This document shows positions 1 through 64,000 of a stretch of DNA of 64,000 nt, in pieces. This DNA comes from Patescibacteria group bacterium. GTDB taxonomy: Bacteria; Patescibacteriota; Minisyncoccia; Phycocordibacterales; UBA9973. Location: the NCBI GenBank assembly GCA_040390725.1, contig JAZJXT010000003.1:34502-98501 (forward strand), written 5' to 3'. The translations under genes and the position numbers were made by a program. The first letter of the stretch is position 1, and the number at the start of each line of letters is the position of its first letter. Under the pieces are notes generated by a model, which was not told where the DNA came from, searched no databases, and saw only the letters and a program-made list of their open reading frames with translations.

Positions 1-1
1 A

Positions 2-571
2 GAATTGGCTGATCGTCTAAAATCTCGCTTTGCTGCGGGGATGATAGTGGATGTTTCTGAGCCCGAGTATGAATCCCGCATGGCGATTTTAAAAATAAAA
101 TTAAAAGAATCCGATATTGAATTAGAACCGGAAATTCTTGATTATATTTCATCCGTAATTCAAGGAAACGTGAGGGAGCTCGAGGGTTGCCTTAACACCA
201 TAATATGTCAATATCGCCTTAAAAATAGGCCTTTGACACTAGCTGAAGTTAAAAACTTACTCAAAAACAGTATAAAACCAAAGAAAAACGTAGCCATAAA
301 AGAAGTGGTTAAAATAGTTAGCGATCATTATGATTTAGAAGAAGAATCAATTTACGAAAAAACAAGAAGGAAGGAGATAGTCAAAGCAAGACAGATTGTG
401 ATGTATTTATTGCGAGAAGATTTCAATGTTTCTTACCCGCTCATTGGACAAAAACTCGGGGGTAAAGACCACACCACAGTTATTCATTCATATTTAAAAA
501 TAAAAGAAGATTTAAAAACAGACCAGCAATTATTACAAGAAATAGAACAAATAAGAGTGATGTTTAAATAG
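2..571 (+). CDS. dnaA: Chromosomal replication initiator DnaA, C-terminal part (5' end cut by window edge)
   Basis: C-terminal AAA+ lid and domain IV HTH (…IVMYLLREDFNVSYPLIGQKLGGKDHTTVIHSYLKI…); followed by DnaA-box spacer and dnaN. Confidence 0.9.
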   Translation, partial: ELADRLKSRFAAGMIVDVSEPEYESRMAILKIKLKESDIELEPEILDYISSVIQGNVRELEGCLNTIICQYRLKNRPLTLAEVKNLLKNSIKPKKNVAIKEVVKIVSDHYDLEEESIYEKTRRKEIVKARQIVMYLLREDFNVSYPLIGQKLGGKDHTTVIHSYLKIKEDLKTDQQLLQEIEQIRVMFK

Positions 572-574
572 TGT

Positions 575-846
575 TGATAAGTTAATGATAAGTGATAAAT
601 AAACATAGAACAAAGTAGGAATAATTAAATTATAAAGTGTTGGTAAAAAAACAAAAATGTGGATAAATTTTTACACCAAAGAATAAATTATCAATTATTA
701 AAAGTTATTAGATTAAAATTAAAATTAAAAAATAGAATTAAGTAATAATTATAATATTAAAAACACTTATCCACTTATCCACAACACTAATAGTATTAAT
801 AATTTAAATATATAAGATATACACATTAACATAATAAAACAAAAAT
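575..846. promoter_or_regulatory. oriC candidate: AT-rich dnaA-dnaN spacer with DnaA boxes
   Basis: TGTGGATAA (reverse complement of TTATCCACA) at about 658-666; tandem overlapping TTATCCACT/TTATCCACA at about 767-783; >80% AT spacer typical of a DNA unwinding element. Confidence 0.7.
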
Positions 847-1944
847 ATGAAAATAGAATTAAGTATTGATAAAATTAAAAACGCAATAAATCAAGTAGAG
901 AAGATAACTGGCAAGAATTTAACACTTCCTGTTTTAAGTTCTATATTATTCACAGCTTCAGGTAATTCATTAAAACTTCGAGCTACTAATTTAAGTCTTG
1001 GAATTGAAATAGAAATACCGGCGAAAATTGAAAATGAAGGAGTAATGGCTATTTCCGGTGGAGTACTCGCAAATGTTTTTTCTAATATTTTACAAAATGA
1101 TAATATTTCAATAGAAGGAGAAGACGGTAATATAATAATTAAAACAAAGAAAAGTAGGATAAAATTAAAAGGCCAACCCCATGATGATTTTCCTACAATT
1201 CCACTAGTTTCAGGGGTTACTTTTGAAATAGAATCAAAGAAATTAATAGACGGTATAAAATCAGTTTATTATAGTTCTTCCGTTTCTGATATAAAACCGG
1301 AAATATCAAGTGTTTATATTTATTCAAATGAAGATAATTTGGTTTTTGTTTCCACTGATTCATTTAGGTTAGCTGAAAAAAAAGTAAAGGTTAAAAATTT
1401 AGTTGAAATACCTGGTATACTTATTCCTTTTAAAAATATTCCGGAAATATTAAGAGTTTTTGGAGATTTCCAGGGTTCTATTAAGGTTTGTTTTAATAAG
1501 AATCAAATTTCATTTTCTTCTGATAATATTTACCTTACATCTAGGGTTATAGACGGAGTGTTTCCAGACTATCGACAAATTCTACCAAAAGAATCAAAAA
1601 CAGAAGCGGTAATATTAAAACAAGATTTATTAAACGCATTAAAACTTTCAAATATATTTTCTGATAAATTTAATCAAGTTAATTTAACAATAAAACCAAA
1701 AGAAAAACTTTTTGAATTGTCTTCACAAAATAATGATATAGGAGAAAATAAAACCACACTTGATTCCGCTATTTCAGGGGAAGAGATAGAGCTTGGTTTT
1801 AATTATAAATATTTCTTGGACTGTTTTCAGTCAATCACGACCGATAGTGTTTCTATTAAGTTTAATCAAGCTTCGCACCCCATTGTTGTTTCTGGGGTTT
1901 CCGATTCTTCTTTTTTATATCTAATAATGCCCATGAATAGATAG
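847..1944 (+). CDS. dnaN: DNA polymerase III beta sliding clamp
   Basis: 365 aa, three-domain clamp-like, N-terminal MKIELSIDKIKNAINQVEKI…LPVLSSILF typical of DnaN; immediately downstream of dnaA/oriC. Confidence 0.9.
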   Translation: MKIELSIDKIKNAINQVEKITGKNLTLPVLSSILFTASGNSLKLRATNLSLGIEIEIPAKIENEGVMAISGGVLANVFSNILQNDNISIEGEDGNIIIKTKKSRIKLKGQPHDDFPTIPLVSGVTFEIESKKLIDGIKSVYYSSSVSDIKPEISSVYIYSNEDNLVFVSTDSFRLAEKKVKVKNLVEIPGILIPFKNIPEILRVFGDFQGSIKVCFNKNQISFSSDNIYLTSRVIDGVFPDYRQILPKESKTEAVILKQDLLNALKLSNIFSDKFNQVNLTIKPKEKLFELSSQNNDIGENKTTLDSAISGEEIELGFNYKYFLDCFQSITTDSVSIKFNQASHPIVVSGVSDSSFLYLIMPMNR

Positions 1945-1959
1945 GTATTAAAATCACTC

Positions 1960-2217
1960 ATGATAGAAATTAAAGATTTACTTTTAAGATTTAGTAATAT
2001 TCTTCTTTCTGAAGAATTAAAAAAACAAGGAATTCGAGATACTATTTGTGAAGTAATAGGCGTAGAAATAAAAACTGAAGACATTAAAATAAAAAATGGT
2101 ACGGTTTTTTTAAACATAAAACCAATCTATAAAAACGAAATCTTTTTAAAACAAGATAAAATATTACAAAAACTTTCCGAACAACTAGGCAAAAAAAGCC
2201 CACAGAGTTTAAGATAA
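1960..2217 (+). CDS. Small DUF721-like protein (YaaB/DciA-type gene often found after dnaN), hypothetical
   Basis: 85 aa ORF directly after dnaN; size and position match DUF721 proteins; no catalytic motif seen. Confidence 0.35.
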   Translation: MIEIKDLLLRFSNILLSEELKKQGIRDTICEVIGVEIKTEDIKIKNGTVFLNIKPIYKNEIFLKQDKILQKLSEQLGKKSPQSLR

Positions 2218-2232
2218 TATAATTAGGTTCTA

Positions 2233-4740
2233 TTATTGTGTTTTAAAAACAGAAGTAATCTCACTTTGGTTGTATGCAGTATCGTAAAATATTATTTTTA
2301 TTTCGTTTTCATTTTTTAGATTATCTAATTCAGACGGAGTAAAGGAAAAATCAAACGGAGGCTTGGATGTTCCTAGGTACACATCATTTATAAATATATC
2401 CATTTTTTGTAAAGGGAAGTGGCTGGAACTATTTATTTTTAAATTTATTTTTTGGTCAGATGGATAAATTGTATTTGTGTCCGGGGTGATGATAGAAATC
2501 ACGGGCTTCATCGCGTTGGTGTGCACGTCGTCTAATGCTACAGGCTTGCTAGCCCATGTAGTCACGGGATATTTATAACTATTTTGTGCCCACCAATTTT
2601 GTACAGGTATTTCCCAGTGGGAGAATTGCGGGTCGTTGTATGGATTTACTGGAGAGGGCCCCAGGATGTTGTCTTGGTCTACCCAGTAAAGAATCGAATG
2701 CACGTTTGTAATAATCCTTTCTTCTTTTGTTTCTTTTGGTGTTTGGTCTGTAGCCAGTTTCCCAGAAATTTTATCAATGAAATAATGTTCATTGCCGAGC
2801 CATGACCCACGCAGTGCCGGGCTTACTTTTTCCGGGTCAGTAGACAGGTCAGGCTTTTCAAATTTTTCAGCGGGGACAGTTTGCATTGCTTCCGTAATAA
2901 ATTTATTCCAAATCGGTCCAGCCAAAGCCGCACCTCCTTTTTTCATAGATTTATTATCATTATTTCCTGCCCATACACCGACGACAATAGATGGTGTATA
3001 ACCTATAGTCCACGCATCCTTGTCATTGTTTGTTGTTCCGGTTTTTACTGCTGTGTTTGGAATATTTAACGGAGAATTTGCGCCAAATGTAGGAGTACGA
3101 GCTATGTTGTCAGAAAGAATATCAGAAATAGTCAAAGCCGTATTTTTTGGCAATATTTCTTTTGGGTTTGGTGTATATTCTTCTAAAACATTTCCGTTAT
3201 TGTCTTCGACTTTTAAAATACCCGTGTAAGGATTCCTTACACCGTCATTTGCGAAAACCCCATAAGCCGAAGTGATGTCTAAAAGTTTTACTTCTCCGCC
3301 TCCGATAACGAGAGTGAGTCCGTATCGGCTCGGGTCAGCCAGAGTAGTGATACCCATGTCTTCGGCAGTTTTTAGTGAATCTTTTGTACCGGCAAGATAA
3401 AATAATTTTACCGCCGGGATGTTTATGGATTGTGCCAAGGCGTACCTGAGGGTCATAGGTCCGCGGAATTTTCCATCATAGTCATCAGGCATATAACAAT
3501 CACTTTGGTTGTGACCTGGTAGTGCTTTGCCATAAGCATCACAGGTTGTTTGGAATTCTGTAGGCAGGTCAAAGAGCACTGCGTTTTGTGTAAAGCCTTT
3601 GTTGAAGGCTGTAGCGTAAATAAAAGGCTTGAATGATGACCCAGGCTGGCGAGATGCAGTAGCCACGTTAAAATTACCATCTATTTTTTTATCAAAATAA
3701 TCTCGTGAGCCGACCATTGAAAGTATTTGCCCTGTTTTTGGGTCGATAGCTACGAGTGCTGCATTTGATCCGCCCCAATCTTTTTCATTTTCTAATGCTC
3801 CTTCTTTTACAAATTGTTCTGCTTTTTGTTCCAAGTTATAATCTAGGGTTGTGGTGATTTTTAATCCATTTTGTTCCACCATATCTGTTCCGTACTTTTG
3901 TTCCAAATAATCCTTTATGAAAAATACAAAATGAGGAGCTTTGATGCCCATGGTTGCTTGAGGCTGAAATACAACAACTTCATTTTTTGCATTATTATAA
4001 TCTGTATCGGAAATAAATTTTAATTCATGCATTCTAGAAAGCACAAAATTTTTCCTGTCGTCGAGTTTTGTTTTATTTTTCCCATAAGGCGAGAGTGATG
4101 TCGGGGATTGCGGGATAGAAGCCAAATATGCCGCCTCGGCCAGAGTTAAATCCCCGGCGTCTTTATCAAAATAAGTTTTACTTGCTTCTTCGATGCCGTA
4201 AACATTTCCGCCATAAGGCGCTTCATTCAGATAATATTCCAATATTTTTTCCTTTGGCATTGAACGGTCTATTTTTATTGCGAGTATCCATTCTTTTATT
4301 TTTCTACCCAGGGTTCTTTTGGAATTTAATAAAGTATTTTTTACCAACTGTTGAGTGATAGTGGATCCGCCTTGTGTTTTTCCTATATGTAAAAAGTTTG
4401 AAAGGGTGGCGCGTATTATGGAAGTTATTTTTATTCCGCTGTGATTATAAAAATCAGAGTCTTCCACGGCAACAGTAGCATTTTTTATATTTATGCTCAT
4501 TGCTTCAAATGGTACGTTTGTTCTTTTTACATCTTGGTGTATATCGTATAAAAGGATTTTCCCCGTGCGGTCATATATTTTAGTAGAATTGACGACTTTT
4601 CTGTCTTCAAAAGAGTGAAAATCCGGAATTTTAATAAGCGAAAGCCAAATAAGGAAAATACCAACAAGCACAACAAAGCTTCCGGCGCCAAAAAGCACCA
4701 GATTCTTTAAAAATATTTGTTTTTCATGTTTTTTTCTCAT
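2233..4740 (-). CDS. Class A penicillin-binding protein (glycosyltransferase + transpeptidase, PBP1A-like)
   Basis: N-terminal TM helix; GT51 motifs (QGGSTITQQLVKN); transpeptidase SxxK (SSFKPF) and KTGT motifs; long C-terminal extension. Start taken at MRKKHEK (longest ORF starts at 4776). Confidence 0.9.
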   Translation of the reverse strand: MRKKHEKQIFLKNLVLFGAGSFVVLVGIFLIWLSLIKIPDFHSFEDRKVVNSTKIYDRTGKILLYDIHQDVKRTNVPFEAMSINIKNATVAVEDSDFYNHSGIKITSIIRATLSNFLHIGKTQGGSTITQQLVKNTLLNSKRTLGRKIKEWILAIKIDRSMPKEKILEYYLNEAPYGGNVYGIEEASKTYFDKDAGDLTLAEAAYLASIPQSPTSLSPYGKNKTKLDDRKNFVLSRMHELKFISDTDYNNAKNEVVVFQPQATMGIKAPHFVFFIKDYLEQKYGTDMVEQNGLKITTTLDYNLEQKAEQFVKEGALENEKDWGGSNAALVAIDPKTGQILSMVGSRDYFDKKIDGNFNVATASRQPGSSFKPFIYATAFNKGFTQNAVLFDLPTEFQTTCDAYGKALPGHNQSDCYMPDDYDGKFRGPMTLRYALAQSINIPAVKLFYLAGTKDSLKTAEDMGITTLADPSRYGLTLVIGGGEVKLLDITSAYGVFANDGVRNPYTGILKVEDNNGNVLEEYTPNPKEILPKNTALTISDILSDNIARTPTFGANSPLNIPNTAVKTGTTNNDKDAWTIGYTPSIVVGVWAGNNDNKSMKKGGAALAGPIWNKFITEAMQTVPAEKFEKPDLSTDPEKVSPALRGSWLGNEHYFIDKISGKLATDQTPKETKEERIITNVHSILYWVDQDNILGPSPVNPYNDPQFSHWEIPVQNWWAQNSYKYPVTTWASKPVALDDVHTNAMKPVISIITPDTNTIYPSDQKINLKINSSSHFPLQKMDIFINDVYLGTSKPPFDFSFTPSELDNLKNENEIKIIFYDTAYNQSEITSVFKTQ

Positions 4741-4779
4741 AACTATAATCATAGCAGAATATATGTTATAATTCACCTT

Positions 4780-5973
4780 ATGTCAAAAGTTATTACGGAT
4801 AAAGATAAAATTAAAAAATTATTGGACAGAGGGGTGGAAAATATTTTTGTAAAAGAAAGTCTGGAAAAAAAACTTTTATCTGGTAAAAAGTTAAGAGTTT
4901 ATCTCGGTATTGATCCCACCGGTCCGACTCTTCACATGGGGCATGCAATACCTATTATGAAGTTGAGGCAATTTCAAGATTTAGGACATGAGGTTATCCT
5001 GTTAATGGGTGATTTTACCGCGATGATTGGTGACCCGACAGATAAAACTGCCACCCGCAAACAACTGACCCATAAAGAAGTTTTAAATAATTTAAAAAAA
5101 TATAAAAAACAAGCTTCAAAATTTTTAAATTTTACCGGCTCAAACAAGGCTCAATTTAAATTTAATTCAAAATGGTTAAAGAAAATGAATTTTCAAGAAG
5201 TTTTAGAGCTCGCCTCAAAGACAACTATTGATCAAATGTTAAAGCGTGATATGTTTGTACGTCGCCAAGAAGAAGGTAAACCAATTTTTGGACACGAGTT
5301 TTTTTATCCATTGATGCAGGGCTATGACAGTGTAGCTATGAATATTGATGTTGAAGTGGGAGGTAATGATCAGACCTTCAACATGTTGGTGGGCAGGGAT
5401 TTGGTTTCAGAAATTCTTAAAAAAGATAAATCAGTTATTGCCATGAAATTACTCGAGGATAATACCGGCAAGAAAATGGGTAAGACTGAAGGCAACATGG
5501 TTTCACTTGAGGACACTATGGAAGAAGTTTTTGGCAAAGTTATGAGTTGGAATGATTCGTTGATTGAGAAAGGTTTTGAACTTTGCACAAATTTGGATGA
5601 AAAAGATTTTCCAAGTATGGATAATCCGCGTGATGCTAAAATGAAACTGGCTCATGAAATAGTAAAAATTTATCACGGAGAAAAGAAGGCCAAGGAAGCA
5701 GAGGTGGGTTGGGAAAAGACTTTTTCTAAAAAAGAAGTGCCGGATGAAATGGAAGAAGTGAAAGCCATGAATGGAGAAATTCTTGCGGATGTATTAGTAA
5801 AAAATAAAATTTTAAGCTCAAAAGGTGAGTGGCGCAGGCTGGTCGAGCAAAATGCGATTCATGACTTGGAAAATGATACTAGGATTTTAGATGCGAATTT
5901 AAAAGTGAATAAAAACTTAACTCTCAAGATAGGTAAAAAAAGATTTTTGAAAATAATAGCAAATAATATATAG
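4780..5973 (+). CDS. tyrS: Tyrosyl-tRNA synthetase
   Basis: Class I HIGH variant (GPTLHMGH), KMSKS variant (KMGKT), C-terminal S4-like domain; start at MSKVITDKD (longest ORF starts at 4717). Confidence 0.85.
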   Translation: MSKVITDKDKIKKLLDRGVENIFVKESLEKKLLSGKKLRVYLGIDPTGPTLHMGHAIPIMKLRQFQDLGHEVILLMGDFTAMIGDPTDKTATRKQLTHKEVLNNLKKYKKQASKFLNFTGSNKAQFKFNSKWLKKMNFQEVLELASKTTIDQMLKRDMFVRRQEEGKPIFGHEFFYPLMQGYDSVAMNIDVEVGGNDQTFNMLVGRDLVSEILKKDKSVIAMKLLEDNTGKKMGKTEGNMVSLEDTMEEVFGKVMSWNDSLIEKGFELCTNLDEKDFPSMDNPRDAKMKLAHEIVKIYHGEKKAKEAEVGWEKTFSKKEVPDEMEEVKAMNGEILADVLVKNKILSSKGEWRRLVEQNAIHDLENDTRILDANLKVNKNLTLKIGKKRFLKIIANNI

Positions 5974-5993
5974 TAAGTTAAAAGTTAAATTAA

Positions 5994-6026
5994 AAACCCC
6001 CGACATAAAAGTCGGGGGTTTTTAAT
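5994..6026. terminator. Bidirectional rho-independent terminator
   Basis: aaaaacccccgac-ataaaa-gtcgggggttttt: 8-bp GC stem, A-run upstream and T-run downstream; serves tyrS (+) and the small ORF at 6028-6159 (-). Confidence 0.8.
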
Positions 6027-6027
6027 T

Positions 6028-6159
6028 TTAGTGAAACCTATCATCCGGATCTTCATCATTGTCCTCGTCGAAGTTGAAGTTCCCCGGTTCATCCAAGGGT
6101 TCATCTAGGTCCACATCAGAATCATCGTCCATATTTATTATGTCATCATCGTAACTCAT
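6028..6159 (-). CDS. Hyper-acidic 43-aa micro-protein (below the 60-aa ORF-track cutoff)
   Basis: Hand translation: MSYDDDIINMDDDSDVDLDEPLDEPGNFNFDEDNDEDPDDRFH*, 20 of 43 residues D/E; bounded by the terminator at 5994-6026. Confidence 0.35.
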   Translation of the reverse strand: MSYDDDIINMDDDSDVDLDEPLDEPGNFNFDEDNDEDPDDRFH

Positions 6160-6280
6160 AATTACAAGATTTTTATTTTTCTAAAAAACGACCTTTTTAA
6201 AATTAATTTTACTTATGCCAATACTTTTTATCAAATCTAGAATTGTTTGGCAATAGCTAAAAATTTAAACTGTGGATAAC

Positions 6281-6784
6281 TCATAAACCCTTTGTTTTTA
6301 AGCACGTAAGGCCTGTCAAAGCTATCGCAATAGCATCCATTTCATCGTCTGATTTTTTTGAATTATCTATATCTACCAGCATTTTCACCATTTTTATCAT
6401 TTGAGCTTTGTCAGCCTTGCCATACCCGGTAGTGGCTATTTTTATTTGAGGAGGGGAAGCCTCGAAAACTTTGAGCCCCGCGCATGAGGCTTCGTATATA
6501 ACCACCCCACGTGCTTCTGCTACATGCATCACTGTTTTTTGGTTAGTGGTCAGGAAAAGAGTTTCTACCGCCAATACCTCCGGTTCGTATTTTTTAATTA
6601 CATTTCTAACTTCTTCACCGATAAGTTTTAACCTTTCCGAAAATTCCAATTTTGCCGAAGTTTTAAAACATTCAGAATAAATTACTATATTTTTATTTAC
6701 CTTACCGTAGCCTTGTATAGAGGGGGATTCCAACACCGCCACCCCCAACCTCTCAAAACCCGGGTCTATGCCTAAAATTTTCAT
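6281..6784 (-). CDS. ruvC: Holliday junction resolvase RuvC
   Basis: MKILGIDPGFERLGVAVLE… RNase H-like fold with catalytic D/E positions; start taken at MKILGID (track ORF extends to 6877). Confidence 0.85.
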   Translation of the reverse strand: MKILGIDPGFERLGVAVLESPSIQGYGKVNKNIVIYSECFKTSAKLEFSERLKLIGEEVRNVIKKYEPEVLAVETLFLTTNQKTVMHVAEARGVVIYEASCAGLKVFEASPPQIKIATTGYGKADKAQMIKMVKMLVDIDNSKKSDDEMDAIAIALTGLTCLKTKGL

Positions 6785-6837
6785 AAGTTTATTATACATT
6801 ATATATAGGTTAATTTTAGTTTTTAAGATGTATTTAT

Positions 6838-9800
6838 TTGTCACACAAAAAAACATACTCTTTAGACAAAAAAGCATTTTTATGCCAGTATATAGGTATG
6901 GAAAGAATATATAAACCAGTTACACAACCGCCTATTGTCCCTAAAAAGAAAGCGGATGTTGTTTCTAATAAAAAAGAAAAATCTGTTAAAAAGAAGGATA
7001 ATATAGAACTGTCAGTTGTCTCTAATCTTAAAAAAATATTAAACTCTCAGATAAGCCCAACTGCTGCGCAAATTTTTGTGTTTGAAAATGTGCATACAAA
7101 AGAAGAATTTGAAAGTGTGTTAAATTATCTTGTAAAAAATGCATCTGATAAAAAATTAGAACCCTACATAGGTAAACTTATAGATGCTATTGGTCAAAAT
7201 GGACAAAGGGTTAGCCCAGAAGTTTGGATTGAAAATATGTCGGACCTTTTTTCAGTCGCAGGTGTTTCCGGAAACATAAAAGATTCTGCGCTTTCTGCTA
7301 CTAATTATATAATGTCATTTTATGAAGGGCATATTCCTGAAATTTTAAAAAAAGCAACCCTTGAAGACATTTCTGATTATAACAAAACAGGTAAATTGAT
7401 TAAGTTTCTTTTTTACTTAGGCAGGGAAGCCAAAGGTCAGGGGTTTTCAGAAAAACTTTCTGAAAGTATAAAAGAAACCTTAGGTAAAATAGCAGAGCCG
7501 AAATTGGAAAAAAATTATTTATTAACAAAATTCGCTGGTGGTGCCTTAGAGGGGTTAGAAAACAAACACAATCCAAATGCTTCTGGCACACTTTGGTTTG
7601 CCATCCAAAAAGATCAATATGGGGCTGTGTATGAGGATGGATTTTTGCACATTAGTGATGCTGGAACAAAAAATGACATTGACTCTAAAACAGAAAAAAT
7701 TCATGAAATGTTTAAAATAAAGATGTCGTCTGAAGACGGGGAAAGATTGTCTGAGATAGAAAAAGAACTTGCAGAAATTAAAGAAGAGCTGTTCCCATCA
7801 AATAAAAAGATAATTACTGAAATTAATGAAAAAAATAATAAACTTATTAAAAAAATAAATGAACTTCATGATGAAAATGTAGAAATTTTTAAACGCAATA
7901 ATCCTGATTTTCGTGCCTTAGACAGAGAAAGGGTAAAAAGGGTTATTGAAATTGAAGATATTGTTTCAAAAAATACAATAACACCAAAAGTACTTATTGA
8001 TATGGTCCCTGGAGTAAGTCCTGAAGAAGTTAAAAAATTATATCCAGATTACTTGTTTATGTTGGATGGCATCATGAGACCAATTTTGGAAACAGACTTT
8101 CAAAAAGATATTTTTACACTTTCAATACCAGAGCAATTATATTTTTTAAATTACTTGAAAACAATAAATAATAAACAAGCTGAACAGATGAAGAATTTCT
8201 GTAAAACTAATGGCTTAAATGGTCTTCGAACATTTCTTTCAATTGCCCATGGTGGAAAGGAAATGGGAGACAAGATTATAACTATAGGGGAAAGGTTGCC
8301 GGAAGAATTGGCGGAAAAGGTTTTTCAAATTTACAGCGAACATGTGGAAAAAGTTGCAGTGGTGGCTGGAAAGGTTTTTTCTGATTTAAAACAGGAATTT
8401 CCAAATTTATTAATAGATGAAGATACTATTACTCAATCATTGTTGGTTCGCGCAAAAGATTTTTTGGTTGAGCTTGAAGCGGAATTGCAATCCAATCCGG
8501 AAGGAATAAAAAGTTTTGTTAATAAATTTATTACTGAAATTAAAAAAGAGTCACCTCAAGAGCAGGTGGTGCGAGCTCAATTTAAGACGATTGCAAATTT
8601 GTTAAATCATGAAAATGTTGATCTTAAAAATTTTGAAAACAATCAGGATTTGATTTTACATTCATTGGGCACGGGTGAGCAGAAAGCTTTGATGTTTAGG
8701 GCATTAAACAGGATGAATCGGTTGAGCCCTGTGCCTGAAATACATTGGCGAGTCGATCGTTCCAGTGAAGAATATGACAGACGTTTAGGAATAAATGTAA
8801 ATAAATTTTTACAAGAAAGGTCAGGCATTTTAGGCAGAAAACAGATTTTATTGGAAATTGGTCCTGGGAGTGGGGTTGCAAAATCAGGCAGGACAGACCT
8901 GGGCCTTTCTGAAAATTATCAAGACATAGCTCTTTCAGATAAAATTTATTATCCCTTGTCTTCAGTAGTTGAAAAACTTATTGATTACTCTGAATTAGAA
9001 AAAATAATGGGTAAGGAGTCAGGTTCGAACGATAATCTTCCACTTTCAGCAGAAGAAAAAAGCCAATTGGCGGATTTTATTTATAAAACAATAGTTATTA
9101 AGCAAGGAGAAACTTCATTCGATACTTTCACATACGACGAGCAAAACCAAATGAATTTAACTGAAGATATAAATAATTTAAAAAATATTTTAGGTGAACA
9201 GCTTGGTCAAAGATTAAAATCGGCAAAAGAAGTCCCCGACACTGTCAGCATGCATCGCGACGGCAAGGTTGTTTACCCGAATAAAATAAAAGTCGAATCA
9301 TGGTCGCCAAAATTACAAATGGCAAAAAAATTACTTGAAGAAAACCCAACAAACTTCTTGAGATCAGATTGGGAGCAAGTTGATTATTACGATTTGATCG
9401 AAGCTTTTCCTGCGAATGTTATGGTCGGGGACTTGGATCAAATTTCTCAATTGCGTTCAGACCAAGTCGATGTGGAATTGGCCGTCAGGTCCACTGTGTA
9501 TAAAAAGGGAGAAGATTATGTTCAATTCTTAGGGCAATTATTTAATACTCTGAGCGAAGGCGGTGTGGCCATAGATGACAGCATCAGGGACAATGACGGT
9601 TGGTATTATCGCATAGCGGAAGTTTTAGAGGCGCAAGAAAAATTTGGAGATAATAATGAAGTTTTAGTTATATTAGGCCCAGGTTTTCAAGGTGAAGACA
9701 AAAGGCAAGACAAAGTGCCTTTATCATTAGTCATTACAAAGAAAGGTAGTTCTATAGAATTGATAAAAAAGAATTTATTACCGGGGTATGAAATAGTTAG

Positions 9801-9897
9801 TCTTGAAAATTTATCTGGTGATCAAGATTATTTATTGACCTTAGATGATACAGGGTTAACAAAAAAGAAAGTAAATCAATCAGCTTTGGCAGCGTAA
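6838..9897 (+). CDS. Large (about 1000 aa) hypothetical protein: Lys/Glu-rich coiled-coil N-terminal half, C-terminal region with a SAM-methyltransferase-like GxGxG motif
   Basis: Uninterrupted 1019-codon ORF; …GRKQILLEIGPGSGVAKSG… resembles MTase motif I; no other recognisable family; alternative start at 6898 (MERIYKP). Confidence 0.5.
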   Translation: MSHKKTYSLDKKAFLCQYIGMERIYKPVTQPPIVPKKKADVVSNKKEKSVKKKDNIELSVVSNLKKILNSQISPTAAQIFVFENVHTKEEFESVLNYLVKNASDKKLEPYIGKLIDAIGQNGQRVSPEVWIENMSDLFSVAGVSGNIKDSALSATNYIMSFYEGHIPEILKKATLEDISDYNKTGKLIKFLFYLGREAKGQGFSEKLSESIKETLGKIAEPKLEKNYLLTKFAGGALEGLENKHNPNASGTLWFAIQKDQYGAVYEDGFLHISDAGTKNDIDSKTEKIHEMFKIKMSSEDGERLSEIEKELAEIKEELFPSNKKIITEINEKNNKLIKKINELHDENVEIFKRNNPDFRALDRERVKRVIEIEDIVSKNTITPKVLIDMVPGVSPEEVKKLYPDYLFMLDGIMRPILETDFQKDIFTLSIPEQLYFLNYLKTINNKQAEQMKNFCKTNGLNGLRTFLSIAHGGKEMGDKIITIGERLPEELAEKVFQIYSEHVEKVAVVAGKVFSDLKQEFPNLLIDEDTITQSLLVRAKDFLVELEAELQSNPEGIKSFVNKFITEIKKESPQEQVVRAQFKTIANLLNHENVDLKNFENNQDLILHSLGTGEQKALMFRALNRMNRLSPVPEIHWRVDRSSEEYDRRLGINVNKFLQERSGILGRKQILLEIGPGSGVAKSGRTDLGLSENYQDIALSDKIYYPLSSVVEKLIDYSELEKIMGKESGSNDNLPLSAEEKSQLADFIYKTIVIKQGETSFDTFTYDEQNQMNLTEDINNLKNILGEQLGQRLKSAKEVPDTVSMHRDGKVVYPNKIKVESWSPKLQMAKKLLEENPTNFLRSDWEQVDYYDLIEAFPANVMVGDLDQISQLRSDQVDVELAVRSTVYKKGEDYVQFLGQLFNTLSEGGVAIDDSIRDNDGWYYRIAEVLEAQEKFGDNNEVLVILGPGFQGEDKRQDKVPLSLVITKKGSSIELIKKNLLPGYEIVSLENLSGDQDYLLTLDDTGLTKKKVNQSALAA

Positions 9898-10673
9898 CTT
9901 TCTTTTGAGGAATTATTTTTTTCCAATTCCCAAATTAAGTTGAAAAGTTTTTCAAAGTTTTTTGCTATCTCTTGGTTGTCAATCAAGATACCTACAGCAT
10001 TATTTTTCTGAAATGTAATAATTGAAGTTAGTTGCTCGGTGATTTTTATATCCATACTGAAAGGGAAGATAGAATTTTGGAAAAATTTCGTTTCTCGCAG
10101 TTCTGATTCGGAATTGATGTTGATTTTATTGTCTGCCGGGGCGATAACCCTGTTTTTTATATTTAATTTTATTCTTTTCTTAATAAATTGCGGAAAGTAT
10201 TCAGGAATAAAAGATGCCATTTCCCCGCCATCTTCAAAACTGTCTATAAATTTACTTTTACTATTTAGGATTTGTTCGTATATATTTATAATACCTTCTT
10301 TACCCTCAAAAAATCTGACATTTGGTTTGCCTACTATTAAATTGTATTTAGAGGAAAGTGCACCGATGCCCGCGCCGACTATTTCTTTGGCGAGGTCTAG
10401 ATTCTTTTTATCCCTATCCATTTTATCTAACAATATAGAAGGGTGGGCGGGGTAGAATACCGCCACCGTGCCGGTACCGCCCTTTTTCTCTACTAAACCC
10501 ATATTTTCCAGCTGTTCTAGTATTTTATAAACCAAACCTCTTTTTATACCCGTCCAAGTTGAAAGCGGGCTGGCTTTTTGAGGGCCTTTATCCAGTAGGG
10601 ATTCATACACGATTGCTTGTTCTTCTGAAAGCCCCGCTTGTTTTAAAATATTTTCTTGATTTATATCTGTCAT
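9876..10673 (-). CDS. TrmB-family transcriptional regulator
   Basis: N-terminal winged HTH …AGLSEEQAIVYESLLDKGPQKASPLSTWTGIKRGLVYKILEQLENMGLVEKK… matches TrmB HTH; C-terminal effector domain. Confidence 0.75.
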   Translation of the reverse strand: MTDINQENILKQAGLSEEQAIVYESLLDKGPQKASPLSTWTGIKRGLVYKILEQLENMGLVEKKGGTGTVAVFYPAHPSILLDKMDRDKKNLDLAKEIVGAGIGALSSKYNLIVGKPNVRFFEGKEGIINIYEQILNSKSKFIDSFEDGGEMASFIPEYFPQFIKKRIKLNIKNRVIAPADNKININSESELRETKFFQNSIFPFSMDIKITEQLTSIITFQKNNAVGILIDNQEIAKNFEKLFNLIWELEKNNSSKESYAAKAD

Positions 10674-10696
10674 GTTTATAGCATAACATTTCTGTT

Positions 10697-10717
10697 TTTG
10701 TCATGCAAATATGACAA
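10697..10717. promoter_or_regulatory. Palindromic operator candidate upstream of the TrmB-family gene
   Basis: TTGTCAT-gcaaat-ATGACAA perfect 7-bp inverted repeat about 25 nt upstream of the regulator start codon; a DnaA-box-like TGTGGATAA follows at about 10718-10726. Confidence 0.4.
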
Positions 10718-10786
10718 TGTGGATAACTTTTATAACCTTATAAATAAAGGTTTTTTGTCTATTTATAAAATCTTTATCATGTCTTC

Positions 10787-10815
10787 TTGACATTTCTAAA
10801 CTAAAATGCTATACT
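10787..10815 (+). promoter_or_regulatory. Near-consensus sigma70-type promoter
   Basis: TTGACA-17 nt (…aaatgc)-TATACT; the same aatgcTAtACT architecture recurs at 17749 and 22353. Confidence 0.7.
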
Positions 10816-10819
10816 ATCC

Positions 10820-11215
10820 TCAGAAGGTTCGTTAAGGAGATTTCAGAAGATTGATGCCCACCTCTGATCCTGAGCATTGTTTCAACAAAGCACAGGACGG
10901 TACCTAAGCCGGTAAGTTAGGAAAGAGGAGAGAGTGAGCTGAGAGACAATCCTTTGAAATCTGTTTGCACCGCGGATTGCATAAATTGATATTGAGGCCG
11001 CAAACCCCAAATCAATGAAGCAACAAAGTCCGCAACCGTGTATACATCACTGCAAAGTGGTGAAGACATAGGCAGGTCGGAAGAGTCTAACCCTCTCTTG
11101 TGATCTGAAATGTCTTTATGAAGGAGCTGAATGTTTGAGGAGAAATATTCGGAGCACAAAGAGGAGAGAGACTTGCTTTGTGATAAAGATAAATTCATTG
11201 ACAACAAAATATTCT
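10820..11215 (+). ncRNA. Candidate non-coding RNA or long structured leader
   Basis: About 400 nt of GC-rich sequence after a consensus promoter with no ORF longer than 27 codons on this strand; internal direct repeat AAGAGGAGAGAG (about 10919 and 11160) and complementary CCCTCTCTT (about 11092). Confidence 0.35.
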
Positions 11216-11383
11216 GAAAGCGATTTCTTTTTTCTTAGTTGAATTAAAGAAATGGTATTTAGATATGCCTTATGAAGAAATTCGTGAGGGGAATATAAGT
11301 TTTTTCTTTTAACTTTTCTTTTTTGAGAGATATTTGTATATAAAATATTATATGTAAGTACCTCTCACAATAAAGAGAGTTAC

Positions 11384-11563
11384 ATGACAGATCAAAAAAT
11401 TTTAGCTCTGCGCGCGGCAGGGATAAATGTTATCGGGAAGATAGTTCTTCCTGGTGATAAAAAAACCGCCACCAAGAAGGTGGCAAAAAAACATTTTAAA
11501 CCTTTTTTCGGTGGTTATACCATCGGAGAAGTTTTGAAAGCTCAGGGTATCTCTTTGGGATAA
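11384..11563 (+). CDS. Small basic protein, 59 aa (below ORF-track cutoff), hypothetical
   Basis: Hand translation: MTDQKILALRAAGINVIGKIVLPGDKKTATKKVAKKHFKPFFGGYTIGEVLKAQGISLG*; purine-rich aaagagag 8 nt upstream; followed by an AGGGTTAA-hairpin module. Confidence 0.4.
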   Translation: MTDQKILALRAAGINVIGKIVLPGDKKTATKKVAKKHFKPFFGGYTIGEVLKAQGISLG

Positions 11564-11782
11564 GCTGAGTAAAAGTGTGAGTATCACTTTCAAAAAACTG
11601 CTCACTAGGGGTTAGGGTTAAAAACTAAAATGCTGAATTATTACAATTCAGCACCTTATTCAGTTCATTATTTTAAATGGTGGATTGATAGGGAAACATT
11701 TTCGTTCCTTTTTCATTCTTGCGGGATATTTTTACATATTAATTTGTGTATGAATACCCCGCAAAAATTTAAACGGGTTAAA

Positions 11783-12157
11783 ATGAATTATTTAGAAATT
11801 ATTGGCTACATTTCGGACATGGCCGGAGCCATTGGTGGAATAGTTTCCGCCATTGGAATTTTTACGCTTTTAGCGCAGAAAAGACGCGAAGAGCAAAATA
11901 TTTCTGTCTTCTTTAGGGTGATTGAAGAAGACCGGAATATTTTATTGCCCTTCGAACTTGTTCGGAGGGATATTTCCCGAGCTGAAATTCTTGGGAGAAT
12001 GGGCATGTTGCCCATTCAAGAAAAATCAGGAAGATTTTCTATTCGAGGGCTACTGTCTTCGGAGTTTTTAAAAAATCTAAATGAAATTCGCGAGGGTAAA
12101 ACCTCGGTTCTTCATATTTCTATCACCCAAAAGGAATTGGAGCAGTTTGTGCTTTGA
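11783..12157 (+). CDS. Hypothetical protein: N-terminal TM helix plus about 90-aa soluble domain (ORFan)
   Basis: MNYLEIIGYISDMAGAIGGIVSAIGIFTLLAQKRR… hydrophobic helix then charged domain; GC about 45% versus about 30% in flanks; conserved leader module upstream. Confidence 0.5.
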   Translation: MNYLEIIGYISDMAGAIGGIVSAIGIFTLLAQKRREEQNISVFFRVIEEDRNILLPFELVRRDISRAEILGRMGMLPIQEKSGRFSIRGLLSSEFLKNLNEIREGKTSVLHISITQKELEQFVL

Positions 12158-12247
12158 TTCTTTTTGAAAGGGTTACTGTTAGACCTAAAAAACAGCGCAG
12201 AACCTGTAGGGCGTAACACGAAAGGAGATTTTTTTAACCATTCAAAA

Positions 12248-12553
12248 ATGGCAAAAAAAATTATTGACTTGTCTTTAACGACAGAAAATCCTTTGTATAA
12301 AGGATGCTCTGTAGAAGAGGTTGCAGGTCGTCAAACTTTAACCACTCCCTTGGAGGAGGCGGTGAATATTGTGGGCAGAAATGCTGATGCAATAGTCAAA
12401 GCCGACACCGAGAGAGACGAGGTAGTTCTGACTGGCCCTATGGCTATTTGGAGCTACCTTATAGTATTTCACGCGGTCGTTCATGCTTACCGTCGTGTTT
12501 ACTATAGTGACGGTAGAGGAGGTAAAGACCTTCTCATCGCTGCTCACGGTTAG
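12248..12553 (+). CDS. Hypothetical protein, about 100 aa (ORFan)
   Basis: MAKKIIDLSLTTENPLYKGCSVEEVAGRQ…VVLTGPMAIWSYLIVFHAVVHAYRRVYYSDGRGG…; likely cotranscribed with 11783-12157. Confidence 0.45.
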   Translation: MAKKIIDLSLTTENPLYKGCSVEEVAGRQTLTTPLEEAVNIVGRNADAIVKADTERDEVVLTGPMAIWSYLIVFHAVVHAYRRVYYSDGRGGKDLLIAAHG

Positions 12554-12638
12554 GAAAAGACAAAACGAGGGAGCAGGCATGCGTTAAAACCTCAAATGAA
12601 AGTTGTACTGATACATGCGACAAAGATGCAAAGTATTA

Positions 12639-12763
12639 AGGGTTAATTTTGGAGGACGAAGGTTAAAAACTTTCGCGCCTCCTCTTTATTCAGATTTTTA
12701 CGCTTTAAGCGTAGAAGTTTGATAGGGAGACTTATTTTTTGTCTTTGTGGGATATTTGTACAT
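12639..12763 (+). repeat. Intergenic module copy A: AGGGTTAA, hairpin, TCTTTATTCAG, TTGATAGGGAGA, GGGATATTTGTACAT
   Basis: Shares ordered blocks with copies at 11611-11737, 14770-14870 and 15464-15565; hairpin ggaggacgaaggttaaaaactttcgcgcctcc followed by a T-rich tract. Confidence 0.6.
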
Positions 12764-12816
12764 TATGTAAATTGTATTTATTTTGTGTGTAAGTATCCCT
12801 TAAAGACGGGAATTAG

Positions 12817-13614
12817 ATGAATCCAGAAAAGTTTAAAGACCTCGTTCAAAAAGCGAGGATACTCTATCCTGACAACAGGGTGGAGGAAAGCGGGGATACT
12901 AACCCCGCGCCATATGTTTTTCTTACAGAGGAGGACAAAAAGGCGGGACCCACCGCTGTGGCAAAAAAATATAAAATGACGAAAGGGGTCGCGTATCGCG
13001 CTCTGAGTAGTTACGGATTTTTCCGTCCGTGGTATTTAAACACCAAAGAGGAAAAAAAACGTACTCCGGCTCACCATCGGAGAAATCAGGTATTCATGCC
13101 TAGTCAATGGGCAATGGAGAATCCTGAGATAATAATTAAGGCAGCTCGCCAGGCTGCCCAAAGAGAGCTTCGTTCTCGTTTTGGCTCGTTTCGTTTTACT
13201 CATGATGAATTTCAAGATATCGTGAGTGAGACAATAGTTCGCATGTATGCGAACTCGAGCAAGTGGGATCGGAGCAAGTATAGTTCCGATTTTGCGATGG
13301 CGTTGTTCGGTGGTTTTAGACATGTACGATCTGCAATAAATTTCGTACTGTTCAGAAAGGCTGAACAGCAAATCCCTTTTTCTACTTTCCTTGGAGCGGA
13401 AGGCGGTGAAGAAAAATGGTCGGCGCTTGAAGACGAAGCGTCGCTTGATGCCCAATCTCTTTTGGAGACAAAGGAGATTTTGAAAAATGTTGAACAAGCT
13501 ATTGTTGCCACTTACGGCCCAAAAACTTGGACAAAAATTTGGAGATGGGCAAACTCCAACAGGGTAAACATGCCGGAGGAGTATCGCAAGATACTAGAGA
13601 CATGTTTAAACTGA
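12817..13614 (+). CDS. Hypothetical protein, 265 aa (ORFan); weak resemblance to sigma-70 region 2
   Basis: Segment EFQDIVSETIVRMYANSSKWDRSKYSSDFAMALFGGFRHVRSAINFVLFRK loosely follows the sigma r2.1-2.4 pattern (DLVQETFLKAW…FSTWLYRIARN); no clear region-4 HTH. Confidence 0.45.
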   Translation: MNPEKFKDLVQKARILYPDNRVEESGDTNPAPYVFLTEEDKKAGPTAVAKKYKMTKGVAYRALSSYGFFRPWYLNTKEEKKRTPAHHRRNQVFMPSQWAMENPEIIIKAARQAAQRELRSRFGSFRFTHDEFQDIVSETIVRMYANSSKWDRSKYSSDFAMALFGGFRHVRSAINFVLFRKAEQQIPFSTFLGAEGGEEKWSALEDEASLDAQSLLETKEILKNVEQAIVATYGPKTWTKIWRWANSNRVNMPEEYRKILETCLN

Positions 13615-14309
13615 AAACAATTTTGCCTTTATCCGCTCCAGGAGTGAATAAGGTAAAACTCTCTGCCAAGGAGGGTGCTGTATATCAGCGAATACTTGGA
13701 CTTGCTCAGAAAGCGTGTATGCGCGCGCTTTTAAGTAAAGACATAGACGGCGCGTATTTCAATGCTGTCTATTTAGAGGATCGCTGTTTCCAGATTAAGG
13801 TGAAGCCGAAAATTGGGCTGAAGTTTAATCTGAACATATATTTGTTTCAGTTTTTTTCTTGCTGGTCGGACAACAATGTCGCCAACAGGGCTGAAGTGAA
13901 TATAAAAAACGATGACGAGGAGGAAGAAATTCTTCGCGTTCTCGTTGAAGCGATCAGAGCCAAAACGACTTCTTTCCGCGCGGGCTTTATGGCGGAAGAA
14001 GTTGTTGGAAATATGCTGGCGGACATGGCTGGTAAAAAAATGATTATCAAATACAAAAAATCTTTCCAGTTGGAAGATTTGGCGGGAGTTGATTTTTATT
14101 TTTCCGTTTTGGACTTTTTGGGATTTGTGGTTGAAATTCCACTACAAGTAAAAAGTTCAGTGGGGGGTCAAGCAAGGCATGAAAAAAAGCATGCTGACAT
14201 TCCCTCGCTCGTAGTCCGTCCTGAAACTTCCGAAGAAGAGTTGCAGGAAAAAATCATGAAAATTGCCGGCGCATATTCGGCAAAATTCAAAAAGGTTCTT
14301 CATGTTTAA
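13602..14309 (+). CDS. Hypothetical protein, 236 aa (ORFan)
   Basis: Start ATGTTTAAACTGA overlaps the upstream stop by 13 nt, suggesting translational coupling; track ORF starts at 13527. Confidence 0.45.
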   Translation: MFKLKTILPLSAPGVNKVKLSAKEGAVYQRILGLAQKACMRALLSKDIDGAYFNAVYLEDRCFQIKVKPKIGLKFNLNIYLFQFFSCWSDNNVANRAEVNIKNDDEEEEILRVLVEAIRAKTTSFRAGFMAEEVVGNMLADMAGKKMIIKYKKSFQLEDLAGVDFYFSVLDFLGFVVEIPLQVKSSVGGQARHEKKHADIPSLVVRPETSEEELQEKIMKIAGAYSAKFKKVLHV

Positions 14310-14340
14310 TTTGTTTTTGTTCACTTAAATTTTTTTCATT

Positions 14341-14706
14341 ATGGCAGTTATCACCGCAAAAAAACTTACGGATTTTTTTATTCGTAAGTCAGACAAAGGG
14401 GAGGTCCTCTTTGCTGATGGACAAACCGGCATGCGTTGTCGGCTCGGATTGTGCATTCGCACAATTTGGGAAAGTCCCAACGGGTTTGTTCCACAACCCG
14501 AGAAACATATTTTTGCAGTCAGTAGTGGAAGACTGGCTGACTTCGGAGTGGCATATGTCACATCTGAAACCCGTTCCATTGATCCGGACTTGCCAGGCAA
14601 GCCGGTAATGGTGGATTTTCTTGAAATTGGTGGTGTGTTTTATTACACCATTATTTTTGAGAAAAAAGAGCGACCACGGGCGCTCGAAAAAAGAAACTGG
14701 AATTAA
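14341..14706 (+). CDS. Hypothetical protein, 121 aa (ORFan)
   Basis: Intact ORF with island-type GC; followed by module copy B. Confidence 0.4.
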   Translation: MAVITAKKLTDFFIRKSDKGEVLFADGQTGMRCRLGLCIRTIWESPNGFVPQPEKHIFAVSSGRLADFGVAYVTSETRSIDPDLPGKPVMVDFLEIGGVFYYTIIFEKKERPRALEKRNWN

Positions 14707-14769
14707 TTCAGTTTTTTTTGCAATAGCTCTTGCCTATGAAGGTCGGCTTTGCCAGCAAGAATGTATCCT

Positions 14770-14870
14770 AGGGTTAATTTATTTGGGAGGAGTGGAATTG
14801 AACTTCACTCCTCCTCTTTATTCAGATTTTCAATTTTTAAATATTTTAAATTGGAAGTTTGATAGGGAGA
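14770..14870 (+). repeat. Intergenic module copy B: AGGGTTAA, hairpin, TCTTTATTCAG, TTGATAGGGAGA
   Basis: agggttaattta…gggaggagtggaattgaacttcactcctcctc-tttattcagatttt…ggaagtttgatagggagatg; identical block order to copy A. Confidence 0.6.
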
Positions 14871-14945
14871 TGCCGAAACCCAAAGAAAAAGTAGGAGAAT
14901 TAAAAACTTATTAAGTCCCCCGATGTCGTAAGGGGGCAGAAAAAA

Positions 14946-15464
14946 ATGGAATTTCTTGAAAAAGAAAAACCCCAACACGGTATCTCTTCTGGAGAAACTG
15001 TGTTCGGGTATTTTGCCCCTGACAAAACTTTACAAAAAGTTACGGGGTCAAAATTCGCCGAAATTTTGAAAAACTCTTCTTGGAAGAGTCAAGCCGGATA
15101 TTTCGGTGATGTCGATGAAGGGAACTGGGTCTCTTCCAAAAATAAGGAGGAAGTAACTCAACAGGTTCTTTCTGCGTGGAAAGAACTTGTTGGGGATAAA
15201 TACCCACATCCAAATGGGTATTGCTTATCCCTAGAAAAAGCCGTTAAGGTTTTAAAAGGGACCCCCGTCATTTATGAGGGGGAGGATAATTTTTTCATTT
15301 CCGGTAAGCCATATTATGGGCAGGGGAAGTGGAAATATTATAAAAACCTGAAAATGGAGGATATTTTTTGTCTCCCATTTAATGGGTATTACCCGGAGAA
15401 ATTATTTTTTTCGAGAGAAGAAATTCTCTCTGTCTGCAACACAAATTTGCAGTTTCCGGGGTAG
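14946..15464 (+). CDS. Hypothetical protein, 172 aa (ORFan, Gly/Tyr/Lys-rich)
   Basis: Intact ORF; small hairpin gtcccccgatgtcgtaagggggc just upstream of the ATG. Confidence 0.4.
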   Translation: MEFLEKEKPQHGISSGETVFGYFAPDKTLQKVTGSKFAEILKNSSWKSQAGYFGDVDEGNWVSSKNKEEVTQQVLSAWKELVGDKYPHPNGYCLSLEKAVKVLKGTPVIYEGEDNFFISGKPYYGQGKWKYYKNLKMEDIFCLPFNGYYPEKLFFSREEILSVCNTNLQFPG

Positions 15465-15478
15465 GGGTTAATATTTCA

Positions 15479-15515
15479 GAAAGGTTTGATAATTTCAAAC
15501 CTTTCTAACTTTTTC
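15479..15515 (+). terminator. Rho-independent terminator ending the island's last gene
   Basis: gaaaggtttgataatttcaaacctttc hairpin then taactttttcagttt; preceded by AGGGGTTAA overlapping the stop codon. Confidence 0.6.
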
Positions 15516-15722
15516 AGTTTATTATTTAACAGCTTACAAGCTTGTTGAATAGTGGATTGATAGGGCCCAGAAATTTTAAAAAAGTTTTTTAAAATTTCTG
15601 GGCGGGAAAAGCCCGGTTCAAAATTAAAATAACGTGCTGTTCTTTCTCGTCTCACAACAGAAAGAACAGCAAAAATCTCTCTCCTCTCGTTATTTGTTTT
15701 TTGAGCCGGACTTTTCTTTAGA

Positions 15723-16715
15723 TTATTTCTTCATCTCTCTTAAATCCGCCACTTCGTCCGTCTCGTCCATTATTTCGCCGACGAGCTGTTCGACGACGTC
15801 TTCGAGGGTGACGATGCCGGAAGTTCCGCCGAATTCGTCTTTGACTACTGCCATGTGGTTTTTACTTTTTTGGAATATCGGCATCAAGTGGTCGAGTTTT
15901 ATATTTTCTTTTACTTTTATTATATTTTTAGCAAATTCTTCTATTTTTTTATTTTCTTCTCCACGGATAGAGGCTTGTAGTAAATCAAGAGTGCGCACGA
16001 ATCCTATAATTGTGTCAAAGTTTTTATCATATACAGGGTATCTGGAGAAAGGAGCATTTTGTAGTCTTGGAATTACGTCAGCCAAAGTCTCACCTTGTTT
16101 TAAGCATTCCATTACTGTGCGCGGTGTCATGATGTCTTTTGCTGTCAGATCATTCATTGTAAAAGCTTTTTCAATAATTTCTCTTTCGCCTTGTTCTATT
16201 GAGCCTTCCATGTGTCCTACTCGCGAAAGTATTTTTAACTCTTCTTCTGAAGTTGTTTTTCTGACTTCCGCGAAGTTTTTAGTGAAAAGTTCCACAAACC
16301 AAGCAATAGGGGTAAATATTTTTGATAAAAAAAGTATAGGCCTCGCAGTTGTTAAGGAGATGATTTCCGAGTATTTTTCTCCTATTGTTTTTGGTATTAT
16401 TTCTGCGAAAAGAATTATAGATATTGTGACTACTGCAGATATTGCACCTACAAACTTATGGTCATATATTTTTGCCGCATAAAAACCGACGAATATACTG
16501 CCGGCAATACTTACGACATTGTTTAATATAACTAAGGTAATTATGGGGCGATTTATCTTATTTTTTATTTTCAAAAGAGTATTTGCCCCAAAAACTTTCT
16601 TGTCTTTTAATGCTTCGGCGCGCGTGGCGGAAATTGTAAAAATAGCCGCTTCGGACATAGCGAAAATTCCCGAAAGAAAGATTATTAGTAAAACTATGAT
16701 AATTAAAAGTCCCAT
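15723..16715 (-). CDS. CNNM/CorC-HlyC family protein (DUF21 TM domain + tandem CBS), putative Mg/Co efflux
   Basis: N-terminal multi-TM DUF21-like region, two CBS-like repeats (…LTAKDIMTPRTVM…), C-terminal CorC_HlyC-like tail. Confidence 0.7.
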   Translation of the reverse strand: MGLLIIIVLLIIFLSGIFAMSEAAIFTISATRAEALKDKKVFGANTLLKIKNKINRPIITLVILNNVVSIAGSIFVGFYAAKIYDHKFVGAISAVVTISIILFAEIIPKTIGEKYSEIISLTTARPILFLSKIFTPIAWFVELFTKNFAEVRKTTSEEELKILSRVGHMEGSIEQGEREIIEKAFTMNDLTAKDIMTPRTVMECLKQGETLADVIPRLQNAPFSRYPVYDKNFDTIIGFVRTLDLLQASIRGEENKKIEEFAKNIIKVKENIKLDHLMPIFQKSKNHMAVVKDEFGGTSGIVTLEDVVEQLVGEIMDETDEVADLREMKK

Positions 16716-16723
16716 AATGTTTT

Positions 16724-17755
16724 TTAAATTAATTTATTTTGTACATTCTCTGGTAAGTCGAAACCCAAATGTGTGTAAGCTTTTTCTGTGGCGACGCGTC
16801 CGCGGGCGGTGCGTTCGAGTAGTCCGAGTTGTATAAGGTACGGTTCGATGACTTCTTCGACTGTGGCTTCTTCTTCGGAAAGTGCCGCGCAGATTGTTTT
16901 TAATCCTACTGGTCCACCGTTGAATTTTTCAATTAAAACTTCTAAGAATTTTCTATCTGATGCATTCAAACCTATTTCATCTATCGAGAGCATGTCGAGA
17001 GCTTCTTTAACCGTTTTTTTATCCAAGCTTTTTTTGTGTACTTGCGCATAGTCACGAACTCTTTTTAGAAAATAATTCGCAGTACGAGGAGTGAACCTAC
17101 TTCTTTTTGCAATTTCTTTTAATCCTTCTTCTTCGAGTTCCGTTTCTAAAAGCTTGCTTGAACGTTTTACTATTTCCGCAATTTCTTCATTTGAATAAAA
17201 TTCTAATCTGAAAACTCCGCCGGAAAATCGGGAACGAAGAGGGGAGGATATTAATGCCACACGCGTCGTCGCTGCTATCAAAGTAAAAGGAGGCAAGTCG
17301 AGCTGAATAGTTCTTGCCGAAGGGCCCTTGCCTATGATGATATCCAGCACTCCGGACTCCATTGCTGGATAAAGTATTTCCTCCACCATTTTATTTAGTC
17401 TGTGAATTTCGTCTATAAAGATAATATCGCCTGGGGAAAGGTTGGTCAGGATGCTTGCCAAGTCACCGACTTTTTCAATTGCCGGGCCGGAAGTTATTTT
17501 CATTTGTCTGCCAGTTTCTTTGGCTATGAGGTGTGCCAAAGTGGTTTTGCCGAGCCCTGGGGGGCCATAAAAAAGGATGTGTTCGGGTATGTGCCCGCGT
17601 TCTTCCGCAGCTCGTAATAGGATATTTAGGTTGTCTTTTATGTGTTTTTGGCCGATATAGTCGTCCCAACGGCTAGGGCGCAAGGCCTGGTCGAGGATTA
17701 CATCCTCGACTCTTGTTTTCTCTTCTTTGTTTTTGTTGTTATTTTCGCTTGACAT
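16724..17755 (-). CDS. ruvB: Holliday junction branch-migration ATPase RuvB
   Basis: Walker A GPPGLGKTTLAHLIAKE, AAA+ and winged-helix C-terminus; 343 aa. Confidence 0.92.
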   Translation of the reverse strand: MSSENNNKNKEEKTRVEDVILDQALRPSRWDDYIGQKHIKDNLNILLRAAEERGHIPEHILFYGPPGLGKTTLAHLIAKETGRQMKITSGPAIEKVGDLASILTNLSPGDIIFIDEIHRLNKMVEEILYPAMESGVLDIIIGKGPSARTIQLDLPPFTLIAATTRVALISSPLRSRFSGGVFRLEFYSNEEIAEIVKRSSKLLETELEEEGLKEIAKRSRFTPRTANYFLKRVRDYAQVHKKSLDKKTVKEALDMLSIDEIGLNASDRKFLEVLIEKFNGGPVGLKTICAALSEEEATVEEVIEPYLIQLGLLERTARGRVATEKAYTHLGFDLPENVQNKLI

Positions 17756-17776
17756 TTATTTTTAATATGCTATACT
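17749..17776 (+). promoter_or_regulatory. Plus-strand sigma70-type promoter overlapping the ruvB start codon
   Basis: TTGACA-16 nt (…atatgc)-TATACT, firing into the 340-nt ruvB-pilB spacer. Confidence 0.5.
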
Positions 17777-18023
17777 CTCCCAAGTGTTCGTTTGGAGCTA
17801 TTCACACAATATCCACATTATAGCATTTACAGGATTTTGAATATAGTATAATAGATAGGTAAGAGATCACTAATCTCTAAGCAATCAGCCCCTGGTTATA
17901 CAGGTTTGCGTAGGACGTCTTGGCACTTTTATTAGTTCGCTGGCACCATCCTTCAAGAATTTGTTACTTTTGAAGCTCAGTTTTAAAAGGATTGTTTAGA
18001 GATTAGTGTTTTTTTATTTTTAG

Positions 18024-18095
18024 GAACTTAATTATGAAAAATTTTCTGGCGGACAAAACGGGGCCAGTGCCCGCAGGCGAAAATCTTTATAATTA
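18024..18095. repeat. Long inverted repeat/hairpin (13-bp outer stem)
   Basis: ggaacttaattat…(45 nt with inner ctggcgg/ccgcagg pairing)…ataattaagttcc; directly downstream of the pilB-like stop. Confidence 0.5.
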
Positions 18096-18100
18096 AGTTC

Positions 18101-19801
18101 CTACTCTTCATTCAAGTCCACCACGCTCTGCACTTCATCAATAGAAGTAACTCCGTTTATTATTTTTACTACACCGTCTTGGCGCATTGAGAGGATGCCT
18201 TGATGTGAAGCTATTTTTTTAATTTCTCGCTCGCTAGGATTTTGCGGAATTATTTTTTCAATAGCTTCATCTGTTTTGATCGCTTCGAAAATTCCCATTC
18301 GTCCTTTGTACCCGGTCATGTTACATTTTTCACAACCGACAGCCGAGAACATTTTTATCGGAGCATTAGGATCTATATTATATTTTGATAAATCTTTTCC
18401 TTCATTTTTTATACTGTCCATAACTATTTTTAAAGTTTTAACTTCTTCTTCTGTCGGAGCTTTTTCTTTTTTACAGAATTGGCAAAGCTTGCGCACTAGG
18501 CGTTGAGCTATGGATAGAGTCAAAGCGGAAACCATAATTTTTGGATTGACTTCAAGATCGATAAGGCGAGGGATAACACCGGCCGCATTGTTTGTGTGAA
18601 GAGTGGAAAAAACCAAGTGTCCGGTCAAAGCAGATTCTACGGCTATTTTTGCTGTTTCTGCATCACGTATTTCTCCCACCATCACTACATCAGGGTCTTG
18701 GCGGAGTGCGCTACGCAAACCTTCCAAAAATGTGTATCCTTTTTCAGAATCTGTTTGTGTTTGTGTTATTCCCGTTAAATGATATTCTATCGGGTCTTCG
18801 ATAGTTATGATTTTTATTTCAGAAGAATATATTTTATTTAAAAATGCGTAAAGCGTGGTGGTTTTACCGGACCCAGTCGGACCGGTGACCAATATCATGC
18901 CATTTGGTTTTTTGATTTCGGCTTCGATTATTGCAAAGAGAGAATTTTCTATTCCCATGTCTTCGAGTTTTACTTGGATGGATTTTGGATCCAAGATACG
19001 CATCACCATTGATTCCCCATATGCACCCGGGATGAGTGAAGTACGAATACTTATTTCTTCTTTTTCTTCCATAATACTAAACCTTCCGTCTTGGGCTGTC
19101 CTTGATGTCAGTTTCATTCCCGAAAGAAGTTTTATGCGGGAATTTAATAAATGATAAATACTTAAATCAAAAAACATTACGTCTTGGAGTACTCCGTCCA
19201 GGCGGAGTCGTAGTCTTCCGCGATCTTTTTCTGGTTCGATGTGTATATCAGAAGCTTGTATCGCTATAGCTCCAGCAAGAATTATTTCAAGAATATGAGA
19301 AATTTTATGAACTTGAGCACCCTCTATTGCTCCCGTTATTAATTTTTCTATATCTTGCATTTTTCCAATATTTTTTGCAGTCTCTTTCAAGATGTCACCG
19401 GAGATGTCTATTCCTCCGACTTTGGAACTTTCTGCCAGTGAGATTTCCCCATATCTTTCCCAGACTTTATTTAGGCTCGCTGTTGATGCCATATAAAAAA
19501 CAGGGATTAAATTTTCTCTTTCTACTTGATCTTTTACCTTACCTGTAAGTTCTTCGGATGGTGAACGCATTGCGATGGAGACTTTTTTCCCGGAAAGTTT
19601 AAATGGCGCGACCTTCATTTCACGCGCTTCTTTTTCAGGTATTGCTCGAAGTGCCTCATTGTCTACCCCTAGGCGGGTGAGGTTGATATATGGCAGGCCG
19701 TATTTTGATTCTGCTAACGTTGCTACCAGTTCTTCTTCTTCTTGTTTATGCAGATCTTCCAGGTCTTTATTTTCTTTTTCTTCATCAAACTGTTGAATCA
19801 T
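18101..19801 (-). CDS. Type IV pilus / type II secretion assembly ATPase (PilB/GspE family)
   Basis: Walker A LVTGPTGSGKTTTLYAFL, Asp box and His box; N-terminal GspII_E-like domain; C-terminal tetracysteine. Confidence 0.85.
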   Translation of the reverse strand: MIQQFDEEKENKDLEDLHKQEEEELVATLAESKYGLPYINLTRLGVDNEALRAIPEKEAREMKVAPFKLSGKKVSIAMRSPSEELTGKVKDQVERENLIPVFYMASTASLNKVWERYGEISLAESSKVGGIDISGDILKETAKNIGKMQDIEKLITGAIEGAQVHKISHILEIILAGAIAIQASDIHIEPEKDRGRLRLRLDGVLQDVMFFDLSIYHLLNSRIKLLSGMKLTSRTAQDGRFSIMEEKEEISIRTSLIPGAYGESMVMRILDPKSIQVKLEDMGIENSLFAIIEAEIKKPNGMILVTGPTGSGKTTTLYAFLNKIYSSEIKIITIEDPIEYHLTGITQTQTDSEKGYTFLEGLRSALRQDPDVVMVGEIRDAETAKIAVESALTGHLVFSTLHTNNAAGVIPRLIDLEVNPKIMVSALTLSIAQRLVRKLCQFCKKEKAPTEEEVKTLKIVMDSIKNEGKDLSKYNIDPNAPIKMFSAVGCEKCNMTGYKGRMGIFEAIKTDEAIEKIIPQNPSEREIKKIASHQGILSMRQDGVVKIINGVTSIDEVQSVVDLNEE

Positions 19802-19864
19802 AATTTAAAATTATAGCTTATTTTTTACATAAATAATAGGGGGTCTTTATGTTATAATTTTGTT

Positions 19865-22321
19865 ATGGAAAAAGGAAAAATAAAGACTTTAGTTTTGCTT
19901 GACTCACATGCGATAATACACCGTGCTTATCATGCGTTGCCTGAGTTTTTGTCGTCGAAAGGCGAGCCGACTGGAGCTTTGTACGGGCTTTCGACGATGA
20001 TAATGAAAATTATTTCTGACTTAAAGCCGGATTATATTGTGGCTTGTTATGACCTTCCGCAGAAAACTTTTCGCCATGAGGCATACGAAGCATATAAAGG
20101 TGGCAGAGCAAAAACAGATGACGCACTTATTTTACAATTAAAACAATCTCGCGCGATTTTCGAAGCATTCAATATTCCCATTTATGATGCGCCGGGTTTT
20201 GAAGCTGATGATATTTTAGGGACTATTGCGGAACAGTTTAAAAAAGAAAAAAATATAAAAATAATTATCGCATCGGGTGATATGGATACGATGCAATTGA
20301 TTGATGACAAAAAAGTGCAAGTGTATACTTTGAAAAAAGGAATCAATGATACTATTTTATATGATGAAGATGCAGTCGTTGCGCGTTTTGGTTTTGTGCC
20401 AAAACTTTTACCGGATTATAAAGGTTTGCGTGGTGACCCGTCGGATAATATTATTGGCATCAAGGGCATTGGTGAAAAAACTGCGACGGATTTAATAAAA
20501 ACTTTTGGCACGATAGAAGATATTTATAAAAAGATTAAAAAAGATCCTGAGAGTTTTGTGAAAGCGGGCATCAAGCCTCGAATGGTGGAGCTTATAAAAA
20601 ATAATGAAGAAGAGGCATTGTTCTCGAAAGTTTTGGCGACGATACGCAAAGACGCGCCGATTGATTTTAAATTGCCAGAGAAAACTTTTTGGGAAAATGC
20701 GGATTTGAAAAAAATTGAGAAAATGTTTATGGAATTCGAATTCCGAAGTTTATTTACAAGATTAAAAAACTTTTTTAGTGGGGGTCAGCCGGAGAATCCT
20801 GAAAATTTTCAAAATAATCAGAATCCACCTGAGCATGCTCTCCAGAATTCGCACTCTGTCTTGGAAGGGCAAGGTCTTTCTGTTCGTAGCGAAGATTCCT
20901 CCAAGCATACTCAGGTAGATTCTGTGAAACTTCAAGAAGCTAGCATAGCCTTGTGGCTCATCAATTCTGATATGGCGAATCCGAAATTAGAAGATATTTT
21001 AATGTTTGCGAAGACGGACGACTTTGAAAAAGCGTATGAATATATTTTTAAGAAAATAAAAGAAGATAATTTAACTTTAGTATATGAAGAGGTGGAAAAG
21101 CCGATAATGCATATAGTAAAAGAGATGCAGGATTACGGTATTTTGATTGATCAAAAATATTTTGAAAATTTATCGGCAGAATATCATAAAGAGCTTGATA
21201 AATTAACAAAAAAAATATACGAAATGGCGGGAACGGAATTTAATATTAATTCCCCGAAACAATTAGGCGAAGTTCTTTTTGTGAAGCTCGGTCTTAAAAC
21301 AAAAAAGAAAAATGCGAGCGGGAAATTTTCTACAAATATTTCCGTATTGGAAGAACTTGAAGAAGAAAATTTAATAATTTCTGAAATTATGGCATACAGA
21401 GAATTACAGAAATTGCTCTCTACTTATATTGATGTGATTCCAAAAATGGTAGGAGAGGACGGCAGACTGCATGCGAAGTTTTTACAAAATGGCACGACGA
21501 CAGGCAGGTTTTCTTCACAAGATCCAAACCTTCAAAACTTGCCGACTAAGACGGAATTAGGAAAAAGAATTCGCAATGGTTTTGTGGCGCAAAAAGGATA
21601 CAAGCTTTCCGCTTTTGATTATAGTCAAATAGAACTCCGCGTTTGCGCTTTGCTTTCTGGTGATAAAAAAATGACGGATATTTTCCGTGAAGGCAAAGAC
21701 ATTCATGCGGGTGTTGCTTCATTTGTTTTCGGTGTTCCACAAGAAAAGGTGGACAGTGAAATGCGACGAAAAGCGAAAGTTATAAATTTTGGAATTATTT
21801 ACGGTATGGGAGTTTCCGCTTTAAAGAAAAATCTTGGAGGTACTCGCGAAGAAGCGCAAAAGTTTTACGATAATTATTTCTCTCAATTTTCTCGTATCAA
21901 AGAATATTTAGATAGTGTAAAAGAATTTGCAGTGAAGCATGGTTATACAGAAACTTTATTTGGTAGGCGTAGGCGTTTCCCAAATATAAATTCTAGAATT
22001 CCATTTTTAAAAAGTATGGCAGAGCGTACTGCTATCAATGCACCTATACAGGGAACAGCCACTGCCGATATTATTAAGCTTGCCATCAGATATGCCGAAG
22101 AAGATTTAAAAAAAGCCGAACTTCTCGACCGAGCGCATTTAGTCCTCCAAATTCACGATGAACTGGTGTATGAAATAAAAGAAGACATTCTCGATGAAGC
22201 GGAAAAAATAATAAAAAATGCGATGGAAAGCGTCCTCGCTCGCTCATTCCTCCACTATAAAACCGACATTCCCCTAGAAGTCCACTTTGGCCACGGCGAC
22301 CATTTCGGGAATGTAAAATAG
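19865..22321 (+). CDS. polA: DNA polymerase I
   Basis: 5'-3' exonuclease domain N-terminally; motif A (DYSQIELRV), motif B (RRKAKVINFGIIYGMG), motif C (QIHDELV); 818 aa suggests a reduced 3'-5' exo domain. Confidence 0.92.
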   Translation: MEKGKIKTLVLLDSHAIIHRAYHALPEFLSSKGEPTGALYGLSTMIMKIISDLKPDYIVACYDLPQKTFRHEAYEAYKGGRAKTDDALILQLKQSRAIFEAFNIPIYDAPGFEADDILGTIAEQFKKEKNIKIIIASGDMDTMQLIDDKKVQVYTLKKGINDTILYDEDAVVARFGFVPKLLPDYKGLRGDPSDNIIGIKGIGEKTATDLIKTFGTIEDIYKKIKKDPESFVKAGIKPRMVELIKNNEEEALFSKVLATIRKDAPIDFKLPEKTFWENADLKKIEKMFMEFEFRSLFTRLKNFFSGGQPENPENFQNNQNPPEHALQNSHSVLEGQGLSVRSEDSSKHTQVDSVKLQEASIALWLINSDMANPKLEDILMFAKTDDFEKAYEYIFKKIKEDNLTLVYEEVEKPIMHIVKEMQDYGILIDQKYFENLSAEYHKELDKLTKKIYEMAGTEFNINSPKQLGEVLFVKLGLKTKKKNASGKFSTNISVLEELEEENLIISEIMAYRELQKLLSTYIDVIPKMVGEDGRLHAKFLQNGTTTGRFSSQDPNLQNLPTKTELGKRIRNGFVAQKGYKLSAFDYSQIELRVCALLSGDKKMTDIFREGKDIHAGVASFVFGVPQEKVDSEMRRKAKVINFGIIYGMGVSALKKNLGGTREEAQKFYDNYFSQFSRIKEYLDSVKEFAVKHGYTETLFGRRRRFPNINSRIPFLKSMAERTAINAPIQGTATADIIKLAIRYAEEDLKKAELLDRAHLVLQIHDELVYEIKEDILDEAEKIIKNAMESVLARSFLHYKTDIPLEVHFGHGDHFGNVK

Positions 22322-22352
22322 GCTTATTTTATAAGGATTCCTAGTATTTTAC

Positions 22353-22381
22353 TTGACTTTAAGGTTTAAAAGTGCTACACT
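22353..22381 (+). promoter_or_regulatory. Sigma70-type promoter
   Basis: TTGACT-17 nt (…aagtgc)-TACACT upstream of the ORF at 22466. Confidence 0.5.
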
Positions 22382-22465
22382 TTATACAGGGTTAATAGGC
22401 ATAGTTTTTGAGTTTAGGCTTTGAAAAATTACTTATTATCTTTTGTTCTTCTTAAAAAAGAAAGT

Positions 22466-22951
22466 ATGAGGAATATAAAGAAAGTCCGTAGGGAACTCGA
22501 TGTTCCTCGGCATGTGGCAATTATTGCTACCAGGTTGGGAATAAAATTTCAACCAAATTCTGGGAGCTCAATGTATAAGTTGCCTCCTAAGGAAAAAATA
22601 ATTCCAGGTCAGGAAGATTGGAATTGCCCCTTTGGTACTCTTCGTTTGAGTGATCACTGGGGAATATTAAAATGTTCTTGTTATGAAGAACAAAATAGTG
22701 GTGAGTGCAATTGTCCAATTGTTTTTCAAACGGACGTGCCTGTCCCAACAGGAAGTTGGGTTTTAGCCGTCAATAATGACGGTTGGAAGGTTGTACATAT
22801 CTTTCAATTAAAAAAAAGTAATATAATATATTCTCTTGATTTTAATAAAATAAAATTTGAAGTAGAGAAAGCATGTTATATGAATGAGGCTATGGTCATC
22901 AAACCGAATCAGCATGGACAATTATCAATCCTTTTACGGGATTTGATTTAG
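22466..22951 (+). CDS. Hypothetical protein (Cys/His-containing)
   Basis: ORF starting MRNIKKVRRELD…; no recognisable family; track ORF begins at 22421. Confidence 0.4.
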   Translation: MRNIKKVRRELDVPRHVAIIATRLGIKFQPNSGSSMYKLPPKEKIIPGQEDWNCPFGTLRLSDHWGILKCSCYEEQNSGECNCPIVFQTDVPVPTGSWVLAVNNDGWKVVHIFQLKKSNIIYSLDFNKIKFEVEKACYMNEAMVIKPNQHGQLSILLRDLI

Positions 22952-22974
22952 TCACATGTAGCCGTAAATTGAAG

Positions 22975-23226
22975 ACAGAAACAATACAGACAATTACCCA
23001 CCAAAGATGCATTGGGTGGATCTGCTCACAGGTTGAGCAGCCCCACGGATTGTCCCTGCACCGCGCAGGCGTTATTCAATAAGATGACAAGTGTGTTTTG
23101 AGTATGGATTAAGTTCATGCTCTAACACAAAGTAATTAAAAAAAATGTCGTGGAAATCCCAATTTTGTGGGGGAATTACGACCAATCATGACAGGTTCCA
23201 ATGGGGCCTGTCATATTTTTTTGTGC
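22975..23226 (+). ncRNA. Candidate structured small RNA / 3' UTR element
   Basis: GC-rich 250 nt without an ORF: hairpins acccacc…ggtgg, ctgctca…gagcag, cctgcaccgcgcagg, then atgacagg-ttccaatgggg-cctgtcat + TTTTTTT terminator. Confidence 0.3.
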
Positions 23227-23238
23227 TATAATAATCAA

Positions 23239-23688
23239 ATGGAAAAGAAGAACTCACATCACAAGGTCATGGCGCATTCTTATGTCTTTTATTTTGTTTT
23301 GTTTTTGTTGGGTATTTTTATGGACTTGGTTTTTCCTATGAAGATTTTTAAGCACGATTCACTCATATCAGTAGGTGTAGTAGTTTTAGTACTTGCCACT
23401 ATTTTAATACTTTGGGAACAAAAAACTGCCAGAAAACTAAGCAAGGAAAATATAAATAAAGAATCTTTTTTACACGGACCTTATAGATACACCAGCAGTC
23501 CGGCGCACTTAGGGCTTTTTCTTTTAATGTTTGGTTTCGGCATGATCGTGAATGGATTTTTTATAATGTTATTTTCTGTAATTTCATTTGTAATTTCTAA
23601 ATTTTCTTTTATTAAAAAAACGGAAAAAATGCTAGTTGAAAAATACGGCGAACATTATGCCGAATATAAAAAGTCAGTTAAATTTTAA
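23239..23688 (+). CDS. Isoprenylcysteine carboxyl methyltransferase (ICMT)-like membrane protein
   Basis: Multi-TM; C-terminal motif …HGPYRYTSSPAHLGLFLLMFG… resembles the ICMT/PEMT SAM-binding region; start taken at MEKKNSHHK. Confidence 0.5.
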   Translation: MEKKNSHHKVMAHSYVFYFVLFLLGIFMDLVFPMKIFKHDSLISVGVVVLVLATILILWEQKTARKLSKENINKESFLHGPYRYTSSPAHLGLFLLMFGFGMIVNGFFIMLFSVISFVISKFSFIKKTEKMLVEKYGEHYAEYKKSVKF

Positions 23689-23691
23689 TTT

Positions 23692-24336
23692 ATGATTTAT
23701 CTTTTTTCCGGAGACGATGCAAAAAATAAAAGACTTGCGTACGATAAATTCTTAAAACAATACAAAGATATTGAAATTTTCTATATAAACAAAAGCGATT
23801 TTAATGAAATGCAAATAGAAAGTTTTTATTCCGGCGCGGGGCTTTTTTTCTCGAAATGCTTGGTTGTTTTTAACAATGTTTTTGAAAAAGAAGAAATACA
23901 AGATTTTATTTTAGATAAACTTGATTTGATAAAAGAGTCAGCTAATGACTTTGTTTTTTTGGAAGGGAAATTAAACAAGCCTGTTTTAGACGCTTTTAAA
24001 AAAGCTCGCGCAGAATTGAATATTTTTGAGTTATCAAAACAAGCCAAAGAAAAATACGACAATTTTATTTTAGCTGATGATTTTTACCGGAAAGATAAAT
24101 TGAATTTATGGATACATTTCCGGCAAGCGATGGACGTGGGGGTAGGAATGGAGGAGCTCATAGGAGTATTGTTTTGGAAGGCTAAAGATATGCTTTTAAA
24201 AAAGAATTTAGGCAAATTCTCCGAAACAGAATTAAAAAACTTCGCATCTAAAATATCATACCTTCTGCCTGAGGCTAGAAAGTATGGCAAAGATGACGAG
24301 TCTGTTTTCGAGCAGTTTTTATTAGAAGCTTTTTAA
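23692..24336 (+). CDS. DNA polymerase III delta subunit-like (HolA-like), short form
   Basis: N-terminal MIYLFSGDDAKNKRLAYDKF… pattern typical of HolA; 214 aa is shorter than canonical. Confidence 0.4.
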   Translation: MIYLFSGDDAKNKRLAYDKFLKQYKDIEIFYINKSDFNEMQIESFYSGAGLFFSKCLVVFNNVFEKEEIQDFILDKLDLIKESANDFVFLEGKLNKPVLDAFKKARAELNIFELSKQAKEKYDNFILADDFYRKDKLNLWIHFRQAMDVGVGMEELIGVLFWKAKDMLLKKNLGKFSETELKNFASKISYLLPEARKYGKDDESVFEQFLLEAF

Positions 24337-25001
24337 TCTTCATTTTTTAAATTAGATTTTTGATGGAGTTCGGAGAAGAGGAGGACGGATTGGCTGAAAT
24401 CTTTTTCAGCTATGACGAAAATGAGCTCGGTGTAAGTCGAGACTATTTCAGTGATGTTTATGCGGGCTTTTGCCAGTACGGAAAGCAGGGAAAAAATAGT
24501 ATTTGGTTCACTAAATTGTTCTGTGTTGAAAGACACACCCACAGCAGCTAGATTATTTATGGTAAGTTTTGGTTTTACCTTGAAATATTTAATAATTTTT
24601 CCGGCAATATTGGATGAGCATACTATAGTGAGTTCAGCCGTGCCGATAGTAGTGGTAAAAAAATCTTCGCGCGTAATAGAAATGTTTTTATGCAATGCCT
24701 CGAGTTTTTCTATTATTTGATTTGTATTTTCATAAACAATTTCTGATAGGGGAAGCTTGGTTGTGATATTGGTAATAGGCACAGCATGAATGAGAGGTTT
24801 TGTTTTTTTGAATTCTTTGCGTAGGCGCGAAAGGGAAACGACCAAGCTCGTAATAGTAGTTTGTTTTTTAGCGCGAGCTTGCACCAGGGGACGAATGCGA
24901 TAAGCATAACTGCTCATATTCATATAGCCCTCAGTGAGGGAAGTGTAAGCTTCTGGTTCGCCCAATACTATATCTCGCACAATTGGTTGTATTTTGATCA
25001 T
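24333..25001 (-). CDS. ACT-domain-like protein (resembles an aspartokinase regulatory region)
   Basis: Two beta-alpha-beta-beta-alpha-beta-like segments (…LAAVGVSF…IFSLLSVLAKARINITEIVSTYTELIFVIAEKD…); divergent from lysA. Confidence 0.35.
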   Translation of the reverse strand: MIKIQPIVRDIVLGEPEAYTSLTEGYMNMSSYAYRIRPLVQARAKKQTTITSLVVSLSRLRKEFKKTKPLIHAVPITNITTKLPLSEIVYENTNQIIEKLEALHKNISITREDFFTTTIGTAELTIVCSSNIAGKIIKYFKVKPKLTINNLAAVGVSFNTEQFSEPNTIFSLLSVLAKARINITEIVSTYTELIFVIAEKDFSQSVLLFSELHQKSNLKNED

Positions 25002-25094
25002 ATTATTATTCTAACAGATTTTACAAAATGTCGCAAATATTAAGATAATGTTAAAAAACTTCACTTTATCTTGTGTTTCTTTTATTATGCAAAA

Positions 25095-26339
25095 ATGGAT
25101 AATAATTTTATATATAAAAATAATAAACTTTACTGCGAACAAGTGCCGATAAAAACTTTAGCCGAAAAATTCGGTACCCCTTTGTATTTGATGAGCTCGA
25201 ATAGTATGCAAAATCAATATGATTATTTTGAAAAGGCTTTTTCAAAGCTTAATCATTTGACGTGTTATGCAGTAAAGGCGAATTTTAATCTTTCAGTTAT
25301 TAATTTATTTGCGCGTGCTGGCAGTGGGGCGGATGTAGGCTCAAGGGGTGAGCTTTTTAGAGCCTTAAAGGCAGGGATTCCTTCGGAGAAAATAGTTATG
25401 TCTGGAGTGGGGAAAAGTCATGCTGATATAGAGCATGCGATAAAAAGTAAAATTTTGTTATTGAGTACTGAATCACTTTCTGAATTAAAATATATTAACC
25501 AAATTGCAAAAAAATTAAATACTGTTGTGGATATTACTGTGCGGGTGAATCCTTCCGTAAAGGCTTTGACGCATGCACATATTTCTACCGGCGGGCATAT
25601 ACATAAGTTCGGCATAGATGAGGTTTTACTGCCGGAAGTTTTTCGCTTGGCAAAAAGTTTATATAATATAAAAATAGTTGGACTTGATGTTCATATCGGG
25701 TCTCAGTTAAACAGTACGGCACCTTATATAAAAACTATTAAAAAACTTCTCGTAATAAAAAAGAATTTTGAAGATCATGGCTTTAATATTAAATATCTGG
25801 ATCTAGGCGGAGGGTTTCCCGTCACTTATGATCCATCAAAGCCTAAAAAGGATTTGAAAGTTTTTGCAGATACCATTATCCCACTTTTGCAAAATTGCGG
25901 AGCGAAAATTATTTTTGAACCTGGCAGGTATTTCGTCGCCAATGCCGGGGTGTTGATTACTCAAGTTTTATATTTAAAAGAAAATAGCAGTGGCAAGAAA
26001 TTCGTGATAGTAGATGCAGGTATGAGCGAGCTTATTCGCCCGGTTCTTTATGATGCGTATCATCATATTATTTCAGTAAATTATTCTAGTAAAAAAATAG
26101 TTGCAGATGTCGTTGGTCCTATTTGTGAATCTGCAGATTTTTTTGCGAAAGACCGAGAGATGCAGACTGTGAGAGAAAAAGATTATTTAGTAGTACTTTC
26201 CACCGGGGCATATGGAGGAGTTATGGGCAGTAATTATAACGGACGTCTTCGTCCGACGGAAGTTTTAATTGACGGCAAGAATTTTAAGGTAATTAGAAAA
26301 AGGGAAACACTGGAACAATTTATTCAAAATGAAATTTAA
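25095..26339 (+). CDS. lysA: Diaminopimelate decarboxylase
   Basis: Fold-III PLP decarboxylase: …CYAVKANFNLSVINLF…, GGG motif, C-terminal beta-barrel; start at MDNNFIYK. Confidence 0.85.
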   Translation: MDNNFIYKNNKLYCEQVPIKTLAEKFGTPLYLMSSNSMQNQYDYFEKAFSKLNHLTCYAVKANFNLSVINLFARAGSGADVGSRGELFRALKAGIPSEKIVMSGVGKSHADIEHAIKSKILLLSTESLSELKYINQIAKKLNTVVDITVRVNPSVKALTHAHISTGGHIHKFGIDEVLLPEVFRLAKSLYNIKIVGLDVHIGSQLNSTAPYIKTIKKLLVIKKNFEDHGFNIKYLDLGGGFPVTYDPSKPKKDLKVFADTIIPLLQNCGAKIIFEPGRYFVANAGVLITQVLYLKENSSGKKFVIVDAGMSELIRPVLYDAYHHIISVNYSSKKIVADVVGPICESADFFAKDREMQTVREKDYLVVLSTGAYGGVMGSNYNGRLRPTEVLIDGKNFKVIRKRETLEQFIQNEI

Positions 26340-26459
26340 CAGATTTAACAAATAGTTAAAAATACAAGGTGAATATTAAAAAACTTAACTTTCTAAAACA
26401 AAGAAGGTATTGTATAGGTTGATAAATTAGTTTTTTTATACACATTTACCCTCATTGAT

Positions 26460-26657
26460 ATGATCTCAGAAGAAAGAAAAGAAGCCATAAGTGAATTGGC
26501 TAAAGCTGAGCTTGCCAGAAGAGACAAGCAAAATTCCAATGACTTTCACAGAAGTCAATTAGATGCACAGACTGCGTTGGCCAAATTGGTCAATCAAGAA
26601 GAAAAAGATTTTTATCAGGAACAACTTTGTTCTCAAAGAACGCCTGACGGGTGCTAA
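26460..26657 (+). CDS. Small hypothetical protein, 65 aa
   Basis: ORF followed immediately by a hairpin terminator; no homology recognised. Confidence 0.3.
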   Translation: MISEERKEAISELAKAELARRDKQNSNDFHRSQLDAQTALAKLVNQEEKDFYQEQLCSQRTPDGC

Positions 26658-26678
26658 AATCATCCACCATTAAAATAT

Positions 26679-26710
26679 TGCCCAACAAAATAGTTGGGCA
26701 CTTTTTTTGT
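26679..26710. terminator. Bidirectional hairpin terminator
   Basis: gcccaacaaaatagttgggc + actttttttg. Confidence 0.6.
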
Positions 26711-26718
26711 TAATTCTG

Positions 26719-26791
26719 TGCGTCCGGTTGGGATCGAACCAACGACCTTATCCTTAAAAGGGATCTGCTCTACCGACTGAGCTACGGACGC
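26719..26791 (-). tRNA. tRNA-Lys (anticodon UUU)
   Basis: Minus-strand GCGTCCGTAGCTCAGTCGGTAGAGCAGATCCCTTTTAAGGATAAGGTCGTTGGTTCGATCCCAACCGGACGCA: 7-bp acceptor stem, D-arm GCTC/GAGC, anticodon loop CTTTTAA, T-loop TTCGATC; CCA not encoded. Confidence 0.9.
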
Positions 26792-26845
26792 GAACTTATA
26801 TATGCGGTCTAATGAACTTTTGTAAGTAGTCAGTTGGATCCGCTA

Positions 26846-26863
26846 CAACTGAGCTACGGACGC
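26846..26863 (-). repeat. Partial duplicate of the tRNA-Lys 5' end (16-18 nt) with adjacent hairpin
   Basis: GCGTCCGTAGCTCAGT repeated 72 nt away from the tRNA 5' end; the sequence between does not fold into a cloverleaf. Confidence 0.6.
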
Positions 26864-26900
26864 GTGTTCTAAAATTATCACATTTTAAGTATAAAATCAA

Positions 26901-28595
26901 TTACCCAACTTCTTGTTGGTAACATTTCTCACAATAAACTATTTCTGGTCTTTCAGGGGCATAGGCTGTGGTGATGGGTGTATTGCATTTCATACAATTT
27001 CTTTTCCATAATTTCATCGGGTTTAGTCGGGAGAAATTATATTTCATTCTGCATTTTTGACAGGAATGAGGTACGGGCATATTCATTTTTCTTAAAAGCG
27101 AAAGTTCCATCAAGCCTATTTTGTATCCGCGATTGCATTCACTGCATTCTATAACTCCATTAAGTATTTCATCATTAGTATCGGAAATTTTATCCGGCAA
27201 ATTCTTAGCATTGATTGTTGTTTTATATTCTATTGGCTGTTCGTCGTACCAAGTAAAGCCCTCTCTTACACATTCTTCTTTTGTTTTTGGAAAAAATTTG
27301 TAGCTAGTAGTTTCATTGTATCCGAATAGGCTCATTTTTAACGGGAAAGTTTCTCCATAAGTCCATACTCTGCCTTGCGGGTCTATGTAGGGATTTTTCT
27401 TCATGTCCTCTATAATTTTTATTTTTAATTTTTCATATTCTTCTTTTGCGTATTCTTTGTTTAAGATGCAGTATTTTTTTCTTTTTAAATTCACGCAACC
27501 GAAATTATTTTTTCCGGCGATAGTCCAAATGGAATATTCTACATCCATACTTTCTGTATAAGCGCAATAAGAGAATTTTACATTACTGACATTTTCTCCG
27601 CTGGAGTGCGCTTCATAAATATTTTCAACATTCGCGCCCCAGCCGGAATAATCATAACAGCCTTTGGCAGGCTCTACAGTGATAAATTGGCAATAACTGC
27701 AATCTTCCGCGCCTTCACAAATATATAACTCTCTAGAATTTTTACATTCATAAATATATTCTCCTGTCGTGTTTACATTTAGAGTACTGCCGGTATATTC
27801 TCGGACTGGTTTTGTCATCCAAAATTCATGTGCTTGTTTTTCAAGTTCTCTTAATTTTATCCAAGAATCCAAACCAAGTTCCTTTATTTTTTTCTCATAT
27901 TCTTCTTTTGAATATTTAACATTAAAAATGCAATACGAAGCTCCGCGCATATTTACACAACCGATGCAATCATTGCAGTTGTAGCAATTTTTAGAAAAAT
28001 AAACATTTACACAATTTCTACATAATTCTGAAAAATATGTTTGATAGCATTTATAAATACCATTTGATTCGTAGCATAATTGTGATTCCCGTGCACGCAA
28101 GCAATCAGATGAGTCTTTCATTTTTAAAAGTATTGAAGAGTTATTTACATTTTCGCAATAATCCGCCCAAAAGGTGAGATAACAATTCCTCAAATACGAT
28201 GCGCCGTTGCAGTATTCAGAATTTATCATTGTTGGAGCGATTACTTCTTGGGCTACCCAAGGGGTTTTTCTAGAGAGCTCATAAATTTGTTCAAAGAAGT
28301 TTTTATTTGGGTCGTAGTCCATAGCGTATTCTGTGCCATCCCAATCATCCGCCCACCAGCAATCAGGGCAATACACTGCCACCGGTACATCTTTGTTGTA
28401 CATTGAAAGAACTTTCTTTTGGCATTTATTGCAGTTCCTCCAATACACATTCCATACGTTGTGTGTGGAAAGCCTGCGCACGATACGACAAATCGAGCAC
28501 CAAGTCGGGTGAGGGACATTTATTTTTTCATAATAAAGCTGGTCACGTTCGTCTATCACGAAGTCATTTTTACAGTTTTGGCATACGCCGTTCAT
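26901..28595 (-). CDS. Cysteine-rich protein (about 10% Cys, dozens of CxxC pairs), function unknown
   Basis: 564 aa; CQNCKN, CSICRIV, CNKCQKK, CPDCWW, CRNCVNV, CYNCNDCIGCVN, CSECNRGY, CQKCRMK, CMKCNTP, CEKCYQQ and others; no enzymatic motif recognised. Confidence 0.6.
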   Translation of the reverse strand: MNGVCQNCKNDFVIDERDQLYYEKINVPHPTWCSICRIVRRLSTHNVWNVYWRNCNKCQKKVLSMYNKDVPVAVYCPDCWWADDWDGTEYAMDYDPNKNFFEQIYELSRKTPWVAQEVIAPTMINSEYCNGASYLRNCYLTFWADYCENVNNSSILLKMKDSSDCLRARESQLCYESNGIYKCYQTYFSELCRNCVNVYFSKNCYNCNDCIGCVNMRGASYCIFNVKYSKEEYEKKIKELGLDSWIKLRELEKQAHEFWMTKPVREYTGSTLNVNTTGEYIYECKNSRELYICEGAEDCSYCQFITVEPAKGCYDYSGWGANVENIYEAHSSGENVSNVKFSYCAYTESMDVEYSIWTIAGKNNFGCVNLKRKKYCILNKEYAKEEYEKLKIKIIEDMKKNPYIDPQGRVWTYGETFPLKMSLFGYNETTSYKFFPKTKEECVREGFTWYDEQPIEYKTTINAKNLPDKISDTNDEILNGVIECSECNRGYKIGLMELSLLRKMNMPVPHSCQKCRMKYNFSRLNPMKLWKRNCMKCNTPITTAYAPERPEIVYCEKCYQQEVG

Positions 28596-28622
28596 TTTTT
28601 GATTATAGCATTTTTATGTATA

Positions 28623-29108
28623 ATGAAGCATATGCAAGAAAACCAAAACATTTTAATACTAAATGACATTCGGAGCGTGGAGAATGTCGGGGCGATGTTT
28701 CGTACGGCTGATGCGGCGGGGATAGAAAAGATTTATTTGGTGGGTGTGACGCCTGCGCCTATTGATAGGTTTGGGCGGAAACGAAATGATTTGGCAAAGT
28801 CGGCGCTCGGAGCGGAAGAATTTGTAAAGTGGGAACAGGCGGAAGATATTTTTTCTTTATTGGAAAAATTAAAAAAAGAAAATTTTAAAATAATTGCGAT
28901 AGAGCAAGATGAAAAGTCTATTGATTATAAAGATATAAAAATAGGGGAGAAGAATGCTTTTTTAATGGGCACGGAAGTTTCTGGAATTCCAAAAGAAGTT
29001 TTAGAAAAATGTGATCTTATTGCTGAGATACCGATGCTCGGCAAAAAAGAATCGCTAAATGTTTCCGTGGCGCTAGGTGTGGCCTTGTTTAGAATGTTGC
29101 AGATTTAA
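28623..29108 (+). CDS. SpoU/TrmH-family RNA 2'-O-methyltransferase
   Basis: …LNDIRSVENVGAMFRTADAAGIEKIYLVG… SPOUT motif 1; motifs 2-3 near the C-terminus (…LMGTEVSGIP…ESLNVSVALGVALF); longer ORF reaches back to 28419. Confidence 0.8.
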   Translation: MKHMQENQNILILNDIRSVENVGAMFRTADAAGIEKIYLVGVTPAPIDRFGRKRNDLAKSALGAEEFVKWEQAEDIFSLLEKLKKENFKIIAIEQDEKSIDYKDIKIGEKNAFLMGTEVSGIPKEVLEKCDLIAEIPMLGKKESLNVSVALGVALFRMLQI

Positions 29109-29114
29109 AGGGTG

Positions 29115-29321
29115 CTATTGTTGGTGTGAGTAGTAATTGCTCGTGTCTATTGTCGTTGTCGTTGTCGTTGTGGATTGTTTATTTTCTTGATTTGTTACAA
29201 ACCAAGCTAAAAATAGCAATGCTAGTATTAAAATAAAACCTTTCAGGTGGCCTGTCGCAGAGTGCTCTTCTTCTGACATATTATTTTTGATGATTAGGGC
29301 AAAAGTGACTGCTTCTGCCAT
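29115..29321 (-). CDS. Small membrane protein with poly-Thr tract (uncertain)
   Basis: 68 aa, one TM helix, TTTTTTT encoded by a hexanucleotide repeat; overlaps the 3' end of mutM by about 40 nt. Confidence 0.3.
   Translation of the reverse strand: MAEAVTFALIIKNNMSEEEHSATGHLKGFILILALLFLAWFVTNQENKQSTTTTTTTIDTSNYYSHQQ
29148..29174. repeat. Hexanucleotide simple-sequence repeat (TGTCGT, about 4 units)
   Basis: tgtcgttgtcgttgtcgttgtgg; in-frame within the small ORF (Thr codons on the minus strand). Confidence 0.7.
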
Positions 29322-30198
29322 TTATAATTTTTCTTATTATAACATTCTTATTATTTTTCTTGCAATCTTTATATCTGCATTGCTCACCATTTCTTCGATA
29401 AGCTTCATGGTGAAGCTGAAATTTACCCGGTAGCCCATAAATATTGCGATAGTCTGACATCGAGTCTCCGCCAAAATTTATGCCTTTTTTCAATAGTTCT
29501 TTTGTTGCTGTATATATTTTTTTAAATTCCAATTCTTTTATTTGTGAGACTTTTCTTTCCGGGTGGATGCTGGCACGCCATAGTATCTCATCGGAATAAA
29601 TATTGCCGATGCCGGCTAGGATACTTTGATCCATTAAAACTGTTTTTATTTTGCCATTTGGTTTTTTGGAAAGTCTTTCTTTTAATACTTTTAAAGTGAA
29701 ATTTTTATCCAATGGGTCTGGGCCGATGTTATTTAAATGCTTGGTATCGTGAGCAGTTTTTGTGTCGAGTAAAGTTATCTTGCCGAACTTTCGCGCATCA
29801 CTAAAAGCTAAGTTTTTATTGTTTGAAAGTGTAAAAACAACATGCACGAATCTATTGTACGGGTCTGCTAAGGGGGAGTTTTTGTCATTCGGAATCCATT
29901 TTTTACTGATAAGGTGATATTTTCCATAAAGCAAATGCCCGGTCATTTTCATGTGGATTAAAATAGTTTTGCCACCAGATAAATTTATCAAAATATTTTT
30001 TGCGCGTCTTTCTGTCGATATTATTTTCTTTCCGGAAATTTCTTTTTTAAAAATAGGAAAATACTTTGCATTGGCAATATTTTCTTTTTGGCGTTTGTCT
30101 TTGGTATTCAAATCAGTCCAAACTTCTTTTATTTTGAGGCCGACGATTTCTTTGCGCAGGCCTCGTGTTGTTGTTTCTACTTCTGGTAGTTCAGGCAT
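29281..30198 (-). CDS. mutM: Formamidopyrimidine-DNA glycosylase (Fpg/MutM, or Nei)
   Basis: N-terminal MPELPEVE with catalytic Pro2/Glu3, H2TH region, C-terminal zinc finger (…CRYKDC…HFCPNHQK). Confidence 0.88.
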   Translation of the reverse strand: MPELPEVETTTRGLRKEIVGLKIKEVWTDLNTKDKRQKENIANAKYFPIFKKEISGKKIISTERRAKNILINLSGGKTILIHMKMTGHLLYGKYHLISKKWIPNDKNSPLADPYNRFVHVVFTLSNNKNLAFSDARKFGKITLLDTKTAHDTKHLNNIGPDPLDKNFTLKVLKERLSKKPNGKIKTVLMDQSILAGIGNIYSDEILWRASIHPERKVSQIKELEFKKIYTATKELLKKGINFGGDSMSDYRNIYGLPGKFQLHHEAYRRNGEQCRYKDCKKNNKNVIIRKIINGRSSHFCPNHQK

Positions 30199-30212
30199 GG
30201 TATGATTATAAT

Positions 30213-31052
30213 ATGAAAAAGTTTTTATTCATATTATTTATTTTCACAATAATTTTTGCGCCATTTGTAAGCTTAAGGGCAGAAAGTATAAATATGCAAC
30301 CCGTTAAGATATTGCTTGTACCGGGGCATGATGATGAATTTGGGGGTGCGCAGTATGGAAATATTAAAGAAGCTGATATGAATTTAGCATTAGCTACTCA
30401 AATTTATAATATCTTTAAAAAAGATAAAAGATTCAAAGTATATATTACTCGTGATTATTCCGGGTATACGAAAGAATTTAAGGATTATTTTTCTGATATG
30501 TCTTTGATTTCTTCTTTTGAAGAAAAAGCTAAAAAAAATATGCAGGCCGAAGTAGAAGCCGGAACTTTTATTGAAAAGGCGGGTGCTCCGCATGCTACTG
30601 CTAAAAAGGGAATGGCTCTTCGATTATATGGTTTTAATAAATGGGCAAATGAAAATAAAATTGATGCCATGATTCATATTCATTTTAATGATTATGTGCG
30701 TTTGCGAAAAGAGGGAACAGGTAAGTATAAAGGTTTTGCTGTTTATATGCCTGACCCGCAGATGCCGAACGCAAATACAAGTGATGCCTTTGCAAGTAGT
30801 ATTTTTAAAGAACTTTCAAAAAAGTATTTAACTAGTAATTTTGGTAAAGAAAAAGGTGGTCTTATCTCAGATCAAAAACTTATTGCCCTAGGTGCTTATG
30901 ATACGCTTGAGTCATCTGTGCGATCTGTTCTTGTAGAGTATGGCTATATTTATGAAAAAAAATTTAGAACTTATGCTCTACGTAAAAAAGCTTATGCGAG
31001 CATGGCGCAGCTGACTTCTGCAGGAATAAAAAATTATTTCTTTAGCCAGTAA
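30213..31052 (+). CDS. N-acetylmuramoyl-L-alanine amidase family 3 (Amidase_3/CwlD-like), secreted
   Basis: Signal peptide; …ILLVPGHDDEFGGAQYGNIKEADMNLALA…DAMIHIHFNDY… matches Amidase_3 zinc-site spacing; start at MKKFLFILF. Confidence 0.6.
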   Translation: MKKFLFILFIFTIIFAPFVSLRAESINMQPVKILLVPGHDDEFGGAQYGNIKEADMNLALATQIYNIFKKDKRFKVYITRDYSGYTKEFKDYFSDMSLISSFEEKAKKNMQAEVEAGTFIEKAGAPHATAKKGMALRLYGFNKWANENKIDAMIHIHFNDYVRLRKEGTGKYKGFAVYMPDPQMPNANTSDAFASSIFKELSKKYLTSNFGKEKGGLISDQKLIALGAYDTLESSVRSVLVEYGYIYEKKFRTYALRKKAYASMAQLTSAGIKNYFFSQ

Positions 31053-31078
31053 TTATTTTTTGTCTAACTTGCGGCCTA

Positions 31079-31639
31079 TTATTTCCCTAAAATTTGTAAA
31101 GCTTCTTTTATTTTTGCATTAGTATTTTCAGATTTGGTTTGTTTTAATGCTTCACGCGCTTCGTTTTGGGAGTAGCCGAGGGATTTTAATGCTTCCAGGG
31201 CGTCGAGTTCTTCTTTTAGGGATCCATCTTTTTCTTCACCCTTAAATTTGTCTCTTAAATCTATGACTATTCTTTCCGCAGTTTTTTTGCCGATGCCGGA
31301 TATTTTTGTAAGGTATGAAGTATCACCCGTACCTATGGCTTTGCGCAAAGTTTCAATGCTCGCTATTCCTAAAATAGCTAGAGCAGATTTTGGTCCGATG
31401 CCGGATACTCCGATTAACATTTCAAAAAATTCTAATTCTTGTCTTTCTAGAAATCCATAAAGGTCCATGGCGTCTTCGCGTACGTGCAGGTGCGTCCAAA
31501 GGAAAATTTCATCCCCGTGTTTGGGGGATTTGGATAATGTGTCAGGGGAGACGTTTATTTTATAGCCGACACCATTTGCCTCTGCTACTAAAAATTTATC
31601 TGTTTTTAGGGTTATTATACCTTTTATGCTTGCTATCAT
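31079..31639 (-). CDS. ruvA: Holliday junction DNA helicase subunit RuvA
   Basis: MIASIKGII…GVGYKINV (OB domain I), two HhH motifs (GIGPKSAL, GIGKKTAER), C-terminal domain III. Confidence 0.88.
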   Translation of the reverse strand: MIASIKGIITLKTDKFLVAEANGVGYKINVSPDTLSKSPKHGDEIFLWTHLHVREDAMDLYGFLERQELEFFEMLIGVSGIGPKSALAILGIASIETLRKAIGTGDTSYLTKISGIGKKTAERIVIDLRDKFKGEEKDGSLKEELDALEALKSLGYSQNEAREALKQTKSENTNAKIKEALQILGK

Positions 31640-31746
31640 TTCTATATCATAGCAGTTTTTCTATAAATTATTTGCTTGACTATATATAACTAAAATGCAA
31701 TAATATAGGCTGTTCTTTTTACCTTAAACCTTAACCGCACAAAGAA

Positions 31747-32223
31747 ATGGAAAAAACAGTTATTGTTATGGAGCATCTCAAGTTTATCGGGAAATTTAAT
31801 TTGTCCGCAGTAAATCAACAAAATTTACGAATTACGGATTTTAATCCGAAGGTCGTCTCTTTTGATGATCACCTAAAGAGTGAATTAAAGGATATTAATA
31901 ATTTATCCTTGCCGTTTCATTGTTTAGAAATTTGTAAATCGAAGATAGTAAAACCTGCTTCCATTTATGAAATAAAAAATAATTTTTCTAAACTTCCCAT
32001 CATTCCTTTTTCCCAGTTTCTGTCACAAACCTTCTTGATGATAAATAAAGAAGGATTTTTAGAAACAAGGAAAAATAATCTTTTTTTTGTTGAGATGAGG
32101 GAGGGTAGTAATATTCCTATTATTGTTGGCAAAAACACTAGCAGCAGTAAGAGTATTTGGCGTATTCGGCGATTGGCCGTTGACTCCAGCCCCTTGTCTG
32201 TAGGCATGGGAGTTTTTCATTAA
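31747..32223 (+). CDS. Hypothetical protein, 158 aa
   Basis: Intact ORF followed by a terminator; no recognised domain. Confidence 0.4.
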   Translation: MEKTVIVMEHLKFIGKFNLSAVNQQNLRITDFNPKVVSFDDHLKSELKDINNLSLPFHCLEICKSKIVKPASIYEIKNNFSKLPIIPFSQFLSQTFLMINKEGFLETRKNNLFFVEMREGSNIPIIVGKNTSSSKSIWRIRRLAVDSSPLSVGMGVFH

Positions 32224-32237
32224 AGATATTATATATA

Positions 32238-32278
32238 GGCATGAGTTCTAAAAGAACTCATGCCTATTATTTTTTTAT
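32238..32278 (+). terminator. Rho-independent terminator
   Basis: ataggcatgagttc-ttttag-aactcatgcctat + TTTTTTT. Confidence 0.75.
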
Positions 32279-32313
32279 TTGCTTTTTTTATGGTTTTCTG
32301 TTAAATTACTTTT

Positions 32314-32565
32314 ATGCCAATAACACAATCAGCTAAAAAAGCTATCCGCGGGTCCCTTAGGAAAAAGGGCTATAATGACCGCAGGAAAAAAGCTATGAAG
32401 GAAGTAATAAAGAAGATTGAGAAAACTGTAAAGGCTGATAAAGCCGGTGCAGAAAAAATGCTCTCAGCTGCATTCAAAGCTATAGATAAAGCAGCAAAAA
32501 CAGGCGTTATAAAGAAAAATAACGCTGCTCGCAAGAAGTCTCGACTTTCTAGGTTAGTTAAGTAA
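32314..32565 (+). CDS. rpsT: 30S ribosomal protein S20
   Basis: 83 aa basic helical protein MPITQSAKKAIRGSLRKK…AARKKSRLSRLV typical of S20. Confidence 0.9.
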   Translation: MPITQSAKKAIRGSLRKKGYNDRRKKAMKEVIKKIEKTVKADKAGAEKMLSAAFKAIDKAAKTGVIKKNNAARKKSRLSRLVK

Positions 32566-32680
32566 AAACAAGAATTAACTTTTACTGGGTCGCTGTCTGT
32601 GCCTGCTGGCACAGCGCTCACTCTCGGCTCGTCAGCCTGCTAGAGACCCATTAAAAGTTAATTCTTGTTTTTTTATTTGT
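32566..32680. repeat. Composite inverted-repeat element / elaborate terminator after rpsT
   Basis: Perfect 19-bp AT-rich inverted repeat (aaacaagaattaactttta … taaaagttaattcttgttt) enclosing a 67-nt GC-rich core with nested stems (tgggtc/gaccca, ctgtgcc/ggcacag), then TTTTTTTATTT. Confidence 0.6.
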
Positions 32681-32694
32681 GATATAATATTTCT

Positions 32695-32973
32695 ATGAGC
32701 CATTTATTAGAATTTTATGGAACAGAGTGTCCGCATTGCGTGCGTATGCATGAGCTTGTGGAGCGCTTAGAAAAAGAAGAAGGGATAAAAGTTGAAAGCC
32801 TGGAGACTTGGCACAATGCTGAAAATGAAAAACGTTTGAATGAAATAGATAAAGATATGTGTGGAGGAGTGCCTTTTTTCTATAATACTGAAACCAAGAA
32901 ATTTATTTGCGGAGAAGCTGATTATGAAACTTTAAAAGCTTGGGCTACGGGCGCACCATTTACTCAAGAATAA
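32695..32973 (+). CDS. Thioredoxin-fold small redox protein (glutaredoxin-like, CPHC active site)
   Basis: 92 aa, N-terminal …YGTECPHCVRMHEL… CxxC motif in thioredoxin-fold position; second Cys pair CGGVP…CGE. Confidence 0.6.
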   Translation: MSHLLEFYGTECPHCVRMHELVERLEKEEGIKVESLETWHNAENEKRLNEIDKDMCGGVPFFYNTETKKFICGEADYETLKAWATGAPFTQE

Positions 32974-32987
32974 ACGTATAAAAAACC

Positions 32988-33785
32988 GTGAATATTATTG
33001 AAGTTAAAAATTTAACAAAAAAGTTTGGAGATTTTATCGCAGTTGACGATATTTCTTTTTCTGTGGAACAAGGAAAAATTTTTGCATTTCTTGGTCCGAA
33101 TGGTGCGGGTAAAACCACTACTATAAAAATGCTTACTACTCTTCTCGAGCCGACGAATGGTGAAGTAAGAATAAATAATTTTAATTTAAAAAATGAACGT
33201 GACGATGTGCGCAGGTCTTTCGGTATTGTTTTTCAAGATCCGAGCCTCGATGATGATTTGACTGCTTATGAGAATATGGAATTCCATGCCATTTTATATG
33301 GTGAAAATAAAGCGACTCGTGTAAAAAGAATCGAAGAGCTTTTGAAATTGGTGGAATTGTGGGACAGAAAAAAAGATTTTGTGAAAACTTTTTCCGGTGG
33401 CATGAAGCGTCGTCTCGAAATAGCACGTTCCCTGATTCATACACCAAAAATTATTTTCCTCGATGAGCCGACCGTCGGCCTCGACCCACAAACTAGGAAT
33501 CATATTTGGTCTTATGTTGTGAATCTTTCCAAGAAAGAAGGTGTGACGGTATTTTTAACGACGCATTATATGGAAGAAGCGGATAAAATGGCGGATGAAG
33601 TGGTTATTATCGACCATGGAAAAATAATCGGCTCAGGCAAGCCGGAAGAATTGAAAAAAAATACCGGGACAAATTCATTGGAAGAAGCATTTTTAAAATT
33701 AACAGGTAAAGATATACGCGCAGATGAAGCCAGCTCGATGGATGTTTTGCGTTCACACGCAAAAATGTGGGGCAAAAAAAGATAA
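32988..33785 (+). CDS. ABC transporter ATP-binding protein (ABC-2 exporter type)
   Basis: Walker A GPNGAGKTT, signature FSGGMKRRL, Walker B IFLDEPTVGLD, H-loop. Confidence 0.88.
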   Translation: MNIIEVKNLTKKFGDFIAVDDISFSVEQGKIFAFLGPNGAGKTTTIKMLTTLLEPTNGEVRINNFNLKNERDDVRRSFGIVFQDPSLDDDLTAYENMEFHAILYGENKATRVKRIEELLKLVELWDRKKDFVKTFSGGMKRRLEIARSLIHTPKIIFLDEPTVGLDPQTRNHIWSYVVNLSKKEGVTVFLTTHYMEEADKMADEVVIIDHGKIIGSGKPEELKKNTGTNSLEEAFLKLTGKDIRADEASSMDVLRSHAKMWGKKR

Positions 33786-33815
33786 GAATTTTAAAATAAA
33801 AAAACAAATAAAATT

Positions 33816-34562
33816 ATGAATGCAATTTATATCCTTTGGATAAGACAATTAAAAAAATATTGGAGATCAAAAGCGAGAATCGTTGGCTCTTTAGGGCAAC
33901 CGCTTTTATTTCTTTTAGTTTTCGGCTTTGGCTTCGGCGGAATTTTCCAAAAAGCCGGGGGAGGGGATTATATTCAATTCCTTGTGCCTGGAATAGTTGC
34001 GATGGCGATAATTTTCACTGCGATTTTTGGAGGCATTGAACTCATTTGGGATAGACAATTTGGTTTTCTGAAAGAAACGATGGTGGCGCCGGTGTCACGT
34101 TTTAATATTATGCTCGGGCGTACTTTTGGCGGGGCGAGCGTAGCAGTTATTCAAGGTATCGCTGTTCTGATCATTTCATTTCTTGTCGGTTTTAAAATGC
34201 ACAATCTTTTGATGCTTTTTCCTGCGTTAGTATTTATGTTTTTAATCGCATTTCTTTTTACTGCTTTAGGCACGGCTATAGCTTCCAAGCTCACCGATAT
34301 GCAAGCTTTCCCTATAATTATGAATTTCCTAGTGATGCCTTTATTTTTCCTTTCCGGTTCAATTTTCCCACTTACAACTGCACCGAAAGCTTTGCAAATT
34401 TTAGGAAAAATGGATCCGCTTTCTTACGGCATAGACGGCTTGCGTTATGCATTTATCGGCACCTCAACACTTAATCCTTGGGTTGATCTTTTAGTTTTAA
34501 TTTTATTCTCTGTCGTAATCCTTTTCATTGGCCGATACCTATTCGAAAAAATGGAAGCATAG
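33816..34562 (+). CDS. ABC-2 family transporter permease
   Basis: 6 predicted TM helices, 248 aa, immediately downstream of the ABC ATPase. Confidence 0.75.
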   Translation: MNAIYILWIRQLKKYWRSKARIVGSLGQPLLFLLVFGFGFGGIFQKAGGGDYIQFLVPGIVAMAIIFTAIFGGIELIWDRQFGFLKETMVAPVSRFNIMLGRTFGGASVAVIQGIAVLIISFLVGFKMHNLLMLFPALVFMFLIAFLFTALGTAIASKLTDMQAFPIIMNFLVMPLFFLSGSIFPLTTAPKALQILGKMDPLSYGIDGLRYAFIGTSTLNPWVDLLVLILFSVVILFIGRYLFEKMEA

Positions 34563-34635
34563 TTTTAAATTTTTATTTTTCTACTAACTTTTACATATGC
34601 ATAAGATAGTAGAATAATTAAAAAAGGCAATAAAA

Positions 34636-34670
34636 AAACACCCCATTGCTGAGGTGTTTTTTTATTGAAA
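34636..34670. terminator. Bidirectional hairpin terminator
   Basis: aaacaccccattgctgaggtgttttttt between the permease (+) and cspA (-). Confidence 0.6.
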
Positions 34671-34671
34671 A

Positions 34672-34869
34672 CTATGCGCGTTGAACGTTCACAGCATTCA
34701 ATCCTTTTGGAGACTCTTCTGTTTCGAAAGAAACATTATCGCCTTCCTTAAGTTCATCAAAAGATACGCCTACAAGTGCATTGCTGTGGAAGAATAAATC
34801 CTTCGCCAAGCCTTCTGCAACTATGAAGCCGAAACCTTTATCAGTGAGTCTTTTTATAGTACCAGTCAT
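34672..34869 (-). CDS. Cold-shock protein (CspA family)
   Basis: 65 aa, RNP1-like KGFGFI and RNP2-like FFHSN motifs. Confidence 0.9.
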   Translation of the reverse strand: MTGTIKRLTDKGFGFIVAEGLAKDLFFHSNALVGVSFDELKEGDNVSFETEESPKGLNAVNVQRA

Positions 34870-35017
34870 TGATTTGATTTGTTTAATTTGTTAAATGAAA
34901 AATAAAGTGTATGTCGACTACTTCTAACCCCTAAATTCCTTACATTAAGTATAGCAAATTACATTTCATTTGTCAAGCAAAGTGGCTATTTTCCCTTAAA
35001 TAGGCTAGTCTGTATCA

Positions 35018-36487
35018 ATGGCAGGAGAAACTATAGTTAGATTTGATAAGGTGTCGTTTGAGTTCGGCGTAAACAAGCCCATTTTAGATGAGGTGAGTTT
35101 TTCTATTCGTAGGGGTGCCAAGCTGACATTGATGGGGCAAAATGGCGCGGGGAAGAGTACTATATTTGGGCTTATTTCAGGAATTAACAAGCCAGAAAAT
35201 GGAATCATAAATATTGTGAATAATGTGAGCATCGCTTCAGCAAAGCAAGTAATTCCACGTGCGGATTTGGAATTAACCGTGCGAGAATTTTTTGAAAAAT
35301 GTTTCAAGGATAAAGTGTATGACATAGATCCAAAGATCGATGAAATTTTGGAAGTGGTGAATCTAAAAGGTCACGAAAAAGTGCATGACAGAGTTATGAA
35401 AACTTTTTCTGGCGGGCAGCAAGCGCGTTTGCTTTTGGCGTCCGCACTCATTCAAAATCCTGATTTGCTTTTACTCGATGAGCCGACGAATAATCTAGAC
35501 AAAGCCGGTATCGCGCATCTGACTAAGTTCTTGGTGAATTACAAAAAAACAGTTCTCGTTATTTCTCACGATGCGGAATTCTTGAATGCTTTTACAGAAG
35601 GCGTTTTGTATTTGGATGTTTACACTAGAAAAATAGAACAATACGTCGGTAACTATTTTAATGTTGTGAAAGATATCACTGCGCGAGTGGAAAGAGAAAA
35701 TATGAAAAATGCGCAATTGGAAAAAGAAATTCAAGCAAAGAAAGATCAAGCGAATGTATTTGCGCACAAGGGAGGACGCTTACGACTCGTCGCGCGACGA
35801 ATGCGCGAGAAAGCTGAAGAACTCGAAGAAGATATTGTCGAAGTGCGAAAAGAAGACAGGACGATACGACCTTTTACTATTCCGGCTCAGCCTGATCTGA
35901 TAGGGGAGATTTTAAGCATTTCGGAATTTACGACGATGAAGAATGGAAAAATAGTGAAACATAAAACAAAAATTTCTTTGAATAAAAATAAGCATTTGCT
36001 TTTGCAAGGTCCGAACGGAATAGGTAAAAGTACATTACTCGAGAGGCTGGCATCGGGGCACGCGAAAGGCGAAACGATAAAAGAGGGGACGCGCATCGGG
36101 TATTATAGGCAAGATTTTTCGACGCTTAATTTTGATGATACTGTGTATCAATCTCTCGCGTCTGCGATGCTCGACGGCGGAGAAAAGTTAGACGAAGAAA
36201 GAATGCGCGCTATTGCTGCAGGGTTTTTAATCACCGGAGAATTTATTCGCACAAAAATTGGAAGTTTATCCGAAGGGCAAAAAGGCTTGGTAGCTTTTGC
36301 TCGCTTGGTCCTCCAAAAACCCGGCCTTCTCATCCTCGACGAGCCGACAAACCACATAAATTTCCGTCACTTACCCATCATCGCCGAAGCACTCGATAAA
36401 TACACCGGTACGATGATACTAGTTTCCCACGTGCCCGAATTCGTTAGTCAAATTAGGATTGATGAAGTACTTGATCTAGAGAAGTAA
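35018..36487 (+). CDS. ABC-F family ATPase (two tandem ABC domains, no TM domain)
   Basis: Two NBDs: GQNGAGKST / FSGGQQARL / LLLDEPTNNLD and GPNGIGKST / LSEGQKGLV / LILDEPTNHIN, with charged linker between. Confidence 0.85.
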   Translation: MAGETIVRFDKVSFEFGVNKPILDEVSFSIRRGAKLTLMGQNGAGKSTIFGLISGINKPENGIINIVNNVSIASAKQVIPRADLELTVREFFEKCFKDKVYDIDPKIDEILEVVNLKGHEKVHDRVMKTFSGGQQARLLLASALIQNPDLLLLDEPTNNLDKAGIAHLTKFLVNYKKTVLVISHDAEFLNAFTEGVLYLDVYTRKIEQYVGNYFNVVKDITARVERENMKNAQLEKEIQAKKDQANVFAHKGGRLRLVARRMREKAEELEEDIVEVRKEDRTIRPFTIPAQPDLIGEILSISEFTTMKNGKIVKHKTKISLNKNKHLLLQGPNGIGKSTLLERLASGHAKGETIKEGTRIGYYRQDFSTLNFDDTVYQSLASAMLDGGEKLDEERMRAIAAGFLITGEFIRTKIGSLSEGQKGLVAFARLVLQKPGLLILDEPTNHINFRHLPIIAEALDKYTGTMILVSHVPEFVSQIRIDEVLDLEK

Positions 36488-36546
36488 GAATTTAAAATAT
36501 ATTAACTTAATAAACATTTATGAAATTTTTTAGTTATAATATAAAT

Positions 36547-37506
36547 ATGAAAAAAATAATATACGCTTTATGTTTGATTATGATTGTTTATCTGATTTCA
36601 CCTGTAGTGGCTGAGGCTTCTTGGTGGAATCCAGTTTCTTGGTTTAAAAAAAGTACTCAATTACAAAAAACAATGTCTGTAAATAAAACAGCACCTATTG
36701 GTAAAGACACAGGGAAAGATTATGGAAAAATTGTAAATGACAGAAAGGAAAGTTCTAAAAAAGCGCTTAACACTTTACAGAAATTTTATAAAAATGAGAC
36801 TAAGGTTAAGTCTCAAGAGTCAGCTAATAAAAATACTGAACAGCAAGATATAAGTGATTCCAAAGAAAGTAAACCTAGTATTAAATTACTTTCCCCAAGC
36901 GGTGGAGAGGTGTTTTACTCTTACGATGATGATATAGAATTTAAATGGCAAACTCAAAATATTTCTCCAGAATCTGATGTGTGGGTGGGGGTTCATTTTC
37001 CTGGTACAATAATATATAGCTTAGTTACATCATCAAAAAATGATGGCATTGAGAAGATTTTTGGAACAGCTAATGAATTTAACGAAGGACCCGCAATTAT
37101 ATCTATAGAAGCTACAGACTCAAAAGGTAATGTTATTGCTAGGGATGAATCTACAGTTTCATATAAAATAAATAAACGTACTTCTTCGGGTATTGTAAAT
37201 ATAATTTCTCCAACACCAGGAGCTGTGTATAATCAGGGAGACCAAATCACTATTGATTTTAACACAGATAGCAGGCTTTTAGATTATGGATATAATAAGG
37301 TAAGTGTGGATTTAGGCAGTCCAGATACCTCTTTTAATAAAATATATTATTTTCCTTTTTCAAATTCTATAACTCTTACTGTGCCAAATTATTCAGGTAG
37401 GATTAATGTTGGTATTTTTGTTAGCAAAGACGGTAAAAGTACTGAAAACGTTGATTTTAATAAAGGAATGGTTGCAATAGGAGGAACATTTATTAATGTA
37501 AATTAA
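36547..37506 (+). CDS. Secreted hypothetical protein (signal peptide, Ser/Thr/Asn-rich, beta-rich)
   Basis: MKKIIYALCLIMIVYLISPVVAEA signal peptide; no known domain recognised. Confidence 0.45.
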   Translation: MKKIIYALCLIMIVYLISPVVAEASWWNPVSWFKKSTQLQKTMSVNKTAPIGKDTGKDYGKIVNDRKESSKKALNTLQKFYKNETKVKSQESANKNTEQQDISDSKESKPSIKLLSPSGGEVFYSYDDDIEFKWQTQNISPESDVWVGVHFPGTIIYSLVTSSKNDGIEKIFGTANEFNEGPAIISIEATDSKGNVIARDESTVSYKINKRTSSGIVNIISPTPGAVYNQGDQITIDFNTDSRLLDYGYNKVSVDLGSPDTSFNKIYYFPFSNSITLTVPNYSGRINVGIFVSKDGKSTENVDFNKGMVAIGGTFINVN

Positions 37507-37563
37507 GAATTAGCGAGGGATATCTTTCTGTCACTATTTTATAAATAGGGGATATGGTTAATT

Positions 37564-38211
37564 TTATTTCAAAACTTGACTCAAAAAAGTAGTTAATTCT
37601 TCGCCTTTGATTTCACGCAATTGATTTGGGGTGAGTTTGGCGAGTTTTATGTTCATAATTCTAACACGTTTAAGGTCAGCGACTTCTTGGAATAAGGCAG
37701 AGCACATGCGACGGATTTGGTGTTTCTTGCCTTCGGTTAAAGTGACTCTAAAAGTATTTTCGTTTACTATTTCCACTTTGCATTTTTTTGTATTGTAGCC
37801 TTCGATATTTACGCCGGCTTCCATTTTTTGTTTGAAATTTGAGCGTAGATTTTTGGAAGTTTTGACGACGTATTCTTTTTCGTGAACATATTTTGGATTT
37901 AAAAGTTTGTCGGTTATGCGTCCGTCATTTGTCAGAATCATCAACCCATGTGAAGCTTTGTCGAGCCTGCCTAAAGGGAAGAGGTCTTCTCTGGGTGAGC
38001 CTGTTTCAATACCGACTGGTTTATTGTAAGCATAGTACATATAAACTTTAGGATTTTTGTTTCCTTTTACTTCTACTTTGTCAGATTCATTTACTTTGTC
38101 GCCGAGTTTGGCTATTTTGCCGTTGATAAAAACGAGCTTTTTTTCTATAAGCTCGTCTGCGCCTCGACGTGTGCTTATATTTTTATAAGCCAAGTATTTA
38201 TTTATTCGCAT
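37564..38211 (-). CDS. rRNA pseudouridine synthase (RsuA/RluB family)
   Basis: N-terminal S4 domain (MRINKYLAYKNISTRRGADELIEKKLVFINGK), catalytic motif GRLDKASHGLMILTNDG. Confidence 0.8.
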   Translation of the reverse strand: MRINKYLAYKNISTRRGADELIEKKLVFINGKIAKLGDKVNESDKVEVKGNKNPKVYMYYAYNKPVGIETGSPREDLFPLGRLDKASHGLMILTNDGRITDKLLNPKYVHEKEYVVKTSKNLRSNFKQKMEAGVNIEGYNTKKCKVEIVNENTFRVTLTEGKKHQIRRMCSALFQEVADLKRVRIMNIKLAKLTPNQLREIKGEELTTFLSQVLK

Positions 38212-38231
38212 TGGGTAAATGTTTTCCATTG

Positions 38232-38303
38232 TGCTCCCGTGAGGAATCGAACCTCAATCACAAACTCCGCAAGCTTGCATTCTATCCGTTGAACTACGGG
38301 AGC
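38232..38303 (-). tRNA. tRNA-Arg, anticodon GCG as read from the anticodon loop
   Basis: Minus-strand GCTCCCGTAGTTCAACGGATAGAATGCAAGCTTGCGGAGTTTGTGATTGAGGTTCGATTCCTCACGGGAGCA: 7-bp acceptor stem, anticodon stem CAAGC/GTTTG, loop TTGCGGA, T-loop TTCGATT. Confidence 0.7.
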
Positions 38304-38372
38304 AGTACCAACCTTTAGAGATTAGCAGTTTTCGGGAATAAAATCCACTTTAATTTATTTTTGGTTTAAAGT

Positions 38373-38837
38373 TTAGAAACCCAAAGAGTCCATTATTTTT
38401 TCGGAAATGTGCCCCTTCATTTCTTCTTCGGGTATATTTTTTGATAGCATGAGATTTTTTATTTTTTCTATTTGAGTGTATTCTAGCGTGATTGTCATTA
38501 CCGGCATAAACATGCGTCCTGATTTTAGAAAAAGAGTAGGTTTTGTCTCGGTACTTATATAGAAAGATTTTATTTTTTCATAAGGATAAAAATCGGTGTT
38601 TATTTTTAAACCTTTTTCTCCCAATTCATAAAAAATCATGTCGGGTTTTTTGATAGCAAAATATCCTAACATTAGTCCGCCTAGAACGAGAAGAATTGCA
38701 AAAAAATAATTTTCATAAATAATAGCTGCTGCACTACTGGCAATAACTATAACTCCGAGCGCCCAAAACCAATCAGTGCTTCGTTTTTTGTCTTCGTATT
38801 CTAGCTCTTGCCATTTTATTGTTTCACCCTCATTCAT
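38373..38837 (-). CDS. Hypothetical membrane protein (2 TM)
   Basis: 154 aa, hydrophobic helices near N-terminus; no known domain. Confidence 0.4.
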   Translation of the reverse strand: MNEGETIKWQELEYEDKKRSTDWFWALGVIVIASSAAAIIYENYFFAILLVLGGLMLGYFAIKKPDMIFYELGEKGLKINTDFYPYEKIKSFYISTETKPTLFLKSGRMFMPVMTITLEYTQIEKIKNLMLSKNIPEEEMKGHISEKIMDSLGF

Positions 38838-38867
38838 AATTTAATTATAACAAATGCATTTTATTTA

Positions 38868-38905
38868 CACAAACAAAAACCCCGCTATCTAGCGGGGTTT
38901 TTGTT
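38868..38905. terminator. Bidirectional rho-independent terminator
   Basis: aaaaaccccgctatctagcggggtttttgtt. Confidence 0.75.
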
Positions 38906-38914
38906 GATTATTTA

Positions 38915-39766
38915 TTAATTACCATCATGAGTGCCAGTCGGCTCTTTTTCATTATCATGATCAGTGTCTCCTTTTATTTCTGTTGGCTGATTTTGCATTG
39001 ATTGTTTTAACGTTGCTTTAGCTTGTTCGAGGCCTGTTTTAAAAGCGTCTTGAGCTGTTTTTATCGCTTGTTTTCTGGTTTCCATTAATGCTTTTTGAGT
39101 ATCGTTACTCTTAGTAGCGTTGAGGGTAGTTCTGTCTGTTTTCATTTTTTGGTCGGCAGTTTTTTTAGCTAAATCAAAATTTGTTTTTACTGTTTTTGCG
39201 TCAACTCCTCCTGCACAGTCTGTTTTAGCTTTTGCTAAAGCATCAGTGATTGCAGTTTTGTGTGCTGTTGTTATTGCTAGCAATGCTGTTTTTCTATCAT
39301 TCATAGATACTGTTGCTCCATCACGGAAAGCTTTAACTGCGGCATCAACTGCGTCTTTTCTAGTTTTTATTAATGCATCTACTGTTGTTTGAAAAGTATT
39401 TAATACAACAGCGTTTACATTTACTTTATTACCCATCTTTGCCATTTTGCTTGCTCTTTTTGCATCAGCTTGCGCGCGTCTATCATCAAGCTTACTGTCA
39501 TTATTTGTCCAGTTGTCCTTTATTCTGGACAATGCTTCGTCTTTTCTAGAATTTATTTTTGCATTTTGGTCTTCTGTTTTAGTAAGCCTGGTTTCAAGCA
39601 TTGATAAGTTGTCGCAAAAATTTCCCTTCACTTCTTTTTTGCCCATATCCATGCTTTGTACATCAGTAGTACCTTCTGCTAATGCAAAAGCCGGGCTCAT
39701 AATGGAAAGCATCATCATACCTGAAACACCCACACCTACAAATTTTTTATAATTTTTGTAATTCAT
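38915..39766 (-). CDS. Secreted alpha-helical Ala/Lys/Thr-rich hypothetical protein
   Basis: Signal peptide (…MMMLSIMSPAFALAEG), repetitive KTA-rich helical sequence. Confidence 0.45.
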   Translation of the reverse strand: MNYKNYKKFVGVGVSGMMMLSIMSPAFALAEGTTDVQSMDMGKKEVKGNFCDNLSMLETRLTKTEDQNAKINSRKDEALSRIKDNWTNNDSKLDDRRAQADAKRASKMAKMGNKVNVNAVVLNTFQTTVDALIKTRKDAVDAAVKAFRDGATVSMNDRKTALLAITTAHKTAITDALAKAKTDCAGGVDAKTVKTNFDLAKKTADQKMKTDRTTLNATKSNDTQKALMETRKQAIKTAQDAFKTGLEQAKATLKQSMQNQPTEIKGDTDHDNEKEPTGTHDGN

Positions 39767-39889
39767 AATATTTTTTAAGTTATTTTAATAATTTTTTTTT
39801 AATAAAACTAAATTAAGCTTATAATTTCGACTATTTAAACGGTAAAAATACCTATTTTCTATAATAGCACTTTGTAAATTTTTTGCGAG

Positions 39890-40690
39890 TTATTTCCTGT
39901 ATTGCCTTATTTCATCGCGTAATTTTTGCGCTTCTTCTTTTGGATTTTCAGAGAAGATAATATTGCGGGCGGAGTGGATTATTAACCCTCGTCCTTTACT
40001 ATTTTGTCCTGCTTGCATAATTTCTTTTATGCTTCCTCCTTGTGCACCTATACCAGGCACGAGGAAAGTCATATCACCGGTAATTTCACGAATTTTTTTC
40101 ATTTCTTCGGGATATGTAGCACCAACAGCTAGTATGCAATTTTGATTAGTGTTCCATTTATTTGTTACGCTTTCCGCCATTATTTGCCAAAGAGGTTTAC
40201 CGTCAATTATTAGATTTTGGAATTCTCTGGAATCAGGATTGGAATTTCGACACATTATTATGCAACCTTTTTCTTTTCTTTCCAAGAATGGCATAAGCGA
40301 TTCGATGCCTAAATAAGGATGTAATGTAATAGAGTCAAAATTTAGCCAATCAAAAGCGAATGCCACATAGCCATTGTTGGTATTGCCTATATCTCCGCGC
40401 TTGGCGTCAAAAATTGTAAAGATGCTAGGATGATTTTGGTTTAAATAGTCAATCGTCATTTTGAGCTCGTGTATGCCTTGTTCTCCACGTGCTTCATAAA
40501 AAGCGCTATTTATTTTAAAACTCGCTGCATATTCATTTGTTTCTTCGATAATCCATTTATTAAATTCAAATTGCGGAAATTGCATATCTAAAAAACGTTT
40601 TGGAATTTTATTGAAATCAGCATCGAGGCCCACACAGAGGAGGGAATTTACATCTTCTACTCTTTTATCAAATTTTTTTATTGGATTCAT
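39890..40690 (-). CDS. pyrF: Orotidine 5'-phosphate decarboxylase (type 2)
   Basis: Active-site motif FDAKRGDIGNT (DxKxxDI); 266 aa consistent with long-type ODCase; adjacent to pyrE. Confidence 0.8.
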   Translation of the reverse strand: MNPIKKFDKRVEDVNSLLCVGLDADFNKIPKRFLDMQFPQFEFNKWIIEETNEYAASFKINSAFYEARGEQGIHELKMTIDYLNQNHPSIFTIFDAKRGDIGNTNNGYVAFAFDWLNFDSITLHPYLGIESLMPFLERKEKGCIIMCRNSNPDSREFQNLIIDGKPLWQIMAESVTNKWNTNQNCILAVGATYPEEMKKIREITGDMTFLVPGIGAQGGSIKEIMQAGQNSKGRGLIIHSARNIIFSENPKEEAQKLRDEIRQYRK

Positions 40691-41310
40691 ATATTTTTTT
40701 CTAAAAATTTTTTACCATGTCCAACTTTTATATTTATTGGTACACCATTTTTACATAATGGACATTCTTCTGCTGTGTACATTGTTATTTCATATTCACT
40801 TAATGAATCAAAAGTATCTCCCAGCATTTTTTTGTTTACAACTGTTGGATTTTTGTTTACCATCACGCATACGCCTACTATTATTCCGTCATTTTGTTTT
40901 ACTGCATTGATTGTTTTTAAAACCGATCCACCGGTGGTGACTATGTCTTCGATAATTAAAACTTTTTTTCCTTTTACGTATTCGTCATATCCTCGGGTGA
41001 AAACCTGATTTTTTTCTGCATCTTTTTCTGTATAAATTCCTAAGACTTCTTTGCCGGTTAATTTTGTCAGATGATACGCAGTCCATTGTGATAAAATTAT
41101 CCCGCCCAAAGCCGGCGCGACGACTATCTCCACATCAGCATCTTTGTATTTTTCCGCGAAAAGTTTACCCATTTCTGAAGCGTATTGTGTGTGCGGATAC
41201 AAAGCGTCTTTATTTATATAAGTATCAAAATGAAGCCCTGAAGTACCCACAAAATGACTATTTTCTAGCATTGCTCCAGATTTCTTTAATATTTCGATTG
41301 CTTCATTCAC
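40687..41310 (-). CDS. pyrE: Orotate phosphoribosyltransferase
   Basis: PRPP-binding motif VLIIEDIVTTGGS; stop overlaps the pyrF start; C-terminal CPLC extension. Confidence 0.8.
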   Translation of the reverse strand: MNEAIEILKKSGAMLENSHFVGTSGLHFDTYINKDALYPHTQYASEMGKLFAEKYKDADVEIVVAPALGGIILSQWTAYHLTKLTGKEVLGIYTEKDAEKNQVFTRGYDEYVKGKKVLIIEDIVTTGGSVLKTINAVKQNDGIIVGVCVMVNKNPTVVNKKMLGDTFDSLSEYEITMYTAEECPLCKNGVPINIKVGHGKKFLEKNI

Positions 41311-41474
41311 AGATGTATTATATTAGATTTATGAAAAATATCGCTCTTGACAAATTTATGTATTTATATAGACTTATAAATGAATTTCCAGCTTATATAT
41401 TATATTATGCTGGAGCTCAAAAGGAGTTAGCTGAAAATCCTTTAAAGAGTAAGCATGTTCATTAATTTATCGTT

Positions 41475-41927
41475 ATGGCCGTAAGAGTAGCTATGTTTGG
41501 TGCCGGGAATTCCTGGCGCAAAAAATTTAAGTCGGAATATGAAAAACACGGTATTCCATTTTATGATATTTTGAAAAATTCAAAAAATATAATGAAATAC
41601 ATAGAATATCCTGTCATTGTTTGTCCTGTGTCCGGGGAGGACTATGGTTTTGATGCTATAGCTCAGGTGGATTTCTTTATTTCCAAACTAACGGAAATGC
41701 CGGGTGGGTACGGAAGAGATGTTTGTTTTTTTATTGAGAGAAAGCTCGACGAAAAATTAAAAAATACATTTCTAAGAAGGTTATCCGACCATGCTCGTGC
41801 CCGTGTTGTTCACACCTTAAAAAAAGTAATTACGAATAAGAAGGTAAACGTAAATGCTAATATTCATCTCATTGATTCAATGGATGAGTTGCTGGACTTT
41901 AGTATTCGTTTAGCGAACTATAGGTAG
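41475..41927 (+). CDS. Hypothetical protein embedded in the pyr gene cluster
   Basis: 150 aa, MAVRVAMFGAGNSWRK… Gly-rich N-terminus; no confident family. Confidence 0.35.
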   Translation: MAVRVAMFGAGNSWRKKFKSEYEKHGIPFYDILKNSKNIMKYIEYPVIVCPVSGEDYGFDAIAQVDFFISKLTEMPGGYGRDVCFFIERKLDEKLKNTFLRRLSDHARARVVHTLKKVITNKKVNVNANIHLIDSMDELLDFSIRLANYR

Positions 41928-41997
41928 TGAAAGAACTGTCTAAATAAAAAAACACGCATGGATTTTATTTCTATACGTGTTTTATTTTTGTAAATTT

Positions 41998-43029
41998 TTA
42001 AATTCCGTCCATCAATCCTTGACAGATATCGCGGACGATGCCTGGGCCTTCGTATATGAAGCCGGTGTATATTTGTACTAATGATGCGCCGGCGCGGAGC
42101 TTTTCTTCAGCATCAGTGGAAGTGAATATTCCACCGGAAGCGATGATAGTTATTTTGCCTTTGCTTTTTGTGTGGATATATTTTATTACTTCTGTGGAAC
42201 TTTCTCGTAGGGGTATTCCGCTTACTCCGCCATTGCCCATTTCTGCGACTTCTCTGGGTGGAGTTTTTAATCCTATTCTGTTTAGTGTAGTGTTGGTAGC
42301 CACGATGCCATGCAATTCTGTTTTTTCTACCACTTCGATAATGTCATCGAGTTGTTCAGGGGAAAGGTCGGGAGATATTTTTAATAAGATTGGCTTTAGT
42401 TTCGCTTGTTTTTTATTTAATTCTTGCAGTTTGCTCAGTAATTCTTGCAAGGGTTGTTTATCTTGCAGTTCTCGCAGGCCGGGAGTATTTGGACTGCTGA
42501 CATTTATTACAAAATAATCCACGACATCATATAATTCCAAAAAACATTTTTCATAATCTTCATACGCTTTTTCATTCGGTGTATTTTTATTTTTCCCGAT
42601 ATTTCCACCGATGATTATTTTTTCATTTTTATTTTTTAATCTTGATGCTATTTTTTTTACTCCATCATTATTGAACCCCATTCTATTTATGAGCGCTCGG
42701 TCATGAGGCAGTCTAAAAAGTCGAGGGACAGGGTTGCCATCTTGAGGTATAGGGGTGACAGTGCCTATTTCAATAAAACCAAAACCCAGGCATGACAAAG
42801 AATCAGTATGTCTGGCATTTTTATCAAAACCAGCAGCGAGCCCGACAGGGTTTGGAAAAGTTATACCCCACAATGTGCGCTCTAGGGTTTTGTCTTTTAT
42901 GTCAAAAGAAGACCTCAACCATGCGCGTCCAAATGGAAGATAATAAACAAAAGAAAGCATTTTCATTGCATAGTGATGGGCTCTTTCCGGGTCTGTTTTT
43001 AATAATATTTTATGAAAATACTTATACAT
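41998..43029 (-). CDS. pyrD: Dihydroorotate dehydrogenase (quinone, class 2)
   Basis: N-terminal membrane-association region similar to E. coli PyrD (MYKYFHKILLKTDPERAHH…), FMN-binding motifs GFIEIGTVTP and NVSSPNTPGLR; longer ORF to 43059. Confidence 0.85.
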   Translation of the reverse strand: MYKYFHKILLKTDPERAHHYAMKMLSFVYYLPFGRAWLRSSFDIKDKTLERTLWGITFPNPVGLAAGFDKNARHTDSLSCLGFGFIEIGTVTPIPQDGNPVPRLFRLPHDRALINRMGFNNDGVKKIASRLKNKNEKIIIGGNIGKNKNTPNEKAYEDYEKCFLELYDVVDYFVINVSSPNTPGLRELQDKQPLQELLSKLQELNKKQAKLKPILLKISPDLSPEQLDDIIEVVEKTELHGIVATNTTLNRIGLKTPPREVAEMGNGGVSGIPLRESSTEVIKYIHTKSKGKITIIASGGIFTSTDAEEKLRAGASLVQIYTGFIYEGPGIVRDICQGLMDGI

Positions 43030-43116
43030 GCTGCTTATTATAGCATGATATGTTTTCATGTGTTATGCTGTAATGGTTAAATTAGTTTATTATTATATTA
43101 ATTTTAAATATTTTTT

Positions 43117-43740
43117 ATGAAAAATAAAATTTCAAATAGTTTATCAATATGTATTGTTGTCGCAGTCGTCGTTTTGTTTTCTTATTTTTTTATTCATAAA
43201 AGTAAAAAAGAAGAAATGGCAATGAATCAAGTAGCATCACTAGCAGGAATGCAGACGGGGTATTTTCCATGGAAAGCAGAAAGAGAACACCTTCGTGAGC
43301 GCTTGGACAGCATAGGTTTGCCTGCATTATCAGAAGAGGGTGTGGCATTGCATATTCATCAACACTTGGATATTTTTATAGATGGAAAATCAGTATCTAT
43401 TCCTGAATACATAGGTATAGATGCTATGGAAAAGTTTATTTCTATAATTCACACGCACGATACTTCTGGAATGATTCACGTAGAATCACCAAAAGTTGAT
43501 AAATTTACATTAGGACAATTTTTTGATATTTGGGGTGTGAGTTTGACACAAAATTCTATTGGCGGATATGCAAATCAAAATGATAAAATGTTAAAAGTTT
43601 TTGTAAATGGAAAAGAAATCACAACAGACCCGCGTGAATTAGCGCTCGAAGCTCATCAAGAAATAGTGATAACTTATGGAACTGAAAAAGAAATTCCTAA
43701 TCCTATCCCAAGTAAGTATGATTTCCCAGAGGGGGAGTAG
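43117..43740 (+). CDS. Membrane-anchored hypothetical protein
   Basis: N-terminal TM helix then soluble His-rich domain (HIHQH…IIHTHDTSGMIH). Confidence 0.4.
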   Translation: MKNKISNSLSICIVVAVVVLFSYFFIHKSKKEEMAMNQVASLAGMQTGYFPWKAEREHLRERLDSIGLPALSEEGVALHIHQHLDIFIDGKSVSIPEYIGIDAMEKFISIIHTHDTSGMIHVESPKVDKFTLGQFFDIWGVSLTQNSIGGYANQNDKMLKVFVNGKEITTDPRELALEAHQEIVITYGTEKEIPNPIPSKYDFPEGE

Positions 43741-43908
43741 CATTTTAATCTAGGAAATAAATGATTGACTTTTGACGTGGAAACTGTAAAGTTACAGCAA
43801 ATGCTCTTTGAATGTGAGGTTAATAAGTTAAGAAATCGCCCTCGGTGTCAGTGCTTTAATCCAGCCTTGGTTCTTAGCGCGATTTTTTAACCTTTAATCT
43901 ATATAACA

Positions 43909-44427
43909 ATGAAAGACAAAACGTTTAAGATCAGAAACTCCCATGGAGAAGTGGTGGAATTTAGAGTTCCCCGTATGTTTAGTTTTAAAAAGGCCTACTC
44001 GAAGCTTTTAAAAAATTATACAAAAACAATCAGAGAACTTCGCAGTTTTCTGATTCAAGTTATGGAGGAATCCGGTATCGTTCTGCCAGAAAACAATGTT
44101 TCACTCTCCGATATTCGTGTTGATGATACGGGGTATTATTTTGAAATTTTTTCTTCTCTGGACGAAGGAACAATGATGATGAAGGTTTCGATAAATGAGT
44201 GGGGTGAATGTAAAATCCAATTCCTGAAGTATTTTTTTGATCCTGAGGAAAGAAAAAAGGAACACAAGTTTAAAATAAATGATGATTATATACAAAAAGT
44301 CTCTCAAATATTTTACCTGGAACAAAGCTTCAGGCCAATTGATACAATTATCTCTTTGGCTGGAGAAATTACAAAATTCTTCCAGCTCGAGATAGACAGA
44401 GTTGCTATTACAAGCAACTACAACTAA
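43909..44427 (+). CDS. Hypothetical protein, 172 aa
   Basis: Intact ORF; terminator aaatccgcg-attattaaa-cgcggatttatttttt at about 44446-44480. Confidence 0.4.
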   Translation: MKDKTFKIRNSHGEVVEFRVPRMFSFKKAYSKLLKNYTKTIRELRSFLIQVMEESGIVLPENNVSLSDIRVDDTGYYFEIFSSLDEGTMMMKVSINEWGECKIQFLKYFFDPEERKKEHKFKINDDYIQKVSQIFYLEQSFRPIDTIISLAGEITKFFQLEIDRVAITSNYN

Positions 44428-44509
44428 AAAATATTGTATTTTATTAAAAATCCGCGATTATTAAACGCGGATTTATTTTTTGTATTTTTAACAGTATAGT
44501 ATACTTAGG

Positions 44510-45130
44510 TTGTTAAGTTTTTATATAGTTTTCTTTTTTTATATGTATATTATTTTGCATCAAATAGGAATATTTTTAAGTTTTTCCAAGTATGTTTTGG
44601 TATTTTTAGGTTGTATAGTTGAAGGCCCGATAGTGATGATGACTAGCGGGTTCTTGCTTCGCACGGGTCAATTTAATTTTTGGCCTTTGTATTTTTGTTT
44701 AGTAGGAGGGGATTTTGTGGCGGATATCGGTTGGTATTTTGTCGGGCGTTATGCGGCTAGGAAAATGCTTTTTAAAATTGGTGGATTTTTTGGTATTACT
44801 CCAGAGATTGTTGAAAAAATAGAACATCGCTTTAGGAAACATCAGGATAAAATTTTATTTATTTCGAAAATTACAATGGGCTTTGGTTTTGCTCTGGCGA
44901 CATTGCTCGTAGCAGGTATTTTACGCGTGCCTTTCAAACGGTATGTTTTTCTAAATCTTTTTGGTGGTTTTATTTGGACGGCATTTCTGATAACAGTCGG
45001 GTACTTTTTCGGAAATGTTTACACACTTCTCTCCGGGCCGTTTAAAATTTTATTTATAGCAGTTATAATTTGCGGAGGTATATTATCCCTAAGGGCTATA
45101 AACAAATATTTAATTAAAAAAGATATTTAA
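44510..45130 (+). CDS. DedA/TVP38-family membrane protein
   Basis: Multi-TM; …EGPIVMMTSGFLLRTGQFNFWPL… and GxxxG-rich loops similar to DedA; start uncertain. Confidence 0.5.
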   Translation: MLSFYIVFFFYMYIILHQIGIFLSFSKYVLVFLGCIVEGPIVMMTSGFLLRTGQFNFWPLYFCLVGGDFVADIGWYFVGRYAARKMLFKIGGFFGITPEIVEKIEHRFRKHQDKILFISKITMGFGFALATLLVAGILRVPFKRYVFLNLFGGFIWTAFLITVGYFFGNVYTLLSGPFKILFIAVIICGGILSLRAINKYLIKKDI

Positions 45131-45192
45131 AAAATTATAAAATAGCAAAAAGAAAAACCTTAACAGAAGTTTTATTTTCTGTTAAGGTTTCA

Positions 45193-45465
45193 TTAGTCTT
45201 TTGACATTGTAAATGCTCCCGCGATGCATATTATAAAAAATATCACTACAAAAAAAATCCCCATTAACCCTACCCAATTTACTGGGGGATAAATGGTTAA
45301 ATGCCGAAAGTTTCGGCTTACCTCAGTGGGGAACAAATGGGGGTAGCCAAAAAATAGGGCAGACATGGTGGTAAGGCCACCAACGCCTATCACTAAAAAT
45401 ACTAACCTAGTGATGAGGTCTTTTATTGCTGACAACATATATATTGGGTTTAAAGATTTCCACAA
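45193..45465 (-). CDS. Small membrane protein, 90 aa
   Basis: Two hydrophobic helices; bidirectional hairpin at about 45158-45195. Confidence 0.35.
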   Translation of the reverse strand: MWKSLNPIYMLSAIKDLITRLVFLVIGVGGLTTMSALFFGYPHLFPTEVSRNFRHLTIYPPVNWVGLMGIFFVVIFFIICIAGAFTMSKD

Positions 45466-45605
45466 ATCTCAATAAAAGAGCTGTGGGAACCCTTAAAACC
45501 AATTTTTTAAAGAACTAAATCTACCTTTATATTATATACCCTTTTTGTAAAAAAGTCAAGGCTAAATAGGTAATACTATAAAATAAGCTTTAAAATAGAG
45601 GTCTT

Positions 45606-46226
45606 TTAGATATTTAAAATTGTAAAAAAAATGGAGCCCAAAGGTAGGCTCCAGTTGTTTTCGTGTTCTCTTTTTTTAAATTTCCACTCCGGGTGGTTTT
45701 TCTCAATCCATTTTCTTTGATCAAGACGTTCGTTAGCTCCATCGTAGATTACGAGTCCAGCCCATATTAATAATAAAAATAATCCAATTATTTTTTGTAA
45801 ATTATTTCCATAATGCCAATAGACAGGCAAGATGGTAATAATTAAATAAAGAAATATTTGTACTATGAATATAGCATGCCACAAATCCATGACTTCCTGG
45901 GGTTTTGTTGCGGCTGTATAAATCATGGACATTATGAAACCAAATAAAGCAACACCGAAATGAAATGCCTTGCTTTCCATCCAGTTAGCAGGGCTAAAAT
46001 ACCATTGCTTTATAATGTTTGTTGCTATCAAAATAAAGATAGCTAGTCCCATATCCCCAAATCTGGATGAATAGGCAACATCATAACCTGCGCCTTCAAA
46101 ATACCAGCGCCCTATCCAGAGCATTGAGTATAAAAGTCCATAAATTAATATTAGCACCCAAGTGGGGGTTGATTTTAGGAAGTAATGGCTTCCGAATAAA
46201 TCATTGCTTTTTCTGAGTTTTAACAT
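45606..46226 (-). CDS. Hypothetical integral membrane protein (about 6 TM)
   Basis: 206 aa hydrophobic ORF. Confidence 0.45.
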   Translation of the reverse strand: MLKLRKSNDLFGSHYFLKSTPTWVLILIYGLLYSMLWIGRWYFEGAGYDVAYSSRFGDMGLAIFILIATNIIKQWYFSPANWMESKAFHFGVALFGFIMSMIYTAATKPQEVMDLWHAIFIVQIFLYLIITILPVYWHYGNNLQKIIGLFLLLIWAGLVIYDGANERLDQRKWIEKNHPEWKFKKREHENNWSLPLGSIFFTILNI

Positions 46227-46419
46227 AAGGATTTAATTAAGTGGACGGAAAAGACTTTAATATATAAAATATAGAAAAAATCTACTCTGTCCACCCAATA
46301 AAATCAATTTCAAAGAGCTAATGCTGTTTTAAACATAGCATATTAAATATGCATTTGTCAACGCAGGCGCAAGTAAAAAATATGCTAAACTGAAGTGGTA
46401 TTTCAGTAAATCATTTTTT

Positions 46420-47463
46420 ATGAATCATCAAAAAACAGAACTTTATTTTTTATTTTTTCTACTAGCGGTGGTTTTTGTCCTTAGCTTTTTTATTTTTCAG
46501 CCATTTCTTTACGCTCTTGTTTTTGCAGTAGTTTTCACTACGGTTTTTGCCGGAGTGCACAAGAAAATTCTTTTTTTAACGCGTCAGAATAAAGGTTTGG
46601 CTGCATTATTATCCACCGTCTTAGTCCTAGCTATTGTCATCACTCCTTTGGTATTTTTAACCGTACAGATGTTTCGCGAGACGACATCCATTTATTCCTC
46701 TATAGCAACTAACGGCGGGCTGAATGATTTCTCAGGATTTATCACAAGTAAATTACATAGCTTGGAGAGATTTATCCACGTGCCTATCCATGTGCCGGCG
46801 GGAGTTTCATTGAATATGAATCAATACCTCAAAAATGGTCTTGATTGGTTGATACAAAATTTAGGATTTATTTTTTCGCATGCAATATTTATAATGGGTA
46901 GTTTTATAGTTTTTCTTATCGCGCTTTATTATTTATTTAAAGACGGAAAAGATTTAAAAGAATCTTTAATTAAATTAAGTCCGTTAAAAGATGTTTATAG
47001 TGAAAAGATTTTTACAAAATTAAGCATGGCGACTAATTCTGTCGTGATCGGCAGTCTTTTGATAGCCGTCATTCAGGGTATCTTTGCGACGGCGGGTTTT
47101 GCTATCTTTGGAGTTCCGAATGCCGTAGTCTGGGGCAGTATCGCATCTCTGGCGGCCTTGATACCGGGTGTCGGTACATCTTTAGTGGTGATTCCCGCTG
47201 TGATTTTTTTATTTTTCAAAGGAAACATGTTTCACACTTTCGGGCTTTTGATTTGGGGAGTCACTATTGTTACTCTTATTGATAACGGCCTAAAACCAAA
47301 ACTAATAGAAAGGGGAATGACGATACATCCGTTTTTGATTTTGCTTTCCGCATTGGGAGGTATAGTATTTTTCGGGCCGATTGGATTTTTGTTGGGCCCG
47401 TTGGTCTTGGGTTTACTTTTTGTTTTGCTTGAAATTTATTCTTCCATCCAAAAAGAAAGTTAA
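46420..47463 (+). CDS. AI-2E family transporter (PerM/UPF0118)
   Basis: 347 aa, 7-8 TM, N-terminal MNHQKTELYFLFFLLAVVFVLSFFIFQPFL and overall layout typical of AI-2E. Confidence 0.7.
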   Translation: MNHQKTELYFLFFLLAVVFVLSFFIFQPFLYALVFAVVFTTVFAGVHKKILFLTRQNKGLAALLSTVLVLAIVITPLVFLTVQMFRETTSIYSSIATNGGLNDFSGFITSKLHSLERFIHVPIHVPAGVSLNMNQYLKNGLDWLIQNLGFIFSHAIFIMGSFIVFLIALYYLFKDGKDLKESLIKLSPLKDVYSEKIFTKLSMATNSVVIGSLLIAVIQGIFATAGFAIFGVPNAVVWGSIASLAALIPGVGTSLVVIPAVIFLFFKGNMFHTFGLLIWGVTIVTLIDNGLKPKLIERGMTIHPFLILLSALGGIVFFGPIGFLLGPLVLGLLFVLLEIYSSIQKES

Positions 47464-47481
47464 TATTATTGTAAATAATTT

Positions 47482-49737
47482 ATGCGCAAATTTGAACTTT
47501 ACAGACGAGTACTGCCGAGCGTGGGGCCTATTATTTTTAGAAATATTTTTGTTTTAGTAAATGCGATTATTCTTATTGTGGTTGTATTGCTCGTTGTTTT
47601 TGGTAATGGGCAAGCAGGGTTATTTCTGGGTATTGTTTTTTCCTTAAATACATTGATAGCTATCACTCAAGACATTCGTGCACGAATACTTTTGGAAAAA
47701 TTACAGATGCTAACTGCTCTTAAGGTTGTCCGTATTAATAAAGACAAAACGGAAGAATTGATAATGGCGGAAGAAATACTGAGAGGTGATTTATTAAAAT
47801 TAAAACTTGGCGATCAAATGCCTTGCGAGGGAGTATTAATTTCTTCAGATAATATGGAAGTCTCCGAAGCATTAGTGACAGGTGAATCTGATTCATTTCC
47901 TAAAAAAATAGGGGACAAGGTTATAGCAGGGGCTATTATTACTTCTGGTTTTGGTATTGCGGAGGCGCAAGAAATTTTTCATCAAAGTAGACTTTCTGTG
48001 ATAGCTGAAGATGTAAAAAAATATGCGGCGAGTCCGAGCTCTATTCAGCGGGCTACGACAAATGTTATAAAATATTCCGGATATATTTTACTTATTGTTA
48101 TTTTATTTGTTATTTCGCGCGGAGTTTTGATGCATGCATCAAGGTTGGAAATAGTGAACAATATCGGTGCATTGGCCAGCACGATAGTGCCACAAGGCTT
48201 GGTGGTAGTTTTGACTTTGCTTTTTGCCATTGGGGCCGCCAGCTATTCCAGGAAAAATGTTCTTTTTCAGGAAATAAATGCGACGGAAAAACTCGGGCGA
48301 ATAAAAAATCTTTGCATGGACAAGACGGGCACTCTTACAGATAATGTGTTGGTTGTCGAAGATATGCATGTATTAAAAGAATTTCGAGATACGGACGCAG
48401 AGGCATTGGTGTTCTCATATATTTTAGGCTCCGGAGATTCATCGCAGACTATCTTGGCAGTAAAAAAATATTTAGAAAGTAAAAATGATAATTTAAATAA
48501 TAAAAAAATTGAAGTTGTCAGCGCACTACCTTTTTCTTCTTGGCGGCAATACGGAGCGGTGGAAATAATGGGAGATATGGGAAAGCAAGCTGTATTTGTG
48601 GGCACACCGGAGCTTTTTCTAAACAGTATTTCTGGGGTTGAAGAAAAAAAATTATTGCAAAAGATAGTTTTAGAAAATGCACGAGCGGGGAAAAGAGTTT
48701 TATGCGTGGCTCATTCCAGTGATGCAGAACTTCCAAAAGATTTATCCAACACAAGCCTGTCTATGGTGGCTATATTTGTTTTTAAAAATACTTTTAGGCA
48801 GGGAATAAATGATGCAGTAAAATTTTTCCAAAATCGAGGTGTACGAATACGAATACTTTCCGGAGATAATCCGGCTACTGTGTGCAGAGTCGCGGAAGAT
48901 GTGGGAGTAAATTGCGCCGGTGACATGGTGACCGGAGAAGAAATGGCAAAATGGAGCGAAAAAGATTTTGAAAATCAAGCACATAAATACACAATCTTTG
49001 CGCAGATTTTACCGGAACAAAAAGTGAAACTCATCGAAGCATTTAAAAAAGATGGATTTACGGCCATGGTGGGAGATGGAGTCAATGATGCCTTGGCAAT
49101 GAAAAAAGCAGACCTAGGAATAGCTATGTTTGACGGAGTTCCGGTGACTCGGCAACTTGCCGGAGTAATATTGATGACCAATAGTTTTGCAGATTTACCC
49201 GGCGCAGTGGAATTGGCAGATCATTTTATTCGGAGTATTGAAATAAGTTCCGGTACTTATATCAATCAAAGCTTTGCGGGCTTGTTATTTTTTGTGGTTA
49301 TTAGCATTTTCGGGTATGCATTTCCATTTACTCCGCTCAATATTACTTTTATGAATTATTTTACTGTAGGATTGCCGGGTATTTTGATTGCGTATTGGGC
49401 ATTGCGTCCTATGGGTAAAATATTACCAAAAAATAATAAATCTTTTTTAGGCAGAATAATGCCTTTAGTTATTTATTGCGGTATTATAGAAGCCATAGGT
49501 GTATCTTTTATATATATTTTAAGTTTACAATATATAAAAAATTCTAGTACATTGGCGGGACTTTCTTTTATTTTATTTGGCTTTGTGTTTTTATTTTTTG
49601 CTGTAAAAACGTATTGTGGTTCTATTACAAAAAGGGAGGTATTTCAGCTTCTCTTGCTTGTGTTATTTGAACTTGTAATTATTTACCTGGCTATTCATAT
49701 ATCATTTATTATTAAGTTCTTTAACATCATGCTTTAG
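47482..49737 (+). CDS. P-type cation-transporting ATPase
   Basis: TGES actuator motif, phosphorylation site CMDKTGTLT, hinge motif MVGDGVNDALAMKKADLGIAM; 751 aa. Confidence 0.88.
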   Translation: MRKFELYRRVLPSVGPIIFRNIFVLVNAIILIVVVLLVVFGNGQAGLFLGIVFSLNTLIAITQDIRARILLEKLQMLTALKVVRINKDKTEELIMAEEILRGDLLKLKLGDQMPCEGVLISSDNMEVSEALVTGESDSFPKKIGDKVIAGAIITSGFGIAEAQEIFHQSRLSVIAEDVKKYAASPSSIQRATTNVIKYSGYILLIVILFVISRGVLMHASRLEIVNNIGALASTIVPQGLVVVLTLLFAIGAASYSRKNVLFQEINATEKLGRIKNLCMDKTGTLTDNVLVVEDMHVLKEFRDTDAEALVFSYILGSGDSSQTILAVKKYLESKNDNLNNKKIEVVSALPFSSWRQYGAVEIMGDMGKQAVFVGTPELFLNSISGVEEKKLLQKIVLENARAGKRVLCVAHSSDAELPKDLSNTSLSMVAIFVFKNTFRQGINDAVKFFQNRGVRIRILSGDNPATVCRVAEDVGVNCAGDMVTGEEMAKWSEKDFENQAHKYTIFAQILPEQKVKLIEAFKKDGFTAMVGDGVNDALAMKKADLGIAMFDGVPVTRQLAGVILMTNSFADLPGAVELADHFIRSIEISSGTYINQSFAGLLFFVVISIFGYAFPFTPLNITFMNYFTVGLPGILIAYWALRPMGKILPKNNKSFLGRIMPLVIYCGIIEAIGVSFIYILSLQYIKNSSTLAGLSFILFGFVFLFFAVKTYCGSITKREVFQLLLLVLFELVIIYLAIHISFIIKFFNIML

Positions 49738-49803
49738 TTTTATATTTACGCACCAAGGTGATATAATATGGCGTATATATTAGTGTAAAAATTATTCGGA
49801 CTA

Positions 49804-50988
49804 ATGAAAAATTTAGAAGAAAAATTAAATATCGCGATGATTTGCGACCCTATCGGTGGCAATAAATCTGGCGTAGTAGTATCCACTATGCGTTTTTCTA
49901 AACTTTTAAAAGACAGGGGGCACAATATTATTTTTGTCGGAGCACGCTCTCTGGAGCACAAAGACCATAGTCATCACCATGGCATAAAAGCTTATCGTTA
50001 TCGGAGTTTACCTATTCCAAAATCCGGAGGCTGGAATCTTTCTTTTCCTACGGTCGGGGAATTAAAAAAAGTTTTTATAGAAGAGAAAATAAATGTAGTG
50101 CATATTGTTTTGCCGATGGCTAGCTCAATAGTGGCTATAAAGGCGGCGCGATCTTTAAATATAAAAATGGTGGCGCATTCGCATTCTCAGCCGGAGAATT
50201 TATTTATGGATATGCCAAAAATAATTCGTCCTACATTGGACAGTTTATGGAATAAATATTTAGCCTGGACTTATGGCAAAGCAGAATCATTAATTTATCC
50301 GTCAGAGATGGCGCGTAGCTTGCTCGATAAATTGAGCAAGAAAAACCAGCCTTCGTCTGTAGTGAGTAATGGAATAAATTTGCAAGACTTCCAGCCGAAG
50401 GGTGTGGGGGATTTTTATGAAAAATTTAATATACCGACAGATAGAGTAAAATTACTTTTTGTAGGCAGATTGTTTCCAGAAAAATCCATTGATACTTTAA
50501 TAAAAGCAATGCCATTTATAATTAAAAAACATCCAAAGACTCATTTAATGATAGTCGGCGGGGGACACTTGAGGTCAAGCTTGGAAAAGTTGGCGCACAA
50601 ACTAGGTGTCAGTAAACATATTACTTTTTTGGGCTTGATAAGTGAAGAAGATAAAATATCAGCTTATAATGCTTGCGATATATTTATTTTGCCGTCATTG
50701 GCGGAGCTCGAGGGGATGGTGGTGCTCGAGGCTATGGCTTGCGGTAAGCCTATCATTGTCTCTGATGCTGAGATGAGCGCATCGCGGTATTTTGTGGATG
50801 GCAACGGTTTTTTATTTAAAACACAGGATCATGAAGACCTGGCACATCAGGCGTTGAAACTGATTATTGATACGGATTTGCGCAATAAAATGGGCATAGT
50901 TAGTTTGGCAAAAATTCAGAATTATGATATAAATAAGAGCGTTGAATTACTGGAAGAAGTTTACTATTCTGCTTTAAATAAAAAATGA
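49804..50988 (+). CDS. GT4-family glycosyltransferase
   Basis: C-terminal EX7E-type region …EGMVVLEAMACGKPIIVSD…. Confidence 0.8.
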   Translation: MKNLEEKLNIAMICDPIGGNKSGVVVSTMRFSKLLKDRGHNIIFVGARSLEHKDHSHHHGIKAYRYRSLPIPKSGGWNLSFPTVGELKKVFIEEKINVVHIVLPMASSIVAIKAARSLNIKMVAHSHSQPENLFMDMPKIIRPTLDSLWNKYLAWTYGKAESLIYPSEMARSLLDKLSKKNQPSSVVSNGINLQDFQPKGVGDFYEKFNIPTDRVKLLFVGRLFPEKSIDTLIKAMPFIIKKHPKTHLMIVGGGHLRSSLEKLAHKLGVSKHITFLGLISEEDKISAYNACDIFILPSLAELEGMVVLEAMACGKPIIVSDAEMSASRYFVDGNGFLFKTQDHEDLAHQALKLIIDTDLRNKMGIVSLAKIQNYDINKSVELLEEVYYSALNKK

Positions 50989-51809
50989 AAGAACATTTTT
51001 GGGAAGAAAAAGGTATCTATTATAGAATGAATGAGTTCAAGCCGAATAGGTTGACCTTGGTTTTTATACATGGACTTTCGGGTTCTTCTTCGGCTTGGTG
51101 GCCTTATGAAAAAATATTTGAAAATAAATATAATATGCTGACTTACGATATTCGTGGACATGGAAAATCAAAAAAATTCTCAAATTATTCTGATTATGAA
51201 ATAAAAAATTTCGCCAATGACTTGCACGACCTATTTTCATATCTTAAAATATCCCCATTCGTTTTGGTGGGGCATTCAATGGGTACATTGATCGCAGGTG
51301 AGTATATTAAACGATACAGAGAAAGTGTATTAGCTGTTATTTTTCTTTCACCGATTTTTAATATGGAAAAAGAATTTTCAGGAAAAATTTTACGTTTATT
51401 GCTTAGGTTAAATAAAATTTTTAGCTTATTCCCATTTAATCCAAAACTGGGGCATCATGTTGACTATGCAAAATATCCAAATACGACTGATTGGAATATG
51501 AAAAGATTTTTTGCGGATAGTTTAAATACTACATTTCGCGTTCATCTTTATTGCTTGAAGCAGTCTATGATGCTAGAGCAAGAGTATTTTTTAGAAAAAA
51601 TAAAAATACCCACATTGATTGTTCATGGAGTTAATGACTCTATGGTGCCGGTAAAAAATGCAATTACTTTGTCTGGAAAAATAGAGAATGCAGAGCTCGT
51701 ACTCATACCGAATACCGATCATATAGTAGTATTAAATAATGTAAAAGAAATATCAAAAATTGTAGAAGATTTTATAGAAAAAAATAAAGAAATTTTTAAA
51801 AATAATTAA
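50985..51809 (+). CDS. Alpha/beta-hydrolase fold protein
   Basis: Nucleophile elbow VGHSMGT (GxSxG), HGxxD-like C-terminal motif; start overlaps upstream stop (ATGA). Confidence 0.75.
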   Translation: MKEHFWEEKGIYYRMNEFKPNRLTLVFIHGLSGSSSAWWPYEKIFENKYNMLTYDIRGHGKSKKFSNYSDYEIKNFANDLHDLFSYLKISPFVLVGHSMGTLIAGEYIKRYRESVLAVIFLSPIFNMEKEFSGKILRLLLRLNKIFSLFPFNPKLGHHVDYAKYPNTTDWNMKRFFADSLNTTFRVHLYCLKQSMMLEQEYFLEKIKIPTLIVHGVNDSMVPVKNAITLSGKIENAELVLIPNTDHIVVLNNVKEISKIVEDFIEKNKEIFKNN

Positions 51810-51818
51810 TAAATTTAT

Positions 51819-52463
51819 ATGCAACACTATAAAGAATATTTTTCCAATAAAAGTTTTGTAATCTCCTTTATTTTAGGAGTTTTGGCTTTAGTGGTCAGTT
51901 ATATGGCGCAATTTTATTCGAGTCTTTATGCGACATCTATGTCGAGTTCTCCCGTGACGGATATCATACTTAGTAATACCAGAGTGTATGATGTAGACGG
52001 GATTTTTGTTTACGGATCAGTGGCGTTAGTCCTTCTTGTTCTTTGCATAGGATTGACCAGGTTAAATTATGCGCCTTTTATCATGAAGAGTGTGGCACTT
52101 TTTACTTTTATAAGGTCAATTTTTATAAGCTTGACACACGTTAGTCCATTTCCGACTCATGTGATAATCAGTTCTGATTTTTTTAGAGACCGGTTATTTT
52201 ATGGTATTTTTACGGGGAACGACCTTTTCTTTTCCGGACACACGGGAGTGCCTTTTCTTTTAGCTCTTATTTTTTGGGAACATAAAATACTAAGGATAGT
52301 TTTCCTTTGTTTTTCTGGGATTTTTGCAGTAGTCGTATTGCTCGGACATTTGCACTATTCTATAGATGTTTTGGCGGCATTCTTTATTTCTTATAGTATA
52401 TATGAGATTTCCAATAAATTTTTCAAGAAAGATAAAGAGCTTTTTTTAAAAAAAGTAGTATAA
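51819..52463 (+). CDS. PAP2-like integral membrane protein (tentative)
   Basis: 6 TM; FFSGHTG and HLHYSIDVLAA resemble PAP2 motifs 2/3 (PSGH, SRxxxxxHxxxD). Confidence 0.35.
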   Translation: MQHYKEYFSNKSFVISFILGVLALVVSYMAQFYSSLYATSMSSSPVTDIILSNTRVYDVDGIFVYGSVALVLLVLCIGLTRLNYAPFIMKSVALFTFIRSIFISLTHVSPFPTHVIISSDFFRDRLFYGIFTGNDLFFSGHTGVPFLLALIFWEHKILRIVFLCFSGIFAVVVLLGHLHYSIDVLAAFFISYSIYEISNKFFKKDKELFLKKVV

Positions 52464-52471
52464 TATAAAAT

Positions 52472-52870
52472 ATGGAAGAAAAACCAGTCAGGCATTATTA
52501 TGGCGATCAAATAAGAATATTGTTTATGTTTGCGGGAGTGCTCTTGGTAGTCACTTTTCCTTTTTTCAGTGAACTTTTTCATTTGCCAATTTTAATTCCT
52601 TTAATTGCTATTCTTACTCTAGCCGTATTGGGCGGTTTTTTGAACCCGGTGCATAAGTGGATTATTTATATAGATACTCTCGTGGCATCAGTCGCTTTTC
52701 TTTCATGTGAATATTATGCTGTGAATACTTATGTGCGTGGAGTTTTTGAAATTTCTCAAAATGTTTATTTTTTTTGGCTTAATCAAATCTTAGCTTTGTT
52801 CTTTTTCTTTGCCGTATATTTATGCATTAAAACTTTACGTGGAAAGATTTTGAACCCGAATAATCCATAA
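52472..52870 (+). CDS. Hypothetical membrane protein (4 TM)
   Basis: 132 aa hydrophobic ORF; terminator aacgagtaaggggttaccttactcgttttttt at about 52871-52908. Confidence 0.4.
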   Translation: MEEKPVRHYYGDQIRILFMFAGVLLVVTFPFFSELFHLPILIPLIAILTLAVLGGFLNPVHKWIIYIDTLVASVAFLSCEYYAVNTYVRGVFEISQNVYFFWLNQILALFFFFAVYLCIKTLRGKILNPNNP

Positions 52871-52915
52871 AAAAACGAGTAAGGGGTTACCTTACTCGTT
52901 TTTTTATTTTCTATT

Positions 52916-53155
52916 TTAATAATCTTTTGAAGATAGTCTGCCGGCGATGATCTGGTCGATAACCCGGGCTATTTCTCGAAGACGATTACGCATGTATTCT
53001 CTGTTGCGGTCTTCAGCATCTGCTGAAGTTGGTGGACTGCTCCAGTAATAGTCAATTATATCCCTATTAAGAGGGTCACGTACAGTATTTCTAATATCTT
53101 CTAAGATTCTATTTTGTCTGGCTTTTGCATTTTCAATATCAAATTCATCTGACAT
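52916..53155 (-). CDS. Small hypothetical protein, 79 aa
   Basis: Charged helical ORF; no recognised domain. Confidence 0.3.
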   Translation of the reverse strand: MSDEFDIENAKARQNRILEDIRNTVRDPLNRDIIDYYWSSPPTSADAEDRNREYMRNRLREIARVIDQIIAGRLSSKDY

Positions 53156-53259
53156 ATATTTTTATAAGTTATTTATAATTTAATATTATAGCATGGTTTT
53201 AAATATGCACCATTTTTATTGTTTCCTCGTATATAAAAAGGGTGTATAATAAATGTATG

Positions 53260-53727
53260 AAAAAATTAACTTCATTTTTAGAACTTTATTCGCATAGCGT
53301 TCTTCGTATTGGATTGTCTATGGTTATTCTTTGGTTTAGTTCACAACAGTTTTTACACACCGATGCGTGGACGGCATATGTGCCGGATTCAGCTGTGGCT
53401 GTGACGCATTTGAGTGCAGTGACTCTCGTTTATTTTAATGCAGTGTTTGAATTGGTTTTCGGCATTATACTTTTATTCGGATGGAAAACAAGATTAGCCG
53501 CGTTTCTACTTTCTTTGCATCTTTTCGATATAATGTATGTCGTTGGTTATGGAGAAATAGGTGTGCGGGATTTTGGGCTCGCTGTCGCTACATTTACTGT
53601 ATTTATGAATGGACCGGATATGCTTTGTGCGGATCAAAAGAAAAATTATGATAATGTAGAAAGTATTAAAAATTTTTTACCCAAGGCGGATCAGCCTGTG
53701 GTTGAAAAAGTAAAAAAGTTTATTTAA
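53260..53727 (+). CDS. DoxX-family membrane protein
   Basis: 4 TM with …LRIGLSMVILWFSSQQF… pattern typical of DoxX/DoxD-like proteins. Confidence 0.5.
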   Translation, partial: KKLTSFLELYSHSVLRIGLSMVILWFSSQQFLHTDAWTAYVPDSAVAVTHLSAVTLVYFNAVFELVFGIILLFGWKTRLAAFLLSLHLFDIMYVVGYGEIGVRDFGLAVATFTVFMNGPDMLCADQKKNYDNVESIKNFLPKADQPVVEKVKKFI

Positions 53728-53746
53728 AAATAATTAAAAAAATAAA

Positions 53747-54211
53747 ATGCAAAAGAAAATAGGAATTTTTATAGGAATTATAGTTGTGCTTGGTGTAGGA
53801 TTTGTAACAATCTTTTCCGGAAAGAAAGATTCAACTAGCGCAGTTGTTCCTGTGGCGGATAATTCTACTGCGACACAATTGCCTCCTGCTGATAATGTGA
53901 AACGTACTTCTTCTGGGTATAAAGATGGCACATATTCTGCTACTGGTTCGTACATGTCTCCGGGCGGATATGATCAATTAGGTGTTTCGCTTACTTTGAA
54001 AGATGGAATTATTACTGATGTTTCTGTTACCAACATGGCTGGTGATGAAAAATCAAAGAAAATTCAAGATATGTTTATTGCTAATTATAAACAGTACGTC
54101 GTTGGTAGGAATATATCGGACTTAAATTTAACTAAAGTTTCCGGCTCTTCACTCACTCCACAAGGATTCAATGACGCTATTGAGCAGATAAAAACTCAAG
54201 CTCAAGCGTAA
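53747..54211 (+). CDS. FMN-binding domain protein (membrane-anchored, extracytoplasmic)
   Basis: N-terminal TM; …YKDGTYSATGSYMSPGGYDQLGVSLTLKDGIITDVSV… resembles the FMN_bind domain of RnfG/NqrC including the flavinylated Ser/Thr context. Confidence 0.55.
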   Translation: MQKKIGIFIGIIVVLGVGFVTIFSGKKDSTSAVVPVADNSTATQLPPADNVKRTSSGYKDGTYSATGSYMSPGGYDQLGVSLTLKDGIITDVSVTNMAGDEKSKKIQDMFIANYKQYVVGRNISDLNLTKVSGSSLTPQGFNDAIEQIKTQAQA

Positions 54212-54215
54212 CTAA

Positions 54216-55091
54216 ATGATACAGTTTAATTTCGAAGGCATAGGCACAGCTTGGGTTATAGATATATACAAAGACCTCACTAAAAGTAAGGAAGAAAATA
54301 TTCTTTCTAAAATAAAAAATAGAATAGAAATTTTTGATAAAAATTATTCTAGATTTCGTGATGACTCGTTAGTGACAAAAATGTCCAAAGATATAGGAGA
54401 TTTTTTATTGCCTGACGATGCGGAAGAAATGTTTTCACTTTATTATGATTTATATTTAAAAACTAATGGGTTATTTACTCCTTTAGTAGGCGACCTTTTG
54501 TCTGACGCCGGATATGATGCAAAGTATTCTTTGAAACAAAGAAAAGATTTAGAAATACCGTTGGCATGGGAAGAAGTGATGGAATATAAATTTCCAAATT
54601 TAAAAATAAACAAACCCGTACTTCTGGATTTTGGCGCAGGGGGCAAAGGCTATCTTGTTGATTTGGTGGCGAAAGTTTTGGAAGAAGATAATATTTTTGA
54701 GTATTGTATTGATGCGGGAGGAGATATACTACATAAAGGTAAAATGCCTATTCGTGTTGGGCTTGAAAATCCGGAAAACATAAAACAAGTTATTGGTGTT
54801 TATAATTTACAAAATAAAAGTATCTGCGGTTCCGCGGGGAATCGTCGTAAATGGGGCAATTTTACCCATATTTTTAACCCTAAAACCCTCACTTCTCCTG
54901 ATGAAATTATAGGTGTATGGGTCGTTGCTAAAACTGCACTTTTAGCTGATGCTCTGGCGACGTGTTTATTTTTTGTATCAGCAGAAAATCTTTTTGATTA
55001 TGAATTTGAATATATTTTAATTAAAAAAGATTTTTCAGTAGAAAAGTCTAAAAATTTTTCCGGAGAGATTTTTAGTGCGAATAATCTATAA
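54216..55091 (+). CDS. FAD:protein FMN transferase (ApbE family)
   Basis: …LLDFGAGGKGYLVDLVA…IDAGGDI… ApbE signature motifs; downstream of an FMN_bind substrate-type protein. Confidence 0.75.
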   Translation: MIQFNFEGIGTAWVIDIYKDLTKSKEENILSKIKNRIEIFDKNYSRFRDDSLVTKMSKDIGDFLLPDDAEEMFSLYYDLYLKTNGLFTPLVGDLLSDAGYDAKYSLKQRKDLEIPLAWEEVMEYKFPNLKINKPVLLDFGAGGKGYLVDLVAKVLEEDNIFEYCIDAGGDILHKGKMPIRVGLENPENIKQVIGVYNLQNKSICGSAGNRRKWGNFTHIFNPKTLTSPDEIIGVWVVAKTALLADALATCLFFVSAENLFDYEFEYILIKKDFSVEKSKNFSGEIFSANNL

Positions 55092-55679
55092 ACAATGTTT
55101 TAAAAAATGTTCGTGGAAAATAGGGGAAGTGAATTCAGGGTGGAAGCAAGTTGCTAAATAATATTTATTCCCGATTTTTTCTTCACAGGCTAGAATTTCT
55201 TTATTCTTTTCTGCGAGAATTGCGACGTTCTTACCTATTGATTTTATTTTTGGTGCGCGTATAAATACTGCATTTATGTTACCGAGTTTTGTTTCTATTT
55301 CTTCTTCGAAAGATTCGCTTTGTGTGCCGTAGGCATTTCTGTCTATTTTGATATTCATCAGTTCAAAAGTTTTTTGGTTTTTGGTTTTATGTAGGACTTT
55401 TTTGGCTAGGAGTATCGCTCCGGCGCAAGTGCCGAAGATATTTTTTATCTTTTTTATTTCGTTAAAAATCTTTGCCTCGTCGCAGAGTTTTTGCATAGTG
55501 GTGCTTTCCCCGCCGGGGATTACTAGCCCATCTAAATTTTCTAAATCTTTTTTTGTTCGCGTCCAAATAACATTTAAATTTATTTTTAAATTTTCTCCGG
55601 CTTTTTTGAGAGCTTGTTCATGCTCGATAACATCTCCATGAAAAGCTAAAATGCCTATGTTTAATGATTTTTTCACCAT
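55086..55679 (-). CDS. pdxT: Pyridoxal 5'-phosphate synthase glutaminase subunit PdxT
   Basis: Class I amidotransferase: IGILAFHGD…, catalytic GTCAG, C-terminal HPE. Confidence 0.85.
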   Translation of the reverse strand: MVKKSLNIGILAFHGDVIEHEQALKKAGENLKINLNVIWTRTKKDLENLDGLVIPGGESTTMQKLCDEAKIFNEIKKIKNIFGTCAGAILLAKKVLHKTKNQKTFELMNIKIDRNAYGTQSESFEEEIETKLGNINAVFIRAPKIKSIGKNVAILAEKNKEILACEEKIGNKYYLATCFHPEFTSPIFHEHFLKHCL

Positions 55680-55693
55680 AATTTAATAATGAA

Positions 55694-56620
55694 TTAGTTG
55701 CCTCGTTCCTCCATCCTGGTAGCGAGGGTAGCTATTTCCAAGCCTTTCATAGCATCACCCAGACCTTCACTCACATCAGCTATTATTTTTGCATCATTAT
55801 AATGCGCGACTGCGTCTACAATTGCCTTTGCCATTTTCTTTGGATTGGAACTTTTAAAAATTCCCGAGCCGACGAAAACTCCGTCTACTCCCATTTGCAT
55901 GCATAGCGCCGCATCAGCTGGAGTGGCTATGCCTCCTGCCGCGAAATTTACCAATGGCAAGCGCTCAAGCTTTGCAGTTTGTAAAACTAATTCTACCGGC
56001 ACTCTATATTCTTTCGCGAGTTCATTTAATTTTTTTGTATTTTTATTTTTTAATAAAGTTTGGAGTTCTGCAATACCTTCATTTAATGCGCGGATGTGTT
56101 TGACTGCTTCTACGATATTTCCCGTGCCGGCTTCACCTTTGGTGCGCATCATCGCAGCGCCTTCATTTATCCTGCGCAATGCTTCGCCTAAATTCCTGGA
56201 ACCACAAACAAAAGGCACTTTGAAATTATTTTTATTGATGTGGAATTTTTCATCAGCCGGAGTCAAAACTTCACTTTCATCAATATAGTCTATACCAAGA
56301 GATTCTAGGACTTGTGCCTCTACAAAATGCCCGATTCTGCATTTTGCCATCACTGGAATAGTAACTGCTTTTTGAATTCCTTTAATCATTTTAGGGTCTG
56401 ACATTCTGGCAACTCCGCCCATAGCGCGTATGTCTGATGGCACTCGTTCGAGCGCCATCACAGCCACAGCTCCTGCATTCTCGGCGATTTTAGCCTGTTC
56501 GGCATTTACGACGTCCATAATAACCCCACCTTTTAGCATCTGAGCCAATCCGGACTTTAAAGTAAAACCACCTTTCTTTTTTGGTTCTATTTTTTTCATA
56601 ATTTTATATGGGATTATCAT
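55694..56620 (-). CDS. pdxS: Pyridoxal 5'-phosphate synthase lyase subunit PdxS
   Basis: …[37 protein letters not shown]… highly conserved PdxS N-terminus; (beta/alpha)8 barrel length. Confidence 0.92.
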
Positions 56621-56668
56621 ATCATATTTTAATAAAAATAAATTTTTTTGCCTGCTTGAATGTTGTTC

Positions 56669-56697
56669 TTGATTTTATTCCCAAGCAGTGGTAGTCT
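56669..56697 (+). promoter_or_regulatory. Array promoter motif copy 1 (TTGATT-N17-TAGTCT, GTGGTAGTCT core)
   Basis: …cttgattttattcccaagcagtggtagtct…; same GTGGTAGTCT core as copies at 57795, 58769 and 60938. Confidence 0.5.
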
Positions 56698-56758
56698 AAT
56701 AAACGGATTTGTTCGGACGAACAGTTCAAAGATGTTTAACCTTTAAAAATTACATACC

Positions 56759-57160
56759 ATGAAAGTACTTCAAAGTTTAATTCAGACCCAGTCGAAATTA
56801 CATCCTCTTTTTGATAAATATTTTTCCGATGTAGAAGTATTTATTAAATTAGTAAAGCGAAAAGTCGGTACAAGTTTTATTTTTTCAGTGTCTTTTTTAA
56901 GGCCAAGCTTTAACTTTTTATTAACAATAAAAACCAAAGATGAAGAAGAAAGCAGGTTCGTAGAGATTCGTATACTCGAAAATGAAGTAAGCATCGAGTA
57001 TTTTCAAAGAGACAAACAAACTGTTAAAAAATCTTTACCCACTTATTCTACCGTTATGTTTAAGGTGGATGGAAACAATGTTGATGTTTTTGTCTTTGAA
57101 TTAGAATTTCAAGTAAAACATTTTCTACGGGGACAGCTTCCGTTCAAGTATCTGGACTAA
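56759..57160 (+). CDS. Hypothetical protein, 133 aa (array member 1)
   Basis: ORF about 60 nt downstream of array promoter copy 1. Confidence 0.4.
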   Translation: MKVLQSLIQTQSKLHPLFDKYFSDVEVFIKLVKRKVGTSFIFSVSFLRPSFNFLLTIKTKDEEESRFVEIRILENEVSIEYFQRDKQTVKKSLPTYSTVMFKVDGNNVDVFVFELEFQVKHFLRGQLPFKYLD

Positions 57161-57258
57161 ATATTATCGCTAAGTCCGAGACATGAAAGGCGGACATAAA
57201 AAATACCGAGTAGTATTAATTGTATTTTTTTTAGTTTTTTACCTTAAATTTTTAACTT

Positions 57259-57738
57259 ATGAGAAGAGTAATTTTTGCCCGAATTATTGGTGGTGATAAA
57301 GAAAGTTTGTCTACAAGAGATAAATTGAAATTAAAGTCTATGATGAAGAAAATTGAAAGTAGAATTGGTGAAAAATCTTCATTTTTGATTTTATTTGCCA
57401 CAGAACCATTAGCTCAACAAAATGCCGAAGCATTGTCTCAAATGAATTTTGGGAATTACCAACCATTAGAAGCATTGTGTATGAGTGAAGAAAGTGAACA
57501 AAAACTGGAGGAAATTTATTTAAAGGTAAAGGAGCTTGGGAAGACTTCGGATGCTGAGAATATTATTGTACTTACCCATGTACTTTATTGTAGGGATTTG
57601 CCACTTTTCTTTTTTGAAAAGATGTATAGTAAAAAAACTTACATGAATTTTAACTTAAATCAAAAGGCATGGATGTTAAAAGAAGGGCAAGCCTGGTTGA
57701 TGGATTGCATGTATGGAAAAATCTACAAAGTTGACTAA
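57259..57738 (+). CDS. Hypothetical protein, 159 aa (array member 2)
   Basis: Intact ORF; followed by terminator aaagccttggtaaccccatggcttttttatt. Confidence 0.4.
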   Translation: MRRVIFARIIGGDKESLSTRDKLKLKSMMKKIESRIGEKSSFLILFATEPLAQQNAEALSQMNFGNYQPLEALCMSEESEQKLEEIYLKVKELGKTSDAENIIVLTHVLYCRDLPLFFFEKMYSKKTYMNFNLNQKAWMLKEGQAWLMDCMYGKIYKVD

Positions 57739-57794
57739 AATAAAATGTTTTTTAAATAAAAGCCTTGGTAACCCCATGGCTTTTTTATTACCTC

Positions 57795-57824
57795 TTGTAA
57801 AATTTTAGCATTATGTGGTAGTCT
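57795..57824 (+). promoter_or_regulatory. Array promoter motif copy 2 (TTGTAA-N18-TAGTCT)
   Basis: cttgtaaaattttagcattatgtggtagtct. Confidence 0.5.
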
Positions 57825-57888
57825 AAAAACAGACGGAGTTACCGTTATTTGAAATATGAATAAAAAAGTCCTTAGGAGGGGCTGTAAA

Positions 57889-58710
57889 ATGAAGACTTTC
57901 GCTGATTTATTACTAAAGTATGCGGAAAAATACTTTATTGTGTTAATGATAGTAGTTGGTATTTTCATATTATTTTTTGGAATACTTGTTACTTCCTTGT
58001 TTGTATTGGGCATCCTGACTTTAAGTTTTTGTATTTATTCACTCATAGGTTACAAGAGAAAAATGGATACAAAAAAACTTAAAGAAAAGAATGAAGATAA
58101 GTTTTTCAAAGAGCTCGAATTATATCGAGTTGAAACCCGAAGTTTTATTAATTTTCTTGAAAGTAATAGAGAAAAATTTTACTCTCAGGAATCTTTAAAA
58201 AATATGAGTAGGCTTAATAGCGTTGCCCAGGAGGTTGAAAAAATACAAGAAAAATATATTAAAAAGGGTGCTTTTAAAAAACATCTTGAAGAAGTAGGAA
58301 AAGAAAGTTTGGAAGAATGGCGATTAAAAACTAATGTGATCGATCGATTTGTTAATGGATATGTAAACAAGCAAACAGTTAAATTTAACAATGAACTGAT
58401 TAATCAAAGTATGACCATACAGCTAAAACTTCAAACATCGCAAGCTGTTGCTCAAAGTTGGTATCCTTTATTTAACGATCTTCTTCCTGTTGCAAAAACA
58501 TCTCCAGGTTTTATCGAAAAATGTGAAGATTTTTTAAAAAAGTCACTTAATTTTTTTAGACTTACACGTGAATTAAATCTTGGAAATAAATCATTTGGCA
58601 TAGATTTGATTTTTGATTACCCTGAGGCTATTTTGAAATACATAAATTCTGAAAAGTTTGTTCATTATTCTTCTGAGCTTGAATCTCTTAAGGTAGTTTT
58701 ATGTAGGTAA
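57889..58710 (+). CDS. Membrane-anchored (2 TM) helical protein, 273 aa (array member 3)
   Basis: Start at MKTFADLL with AGGAGG 7 nt upstream; track ORF begins at 57856; terminator gacccggcaattgtcgggtttttt follows. Confidence 0.5.
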   Translation: MKTFADLLLKYAEKYFIVLMIVVGIFILFFGILVTSLFVLGILTLSFCIYSLIGYKRKMDTKKLKEKNEDKFFKELELYRVETRSFINFLESNREKFYSQESLKNMSRLNSVAQEVEKIQEKYIKKGAFKKHLEEVGKESLEEWRLKTNVIDRFVNGYVNKQTVKFNNELINQSMTIQLKLQTSQAVAQSWYPLFNDLLPVAKTSPGFIEKCEDFLKKSLNFFRLTRELNLGNKSFGIDLIFDYPEAILKYINSEKFVHYSSELESLKVVLCR

Positions 58711-58768
58711 ATGTGTGTAGTAATTTAGGTTTAAAGACCCGGCAATTGTCGGGTTTTTTATTACCCTC

Positions 58769-58798
58769 TTGTAAAATTCTAGTATTATGTGCTAGTCT
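58769..58798 (+). promoter_or_regulatory. Array promoter motif copy 3
   Basis: cttgtaaaattctagtattatgtgctagtct. Confidence 0.5.
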
Positions 58799-58799
58799 T

Positions 58800-58942
58800 T
58801 GAACAGATATGAGTTCGTTTTCTTCCTGAATCGAATTTGGCATTTTGGCACTTTTTTACTATAAACGGTCCTAAGATGCTGAATTTGATTATTTCCACGT
58901 ATGGTGGAGAGTCTTAGGAGGTAAACTTTTAAAATTTAAGTC
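58800..58942 (+). ncRNA. Conserved about 140-nt 5' leader (paralog of 60968-61112), candidate cis-regulatory RNA
   Basis: agttcgttttcttc…ggcattttggcactttt…ggtcctaagatgctgaatttgattat…ttaggaggtaaacttttaaaatttaagtcATG is about 85% identical to the leader of the gene at 61113. Confidence 0.4.
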
Positions 58943-59542
58943 ATGAAAAAGAACTCAAATTCACTTTTCTTAGTTTCAGTATTTTTATTTATATCCATGT
59001 TTGTAAGCTTTTCAAAATTAGAAGTTTCTACGTTAGATGGATACTATATTCTCGGTTTCTTATTGTTTTTATTTGGTATTTTTTTCCTTGGTAAAGCTTT
59101 TATTTTGACATTTACCGGAGAACCGGTAGGTAAGTCTTTGTTAGTAGAAGGGGCGGGGATTTCAGTTCATCGTGCTCTTTATGGCAAAGACGCAGAGAAT
59201 CTTTATTTTGCAACTCTTGAAGAAAGCGGGCAGGATATTATTTTAGAGGAAGAAATGCAAATACTGAGATCAGATAGACTATACTATCTTAGTTCTGAAA
59301 ATAAATGGAAAGAAACACCAGAGGAGGGAAGTCCTGCATTTGTTAAAAAATCTAAAAAATTTTTGAGTGCTCTTCGAGTAATTAAAAATCAGGACGCACG
59401 AATTGTTTTTCATGAACATGGTGGAAAACCATTTTATAAAAAAGTAAGTGAGGTGATCAAAAAAATTGAAAGTGGTGAACACCCTGGAGAAGAGTATGTA
59501 AAGTCTTGGGATAAATCAAAACAAAAAATAGTTTTTAAGTAA
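58943..59542 (+). CDS. 2-TM membrane protein with C-terminal soluble domain (array member 4; paralog of 61113-61640)
   Basis: Shares topology and motif ENKWKETPEEGS (versus NRWKETQKMKEPETGG) with the paralog; terminator atagcatcttttaaaagatgctatttttttt follows. Confidence 0.5.
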   Translation: MKKNSNSLFLVSVFLFISMFVSFSKLEVSTLDGYYILGFLLFLFGIFFLGKAFILTFTGEPVGKSLLVEGAGISVHRALYGKDAENLYFATLEESGQDIILEEEMQILRSDRLYYLSSENKWKETPEEGSPAFVKKSKKFLSALRVIKNQDARIVFHEHGGKPFYKKVSEVIKKIESGEHPGEEYVKSWDKSKQKIVFK

Positions 59543-59678
59543 GATATTTGATTTATAGCATCTTTTAAAAGATGCTATTTTTTTTACCCTTTGCTACTTA
59601 GAGAGGTTGTAGGCTTGAAAGAGTATGGTTGCCACTTAAAAACAAAAAAGCCTTCATTAATGAGGGCTTTTATTTATG

Positions 59679-59921
59679 TTATTCGCAACACTCAATGGCT
59701 CTGCCGTTTTTATAGACGTCATATTCATCTTGTGTCACAAAAACTCTTTTAATTTGACAGTCATCTAAAAATACCAAAGATGGAGCAGCAGGGTCCGCAC
59801 TAACTGCACTTTGTCCGCAAAAGTCTGTCAGTTTATTTGTATTTTTAGGGACAGACTCTATGAAAATACCACATCCATTTATTATTAAAATGATCGGCAA
59901 TAACAGAAATATTTTTTTCAT
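59679..59921 (-). CDS. Small lipoprotein, 80 aa
   Basis: Signal peptide with lipobox LIINGC; five further Cys; terminator aaagccctcattaatgaaggcttttttg downstream. Confidence 0.5.
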   Translation of the reverse strand: MKKIFLLLPIILIINGCGIFIESVPKNTNKLTDFCGQSAVSADPAAPSLVFLDDCQIKRVFVTQDEYDVYKNGRAIECCE

Positions 59922-60070
59922 TTTTAAGAACTAGATCTTTAGGTCACTAGTCTATTGTAAAGAATAGCAGACAATTAAAAGTATTACAATAATATTATTT
60001 GATGTTGTTGGAGGTATAAAAATAAAAAGTCCGGGATAACCAGGACTTTTAAAAATAGGCATAAGGTATA

Positions 60071-60451
60071 TTAAAATAGATCAGGGATAGGCTTAACTTT
60101 CACGAACTCCTCATTTTGTATTTCATACTTGCAATCATTTTCTAGAAGTTTGTTTGTAATAAAAAAACAAAATTTTACGTTTCTTATGGAGGCTTTACGC
60201 ATTACTGCATAATTACTTCCACTAAAAGCATAGGAGTAAACAACAATCCAACTAGTGCCATTGCTAAATTTTTTCACACTTGCCGGGCGACCTACGCTAA
60301 AAGTTCCTCCTGTAGCGATAGAGGCTCCGATTAAGCCACACATCATAACAAACAATACAAAGAATGTTCCAATATTAACATCTAAGTGTTGAGCAAGAAA
60401 AACTATACCTACAGCTGTAACCATAAGCATTATAATACTAATTGTTTTCAT
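60071..60451 (-). CDS. Hypothetical membrane protein, 126 aa
   Basis: Two N-terminal TM helices then soluble segment. Confidence 0.4.
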   Translation of the reverse strand: MKTISIIMLMVTAVGIVFLAQHLDVNIGTFFVLFVMMCGLIGASIATGGTFSVGRPASVKKFSNGTSWIVVYSYAFSGSNYAVMRKASIRNVKFCFFITNKLLENDCKYEIQNEEFVKVKPIPDLF

Positions 60452-60552
60452 AACTTTAAGAAGAACGGGGAAAAGACGTTCAAATAGATATTACTACATT
60501 TAAACTTTTTGGCAAATGTTTAAAATAAAAAGCACTGACTAAAGTTAATTAA

Positions 60553-60867
60553 TCAGTGCTTATGGTTTTGTCTTTTCTGAGTAAGTTTTACAAACTCATC
60601 GTAATCCATGTAACTTTTTGCAAAATTGCAAAACCTGCAAGCTAGCACTAAATTACTCAAAACATTGGCTCCGCCTTTTGAAGTTGGAATTACATGATCT
60701 CTTGTAATATTTTCCATCTTAAAAAGATCTCCGCAATAATGGCATTTATAGTATTCTATGCCTTCCACTATTTTTGGATTTTCAAAAAGCTCTGGAGGGG
60801 TTTTGCTTTCAGGGGAAAGCATTTTTAACATACTTAAGGCAAGGTATTGGTTCTTTTTCTTATCCAT
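60553..60867 (-). CDS. Stand-alone HNH endonuclease, 104 aa
   Basis: …CHYCGDLFKMENITRDHVIPTSKGGANVLSNLVLACRFCNFAKSY… canonical HNH beta-beta-alpha-metal motif (C-x2-C…DH…N…C-x2-C). Confidence 0.75.
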   Translation of the reverse strand: MDKKKNQYLALSMLKMLSPESKTPPELFENPKIVEGIEYYKCHYCGDLFKMENITRDHVIPTSKGGANVLSNLVLACRFCNFAKSYMDYDEFVKLTQKRQNHKH

Positions 60868-60937
60868 TTTTATATGATTTTAATGGTACAAACTCGTTAG
60901 GATTATAGTATACAGGTAGCGATAAGTCTATTTTTAC

Positions 60938-60967
60938 TTGTAAAATTCTAGCATTGTGTGGTAGTCT
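60938..60967 (+). promoter_or_regulatory. Array promoter motif copy 4
   Basis: cttgtaaaattctagcattgtgtggtagtct, followed by the conserved leader 60968-61112. Confidence 0.5.
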
Positions 60968-61112
60968 TTGTGCAGAATCTAGTTCGTTTTCTTCTTTAGT
61001 CGAGTTCGGCATTTTGGCACTTTGTTTAAAAATAAGGTCCTAAAATGCTGAATTTGATTATCTGCCAACTAGGGTCAGAGTTAAAGGAAGTAAACTTTTA
61101 CAATCATAAGTT

Positions 61113-61640
61113 ATGAGAAAGAATAATTCGATACCCTTTATAGTATTAGGGTTTGTTATGTTGATTTCAGTGTTTGTTGGAATTTATTATCAAGCAAAAG
61201 AAGTAAAAATAGGTAGCGAAATGCCAATAGTTTTTATGTGTATTATTGTCGCTATTTCTTACTGCAGTGCTTTTATCATTATTTATGGTTTTATGTCTCT
61301 TTGGGACAAAGTAAAAGTTTCTTCGGTGACTAAAAAGGATATTGTCCAATACACAGAAATTAAAGTTTTGCGTCATGTGGGGAGTAGTGATGGAAAAAAA
61401 TTACTTCATGTCTTTTCAATCGTTCCGGAAGATGGACCAAATGTGAGGCATACATTTCTTATTTCTTTTCAAAATGGAGACACTTGTTTTCTAAAAAATG
61501 AAAAGCGAAAGTTGGAAGTCGACACAACTTATTTTATTGATTGTAAAAATCGATGGAAAGAAACGCAAAAAATGAAGGAGCCTGAAACAGGAGGAACATT
61601 GAAAGAAAAGCAAGAAAGACTTTTGCAACATCTTCAGTAA
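61113..61640 (+). CDS. 2-TM membrane protein with C-terminal soluble domain (array member 5; paralog of 58943-59542)
   Basis: MRKNNSIPFIVLGFVMLISVFVGIYY…; conserved leader and promoter upstream; terminator aatggcaccttatacaggatgccatttttttt downstream. Confidence 0.5.
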   Translation: MRKNNSIPFIVLGFVMLISVFVGIYYQAKEVKIGSEMPIVFMCIIVAISYCSAFIIIYGFMSLWDKVKVSSVTKKDIVQYTEIKVLRHVGSSDGKKLLHVFSIVPEDGPNVRHTFLISFQNGDTCFLKNEKRKLEVDTTYFIDCKNRWKETQKMKEPETGGTLKEKQERLLQHLQ

Positions 61641-61864
61641 ATTGTAGATAAGACTGCACAAATTTCCATAGGGCACTCTACTTTTATAACAGTAGAGCAG
61701 TTAATTATTGAGGTTGAAAAAATGACTTCACTAGGCATGGAACACATTAAACGTTGGGATCAAACTTAAGTCGCTTTAAAATTTGTTGTGAAATGGCACC
61801 TTATACAGGATGCCATTTTTTTTACTTATTTTTTAAAACCAATAATATCTGAACTATTTATTTT

Positions 61865-62239
61865 TTAGAATTTTATCGAATATTTTCCCGCACCGGAGCC
61901 CAGGAGGGCTAAGATCGCGCCGAGCATAGCGAGGGGAGTGGAGTATACTTGAAAGCCCATTTTGTATGTGAAATAAATTGCGAATATCATAACTACTGCT
62001 AAGAAAATTTTTGCAATTTCAGAAAATAATCCCAAAACCAATAAAGCCCCGCACAAAACTTCTCCATAAGAAACTATGTAAGTTAAAAATGTTGGTATGT
62101 GCAAAGTACTAAAGAATCCGATAGTTTGCGCCATATCGGAAACTTTCATCCAACCAGCATATATAAAAATTCCCCCAATAATAAATCTGCTAATAAGTAT
62201 TGCGACGTCTCTGTGCTCATTTAAAAATTGTTTTATCAT
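61865..62239 (-). CDS. DoxX-family membrane protein
   Basis: 124 aa, 4 TM, …ILISRFIIGGIFIYAGWMK…YGEVLCGALLVLGLF… typical DoxX pattern. Confidence 0.5.
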   Translation of the reverse strand: MIKQFLNEHRDVAILISRFIIGGIFIYAGWMKVSDMAQTIGFFSTLHIPTFLTYIVSYGEVLCGALLVLGLFSEIAKIFLAVVMIFAIYFTYKMGFQVYSTPLAMLGAILALLGSGAGKYSIKF

Positions 62240-62304
62240 AATTTATTTATTTTATCAGGAATTGTTTCGAGGAGCAAATGTTATATAATAATAGGATGCA
62301 TAAA

Positions 62305-62520
62305 ATGCCAGATGACTTACGAAAAGCCCTTGCCTCTACTCCGGCAGCGCAAATAGCATGGGATGATATTACGCCACTCGCGCGCAATGAGTGGATATTC
62401 TGGGTCACATCCGGTAAAAAAGAAGAGACGAGAATAATCCGTATTGAGAAGGCACTTTCAAAACTAAAGGGCGGAATGCGCCGACCTTGTTGTTGGGCTG
62501 GTTGTATTCATCGATCTTAA
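62305..62520 (+). CDS. YdeI/OmpD-associated (DUF1801-like) small protein
   Basis: MPDDLRKALASTPAAQIAWDDITPLARNEWIFWVTSGKKEETRIIRIEKALSKLKGG matches the family pattern. Confidence 0.5.
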   Translation: MPDDLRKALASTPAAQIAWDDITPLARNEWIFWVTSGKKEETRIIRIEKALSKLKGGMRRPCCWAGCIHRS

Positions 62521-62547
62521 GCAAGAACTATTCTTGTTTGTTATTTT

Positions 62548-62967
62548 TTACCAAATTGCGATGATTGCTCCCATTGCGAGAAGTGTAAGCAGACTACTGA
62601 AAGATTCAAAAATCCAAAGCTTGAAAGATCTTTTCATCCAGATAACTTCCATAGAGCTGCCTGTGACTATAAAACCAATCCAAACTAAAAATGCGCAAAT
62701 TAATCCGTTTGAAATAGCTGACATACCCATAAACGGGGAAGTAGAAGTGAGTAAATAAATAACTGCTAAAACATAAGCCGTCACAAGGTTTGCGATTAAA
62801 TTCCAAACCATTTGTCCGTACATATCAGAAAATTTTTCATTGCCTGTAGGGTGCACATTTGCTAAACGCATCCAGAGTTTTCCAAAAACCGGACCGTGCA
62901 TTAAAAATCCTATAATAAAAGCCACAACTGCGGAAACAATAACTGCTAAATAATTTATTGGTAACAT
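62548..62967 (-). CDS. Hypothetical membrane protein (4 TM)
   Basis: 139 aa hydrophobic ORF. Confidence 0.4.
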   Translation of the reverse strand: MLPINYLAVIVSAVVAFIIGFLMHGPVFGKLWMRLANVHPTGNEKFSDMYGQMVWNLIANLVTAYVLAVIYLLTSTSPFMGMSAISNGLICAFLVWIGFIVTGSSMEVIWMKRSFKLWIFESFSSLLTLLAMGAIIAIW

Positions 62968-63084
62968 ATAAAAATAATTATATTAAATTAATAATGATTT
63001 AATCATAGCATTTTTGTTGTGGGTTGGAAACTATTTTTTAATTTAACAAATTTGCGGACCACTCGGGTCACTAGTTATTTTTTT

Positions 63085-63609
63085 CTATGCAGGAATATAT
63101 AAAAGTTTGAGTTTTTCCAGTCCGCGATGGAGTTGGACGGCTATGGAATTTTTCGTTTCTCCGGTGATGCCTGACATTTCTTTTAAAGATAAGTCTTTTA
63201 CGTATTTCATCAACATTATTTTTTGATATTTTATCGGCAGGTGTTTAATTAAAAGAATAATTTTTTTTGCGTCTAATTTATCGGCAAGGACATCAAGCGT
63301 GGGAATATTACTGACTTTAGGCTCGAAGCCTTTTTCTATCAATAAGTCTAGAGAGCTAGCTTTGTGTTTCCTGTATTCATCTACGATTAGATTATTCAGG
63401 ACGTGATAAAGAAAAGATTTCATTAAATCAATTTTCCCGCCTTTTAATAAATATTTCCAAGTTTTTAGAAATGTGTCTTGCACCAAGTCTTCGCCTGCCT
63501 CGTGATTATGAGTTTTATAGAATGCGTATAGATTAAGTCCCTTCTCATGGTCGTTGTGAGCCAATGTCATTATTGCCAGCCTTTCTGTCTTCTGTTTTAA
63601 CGTCATCAT
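63085..63609 (-). CDS. ECF-type RNA polymerase sigma factor (sigma-70 regions 2 and 4)
   Basis: Region 2: EDLVQDTFLKTWKYLLKGGKIDLMKSFLYHVLNNLIVDEYRKHK; region 4 HTH: LPIKYQKIMLMKYVKDLSLKEMSGITGETKNSIAVQLHRGLEKLK. Confidence 0.75.
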   Translation of the reverse strand: MMTLKQKTERLAIMTLAHNDHEKGLNLYAFYKTHNHEAGEDLVQDTFLKTWKYLLKGGKIDLMKSFLYHVLNNLIVDEYRKHKASSLDLLIEKGFEPKVSNIPTLDVLADKLDAKKIILLIKHLPIKYQKIMLMKYVKDLSLKEMSGITGETKNSIAVQLHRGLEKLKLLYIPA

Positions 63610-63685
63610 CTATATACACCATAGCACTATATGTATTTAATAGATAGCAAGGAAATTTAATCTATGTGATATGATAAATAGATTA

Positions 63686-64000
63686 TGAAAAAATACGCAT
63701 TTGTTGATGTACAAAATACTGAAACGACAACACTGAAAGTGTTGCGATTTGCTACTGATCACGAAAGACTTTTTGCGTATCTTAAAGACAAATGGAATTG
63801 TGAAAAAGTATTTTTTTATCCAGGTATACAACATGGGGATGAAGCTCGGGGAGAAATATTTTCAAAAATTACAGAGCTTGGCGCAGCTGTGAGACCAAAA
63901 TACTTTTCTACGTACAAGAATGAAGATAAAATTGTTAGTGCTAATTGTCCAAAATGTAATACTGAAGTCACGCAGAGAATAGAAACAGGATATTCATGGA
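63686..64000 (+). CDS. Partial ORF (3' end beyond window): possible NYN/LabA-like domain with C-terminal CxxC
   Basis: MKKYAFVDVQNTETTTLKVLRF…CPKCNTEV…; open reading frame runs off the window end. Confidence 0.25.

What the first reader, a model, noticed from the sequence alone, without database searches (positions are those of the whole stretch)
10690..15600. GC-rich five-kilobase island of ORFan genes with a modular repeated intergenic architecture
Between the TrmB-family regulator and the CorC-like gene, composition shifts from about 30% to about 45% GC. The region has a consensus promoter, a 400-nt non-coding stretch, then seven intact ORFs (59, 125, 102, 265, 236, 121 and 172 aa) in which I recognise no family. 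They form four apparent units (P1; P2-P3; P4-P5-P6 with a 13-nt overlap; P7), each bounded by the same ordered module. No integrase, transposase, CRISPR, RT or recognisable toxin-antitoxin or restriction gene is present, so it fits no named defence or mobile-element class I can identify. The protein sizes (a TM+soluble protein, a possible sigma-like factor, several small soluble proteins) and the private regulatory motif suggest a self-contained acquired system.
Basis: partly seen in the sequence, partly recalled or inferred. Interest (0 to 1): 0.8.

Follow-up and report, generated by a model that had tools for sequence, protein, structure and literature searches.

The report
RNA-headed, RNA-punctuated gene cassette array
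The "island" is the variable cargo of a locus conserved across Patescibacteria (CPR bacteria): an undescribed ~400-nt structured RNA is followed by swappable gene cassettes, including orphan CRISPR-signalling genes, and each cassette ends in the same two-hairpin RNA element.

Summary
The features are real. There is a consensus promoter, a ~400-nt non-coding stretch, seven + strand ORFs and four copies of one ordered module. The GC shift is smaller than stated (35% background, 40-45% in the island).

It is not one self-contained ORFan system.
1. The non-coding stretch is a conserved structured ncRNA, absent from Rfam 15. It sits next to a divergent TrmB-like gene in 22 fetched Patescibacteria loci.
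2. Genes downstream of this RNA differ between genomes, while whole cassettes recur in different arrays and positions.
3. The module recurs in at least 13 loci, always downstream of the ncRNA where context is visible. It folds on the sense strand as a terminator-like hairpin plus a second hairpin whose wobble-rich base is formed by the two "conserved motifs".
4. P2 is Csx23 with its cA4-binding residues kept, P3 is Csx3-like, and P5 has a PD-(D/E)xK nuclease fold. P4-P5-P6 is a rare conserved trio. No Cas10 or CRISPR array lies in the window.

Best reading: an accessory-gene cassette array transcribed behind the ncRNA and punctuated by RNA termination/processing elements. An integron-like capture platform is not excluded.

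The parts
9876..10673 (-). TrmB-family regulator gene, divergent from the ncRNA. It is the conserved partner of the ncRNA, not just a flank.
   Evidence: Pfam TrmB E 1.3e-12. A homolog lies adjacent and divergent to the ncRNA in all 15 genome loci plus L011, L037, L057, L075, L084 and L101.
10699..10716 (.). Palindrome TGTCATGCAAATATGACA between trmB and the ncRNA promoter; candidate operator.
   Evidence: Read from the sequence. The same TGTCA-N8-TGACA palindrome lies 87-88 nt upstream of the -35 box in L022, L026 and L057. Close variants are visible in L012, L017, L037, L084 and L101. The operator function is inferred.
10787..10815 (+). Near-consensus extended -10 promoter of the ncRNA (TTGACA-17-TGcTATACT).
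   Evidence: 11 of 12 matches plus TG. The same promoter heads the ncRNA in the other loci.
10822..11212 (+). Conserved structured ncRNA of about 390 nt here and 196-581 nt in relatives. It has an optional 5' domain and a core hairpin with the invariant loop YUAACCC (about 11065-11114). Two 3' hairpins carry purine-rich GGAGAGAGA-type loops.
   Evidence: No Rfam 15 family at E<=1, and none at gathering score on ten related loci. Homologs in 15 species-representative genomes and in metagenome contigs. 5' domain: 95.2% of cells paired against 33-44% when slid, 13 pairs changed on both sides, 0 of 500 shuffles reach this. Core hairpin: 93.9% paired, with three apical pairs covarying.
11268..11289 (+). 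Hairpin CCUUAUGA-AGAAA-UUCGUGAGG followed by GGAAUAUAAG and a U-rich run. It resembles the second module hairpin and precedes the first cassette.
   Evidence: The stem changes compensatorily in L002 (CUCCG/CGGGG) and L011 (CCUCA/UGGGG). By inspection only.
11323..11351 (+). Promoter-like site TTGAGA-17-TATTAT inside a long AT-loop hairpin just upstream of P1. Similar hairpins with different sequences precede P2 (about 11720-11762) and P4 (about 12745-12798).
   Evidence: 10 of 12 matches; direct-repeat families D2 and D20. Function not shown.
11384..11563 (+). P1, 59 aa, lysine-rich, no family. Cassette 1.
   Evidence: No hit in Pfam, PHROGs, PADLOC or NCBIfam. Its 90%-identity cluster holds only itself.
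11608..11693 (+). Module A: GGGGTTAGGGTTAA, hairpin 1 (GCTGAATT/AATTCAGC), then hairpin 2 with the conserved base CCUUAU-U-CAGUU / GGAUUG-AUAGGG.
11783..12157 (+). P2, 124 aa: Csx23 family, a membrane-anchored cA4 sensor/effector of type III CRISPR signalling. Cassette 2.
   Evidence: PADLOC Csx23 E 2.8e-23. PDB 8qjk Csx23 E 1.2e-4. The residues equivalent to the cA4-binding R95, R110 and F111 of PMC11014256 are kept as R66, R84 and F85. Residues 5-31 are hydrophobic.
12248..12553 (+). P3, 101 aa: Csx3/Crn3-like, a probable cA4 ring nuclease. Cassette 2.
   Evidence: PADLOC Csx3 E 8e-6 and a CARF-Csx3 fusion model E 3.3e-6, both over residues 55-100 only. No PDB hit by sequence at E<=10. A twin at >=90% identity sits in other CPR arrays.
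12639..12727 (+). Module B.
12817..13614 (+). P4, 265 aa. It has an N-terminal HTH-like stretch, and its family is otherwise unknown. First gene of the conserved trio (cassette 3).
   Evidence: Only 4 hits among 1.84 billion representatives. No Pfam domain in it or its relatives. Co-occurs with P5 and P6 in L002, L006, L011 and L057.
13602..14309 (+). P5, 235 aa: N-terminal alpha/beta domain plus a C-terminal PD-(D/E)xK-type nuclease fold. Second gene of the trio.
14341..14706 (+). P6, 121 aa, beta-rich, unknown family. Third gene of the trio.
   Evidence: Six family members found. The AlphaFold2 model is too weak to use (pLDDT 57). No PDB hit.
14770..14867 (+). Module C. Hairpin 1 at 14785-14815 scores as an intrinsic terminator.
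14863..14937 (+). Leader of cassette 4: a DUF805b-like hairpin (14863-14897) and the hairpin GTCCCCCGATGTCGTAAGGGGGC (14915-14937).
   Evidence: DUF805b scores 20.8 bits here, below the gathering score of 35.6. The homologous leader in L065 passes at 47.8 bits. An identical hairpin precedes an unrelated 171-aa ORF in L065 and L039.
14946..15464 (+). P7, 172 aa, no family. Cassette 4.
   Evidence: No hit in four profile libraries. Singleton cluster.
15463..15565 (+). Module D. Hairpin 1 at 15478-15506 scores as a terminator. The 5' motif overlaps the P7 stop codon.
15565..15603 (.). Perfect 19-bp palindrome: a bidirectional terminator shared with the convergent CNNM/CorC gene. It marks the end of the array.
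   Evidence: Inverted repeat I7, 100% complementary.

Best explanation
Window 10690-15600 is the variable cargo of a locus conserved in Patescibacteria.

Anchor. The anchor is a large protein (1019 aa here), a TrmB-like regulator, and, divergently, a strongly promoted structured ncRNA of about 400 nt.

Array. Accessory gene cassettes lie downstream of the ncRNA on the same strand. This genome has four:
- P1, unknown.
- Csx23 plus a Csx3-like protein. This would be a membrane effector that senses cyclic tetra-adenylate, together with the ring nuclease that removes the signal.
- P4-P5-P6, a rare conserved trio built around a PD-(D/E)xK-fold nuclease.
- P7, unknown.

Module. Each cassette ends in a sense-strand RNA module. 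It starts with one or two GGGUUA motifs, followed by a GC-rich hairpin with a U-rich tail that looks like an intrinsic terminator. A second hairpin comes last, with an 11-bp wobble-rich base and a bulged U formed by the two conserved sequences CCUUAU-U-CAGWU and GRWUUG-AUAGGG.

Inferred mechanism. The array is transcribed from the ncRNA promoter and from weaker internal promoters. The modules act as RNA punctuation. They cause partial termination or protect the 3' end at hairpin 1. At hairpin 2 they offer a binding or cleavage site for a structure-specific factor, much as RNase III sites separate the early genes of phage T7. Each cassette would thereby become its own mRNA.

Shown: the anatomy, the conservation, the strand of folding, the cassette mosaicism and the protein family assignments.
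Inferred: co-transcription, termination or processing at the modules, and any role of the ncRNA in the array.
For: Anchor:
- The ncRNA core pattern hits 15 species-representative genomes, all Patescibacteria apart from one short contig labelled otherwise.
- TrmB-like homologs occur in 22 loci and big-protein homologs in 19.
- ncRNA structure is supported by covariation. No Rfam family matches.

Variable cargo at a fixed site:
- Downstream ORFs differ between loci and lie almost all on the ncRNA strand.
- The same rny...clpP flanks in L002, L006, L017, L019, L055 and L057 hold different cargo.
- L012 shares the TrmB and RuvB flanks of the window but none of its cargo.

Cassette mosaicism:
- The trio is first in L002, L011 and L057, lies after two small ORFs in L006, and is third in the window.
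- The Csx23-Csx3 pair is 81% identical over 832 nt (window 11780-12603) to L101, where it follows a MoxR cassette. trmB aligns at only 69% over 213 nt.
- A MoxR triad recurs in L023, L045 and L101.

Module:
- 17 copies from 13 loci. Hairpin 1 has dG of -10 to -21 kcal/mol and z-scores of -2.1 to -6.4, with unrelated sequences.
- The base helix is 98.9% paired against 31-64% when slid. One pair covaries (U-A 11, A-U 4, U-G 1) and three G-U wobbles are invariant.
- The + strand folds better in 17 of 17 copies: mean -33.7 against -19.8 kcal/mol, p 1.5e-5. Hairpin 2 stems hold 21 G-U against 1 A-C.
- Hairpin 1 of modules C and D passes a terminator scan; the region has 14 terminator-like sites against 4.9 expected.
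- Wherever context is visible (10 loci), the module lies 1-4.5 kb downstream of the ncRNA on the same strand.
- Neither the ncRNA nor a true module occurs in IMG/VR viral contigs.

Proteins: Csx23; Csx3-like; P5.
Against: - No transcript data exist. Co-transcription, termination and processing are all inferred.
- Canonical modules are absent from most ncRNA loci (found in 3 of 18 by a relaxed search). L006 and L101 carry diverged versions.
- The extreme sequence conservation of the hairpin-2 base and of GGGUUA is more than a generic terminator or RNase site needs. An unidentified specific partner is implied.
- A module also lies inside the recurring MoxR triad (L045, L101), so modules do not only mark cassette ends.
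- The Csx23-Csx3 pair has no Cas10 or CRISPR array within the 64 kb. Its signal source is unknown.
- Most cargo in other arrays has no recognisable family, so 'defence-type' rests on a few cassettes.
Confidence: 0.55

Rival explanations
1. Integron-like gene-capture platform. The modules are recombination sites that travel with cassettes. The ncRNA/TrmB end is the insertion platform with its promoter. Cassettes are captured and shuffled by an unidentified recombinase, or by an RNA-dependent mechanism.
For: - All cassettes share one orientation behind a single strong promoter, and each unit ends in a structured site whose hairpins keep their structure but not their sequence.
- The same cassettes occur at different positions in different arrays.
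- The cargo is ORFan-rich, as in chromosomal integrons.
- A divergent gene occupies the position intI would hold.
- The 3' UTR between P6 and its module is conserved between the window and L002, so part of the 3' region moves with the cassette.
Against: - No tyrosine or serine recombinase, transposase or HUH enzyme lies in or next to the array here or in the related loci.
- The modules fold on the sense strand and depend on invariant G-U wobbles that would be A-C mismatches on the other strand. attC sites fold on the bottom strand.
- There are no R/L boxes and no GTTRRRY core.
- The module after the same cassette differs between genomes and follows the lineage's own variant: L101 and L006 against the window.
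- Homology between the two Csx23-Csx3 copies starts at the start codon and fades before the module.
Confidence: 0.15
2. One reading: one self-contained, horizontally acquired multi-gene system. P4 would be its own sigma-like factor and the repeated module its private promoter/terminator signal.
For: - GC is raised over the whole stretch.
- All seven genes are co-oriented and share the module.
- P4 gives weak sigma-70 region 2 and ECF hits: E 0.054 and 0.1.
- Sigma factors do occur in type III CRISPR signalling, for example CalpS, as summarised in PMC11229360.
Against: - The four units occur separately in other genomes.
- Modules occur in arrays that lack P4 altogether: L012, L017, L037, L045, L055, L084.
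- The spacing between the two conserved motifs varies from 14 to 63 nt and they pair with each other. That fits an RNA helix, not two promoter hexamers.
- The P4 sigma hits are below the curated cut-offs, and none of its relatives has a Pfam domain.
- The promoter and the non-coding stretch belong to a conserved ncRNA gene.
Confidence: 0.07
3. Ordinary neighbouring operons whose terminators look alike because a lineage-specific intergenic repeat (REP/BIME- or MITE-like) has spread into them. The ncRNA would be an unrelated housekeeping RNA that happens to lie upstream.
For: - Small structured intergenic repeats that double as terminators or mRNA stabilisers are common in bacteria (general knowledge).
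- Many ncRNA loci have no canonical module.
- A plausible separate promoter precedes P1.
Against: - The repeat is not dispersed. All four copies in 64 kb lie inside the 5-kb array.
- In ten other loci with context it again lies just downstream of the same ncRNA on the same strand.
- It is conserved between lineages whose neighbouring proteins are only 40-55% identical, unlike fast-turnover MITEs.
- It has no terminal inverted repeats or target duplications.
Confidence: 0.12

Closest known systems
Integron cassette arrays (Pc promoter, attI, cassettes each ending in a structured attC site)
   Same: One strong promoter at the head. Co-oriented cassettes, mostly of unknown function. Each cassette is followed by a roughly 90-nt element whose structure is conserved while most of its sequence is not. 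The same cassettes appear in different orders in different genomes. A divergent gene sits at the head.
   Different: No IntI or any other recombinase. No R''/L''/L'/R' boxes or GTTRRRY core. The element folds on the sense strand with obligatory G-U pairs, so it is an RNA feature. It contains a terminator-like hairpin. The head of the array is a 400-nt structured RNA gene.
Intercistronic RNA punctuation: RNase III sites between the early genes of phage T7, and REP/BIME hairpins in E. coli operons (recalled from general knowledge, not tested here)
   Same: Structured hairpins sit between co-transcribed genes and define mRNA ends and stability. They are repeated along one transcription unit and act on the sense strand.
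   Different: Here the hairpin base is sequence-invariant across distant lineages. It is coupled to a GGGUUA motif and a terminator-like hairpin. It is confined to one locus headed by a dedicated ncRNA. Cleavage has not been shown.
Type III CRISPR ancillary genes: Csx23 effector (PMC11014256) and Crn3/Csx3 ring nuclease (eLife 2020;9:e57627, cited)
   Same: P2 has the Csx23 architecture and cA4-binding residues. P3 resembles Csx3 in its C-terminal half. An effector paired with a ring nuclease is the usual on/off logic of cA4 signalling.
   Different: No Cas10, other cas genes or CRISPR array within 64 kb. The pair travels as a small cassette between arrays of CPR genomes. The Vibrio Csx23 systems were noted as lacking a ring nuclease, whereas this cassette has a candidate one.
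Large structured bacterial ncRNAs of unknown function (OLE, GOLLD, ROOL, raiA)
   Same: Several hundred nucleotides, many conserved helices with covariation, invariant loops, lineage-restricted, and fixed protein-gene neighbours.
   Different: No sequence or structure match to any of them in Rfam 15. Restricted to Patescibacteria. Modular, with an optional 5' domain. Always paired with a TrmB-like gene and followed by variable cargo.
Defence islands / variable hotspots between conserved core genes
   Same: Conserved flanks with variable content. The content includes a nuclease, cyclic-nucleotide signalling genes, MoxR-type ATPases and toxin-antitoxin pairs. GC is slightly raised.
   Different: The cargo is strictly co-oriented, headed by a dedicated RNA gene, and separated by one conserved RNA element. 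Typical hotspots show none of these.

Membership tests
Csx23 (P2) | Sequence similarity to Csx23 profiles and to the solved cytoplasmic domain | tested here: met
   PADLOC PDLC01550 E 2.8e-23 over residues 21-122. PDB 8qjk E 1.2e-4 over residues 50-122.
Csx23 (P2) | N-terminal transmembrane helix followed by a soluble C-terminal domain | tested here: met
   Residues 5-31 (IIGYISDMAGAIGGIVSAIGIFTLLAQ) are hydrophobic and are followed by the region that aligns to 8qjk. By inspection; no topology predictor was run.
Csx23 (P2) | cA4-binding residues R95, R110 and F111 of V. cholerae Csx23 (PMC11014256) | tested here: met
   In the alignment, SRAE and RF are conserved: R66, R84 and F85 of P2.
Csx23 (P2) | Encoded with a type III CRISPR-Cas effector complex (Cas10 cyclase) | tested here: not met
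   No repeat array. No Cas10-like protein among the flanking or large ORFs scanned against Pfam. The remaining ~40 kb of the contig and the rest of the genome were not visible.
Csx23 (P2) | Binds cA4 and confers immunity | not testable with these tools
   Needs biochemistry or genetics.
Csx3/Crn3 ring nuclease (P3) | Full-length similarity to Csx3 profiles or structures | tested here: inconclusive
   Two PADLOC Csx3 models match residues 55-100 only (E 8e-6 and 3.3e-6). No PDB sequence hit even at E<=10.
Csx3/Crn3 ring nuclease (P3) | Mn-dependent cleavage of cA4 by head-to-tail dimers | not testable with these tools
   Biochemical property, as described.
PD-(D/E)xK nuclease superfamily (P5 C-terminal domain) | Restriction-endonuclease-like alpha/beta fold | tested here: met
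PD-(D/E)xK nuclease superfamily (P5 C-terminal domain) | Catalytic D...(D/E)-x-K motif | tested here: inconclusive
   D164, Q182 and K184 are invariant in 20 sequences and E178 is E or D. The signature reads (E/D)-x3-Q-x-K, which is non-canonical. Residues were not superposed on an active site.
Sigma-70 family (P4) | Regions 2 and 4 detectable above curated thresholds | tested here: not met
   Sigma70_r2 scores 13.7 bits against a cut-off of 24. TIGR02937 scores 12.3 against 42.9. No Pfam domain in the relatives P0028-P0030. No PDB hit with a family profile.
Integron | IntI tyrosine recombinase next to the array | tested here: not met
   The divergent gene is a TrmB-family regulator. No recombinase family appears in any island ORF or in the related loci.
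Integron | attC sites: bottom-strand hairpin with R''/L''-L'/R' boxes and a GTTRRRY core | tested here: not met
   The sense strand is favoured in 17 of 17 copies, with 21 G-U against 1 A-C. The conserved sequences are CCUUAUUCAGWU and GRWUUGAUAGGG.
Integron | Co-oriented cassettes behind one promoter, with cassette order differing between genomes | tested here: met
Any described RNA family (ncRNA and module) | Match to an Rfam 15 covariance model | tested here: not met
   No relevant hit at E<=1 over 9500-17000. At gathering score, only tRNAs and DUF805b are found in the window and ten related loci.
Intrinsic (Rho-independent) terminator (module hairpin 1) | GC-rich stem followed directly by a U-rich tract | tested here: met
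   Modules C and D pass the scan. In most of the 17 copies the stem is followed by UUUCUUAUU, UCUUUAUU or AUCCUUAUU; module A has a weaker tail. Termination itself was not tested.
DUF805b RNA (RF02914), leader after module C | Score at or above the gathering threshold | tested here: not met
   20.8 bits against 35.6 at 14863-14897. The homologous leader in L065 passes at 47.8 bits, as does one in L012 at 49.2 bits.

The most novel reading that the evidence does not exclude
The conserved ncRNA, with the TrmB-like and large proteins, would be the platform of a Patescibacteria-specific system for holding and expressing cassettes. It would be a functional analogue of an integron that works through RNA. 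The invariant ncRNA hairpin loop UAACCC would pair with the GGGUUA motif that opens every module. This would control read-through or processing at each cassette boundary, or guide cassette capture. The locus would then be a previously unknown way for ultra-small bacteria to store and deploy accessory and defence genes, including type III CRISPR signalling modules detached from any CRISPR-Cas locus.
Probability: 0.15. Interest if true: 0.92.

Novelty: categorically new. Interest (0 to 1): 0.8.

Why it matters
Patescibacteria make up a large share of bacterial diversity. They have tiny genomes, and most of their accessory genes are uncharacterised.

This locus offers three testable things:
- A new large structured RNA class with clear covariation and a fixed protein partner.
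- A new conserved RNA element that separates genes in one array.
- An organised array in which cassettes are exchanged between lineages.

It also shows cA4-signalling genes (Csx23 plus a ring-nuclease candidate) moving as a free-standing cassette without Cas10. That raises the question of what supplies their signal.

If the ncRNA and modules prove to organise capture or expression of the cassettes, this would be a new principle of genome plasticity. Even if they do not, the RNA families and the P4-P5-P6 nuclease trio are new entries for RNA and defence-system catalogues.

Tried and rejected
1. Known RNA for the 400-nt stretch (RNase P, tmRNA, 6S, SRP, OLE/GOLLD/ROOL, omega RNAs, introns). No Rfam hit at E<=1 and ARAGORN finds no tmRNA.
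2. Small ORFs in the ncRNA. An apparently similar peptide (SEHKEERDLLCDKD...) has no start codon in L002. The WYLDMxxEEIR stretch is a hairpin with compensatory changes. Both were dropped as coding.
3. The two module motifs as -35/-10 promoter hexamers. Their spacing varies from 14 to 63 nt and they pair with each other.
4. CRISPR array or tandem repeat: none.
5. Phage or satellite origin. PHROGs gives nothing significant. The ncRNA pattern is absent from IMG/VR. The six viral hits to the module pattern are chance or coding matches without hairpin 1.
6. Covariation between the ncRNA loop flanks and the GGGUUA flanks. It is consistent in the window and L012 and partly in L017 and L101, but fails in L037, L045, L055 and L057. 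Only the invariant 6-nt complementarity remains, so this stays a lead.
7. P6 structure: pLDDT 57, not searched further.
8. P4 function: nothing from profile-to-PDB or whole-library HMMER searches.
9. Extending the contig to look for Cas10. Only short Logan contigs were retrievable.
10. Cargo of other arrays in Pfam: almost all without a family.
11. About 58 of the 67 metagenome hits to the module pattern were chance or coding sequences and were discarded.
12. Rolling-circle nick site (CTTGATA-like) and G-quadruplex or telomere-like readings of the motifs were considered from memory. They were dropped because no Rep/HUH gene is present and the motif is half of an RNA helix.

Full report
**1. 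What is in the sequence**

The window is 35.3% GC. Between 10690 and 15600 the ORFs are 40-45% GC. The richest 800-nt window of the whole 64 kb starts at 12801, at 44.9%.

The other features check out:
- The promoter TTGACA-17-TATACT with a TG extension (10787-10815) is the best match in the region, 11 of 12.
- It is followed by about 400 nt without a credible ORF.
- Seven + strand ORFs of exactly the stated sizes follow.
- Four copies of one ordered module close the units P1 | P2-P3 | P4-P5-P6 | P7.
- Its 3' motif TTGATAGGG occurs four times in 64 kb, all here and all on the + strand, against 0.66 expected.

The flanks are housekeeping genes. On one side lie dnaN, a PBP1-type gene, tyrS, ruvC, a 1019-aa protein and a TrmB-family regulator. 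On the other lie a CNNM/CorC gene, ruvB, a pilB-type ATPase and polA. The organism is a Patescibacteria MAG.

**2. The non-coding stretch is a conserved structured RNA**

Homologs of P5 and P6 led to other contigs (L002, L006, L011). In each, the same consensus promoter is followed by a homologous non-coding region with visibly compensatory hairpin changes.

- A 23-base pattern from its core found 15 loci among 185,579 species-representative genomes and none in viral contigs. All are Patescibacteria except one short contig labelled otherwise.
- The RNA ranges from about 196 to 581 nt. It has an optional 5' domain, a core hairpin and two 3' hairpins with purine-rich loops.
- On 15 sequences, five helices of the 5' domain are 95.2% paired against 33-44% when the partners are slid. 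Thirteen pairs change on both sides, and 0 of 500 shuffles reach this.
- The core hairpin, which presents an invariant YUAACCC loop, is 93.9% paired and its three apical pairs covary.
- No Rfam 15 family matches, either at E<=1 in the window or at gathering score in ten related loci.
- A TrmB-like gene lies divergently next to the RNA in 22 loci. A relative of the 1019-aa protein lies beyond it in 19.
- A TGTCA-N8-TGACA palindrome sits between trmB and the RNA promoter in several lineages.

The promoter and the '400-nt stretch' are therefore a conserved RNA gene, not part of an acquired island.

**3. The cargo is variable and mosaic**

Downstream of the RNA, the ORFs differ from genome to genome and lie almost all on the RNA's strand.

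- In many Paceibacteria the locus sits between rny and clpP-tig, and the genes between the RNA and clpP differ: L002, L006, L017, L019, L055, L057.
- L012 has TrmB on one side and RuvB on the other, like the window, but shares none of its cargo.
- Whole units recur. P4-P5-P6 is found in five lineages: first in L002, L011 and L057, after two small ORFs in L006, and third here.
- The P2-P3 pair is 81% identical at nucleotide level over 832 nt (window 11780-12603) to L101. There it is the last unit behind a MoxR-type cassette. The trmB region aligns at only 69% over 213 nt.
- The MoxR triad recurs in L023, L045 and L101.

The genes are not core genes fixed at this junction.

**4. The module is a sense-strand RNA element**

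Seventeen copies were collected from 13 loci: the window, L002, L012, L017 and nine metagenome contigs. About 58 further pattern hits were chance or coding sequences and were discarded.

Each copy has the following parts:
- One or two GGGTTA motifs.
- A hairpin 1 of unrelated sequence, with dG of -10 to -21 kcal/mol and z-scores of -2.1 to -6.4, followed by a U-rich tail.
- A hairpin 2.

The two 'conserved linear motifs' turn out to be the two strands of the base of hairpin 2: 5'-CCUUAU-U-CAGWU...GRWUUG-AUAGGG-3'. That is 11 base pairs with one bulged U.

- The base is 98.9% paired against 31-64% when slid.
- One pair covaries: U-A in 11 copies, A-U in 4, U-G in 1.
- Three G-U wobbles are invariant.
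- The whole module folds better as the + strand in 17 of 17 copies: mean -33.7 against -19.8 kcal/mol, p 1.5e-5. Hairpin 2 stems hold 21 G-U pairs against one A-C.

This places the structure on the transcript, or at least on the sense strand. It argues against an attC-like bottom-strand DNA site.

- Hairpin 1 of modules C and D passes a terminator scan.
- In all ten loci with enough context, the module lies 1-4.5 kb downstream of the RNA on the same strand.
- A hairpin resembling hairpin 2 also follows the ncRNA and precedes the first cassette (window 11268-11289), with compensatory changes in L002 and L011.
- Canonical modules are missing from many ncRNA loci. L006 and L101 carry diverged versions.

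**5. The proteins**

*P2* is a Csx23.
- PADLOC gives E 2.8e-23, and the solved Csx23 domain 8qjk gives E 1.2e-4.
- It has a hydrophobic N-terminus.
- It keeps the three residues implicated in cA4 binding by Grüschow et al. (PMC11014256): R95, R110 and F111 correspond to R66, R84 and F85.

*P3* matches Csx3/Crn3 profiles in its C-terminal half only, at E about 1e-5. It has no PDB hit by sequence, so it is called Csx3-like.

An effector paired with a ring nuclease is the normal on/off logic of cA4 signalling. No repeat array was found, and no Cas10 appears among the ORFs scanned in the 64 kb. The rest of the genome could not be read.

*P5* belongs to a family of 20 proteins among 5.8 billion.
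- Its AlphaFold2 model has pLDDT 86.8.
- D164, Q182 and K184 are invariant.

*P4* has four relatives among 1.84 billion representatives and no domain above threshold. The sigma-factor idea is unsupported.

*P6* could not be modelled (pLDDT 57).

*P1* and *P7* are singletons without any family.

**6. How it most likely works**

Shown:
- A conserved RNA gene with a near-consensus promoter.
- Co-oriented variable cassettes.
- A conserved sense-strand two-hairpin element after each cassette.
- Recognisable conflict-type functions in two of the four cassettes.

Inferred:
- The array is transcribed from the RNA promoter and from weaker internal promoters, for example 11323-11351.
- Hairpin 1 terminates part of the transcripts or protects 3' ends.
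- Hairpin 2, whose sequence-invariant wobble-rich base implies a specific partner, is bound or cleaved by a structure-specific factor.
- Each cassette thereby becomes its own mRNA.

The nearest analogy, recalled from general knowledge, is the RNase III punctuation of the early operon of phage T7. I put this at about 0.55. Most of the uncertainty lies in the RNA-processing step and in whether the ncRNA has any role in the array.

**7. Rivals**

- Integron-like capture platform (0.15). It fits the mosaic, the orientation and the head promoter. It lacks any recombinase, and its 'sites' behave as RNA.
- A REP-like intergenic repeat beside an unrelated RNA gene (0.12). This is contradicted by confinement of the repeat to this locus in eleven genomes.
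This is contradicted by the independent distribution of the units and by modules in arrays that lack P4.

One lead remains open. The invariant ncRNA loop UAACCC is complementary to the GGGUUA motif that opens each module. The flanking bases co-vary in some genomes but not in others, so this is unproven.

**8. Novelty**

Csx23, Csx3 and the PD-(D/E)xK fold are known. The following match nothing in Rfam 15, Pfam, PADLOC or the papers searched:
- The ncRNA.
- The module.
- The P4-P5-P6 trio.
- The overall architecture: an RNA-headed, RNA-punctuated, mosaic cassette array confined to Patescibacteria.

I rate the architecture as lying outside known kinds of system. The caveat is that its mechanism is inferred from sequence alone.

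Noticed in passing
window 41421-41455 (+): A bona fide DUF805b RNA (RF02914, 40.4 bits against a gathering score of 35.6) lies just upstream of the ORF at 41475-41927. The same motif passes threshold in cassette leaders of L012 and L065. In L065 it overlaps the 3' end of a module. DUF805b may therefore be a general 5'-leader element in these bacteria.
   Followed up: partly
window 6838-9897 (+), and its homologs in 19 loci: The large protein next to trmB is very variable in length (368-1049 aa). It shares a central block (FLSIxxGGKEMGDKIxxLGEKLPE). By eye, most relatives end in a GNAT-like acetyltransferase region. The window's copy instead ends in a region with a SAM-methyltransferase-like EIGPGSG motif. 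No Pfam hit for the window's copy.
   Followed up: partly
L075 (Ga0194052_1001840), 1-1700 and 7900-9400: One contig carries two copies of the TrmB-ncRNA locus about 8 kb apart. The first is followed by a module and four cargo genes.
   Followed up: no
L012, L037, L055, L075 (283-338-aa ORFs next to modules): A recurring cargo family with a CDHHNPGD motif reminiscent of DHH phosphoesterases, but without any Pfam hit. In L012 it is preceded by a DUF805b RNA. In L012, L037 and L055 it lies directly upstream of a module.
   Followed up: no
window 14915-14937; L065 and L039 leaders: The hairpin GTCCCCCGATGTCGTAAGGGGGC and the following A-rich ribosome-binding region are identical upstream of P7 and upstream of a 171-aa ORF with no detectable similarity to P7. 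A shared leader precedes different genes.
   Followed up: partly
L101 10500-20300: Beyond the array in this relative lie two DUF4143-type AAA ATPases on the opposite strand, an AbiEii-family gene, a PhdYeFM/PemK toxin-antitoxin pair and a second TrmB-like gene. The neighbourhood is rich in conflict systems. DUF4143 ATPases also follow the arrays in L018, L037, L039 and L065.
   Followed up: no
L006 1-115: The contig begins with what looks by eye like the 3' end of an IS30-like transposase gene, immediately upstream of the ncRNA promoter, where TrmB sits in other genomes.
   Followed up: no
window 11571-11621 vs L101 7471-7522: A 52-nt stretch just before module A (GTGAGTATCACTTTCAAAAAACTGCTCAC plus the GGGTTA motif) is 85% identical to the region after the MoxR gene of L101. 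The genes it follows are unrelated.
   Followed up: no
window 26901-28595 (-): A 564-aa ORF whose only hit is a weak N-terminal treble-clef zinc-finger domain (E 0.001, below the Pfam cut-off). It is otherwise without a family.
   Followed up: no

What the first reader, a model, noticed from the sequence alone, without database searches (positions are those of the whole stretch)
10787..11215. Consensus promoter driving a 400-nt GC-rich stretch without an ORF (ncRNA or uORF-rich leader)
A TTGACA-17-TATACT promoter is followed by about 400 nt in which the longest plus-strand ORF is 27 codons; the only long ORF, on the minus strand, is low-complexity Ser/Leu and not credible. The stretch contains a direct repeat AAGAGGAGAGAG and a complementary CCCTCTCTT. 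It sits at the head of the island, just downstream of a TTGTCAT-N6-ATGACAA palindrome and a TGTGGATAA DnaA-box-like site. I looked for RNase P P4, the tmRNA tRNA-like end and an SRP domain IV; only a weak SRP-like CAGGTCGGAAG was seen.
Basis: seen in the sequence. Interest (0 to 1): 0.55.

Follow-up and report, generated by a model that had tools for sequence, protein, structure and literature searches.

The report
New pseudoknotted RNA heading defence-gene cassettes
The flagged stretch is a real gene for a roughly 400-base folded RNA that matches no known RNA family; it is conserved in a group of tiny uncultured bacteria, always sits in front of a fast-changing set of defence-type genes, and has one unchanging loop that matches a short tag at the end of those genes.

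Summary
The promoter TTGACA-17-TGcTATACT (10787-10815) drives about 400 nt with no credible ORF.

The element is a structured noncoding RNA. It has at least 45 homologues in Patescibacteria/Paceibacterota genomes and metagenomes. Its DNA is 70-78% identical even where the neighbouring protein is only 35-55% identical. A hand-built fold with two pseudoknots was tested on 43 sequences. 94.5% of cells pair, against 34-43% in slid controls. 40 of 66 pairs carry compensatory changes.

No Rfam 15 family matches, even at E<=10. ARAGORN finds no tmRNA. There are no phage or plasmid matches, and four of the ten allowed literature searches found nothing.

The genomic module is constant wherever enough flank is held:
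- a large helical-repeat protein;
- a divergent TrmB-like regulator with a conserved operator;
- the RNA;
- a hypervariable array of co-oriented cassettes, including Csx23-, Csx3-, NYN- and DHH-like genes;
- an inverted GGAGAGAG element at the far end.

The most enriched 7-mers on the sense strand of these arrays, GGGTTAA and TGGGTTA, are the exact complement of the RNA's invariant loop YUAACCCW. They lie in cassette 3' UTRs.

Best reading: a new RNA class that acts in trans on the cassettes through this loop. The identity is well supported; the mechanism is inferred.

The parts
6838..9897 (+). Gene 'C0'. The protein is about 1000 aa (likely start 6901) and always lies upstream of the TrmB-RNA pair.
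   Evidence: A homologue is present in the RNA-bearing loci that hold enough upstream sequence. There is no Pfam, PDB, NCBIfam or PADLOC hit. The AlphaFold model shows an alpha-solenoid at residues about 38-608; the C-terminal part is unmodelled. Foldseek gives only weak HEAT-repeat matches. Homologues of 550-800 aa often end in a GNAT domain.
9876..10673 (-). TrmB-family HTH regulator, transcribed divergently from the RNA.
   Evidence: Pfam PF01978, E 1.3e-12. It is adjacent and divergent in every locus with enough upstream sequence.
10698..10726 (.). Conserved operator-like palindrome TTGTCAT-N6-ATGACAA (10698-10717), followed by the DnaA-box-like TGTGGATAA (10718-10726).
   Evidence: The sequence is. 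The consensus TTTGTCAYRCAAATRTGACAA(T)GTGGATAAC is conserved in most of about 50 loci.
10787..10815 (+). Promoter: -35 TTGACA, 17-nt spacer, extended -10 TGcTATACT.
   Evidence: It is near-invariant in all homologues.
10822..11215 (+). The structured noncoding RNA. The 5' end is inferred from the promoter. The 3' end is not determined; conservation runs to about 11215.
10838..10962 (+). 5' domain. Long-range helices are P0 (10838-43/10957-62), P1 (10848-53/10947-52) and P2 (10859-65/10929-36). They enclose the variable hairpin P3 (10868-10897) and the H-type pseudoknot P4 (10899-901/10908-10) x P5 (10903-07/10917-21).
   Evidence: Compensatory changes occur in P0, P1, P2, P4 and P5. P5 pairs in 100% of cells and 4 of its 5 pairs are compensatory.
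10963..11033 (+). Central pseudoknot. P6 (10963-68/11000-05) crosses P7 (10972-77/11028-33) plus P8 (10985-90/11011-16).
   Evidence: All 6 P7 pairs and all 4 P8 pairs carry compensatory changes. P6 is nearly invariant, with one compensatory pair (GC 40, UA 3).
11043..11062 (+). Variable hairpin P9. It is absent or replaced in some homologues.
   Evidence: 5 of 6 pairs are compensatory. Variants lacking P9 are seen.
11063..11116 (+). The most conserved arm: P10 (11063-68/11111-16), P11 (11073-79/11101-07) and P12 (11081-85/11095-99). The invariant 9-nt loop YUAACCCW is at 11086-11094 (TCTAACCCT here).
   Evidence: 98.9% of P11/P12 cells pair and 7 of 11 pairs are compensatory. TAACCC and GAAATGTCTT are invariant in 43 sequences.
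11111..11191 (+). Modular 3' domain. It comprises hairpin P13 (11127-36/11143-52), hairpin P14 (11155-61/11176-82) with GGAGAGAG in its loop (11163-11170), and closing helix P15 (UUUAY/RUAAA, 11115-19/11183-87). P15 can extend to 11111-19/11183-91, where it overlaps the P10 3' strand.
   Evidence: The Y-R pair of P15 covaries in 22 of 22 sequences (C-G 17, U-A 5). Alternative 3' modules in other loci are.
10927..10934 (+). GGAGAGAG motif, middle copy. It forms part of the P2 3' strand.
11384..15464 (+). Variable cassette array. All ORFs are co-oriented with the RNA: 59 aa; Csx23-like at 11630-12157; Csx3-like at 12164-12553; and four proteins of unknown function.
   Evidence: PADLOC gives Csx23 at E 2.2e-23 and Csx3 at E 1.4e-5. 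Gene content differs in almost every homologous locus. Between the RNA and the far-end element, 47 of 51 ORFs are co-oriented with the RNA.
11609..11693 (+). Inter-cassette boundary element. It runs GGGGTTAGGGTTAAAA, terminator hairpin, TTATTCAGTTCA, GTGGATTGATAGGG. Further copies are at 12640-12730, 14771-14870 and 15459-15565.
   Evidence: The same composite element occurs in other loci. GGGTTAA is the complement of the P12 loop.
15673..15687 (-). Far-end element AGAGGAGAGAGATTT, in inverted orientation. It lies just 3' of the CNNM gene (15723-16715, minus strand) and before a terminator hairpin.
   Evidence: An invariant RRGA-GGAGAGAG-ATTY element lies at the far end of the array in about 22 loci. 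It is absent from loci without the RNA.

Best explanation
**What it is (shown).** The region encodes a noncoding RNA of about 370-400 nt, from about 10822 to about 11215 on the plus strand. I could find no earlier description of it. It is transcribed from a near-consensus extended -10 promoter.

The fold is ornate:
- Three stacked long-range helices (P0-P2) enclose a variable hairpin and an H-type pseudoknot (P4/P5).
- A second pseudoknot follows (P6 crossing P7/P8).
- Next come a variable hairpin (P9) and a highly conserved arm (P10-P12).
- That arm ends in an invariant loop, YUAACCCW.
- The 3' domain (P13-P15) is modular and displays GGAGAGAG motifs.

The RNA defines a family found in Patescibacteria/Paceibacterota. 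It always occupies the same module: helical-repeat protein, divergent TrmB-like regulator with a conserved operator, the RNA, a hypervariable array of co-oriented cassettes, and an inverted GGAGAGAG element.

**How it most likely works (inferred).** The RNA is made at a high level under TrmB control and acts in trans on the adjacent cassette array. Its exposed P12 loop (UUAACCC) base-pairs with the (U)GGGUUAA tag. Nearly every cassette carries this tag in its 3' UTR, just upstream of its terminator. In this way one conserved RNA could control the stability, 3'-end formation or expression of whatever cassettes are present.

The repeated GGAGAGAG sites probably recruit a protein partner. The invariant UGUCUUUA segment can pair either with the P10 5' strand or with the AGAYA sequence after P15. 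This gives a possible conformational switch.

**My probabilities.**
- Real structured ncRNA of a new family: about 0.9.
- Functionally tied to the cassette array: about 0.6.
- Acts by loop-tag pairing in trans: about 0.35.
For: **Conservation.** nhmmer finds the element next to TrmB homologues. DNA identity is 70-78% even where TrmB is only 35-55% identical in protein. A scan for the invariant 29-nt pattern found 52 metagenome loci, of which about 45 are true homologues.

**Structure.** 66 pairs were tested on 43 sequences:
- 94.5% of cells are canonical, against 34-43% in slid controls.
- 40 pairs have compensatory changes, against 14-23 when slid and 23.7 +/- 2.5 when shuffled (0 of 500 shuffles reach 40).
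- The covariation score is 0.291, against 0.04-0.07.
- P15 covaries in 22 of 22 sequences.

**Strand.** The promoter orientation points rightward. Many pairs are G-U (for example GU 22 at one P10 pair and GU 17 at one P12 pair). The plus strand folds with z = -4.1, against -2.4 for the minus strand.

**Not a known family.** Rfam 15 gives no hit at gathering thresholds or at E<=10 in the window, and none in 15 homologous loci. ARAGORN finds no tmRNA. There is no match in the phage or plasmid collections, and no relevant literature was found.

**Link to the array.**
- The array lies 3' of the RNA in every locus with enough flank, and its gene content differs in almost every locus.
- 47 of 51 ORFs, plus 6 of 6 in the window, are co-oriented with the RNA.
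- Cargo families recur at different ranks in different loci.
- The far-end GGAGAGAG element occurs only in loci that carry the RNA.
- In L087 the whole unit is duplicated in tandem.

**Loop-tag pairing.**
- In an unbiased 7-mer enrichment on the RNA-sense strand of the arrays, the top two words are GGGTTAA (10.3-fold; 52 against 15; found in 27 loci) and TGGGTTA (7.7-fold). These are the exact complement of the invariant loop.
- In the window, 5 of the 10 GGGTTAA sites lie on the plus strand inside the 4.5-kb array.
- 74 of 96 tags are noncoding. 54 of them lie within about 165 nt after a stop codon, and about half of all 96 are followed by the terminator tail.
- The base 3' of the loop (A or U) tends to match the base 5' of the tag: T28/A20 in loop-A loci against T3/A13 in loop-U loci.
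Against: - There are no expression data of any kind. The transcript ends, abundance and stability are all inferred.
- The loop-tag complementarity is only 7-8 nt. The flank covariation is not corrected for phylogeny or for tandem tags.
- GGGTTAA also occurs outside the array, for example at 22389 after polA. The tag could therefore be a general 3'-UTR or terminator-associated signal whose match to the loop is coincidental.
- The tag could also be read by a protein, or act at the DNA level.
- All RNA-bearing loci were found through TrmB or through the RNA itself. Whole-genome distribution and copy number are unknown.
- C0 plus TrmB occur without a detectable RNA in L012 and L013.
- No canonical terminator follows the RNA in about 38 of 50 loci. 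The RNA could therefore be the 5' part of a longer transcript.
- The protein partner of the GGAGAGAG sites is unknown.
- The role of the inverted far-end element is unexplained.
Confidence: 0.5

Rival explanations
1. A stand-alone, housekeeping-type stable RNA (a ribonucleoprotein scaffold or ribozyme specific to this lineage) with no functional link to the neighbouring genes. Under this reading the variable island sits next to it only because the 3' side of a conserved RNA gene is an integration and recombination hotspot, as with tRNA and tmRNA genes.
For: - The promoter is near-consensus, conservation is very high and the fold is ornate, with variable peripheral hairpins (P3, P9), as in RNase P RNA or tmRNA.
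- The RNA's 3' domain is replaced by alternative modules in different loci, as expected if insertions occur at the gene's 3' end.
- Two large serine recombinases occur among the island ORFs.
- The islands carry defence-type genes typical of integration hotspots.
Against: - Most islands contain no integrase or recombinase.
- No direct-repeat att-like duplication of the RNA 3' end was seen. The shared GGAGAGAG element at the far end is inverted, not direct.
- The top enriched island word is the complement of the RNA's invariant loop, which a pure hotspot model does not predict.
- The whole unit, including TrmB, the RNA, the island and the far-end element, is duplicated in L087.
Confidence: 0.25
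2. An RNA-marked or RNA-guided cassette-recombination platform, analogous to an integron attI/attC system or to an IS110 bridge RNA. The P12 hairpin (GYYTAAC-CC) and the cassette-end GGGTTA(A) sites, and/or the GGAGAGAG elements in inverted orientation at the two ends, would be the recombination sites through which cassettes are gained and lost.
For: - The cassettes are co-oriented, shuffled between loci and bounded by a stereotyped, partly palindromic composite element.
- The variable region begins inside the RNA's 3' domain, right after the invariant GAAATGTCTTTA.
- Read inward, the two ends of the array carry the same hairpin-RRGA-GGAGAGAG motif.
- The stem-loop sequence GYYTAAC fits the integron inverse-core pattern RYYYAAC, and the tags contain GTTA. 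This is my own reading, and the integron consensus is recalled from memory.
Against: - No tyrosine recombinase (IntI), DEDD/RuvC-like IS110 transposase or other conserved recombinase is in the module. The conserved proteins are a HEAT-like/GNAT protein and an HTH regulator.
- Each cassette has its own promoter-like element and terminator, unlike integron cassettes.
- The tag does not fit GTTRRRY at its last position.
- No excised circles or empty sites were examined.
Confidence: 0.1
3. A cis-acting leader, either a sensor or a processive antiterminator. RNA polymerase starting at the strong promoter would read through the RNA into the cassette array, and the RNA fold, with its P10/P15 alternative pairing, would decide whether it does.
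For: - The promoter points into the array, and 93% of cassette coding sequence is co-oriented.
- No canonical intrinsic terminator lies within 450 nt of the core in about 38 of 50 loci, although such terminators are used elsewhere in these genomes.
- P10 and the extended P15 are mutually exclusive pairings on the invariant UGUCUUUA.
Against: - Every cassette ends in a good intrinsic terminator and is preceded by its own conserved promoter-like and 5'-UTR element. Read-through from one promoter is therefore neither needed nor easy.
- The first downstream gene differs in nearly every locus.
- A 300-nt double-pseudoknot core that is more conserved than any neighbouring protein is unusual for a leader.
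Confidence: 0.1
4. A highly divergent copy of a known universal RNA (RNase P RNA, tmRNA, SRP RNA or 6S RNA) that the standard models miss.
For: - The size, strong promoter and conservation are those of a housekeeping RNA.
- There are short chance resemblances: GCAAACCG as in the RNase P S-domain, GCCGCAAA as in tmRNA PK1 (both recalled from memory), and CAGGTCGGAAG in the window only.
Against: - No Rfam model for any of these reaches even E = 10 on an 851-nt search, and none hits in 15 homologous loci.
- ARAGORN finds no tmRNA.
- There is no tRNA-like end, no P4-type CR-I/CR-V pairing, no GNAR-capped helix 8 and no 6S-type central bubble in the covariation-supported fold.
- The SRP-like string is not conserved.
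- Parcubacteria are reported to lack SRP altogether (PMC4508563).
Confidence: 0.03
5. Protein-coding after all: a small-peptide or uORF cluster, a recoded gene, or a decayed pseudogene.
For: - Several Shine-Dalgarno-like GGAG strings are present.
- A short frame (ATG at 10854) follows AAGGAG.
- Plus-strand frame 0 is interrupted mostly by TGA.
Against: - No frame is conserved, and homologues differ by indels that are not multiples of three.
- Neighbouring genes are read normally with table 11.
- The substitution pattern follows base pairs, not codons.
- The 96-aa minus-strand ORF has no family hit.
Confidence: 0.02

Closest known systems
Large 'ornate' bacterial ncRNAs of unknown or emerging function (OLE, GOLLD, ROOL, raiA/ModT, HEARO)
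   Same: It has hundreds of nucleotides, multiple covarying helices and pseudoknots, invariant loops and a strong stand-alone promoter. Its taxonomic range is restricted. Like GOLLD and ROOL, it is associated with mobile or accessory gene neighbourhoods.
   Different: There is no sequence or structure match to any of them (Rfam 15). The phylum is different (Patescibacteria). It has a fixed partner module (TrmB-like regulator plus helical-repeat protein). It also has an apparent short target tag in the neighbouring genes.
Trans-acting base-pairing sRNAs that use a conserved seed or loop, and RNA antitoxins that target several mRNAs
   Same: An exposed, invariant, C-rich loop is complementary to a G-rich motif shared by many transcripts. 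One RNA could control a whole regulon.
   Different: This RNA is about 400 nt with two pseudoknots, rather than 50-200 nt. The putative targets lie in 3' UTRs next to terminators, not at ribosome-binding sites. The 'regulon' is a physically adjacent, rapidly exchanging cassette array. Pairing has not been shown.
Integron platform (intI, attI, Pc, then a co-oriented cassette array with attC sites)
   Same: A conserved platform with an outward-facing strong promoter is followed by a co-oriented, highly variable array. The cassettes are shuffled and separated by stereotyped, partly palindromic elements.
   Different: There is no integron integrase. The platform element is a structured RNA gene. 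The cassettes carry their own promoter-like elements and terminators. The boundary elements do not match attC.
CsrB/RsmZ-type protein-sponge RNAs
   Same: A short purine-rich motif (GGAGAGAG) occurs several times, often in or next to hairpin loops. It is about 58-fold enriched in the RNA.
   Different: There are only 2-4 copies. One copy is base-paired in P2. The rest of the RNA is a complex conserved fold rather than a string of hairpins. No CsrA-type partner has been identified.
Type III CRISPR-Cas accessory modules
   Same: The cassettes include Csx23-, Csx3-, NYN-, DHH(CorA-associated)- and CARF-linked families.
   Different: No Cas10, other cas gene or CRISPR array was seen in the window region or among the pooled island ORFs. 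The RNA is not a repeat-spacer array.

Membership tests
Bacterial RNase P RNA (Rfam RF00010/RF00011) | Match to the covariance model, with the P4 helix formed by CR-I (GNAANNUC...) near the 5' end and CR-V (ACNNRA...GNNUA) near the 3' end | tested here: not met
   There is no hit even at E<=10 and none in 15 homologues. The GAAAUGUC string pairs locally with GAGACAU (P10), not with a 3'-terminal CR-V.
tmRNA (RF00023 and permuted forms) | A tRNA-like domain (acceptor stem, T arm, 3' CCA context) plus a tag reading frame | tested here: not met
   ARAGORN finds only two tRNAs in the window. There is no Rfam hit. No T-loop or acceptor pairing appears in the alignment, and the candidate frame after GCCGCAAAC is broken by indels that are not multiples of three.
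SRP RNA (4.5S / Bacillus-type) | Helix 8 with a GNAR tetraloop and conserved internal loops, with Ffh present in the genome | tested here: not met
   There is no Rfam hit. CAGGTCGGAAG is not conserved, since homologues read CAGACCATAAG. The P12 loop is 9 nt. Parcubacteria are reported to lack ffh and ffs (PMC4508563); this was not checked in this MAG.
6S RNA | A rod of about 180 nt, largely double-stranded, with a central open-promoter-like bubble | tested here: not met
   The covariation-supported fold is multi-domain with two pseudoknots. There is no Rfam hit.
Any curated Rfam 15 family (4227 models, including OLE, GOLLD, ROOL, HEARO, raiA, riboswitches and ribozymes) | Score at or above the gathering threshold | tested here: not met
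   The only sub-threshold hits in 10600-11450 are chance matches outside the RNA core or on the wrong strand.
Structured noncoding RNA gene (generic) | Nucleotide conservation beyond the neighbouring genes, helices supported by compensatory changes, strand-specific signals and its own promoter | tested here: met
   
Structured noncoding RNA gene (generic) | A discrete transcript detected experimentally | not testable with these tools
   No transcriptome data were available.
Cis-regulatory leader / riboswitch | A conserved downstream gene or gene class under its control, and an expression platform (terminator or SD sequestration) | tested here: not met
   The first downstream gene differs in nearly every locus. 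No terminator follows the RNA in most loci. The cassettes have their own control elements.
Integron | An IntI tyrosine recombinase adjacent to attI, and attC sites (R''-L''...L'-R') at cassette ends | tested here: not met
   No recombinase domain is present in the conserved module. Only 2 of 143 pooled island ORFs are recombinases, and both are serine type. The boundary elements were inspected by eye only; no attC model was run.
IS110-type bridge RNA | An ncRNA of about 180 nt next to a DEDD/RuvC-like-Tnp recombinase, with two internal loops pairing to target and donor DNA | tested here: not met
   There is no such recombinase in the module. The RuvC gene at 6281-6877 is a canonical Holliday-junction resolvase (PF02075) and is not conserved next to C0 in other loci.
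Trans-acting base-pairing RNA with a shared target motif | An exposed conserved segment complementary to a motif enriched in candidate targets | tested here: met
   The invariant loop is YUAACCCW. Its complements GGGTTAA and TGGGTTA are the top two enriched 7-mers on the sense strand of the arrays, and they are located in 3' UTRs.
Trans-acting base-pairing RNA with a shared target motif | Demonstrated RNA-RNA duplex and a regulatory effect | not testable with these tools
   This needs experiments. The flank covariation is only suggestive.

The most novel reading that the evidence does not exclude
A new kind of genetic platform in candidate-phyla-radiation bacteria. In it, a conserved, TrmB-controlled, double-pseudoknot RNA presides over a plug-and-play array of defence-type cassettes. 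Every cassette carries a short (U)GGGUUAA tag that is read by the RNA's invariant loop. Repeated GGAGAGAG sites, present in the RNA and inverted at the far end of the array, delimit the unit. The RNA would be either the master post-transcriptional controller of the array or the guide for cassette capture.
Probability: 0.3. Interest if true: 0.9.

Novelty: categorically new. Interest (0 to 1): 0.8.

Why it matters
Large, intricately folded bacterial RNAs are rare. Each new class, such as RNase P RNA, tmRNA, OLE, ROOL or the IscB and bridge RNAs, has led to new biochemistry. This RNA comes from the candidate phyla radiation, where almost nothing is known about RNA biology.

At the nucleotide level it is more conserved than its protein neighbours. 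It also offers a concrete, testable handle on function: a 7-8-nt loop-tag complementarity with the 3' UTRs of an adjacent array. That array is hypervariable and holds defence-type cassettes, including families linked to type III CRISPR that occur here without Cas10.

If the link is real, this is an RNA-centred way of organising and controlling accessory or defence genes. It would be comparable in concept to integrons, but built around an RNA.

Even if the link is not real, the finding adds a well-defined new family: an alignment, a fold with two pseudoknots, a promoter and an operator. This can go into RNA family databases and structural studies.

Tried and rejected
**Known RNA families**
- Rfam at gathering thresholds and at E<=10 gave nothing relevant, in the window and in 15 homologous loci.
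- ARAGORN found no tmRNA.

**Coding explanations**
- Alternative genetic code or recoding: frame 0 is rich in TGA, but no frame is conserved and the neighbouring genes read normally.
- The 96-aa minus-strand ORF and the short plus-strand ORFs have no family hits and are not conserved.

**Other collections and literature**
- Viral contig scan with the invariant pattern: 0 hits.
- Annotated phage and plasmid collections: no match.
- Literature searches found no description of such an RNA.

**Structure and model building**
- RNAalifold alone gave only a partial fold, with a spurious local hairpin at GUUUGC/GUGAAU. I replaced it with a hand-curated fold and tested that fold against controls.
A model of the 3' domain found only two weak divergent homologues (L006, L021) and no second copy in the window.

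**The large upstream protein C0**
- Sequence searches against Pfam, PDB, NCBIfam and PADLOC, and a structure prediction with Foldseek, gave only 'alpha-solenoid plus variable enzymatic C-terminus (GNAT in homologues)'. There is no RNA-binding or recombinase signal.

**Ideas considered and set aside**
- Read-through or leader idea: weakened once each cassette was seen to have its own terminator and promoter-like element.
- Direct-repeat att sites flanking the island: none found. The shared motif is inverted.
- Telomerase-like reading (loop CUAACCCU and GGGTTAGGGTTA repeats): noted as a resemblance only, because no reverse transcriptase is in the locus.
- CsrA- or Hfq-type sponge idea for GGAGAGAG: could not be tested, because no partner gene was identified.
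Full report
**1. The observation**

The promoter scan finds TTGACA-17-TATACT with a TG extension, matching 11 of 12 positions. On its own this is not remarkable, because the region has as many promoter-like sites as shuffled sequence. What makes it remarkable is conservation: ATTGACA-N17-TGCTATACTAT is kept almost base for base in every homologous locus.

There is no credible ORF.
- The plus-strand maxima are 28 and 35 codons.
- The 96-codon minus-strand ORF has no family hit.
- All six frames are broken.

GC is 0.42-0.46, against 0.26-0.33 in the flanking intergenic DNA.

The repeat AAGAGGAGAGAG (10923, 11159), the palindrome TTGTCAT-N6-ATGACAA (10698-10717) and TGTGGATAA (10718-10726) are all present. 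The 'complementary' CCCTCTCTT pairs locally instead, as the P12 3' strand and part of the loop. The SRP-like string is specific to this window.

**2. The organism and setting**

The window is a chromosome segment of a Patescibacteria (CPR) bacterium. Its genes include dnaN, a class A PBP, TyrRS, RuvC, RuvB, PilB and PolA. The large protein next to the finding is an NCBI 'Patescibacteria group bacterium' hypothetical protein. Relatives of the neighbouring regulator come from Paceibacterota/Minisyncoccia MAGs.

**3. It is a conserved element, more conserved than its neighbours**

I used the divergent neighbour, a TrmB-family regulator at 9876-10673, as bait in one representative genome per species. 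This returned 50 loci.

nhmmer with the 446-nt region found the element immediately upstream of, and divergent from, TrmB in about ten of them. DNA identity is 70-78% over 300-400 nt, even where TrmB is only 35-55% identical at the protein level.

From the first alignment I took an invariant block, TAACCC-N6-GT-N5-GAAATGTCTT.
- It hit nothing in viral contigs.
- It hit 52 metagenome contigs, of which about 45 are full or partial homologues by profile search.
- After removing duplicates, 42 sequences plus the window were aligned.

**4. It is a structured RNA**

The plus strand of the window folds with z = -4.1, against -2.4 for the minus strand.

RNAalifold recovered only part of a fold. I therefore built the structure by inspecting covarying columns and tested it with counts and controls.
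- 66 pairs in 11 helices were tested on 43 sequences.
- 94.5% of cells form standard pairs, against 34-43% when the 3' partners are slid by 1-3 columns.
- 40 pairs carry changes on both sides, against 14-23 when slid. Shuffles give 23.7 +/- 2.5, and 0 of 500 reach 40.
- The covariation score is 0.291, against 0.04-0.07.

In window coordinates the architecture is as follows:

| Element | Coordinates | Note |
|---|---|---|
| P0 | 10838-43 / 10957-62 | long-range |
| P1 | 10848-53 / 10947-52 | long-range |
| P2 | 10859-65 / 10929-36 | long-range |
| P3 | 10868-97 | variable hairpin enclosed by P0-P2 |
| P4 x P5 | 10899-901/10908-10 x 10903-07/10917-21 | H-type pseudoknot; P5 switches CCUAG/CUAGG to UAUGG/CCAUA |
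| P6 | 10963-68 / 11000-05 | crosses P7 and P8 (second pseudoknot) |
| P7 | 10972-77 / 11028-33 | all six pairs compensatory |
| P8 | 10985-90 / 11011-16 | nested within P7 |
| P9 | 11043-62 | variable hairpin |
| P10-P12 | 11063-11116 | conserved arm; invariant loop YUAACCCW at 11086-94 |

The 3' domain is modular. In the commonest form, two hairpins (P13, P14) are closed by P15 (UUUAY/RUAAA). The Y-R pair of P15 covaries in 22 of 22 sequences. Other loci carry different 3' modules, but all contain a hairpin plus GGAGAGAG(AC).

The invariant UGUCUUUA can pair either with the P10 5' strand (GAGACAU) or, by extension of P15, with the AGAYA that follows RUAAA. This is a possible switch.

Frequent G-U pairs and the promoter orientation fix the strand.

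**5. It is not a known RNA**

- Rfam 15 (4227 families) gives no match in the window at gathering thresholds.
- It gives none at E<=10 on an 851-nt search.
- It gives none in 15 homologous loci.
- ARAGORN finds no tmRNA.
- The defining features of RNase P RNA, tmRNA, SRP RNA and 6S RNA are absent from the covariation-supported fold (see the membership table).
- Parcubacteria are reported to lack SRP altogether (PMC4508563).
- There is no similarity in the annotated phage or plasmid collections.
- Four full-text literature searches found no description.

**6. The genomic module**

I clustered ORFs around all copies.

*Upstream.* Wherever enough upstream flank is held, there is a large protein ('C0', window 6838-9897) and then the divergent TrmB-like gene.

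*Downstream.* The genes differ in almost every locus, until core genes resume. These are ClpP and trigger factor in several loci, and CNNM and RuvB in the window.

*C0.* It is far less conserved than the RNA: 33-49% identity over a central segment.
- It has no family or PDB match.
- It is predicted to be an alpha-solenoid with an unmodelled C-terminal domain.
- Foldseek gives only weak HEAT-repeat matches.
- Homologues often end in a GNAT domain.

*Intergenic region.* The region between TrmB and the RNA promoter carries a conserved operator-like palindrome (TGTCA-N8-TGACA) and, in most loci, a perfect DnaA-box sequence.

*L087.* Here the unit occurs twice in tandem: TrmB'-RNA1-array A-far-end element-C0-TrmB-RNA2-array B. 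The two copies share identical upstream sequence but have different 3' parts of the RNA.

**7. The variable array**

In the window the array runs from 11384 to 15464, and all its ORFs are on the plus strand.
- It includes a Csx23-like membrane protein (PADLOC E 2e-23).
- It includes a protein with a Csx3-like C-terminus.

The 143 pooled array ORFs from all loci hit these families:
- Csx23, Csx3, C3a116, the CorA-associated DHH family, a CARF-linked small protein and NYN;
- DUF4143 ATPases and E1/E2/JAB-type proteins;
- HTH proteins and two large serine recombinases.

No Cas10 or other cas gene, and no CRISPR array, was seen.

Between the RNA and the end of the array, 47 of 51 ORFs of at least 90 aa are co-oriented with the RNA. 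The same cargo families recur in different loci at different ranks.

Each cassette is a self-contained unit. In order, it has:
- the gene;
- a 3' UTR ending in (U)GGGUUA(N0-4)GGGUUAAA;
- an intrinsic terminator whose tail reads (C)TTTATTCAG;
- about 25 nt further on, GTGGATTGATAGGGA;
- a promoter-like or 5'-UTR segment, which in some cases scores as the Rfam DUF805b motif.

In the window these boundaries lie at 11609-11693, 12640-12730, 14771-14870 and 15459-15565.

**8. Two sequence links between the RNA and the array**

*(a) GGAGAGAG.* The motif is about 58-fold enriched in the RNA, with 2-4 copies per RNA. At the far end of the array, on the opposite strand, about 22 loci carry an invariant RRGA-GGAGAGAG-ATTY preceded by a hairpin. 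In the window it is at 15673-15687, just 3' of the CNNM gene. Loci without the RNA have no such element. I cannot explain this element.

*(b) The loop complement.* I ran an unbiased 7-mer enrichment on the RNA-sense strand of the arrays, against their opposite strand and the upstream regions.
- The top two words are GGGTTAA (10.3-fold; 52 against 15; 27 loci) and TGGGTTA (7.7-fold).
- These are the exact complement of the invariant P12 loop.
- In the window, 5 of the 10 GGGTTAA sites lie on the plus strand inside the 4.5-kb array.
- 74 of 96 tags are noncoding. 54 of them lie within about 165 nt after a stop codon, and about half of all 96 are followed by the terminator tail.
- The base 3' of the loop (A or U) tends to be matched by the base 5' of the tag: T28/A20 against T3/A13. 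This is suggestive only, because it is not corrected for relatedness or for tandem tags.

**9. Interpretation**

*Shown.* This is a new, conserved, pseudoknotted ncRNA family with its own promoter, in a fixed module at the head of a hypervariable, polar cassette array.

*Inferred, and my best guess (about 0.35).* The RNA acts in trans on cassette transcripts by pairing its P12 loop with their 3'-UTR tag. The GGAGAGAG sites recruit a protein. TrmB sets the RNA level.

*Rivals.*
- A lineage-specific housekeeping RNA whose 3' flank is merely an integration hotspot (0.25).
- An RNA-marked recombination platform (0.1).
- A cis-acting leader (0.1). This is weakened by the terminators and promoter-like elements of each cassette, although most loci lack a terminator right after the RNA.
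- A divergent known RNA (0.03).
- A coding region (0.02).

**10. Limits**

- There are no expression data.
- The 3' end of the RNA is undefined.
- All loci were found through the RNA or through TrmB, so genome-wide distribution is unknown.
- The structure was hand-curated on MAFFT alignments, though the slid and shuffle controls are favourable.
- The loop-tag match is short.

**Verdict**

The finding is real and, as far as these tools and the searched literature can tell, undescribed. It deserves follow-up as a new RNA class with an unusually concrete functional hypothesis.

Noticed in passing
window 15673-15687 (minus strand); about 22 homologous loci, e.g. L060 1626, L098 6240, L068 6492: An invariant RRGA-GGAGAGAG-ATTY element, preceded by a hairpin, marks the far end of the variable array in inverted orientation. 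In one subgroup it sits inside a structure of about 190 nt, closed by a conserved 26-bp stem (TTACCACCATAATTCTGYCGRTTAAT...). It is absent from loci that lack the RNA.
   Followed up: partly
window 11609-11693, 12640-12730, 14771-14870, 15459-15565: A stereotyped inter-cassette element: GGGTTA(N)GGGTTAAA, terminator hairpin, (C)TTTATTCAG, about 25 nt, then GTGGATTGATAGGGA. It is conserved across many genomes. GGGTTAGGGTTA is a telomere-type repeat, and the RNA loop CUAACCCU resembles a telomerase template. This is a resemblance only, since no reverse transcriptase is present.
   Followed up: partly
window 11630-12157 and 12164-12553: Csx23-like (E 2e-23) and Csx3-like (E 1e-5) genes, which are type III CRISPR accessory families. 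They occur with no Cas10, other cas gene or CRISPR array nearby. Pooled arrays of other loci also carry NYN, DHH (CorA-associated), C3a116 and CARF-linked families.
   Followed up: partly
window 10718-10726: A perfect DnaA-box sequence (TGTGGATAA) abuts the TrmB operator-like palindrome. It is conserved in most homologous loci. The window lies about 10 kb from dnaN (847-1944).
   Followed up: partly
window 10735-10760: A terminator-like hairpin, AACCTTATAAATAAAGGTTTTTT, on the plus strand between the TrmB start and the RNA promoter. It is picked up as a weak tsr31-like Rfam hit, E 0.028.
   Followed up: no
window 41421-41455 (+); L098 4651-4685; L003 2110-2144 (-); weak at window 14863-14897: The DUF805b RNA motif (RF02914), a 35-nt candidate cis-regulatory 5'-UTR element. 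It lies upstream of ORF 41475-41927 and upstream of some array cassettes.
   Followed up: partly
L087 (whole contig Ga0194052_1001840, 11,985 nt): Two tandem units (TrmB'-RNA1-array-far-end element-C0-TrmB-RNA2-array). The upstream 150 nt and the 5' two-thirds of the RNA are identical, but P9-P11 and the 3' domains differ.
   Followed up: partly
window 15565-15603: A perfect 19-nt inverted repeat, GCCCAGAAATTTTAAAAAA/TTTTTTAAAATTTCTGGGC, with a 1-nt spacer. It lies between the last cassette boundary and the far-end element.
   Followed up: no
window 12817-13614: A 265-aa array protein with a very weak resemblance to sigma-70/ECF region 2 (NCBIfam TIGR02937, E 0.1). Homologues occur in L077 together with the next two genes.
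   Followed up: no
window 6281-6877 and 16724-17755: ruvC and ruvB are separated by about 10 kb. This interval contains C0, TrmB, the RNA, the array and a CNNM gene. That is consistent with the whole block being an insertion, but this was not tested.
   Followed up: no
window 26718-26791 (-) and 38231-38303 (-): tRNA-Lys(UUU) and tRNA-Arg(GCG). These are the only other RNA genes detected in the window.
   Followed up: no
L012, L013 (C0 + TrmB, no RNA hit); L006 1955-2082 (-), L021 3580-3683 (-): More distant relatives of the module either lack a detectable RNA or give only weak covariance-model hits (29-30 bits). The family may extend further in a diverged form.
   Followed up: partly
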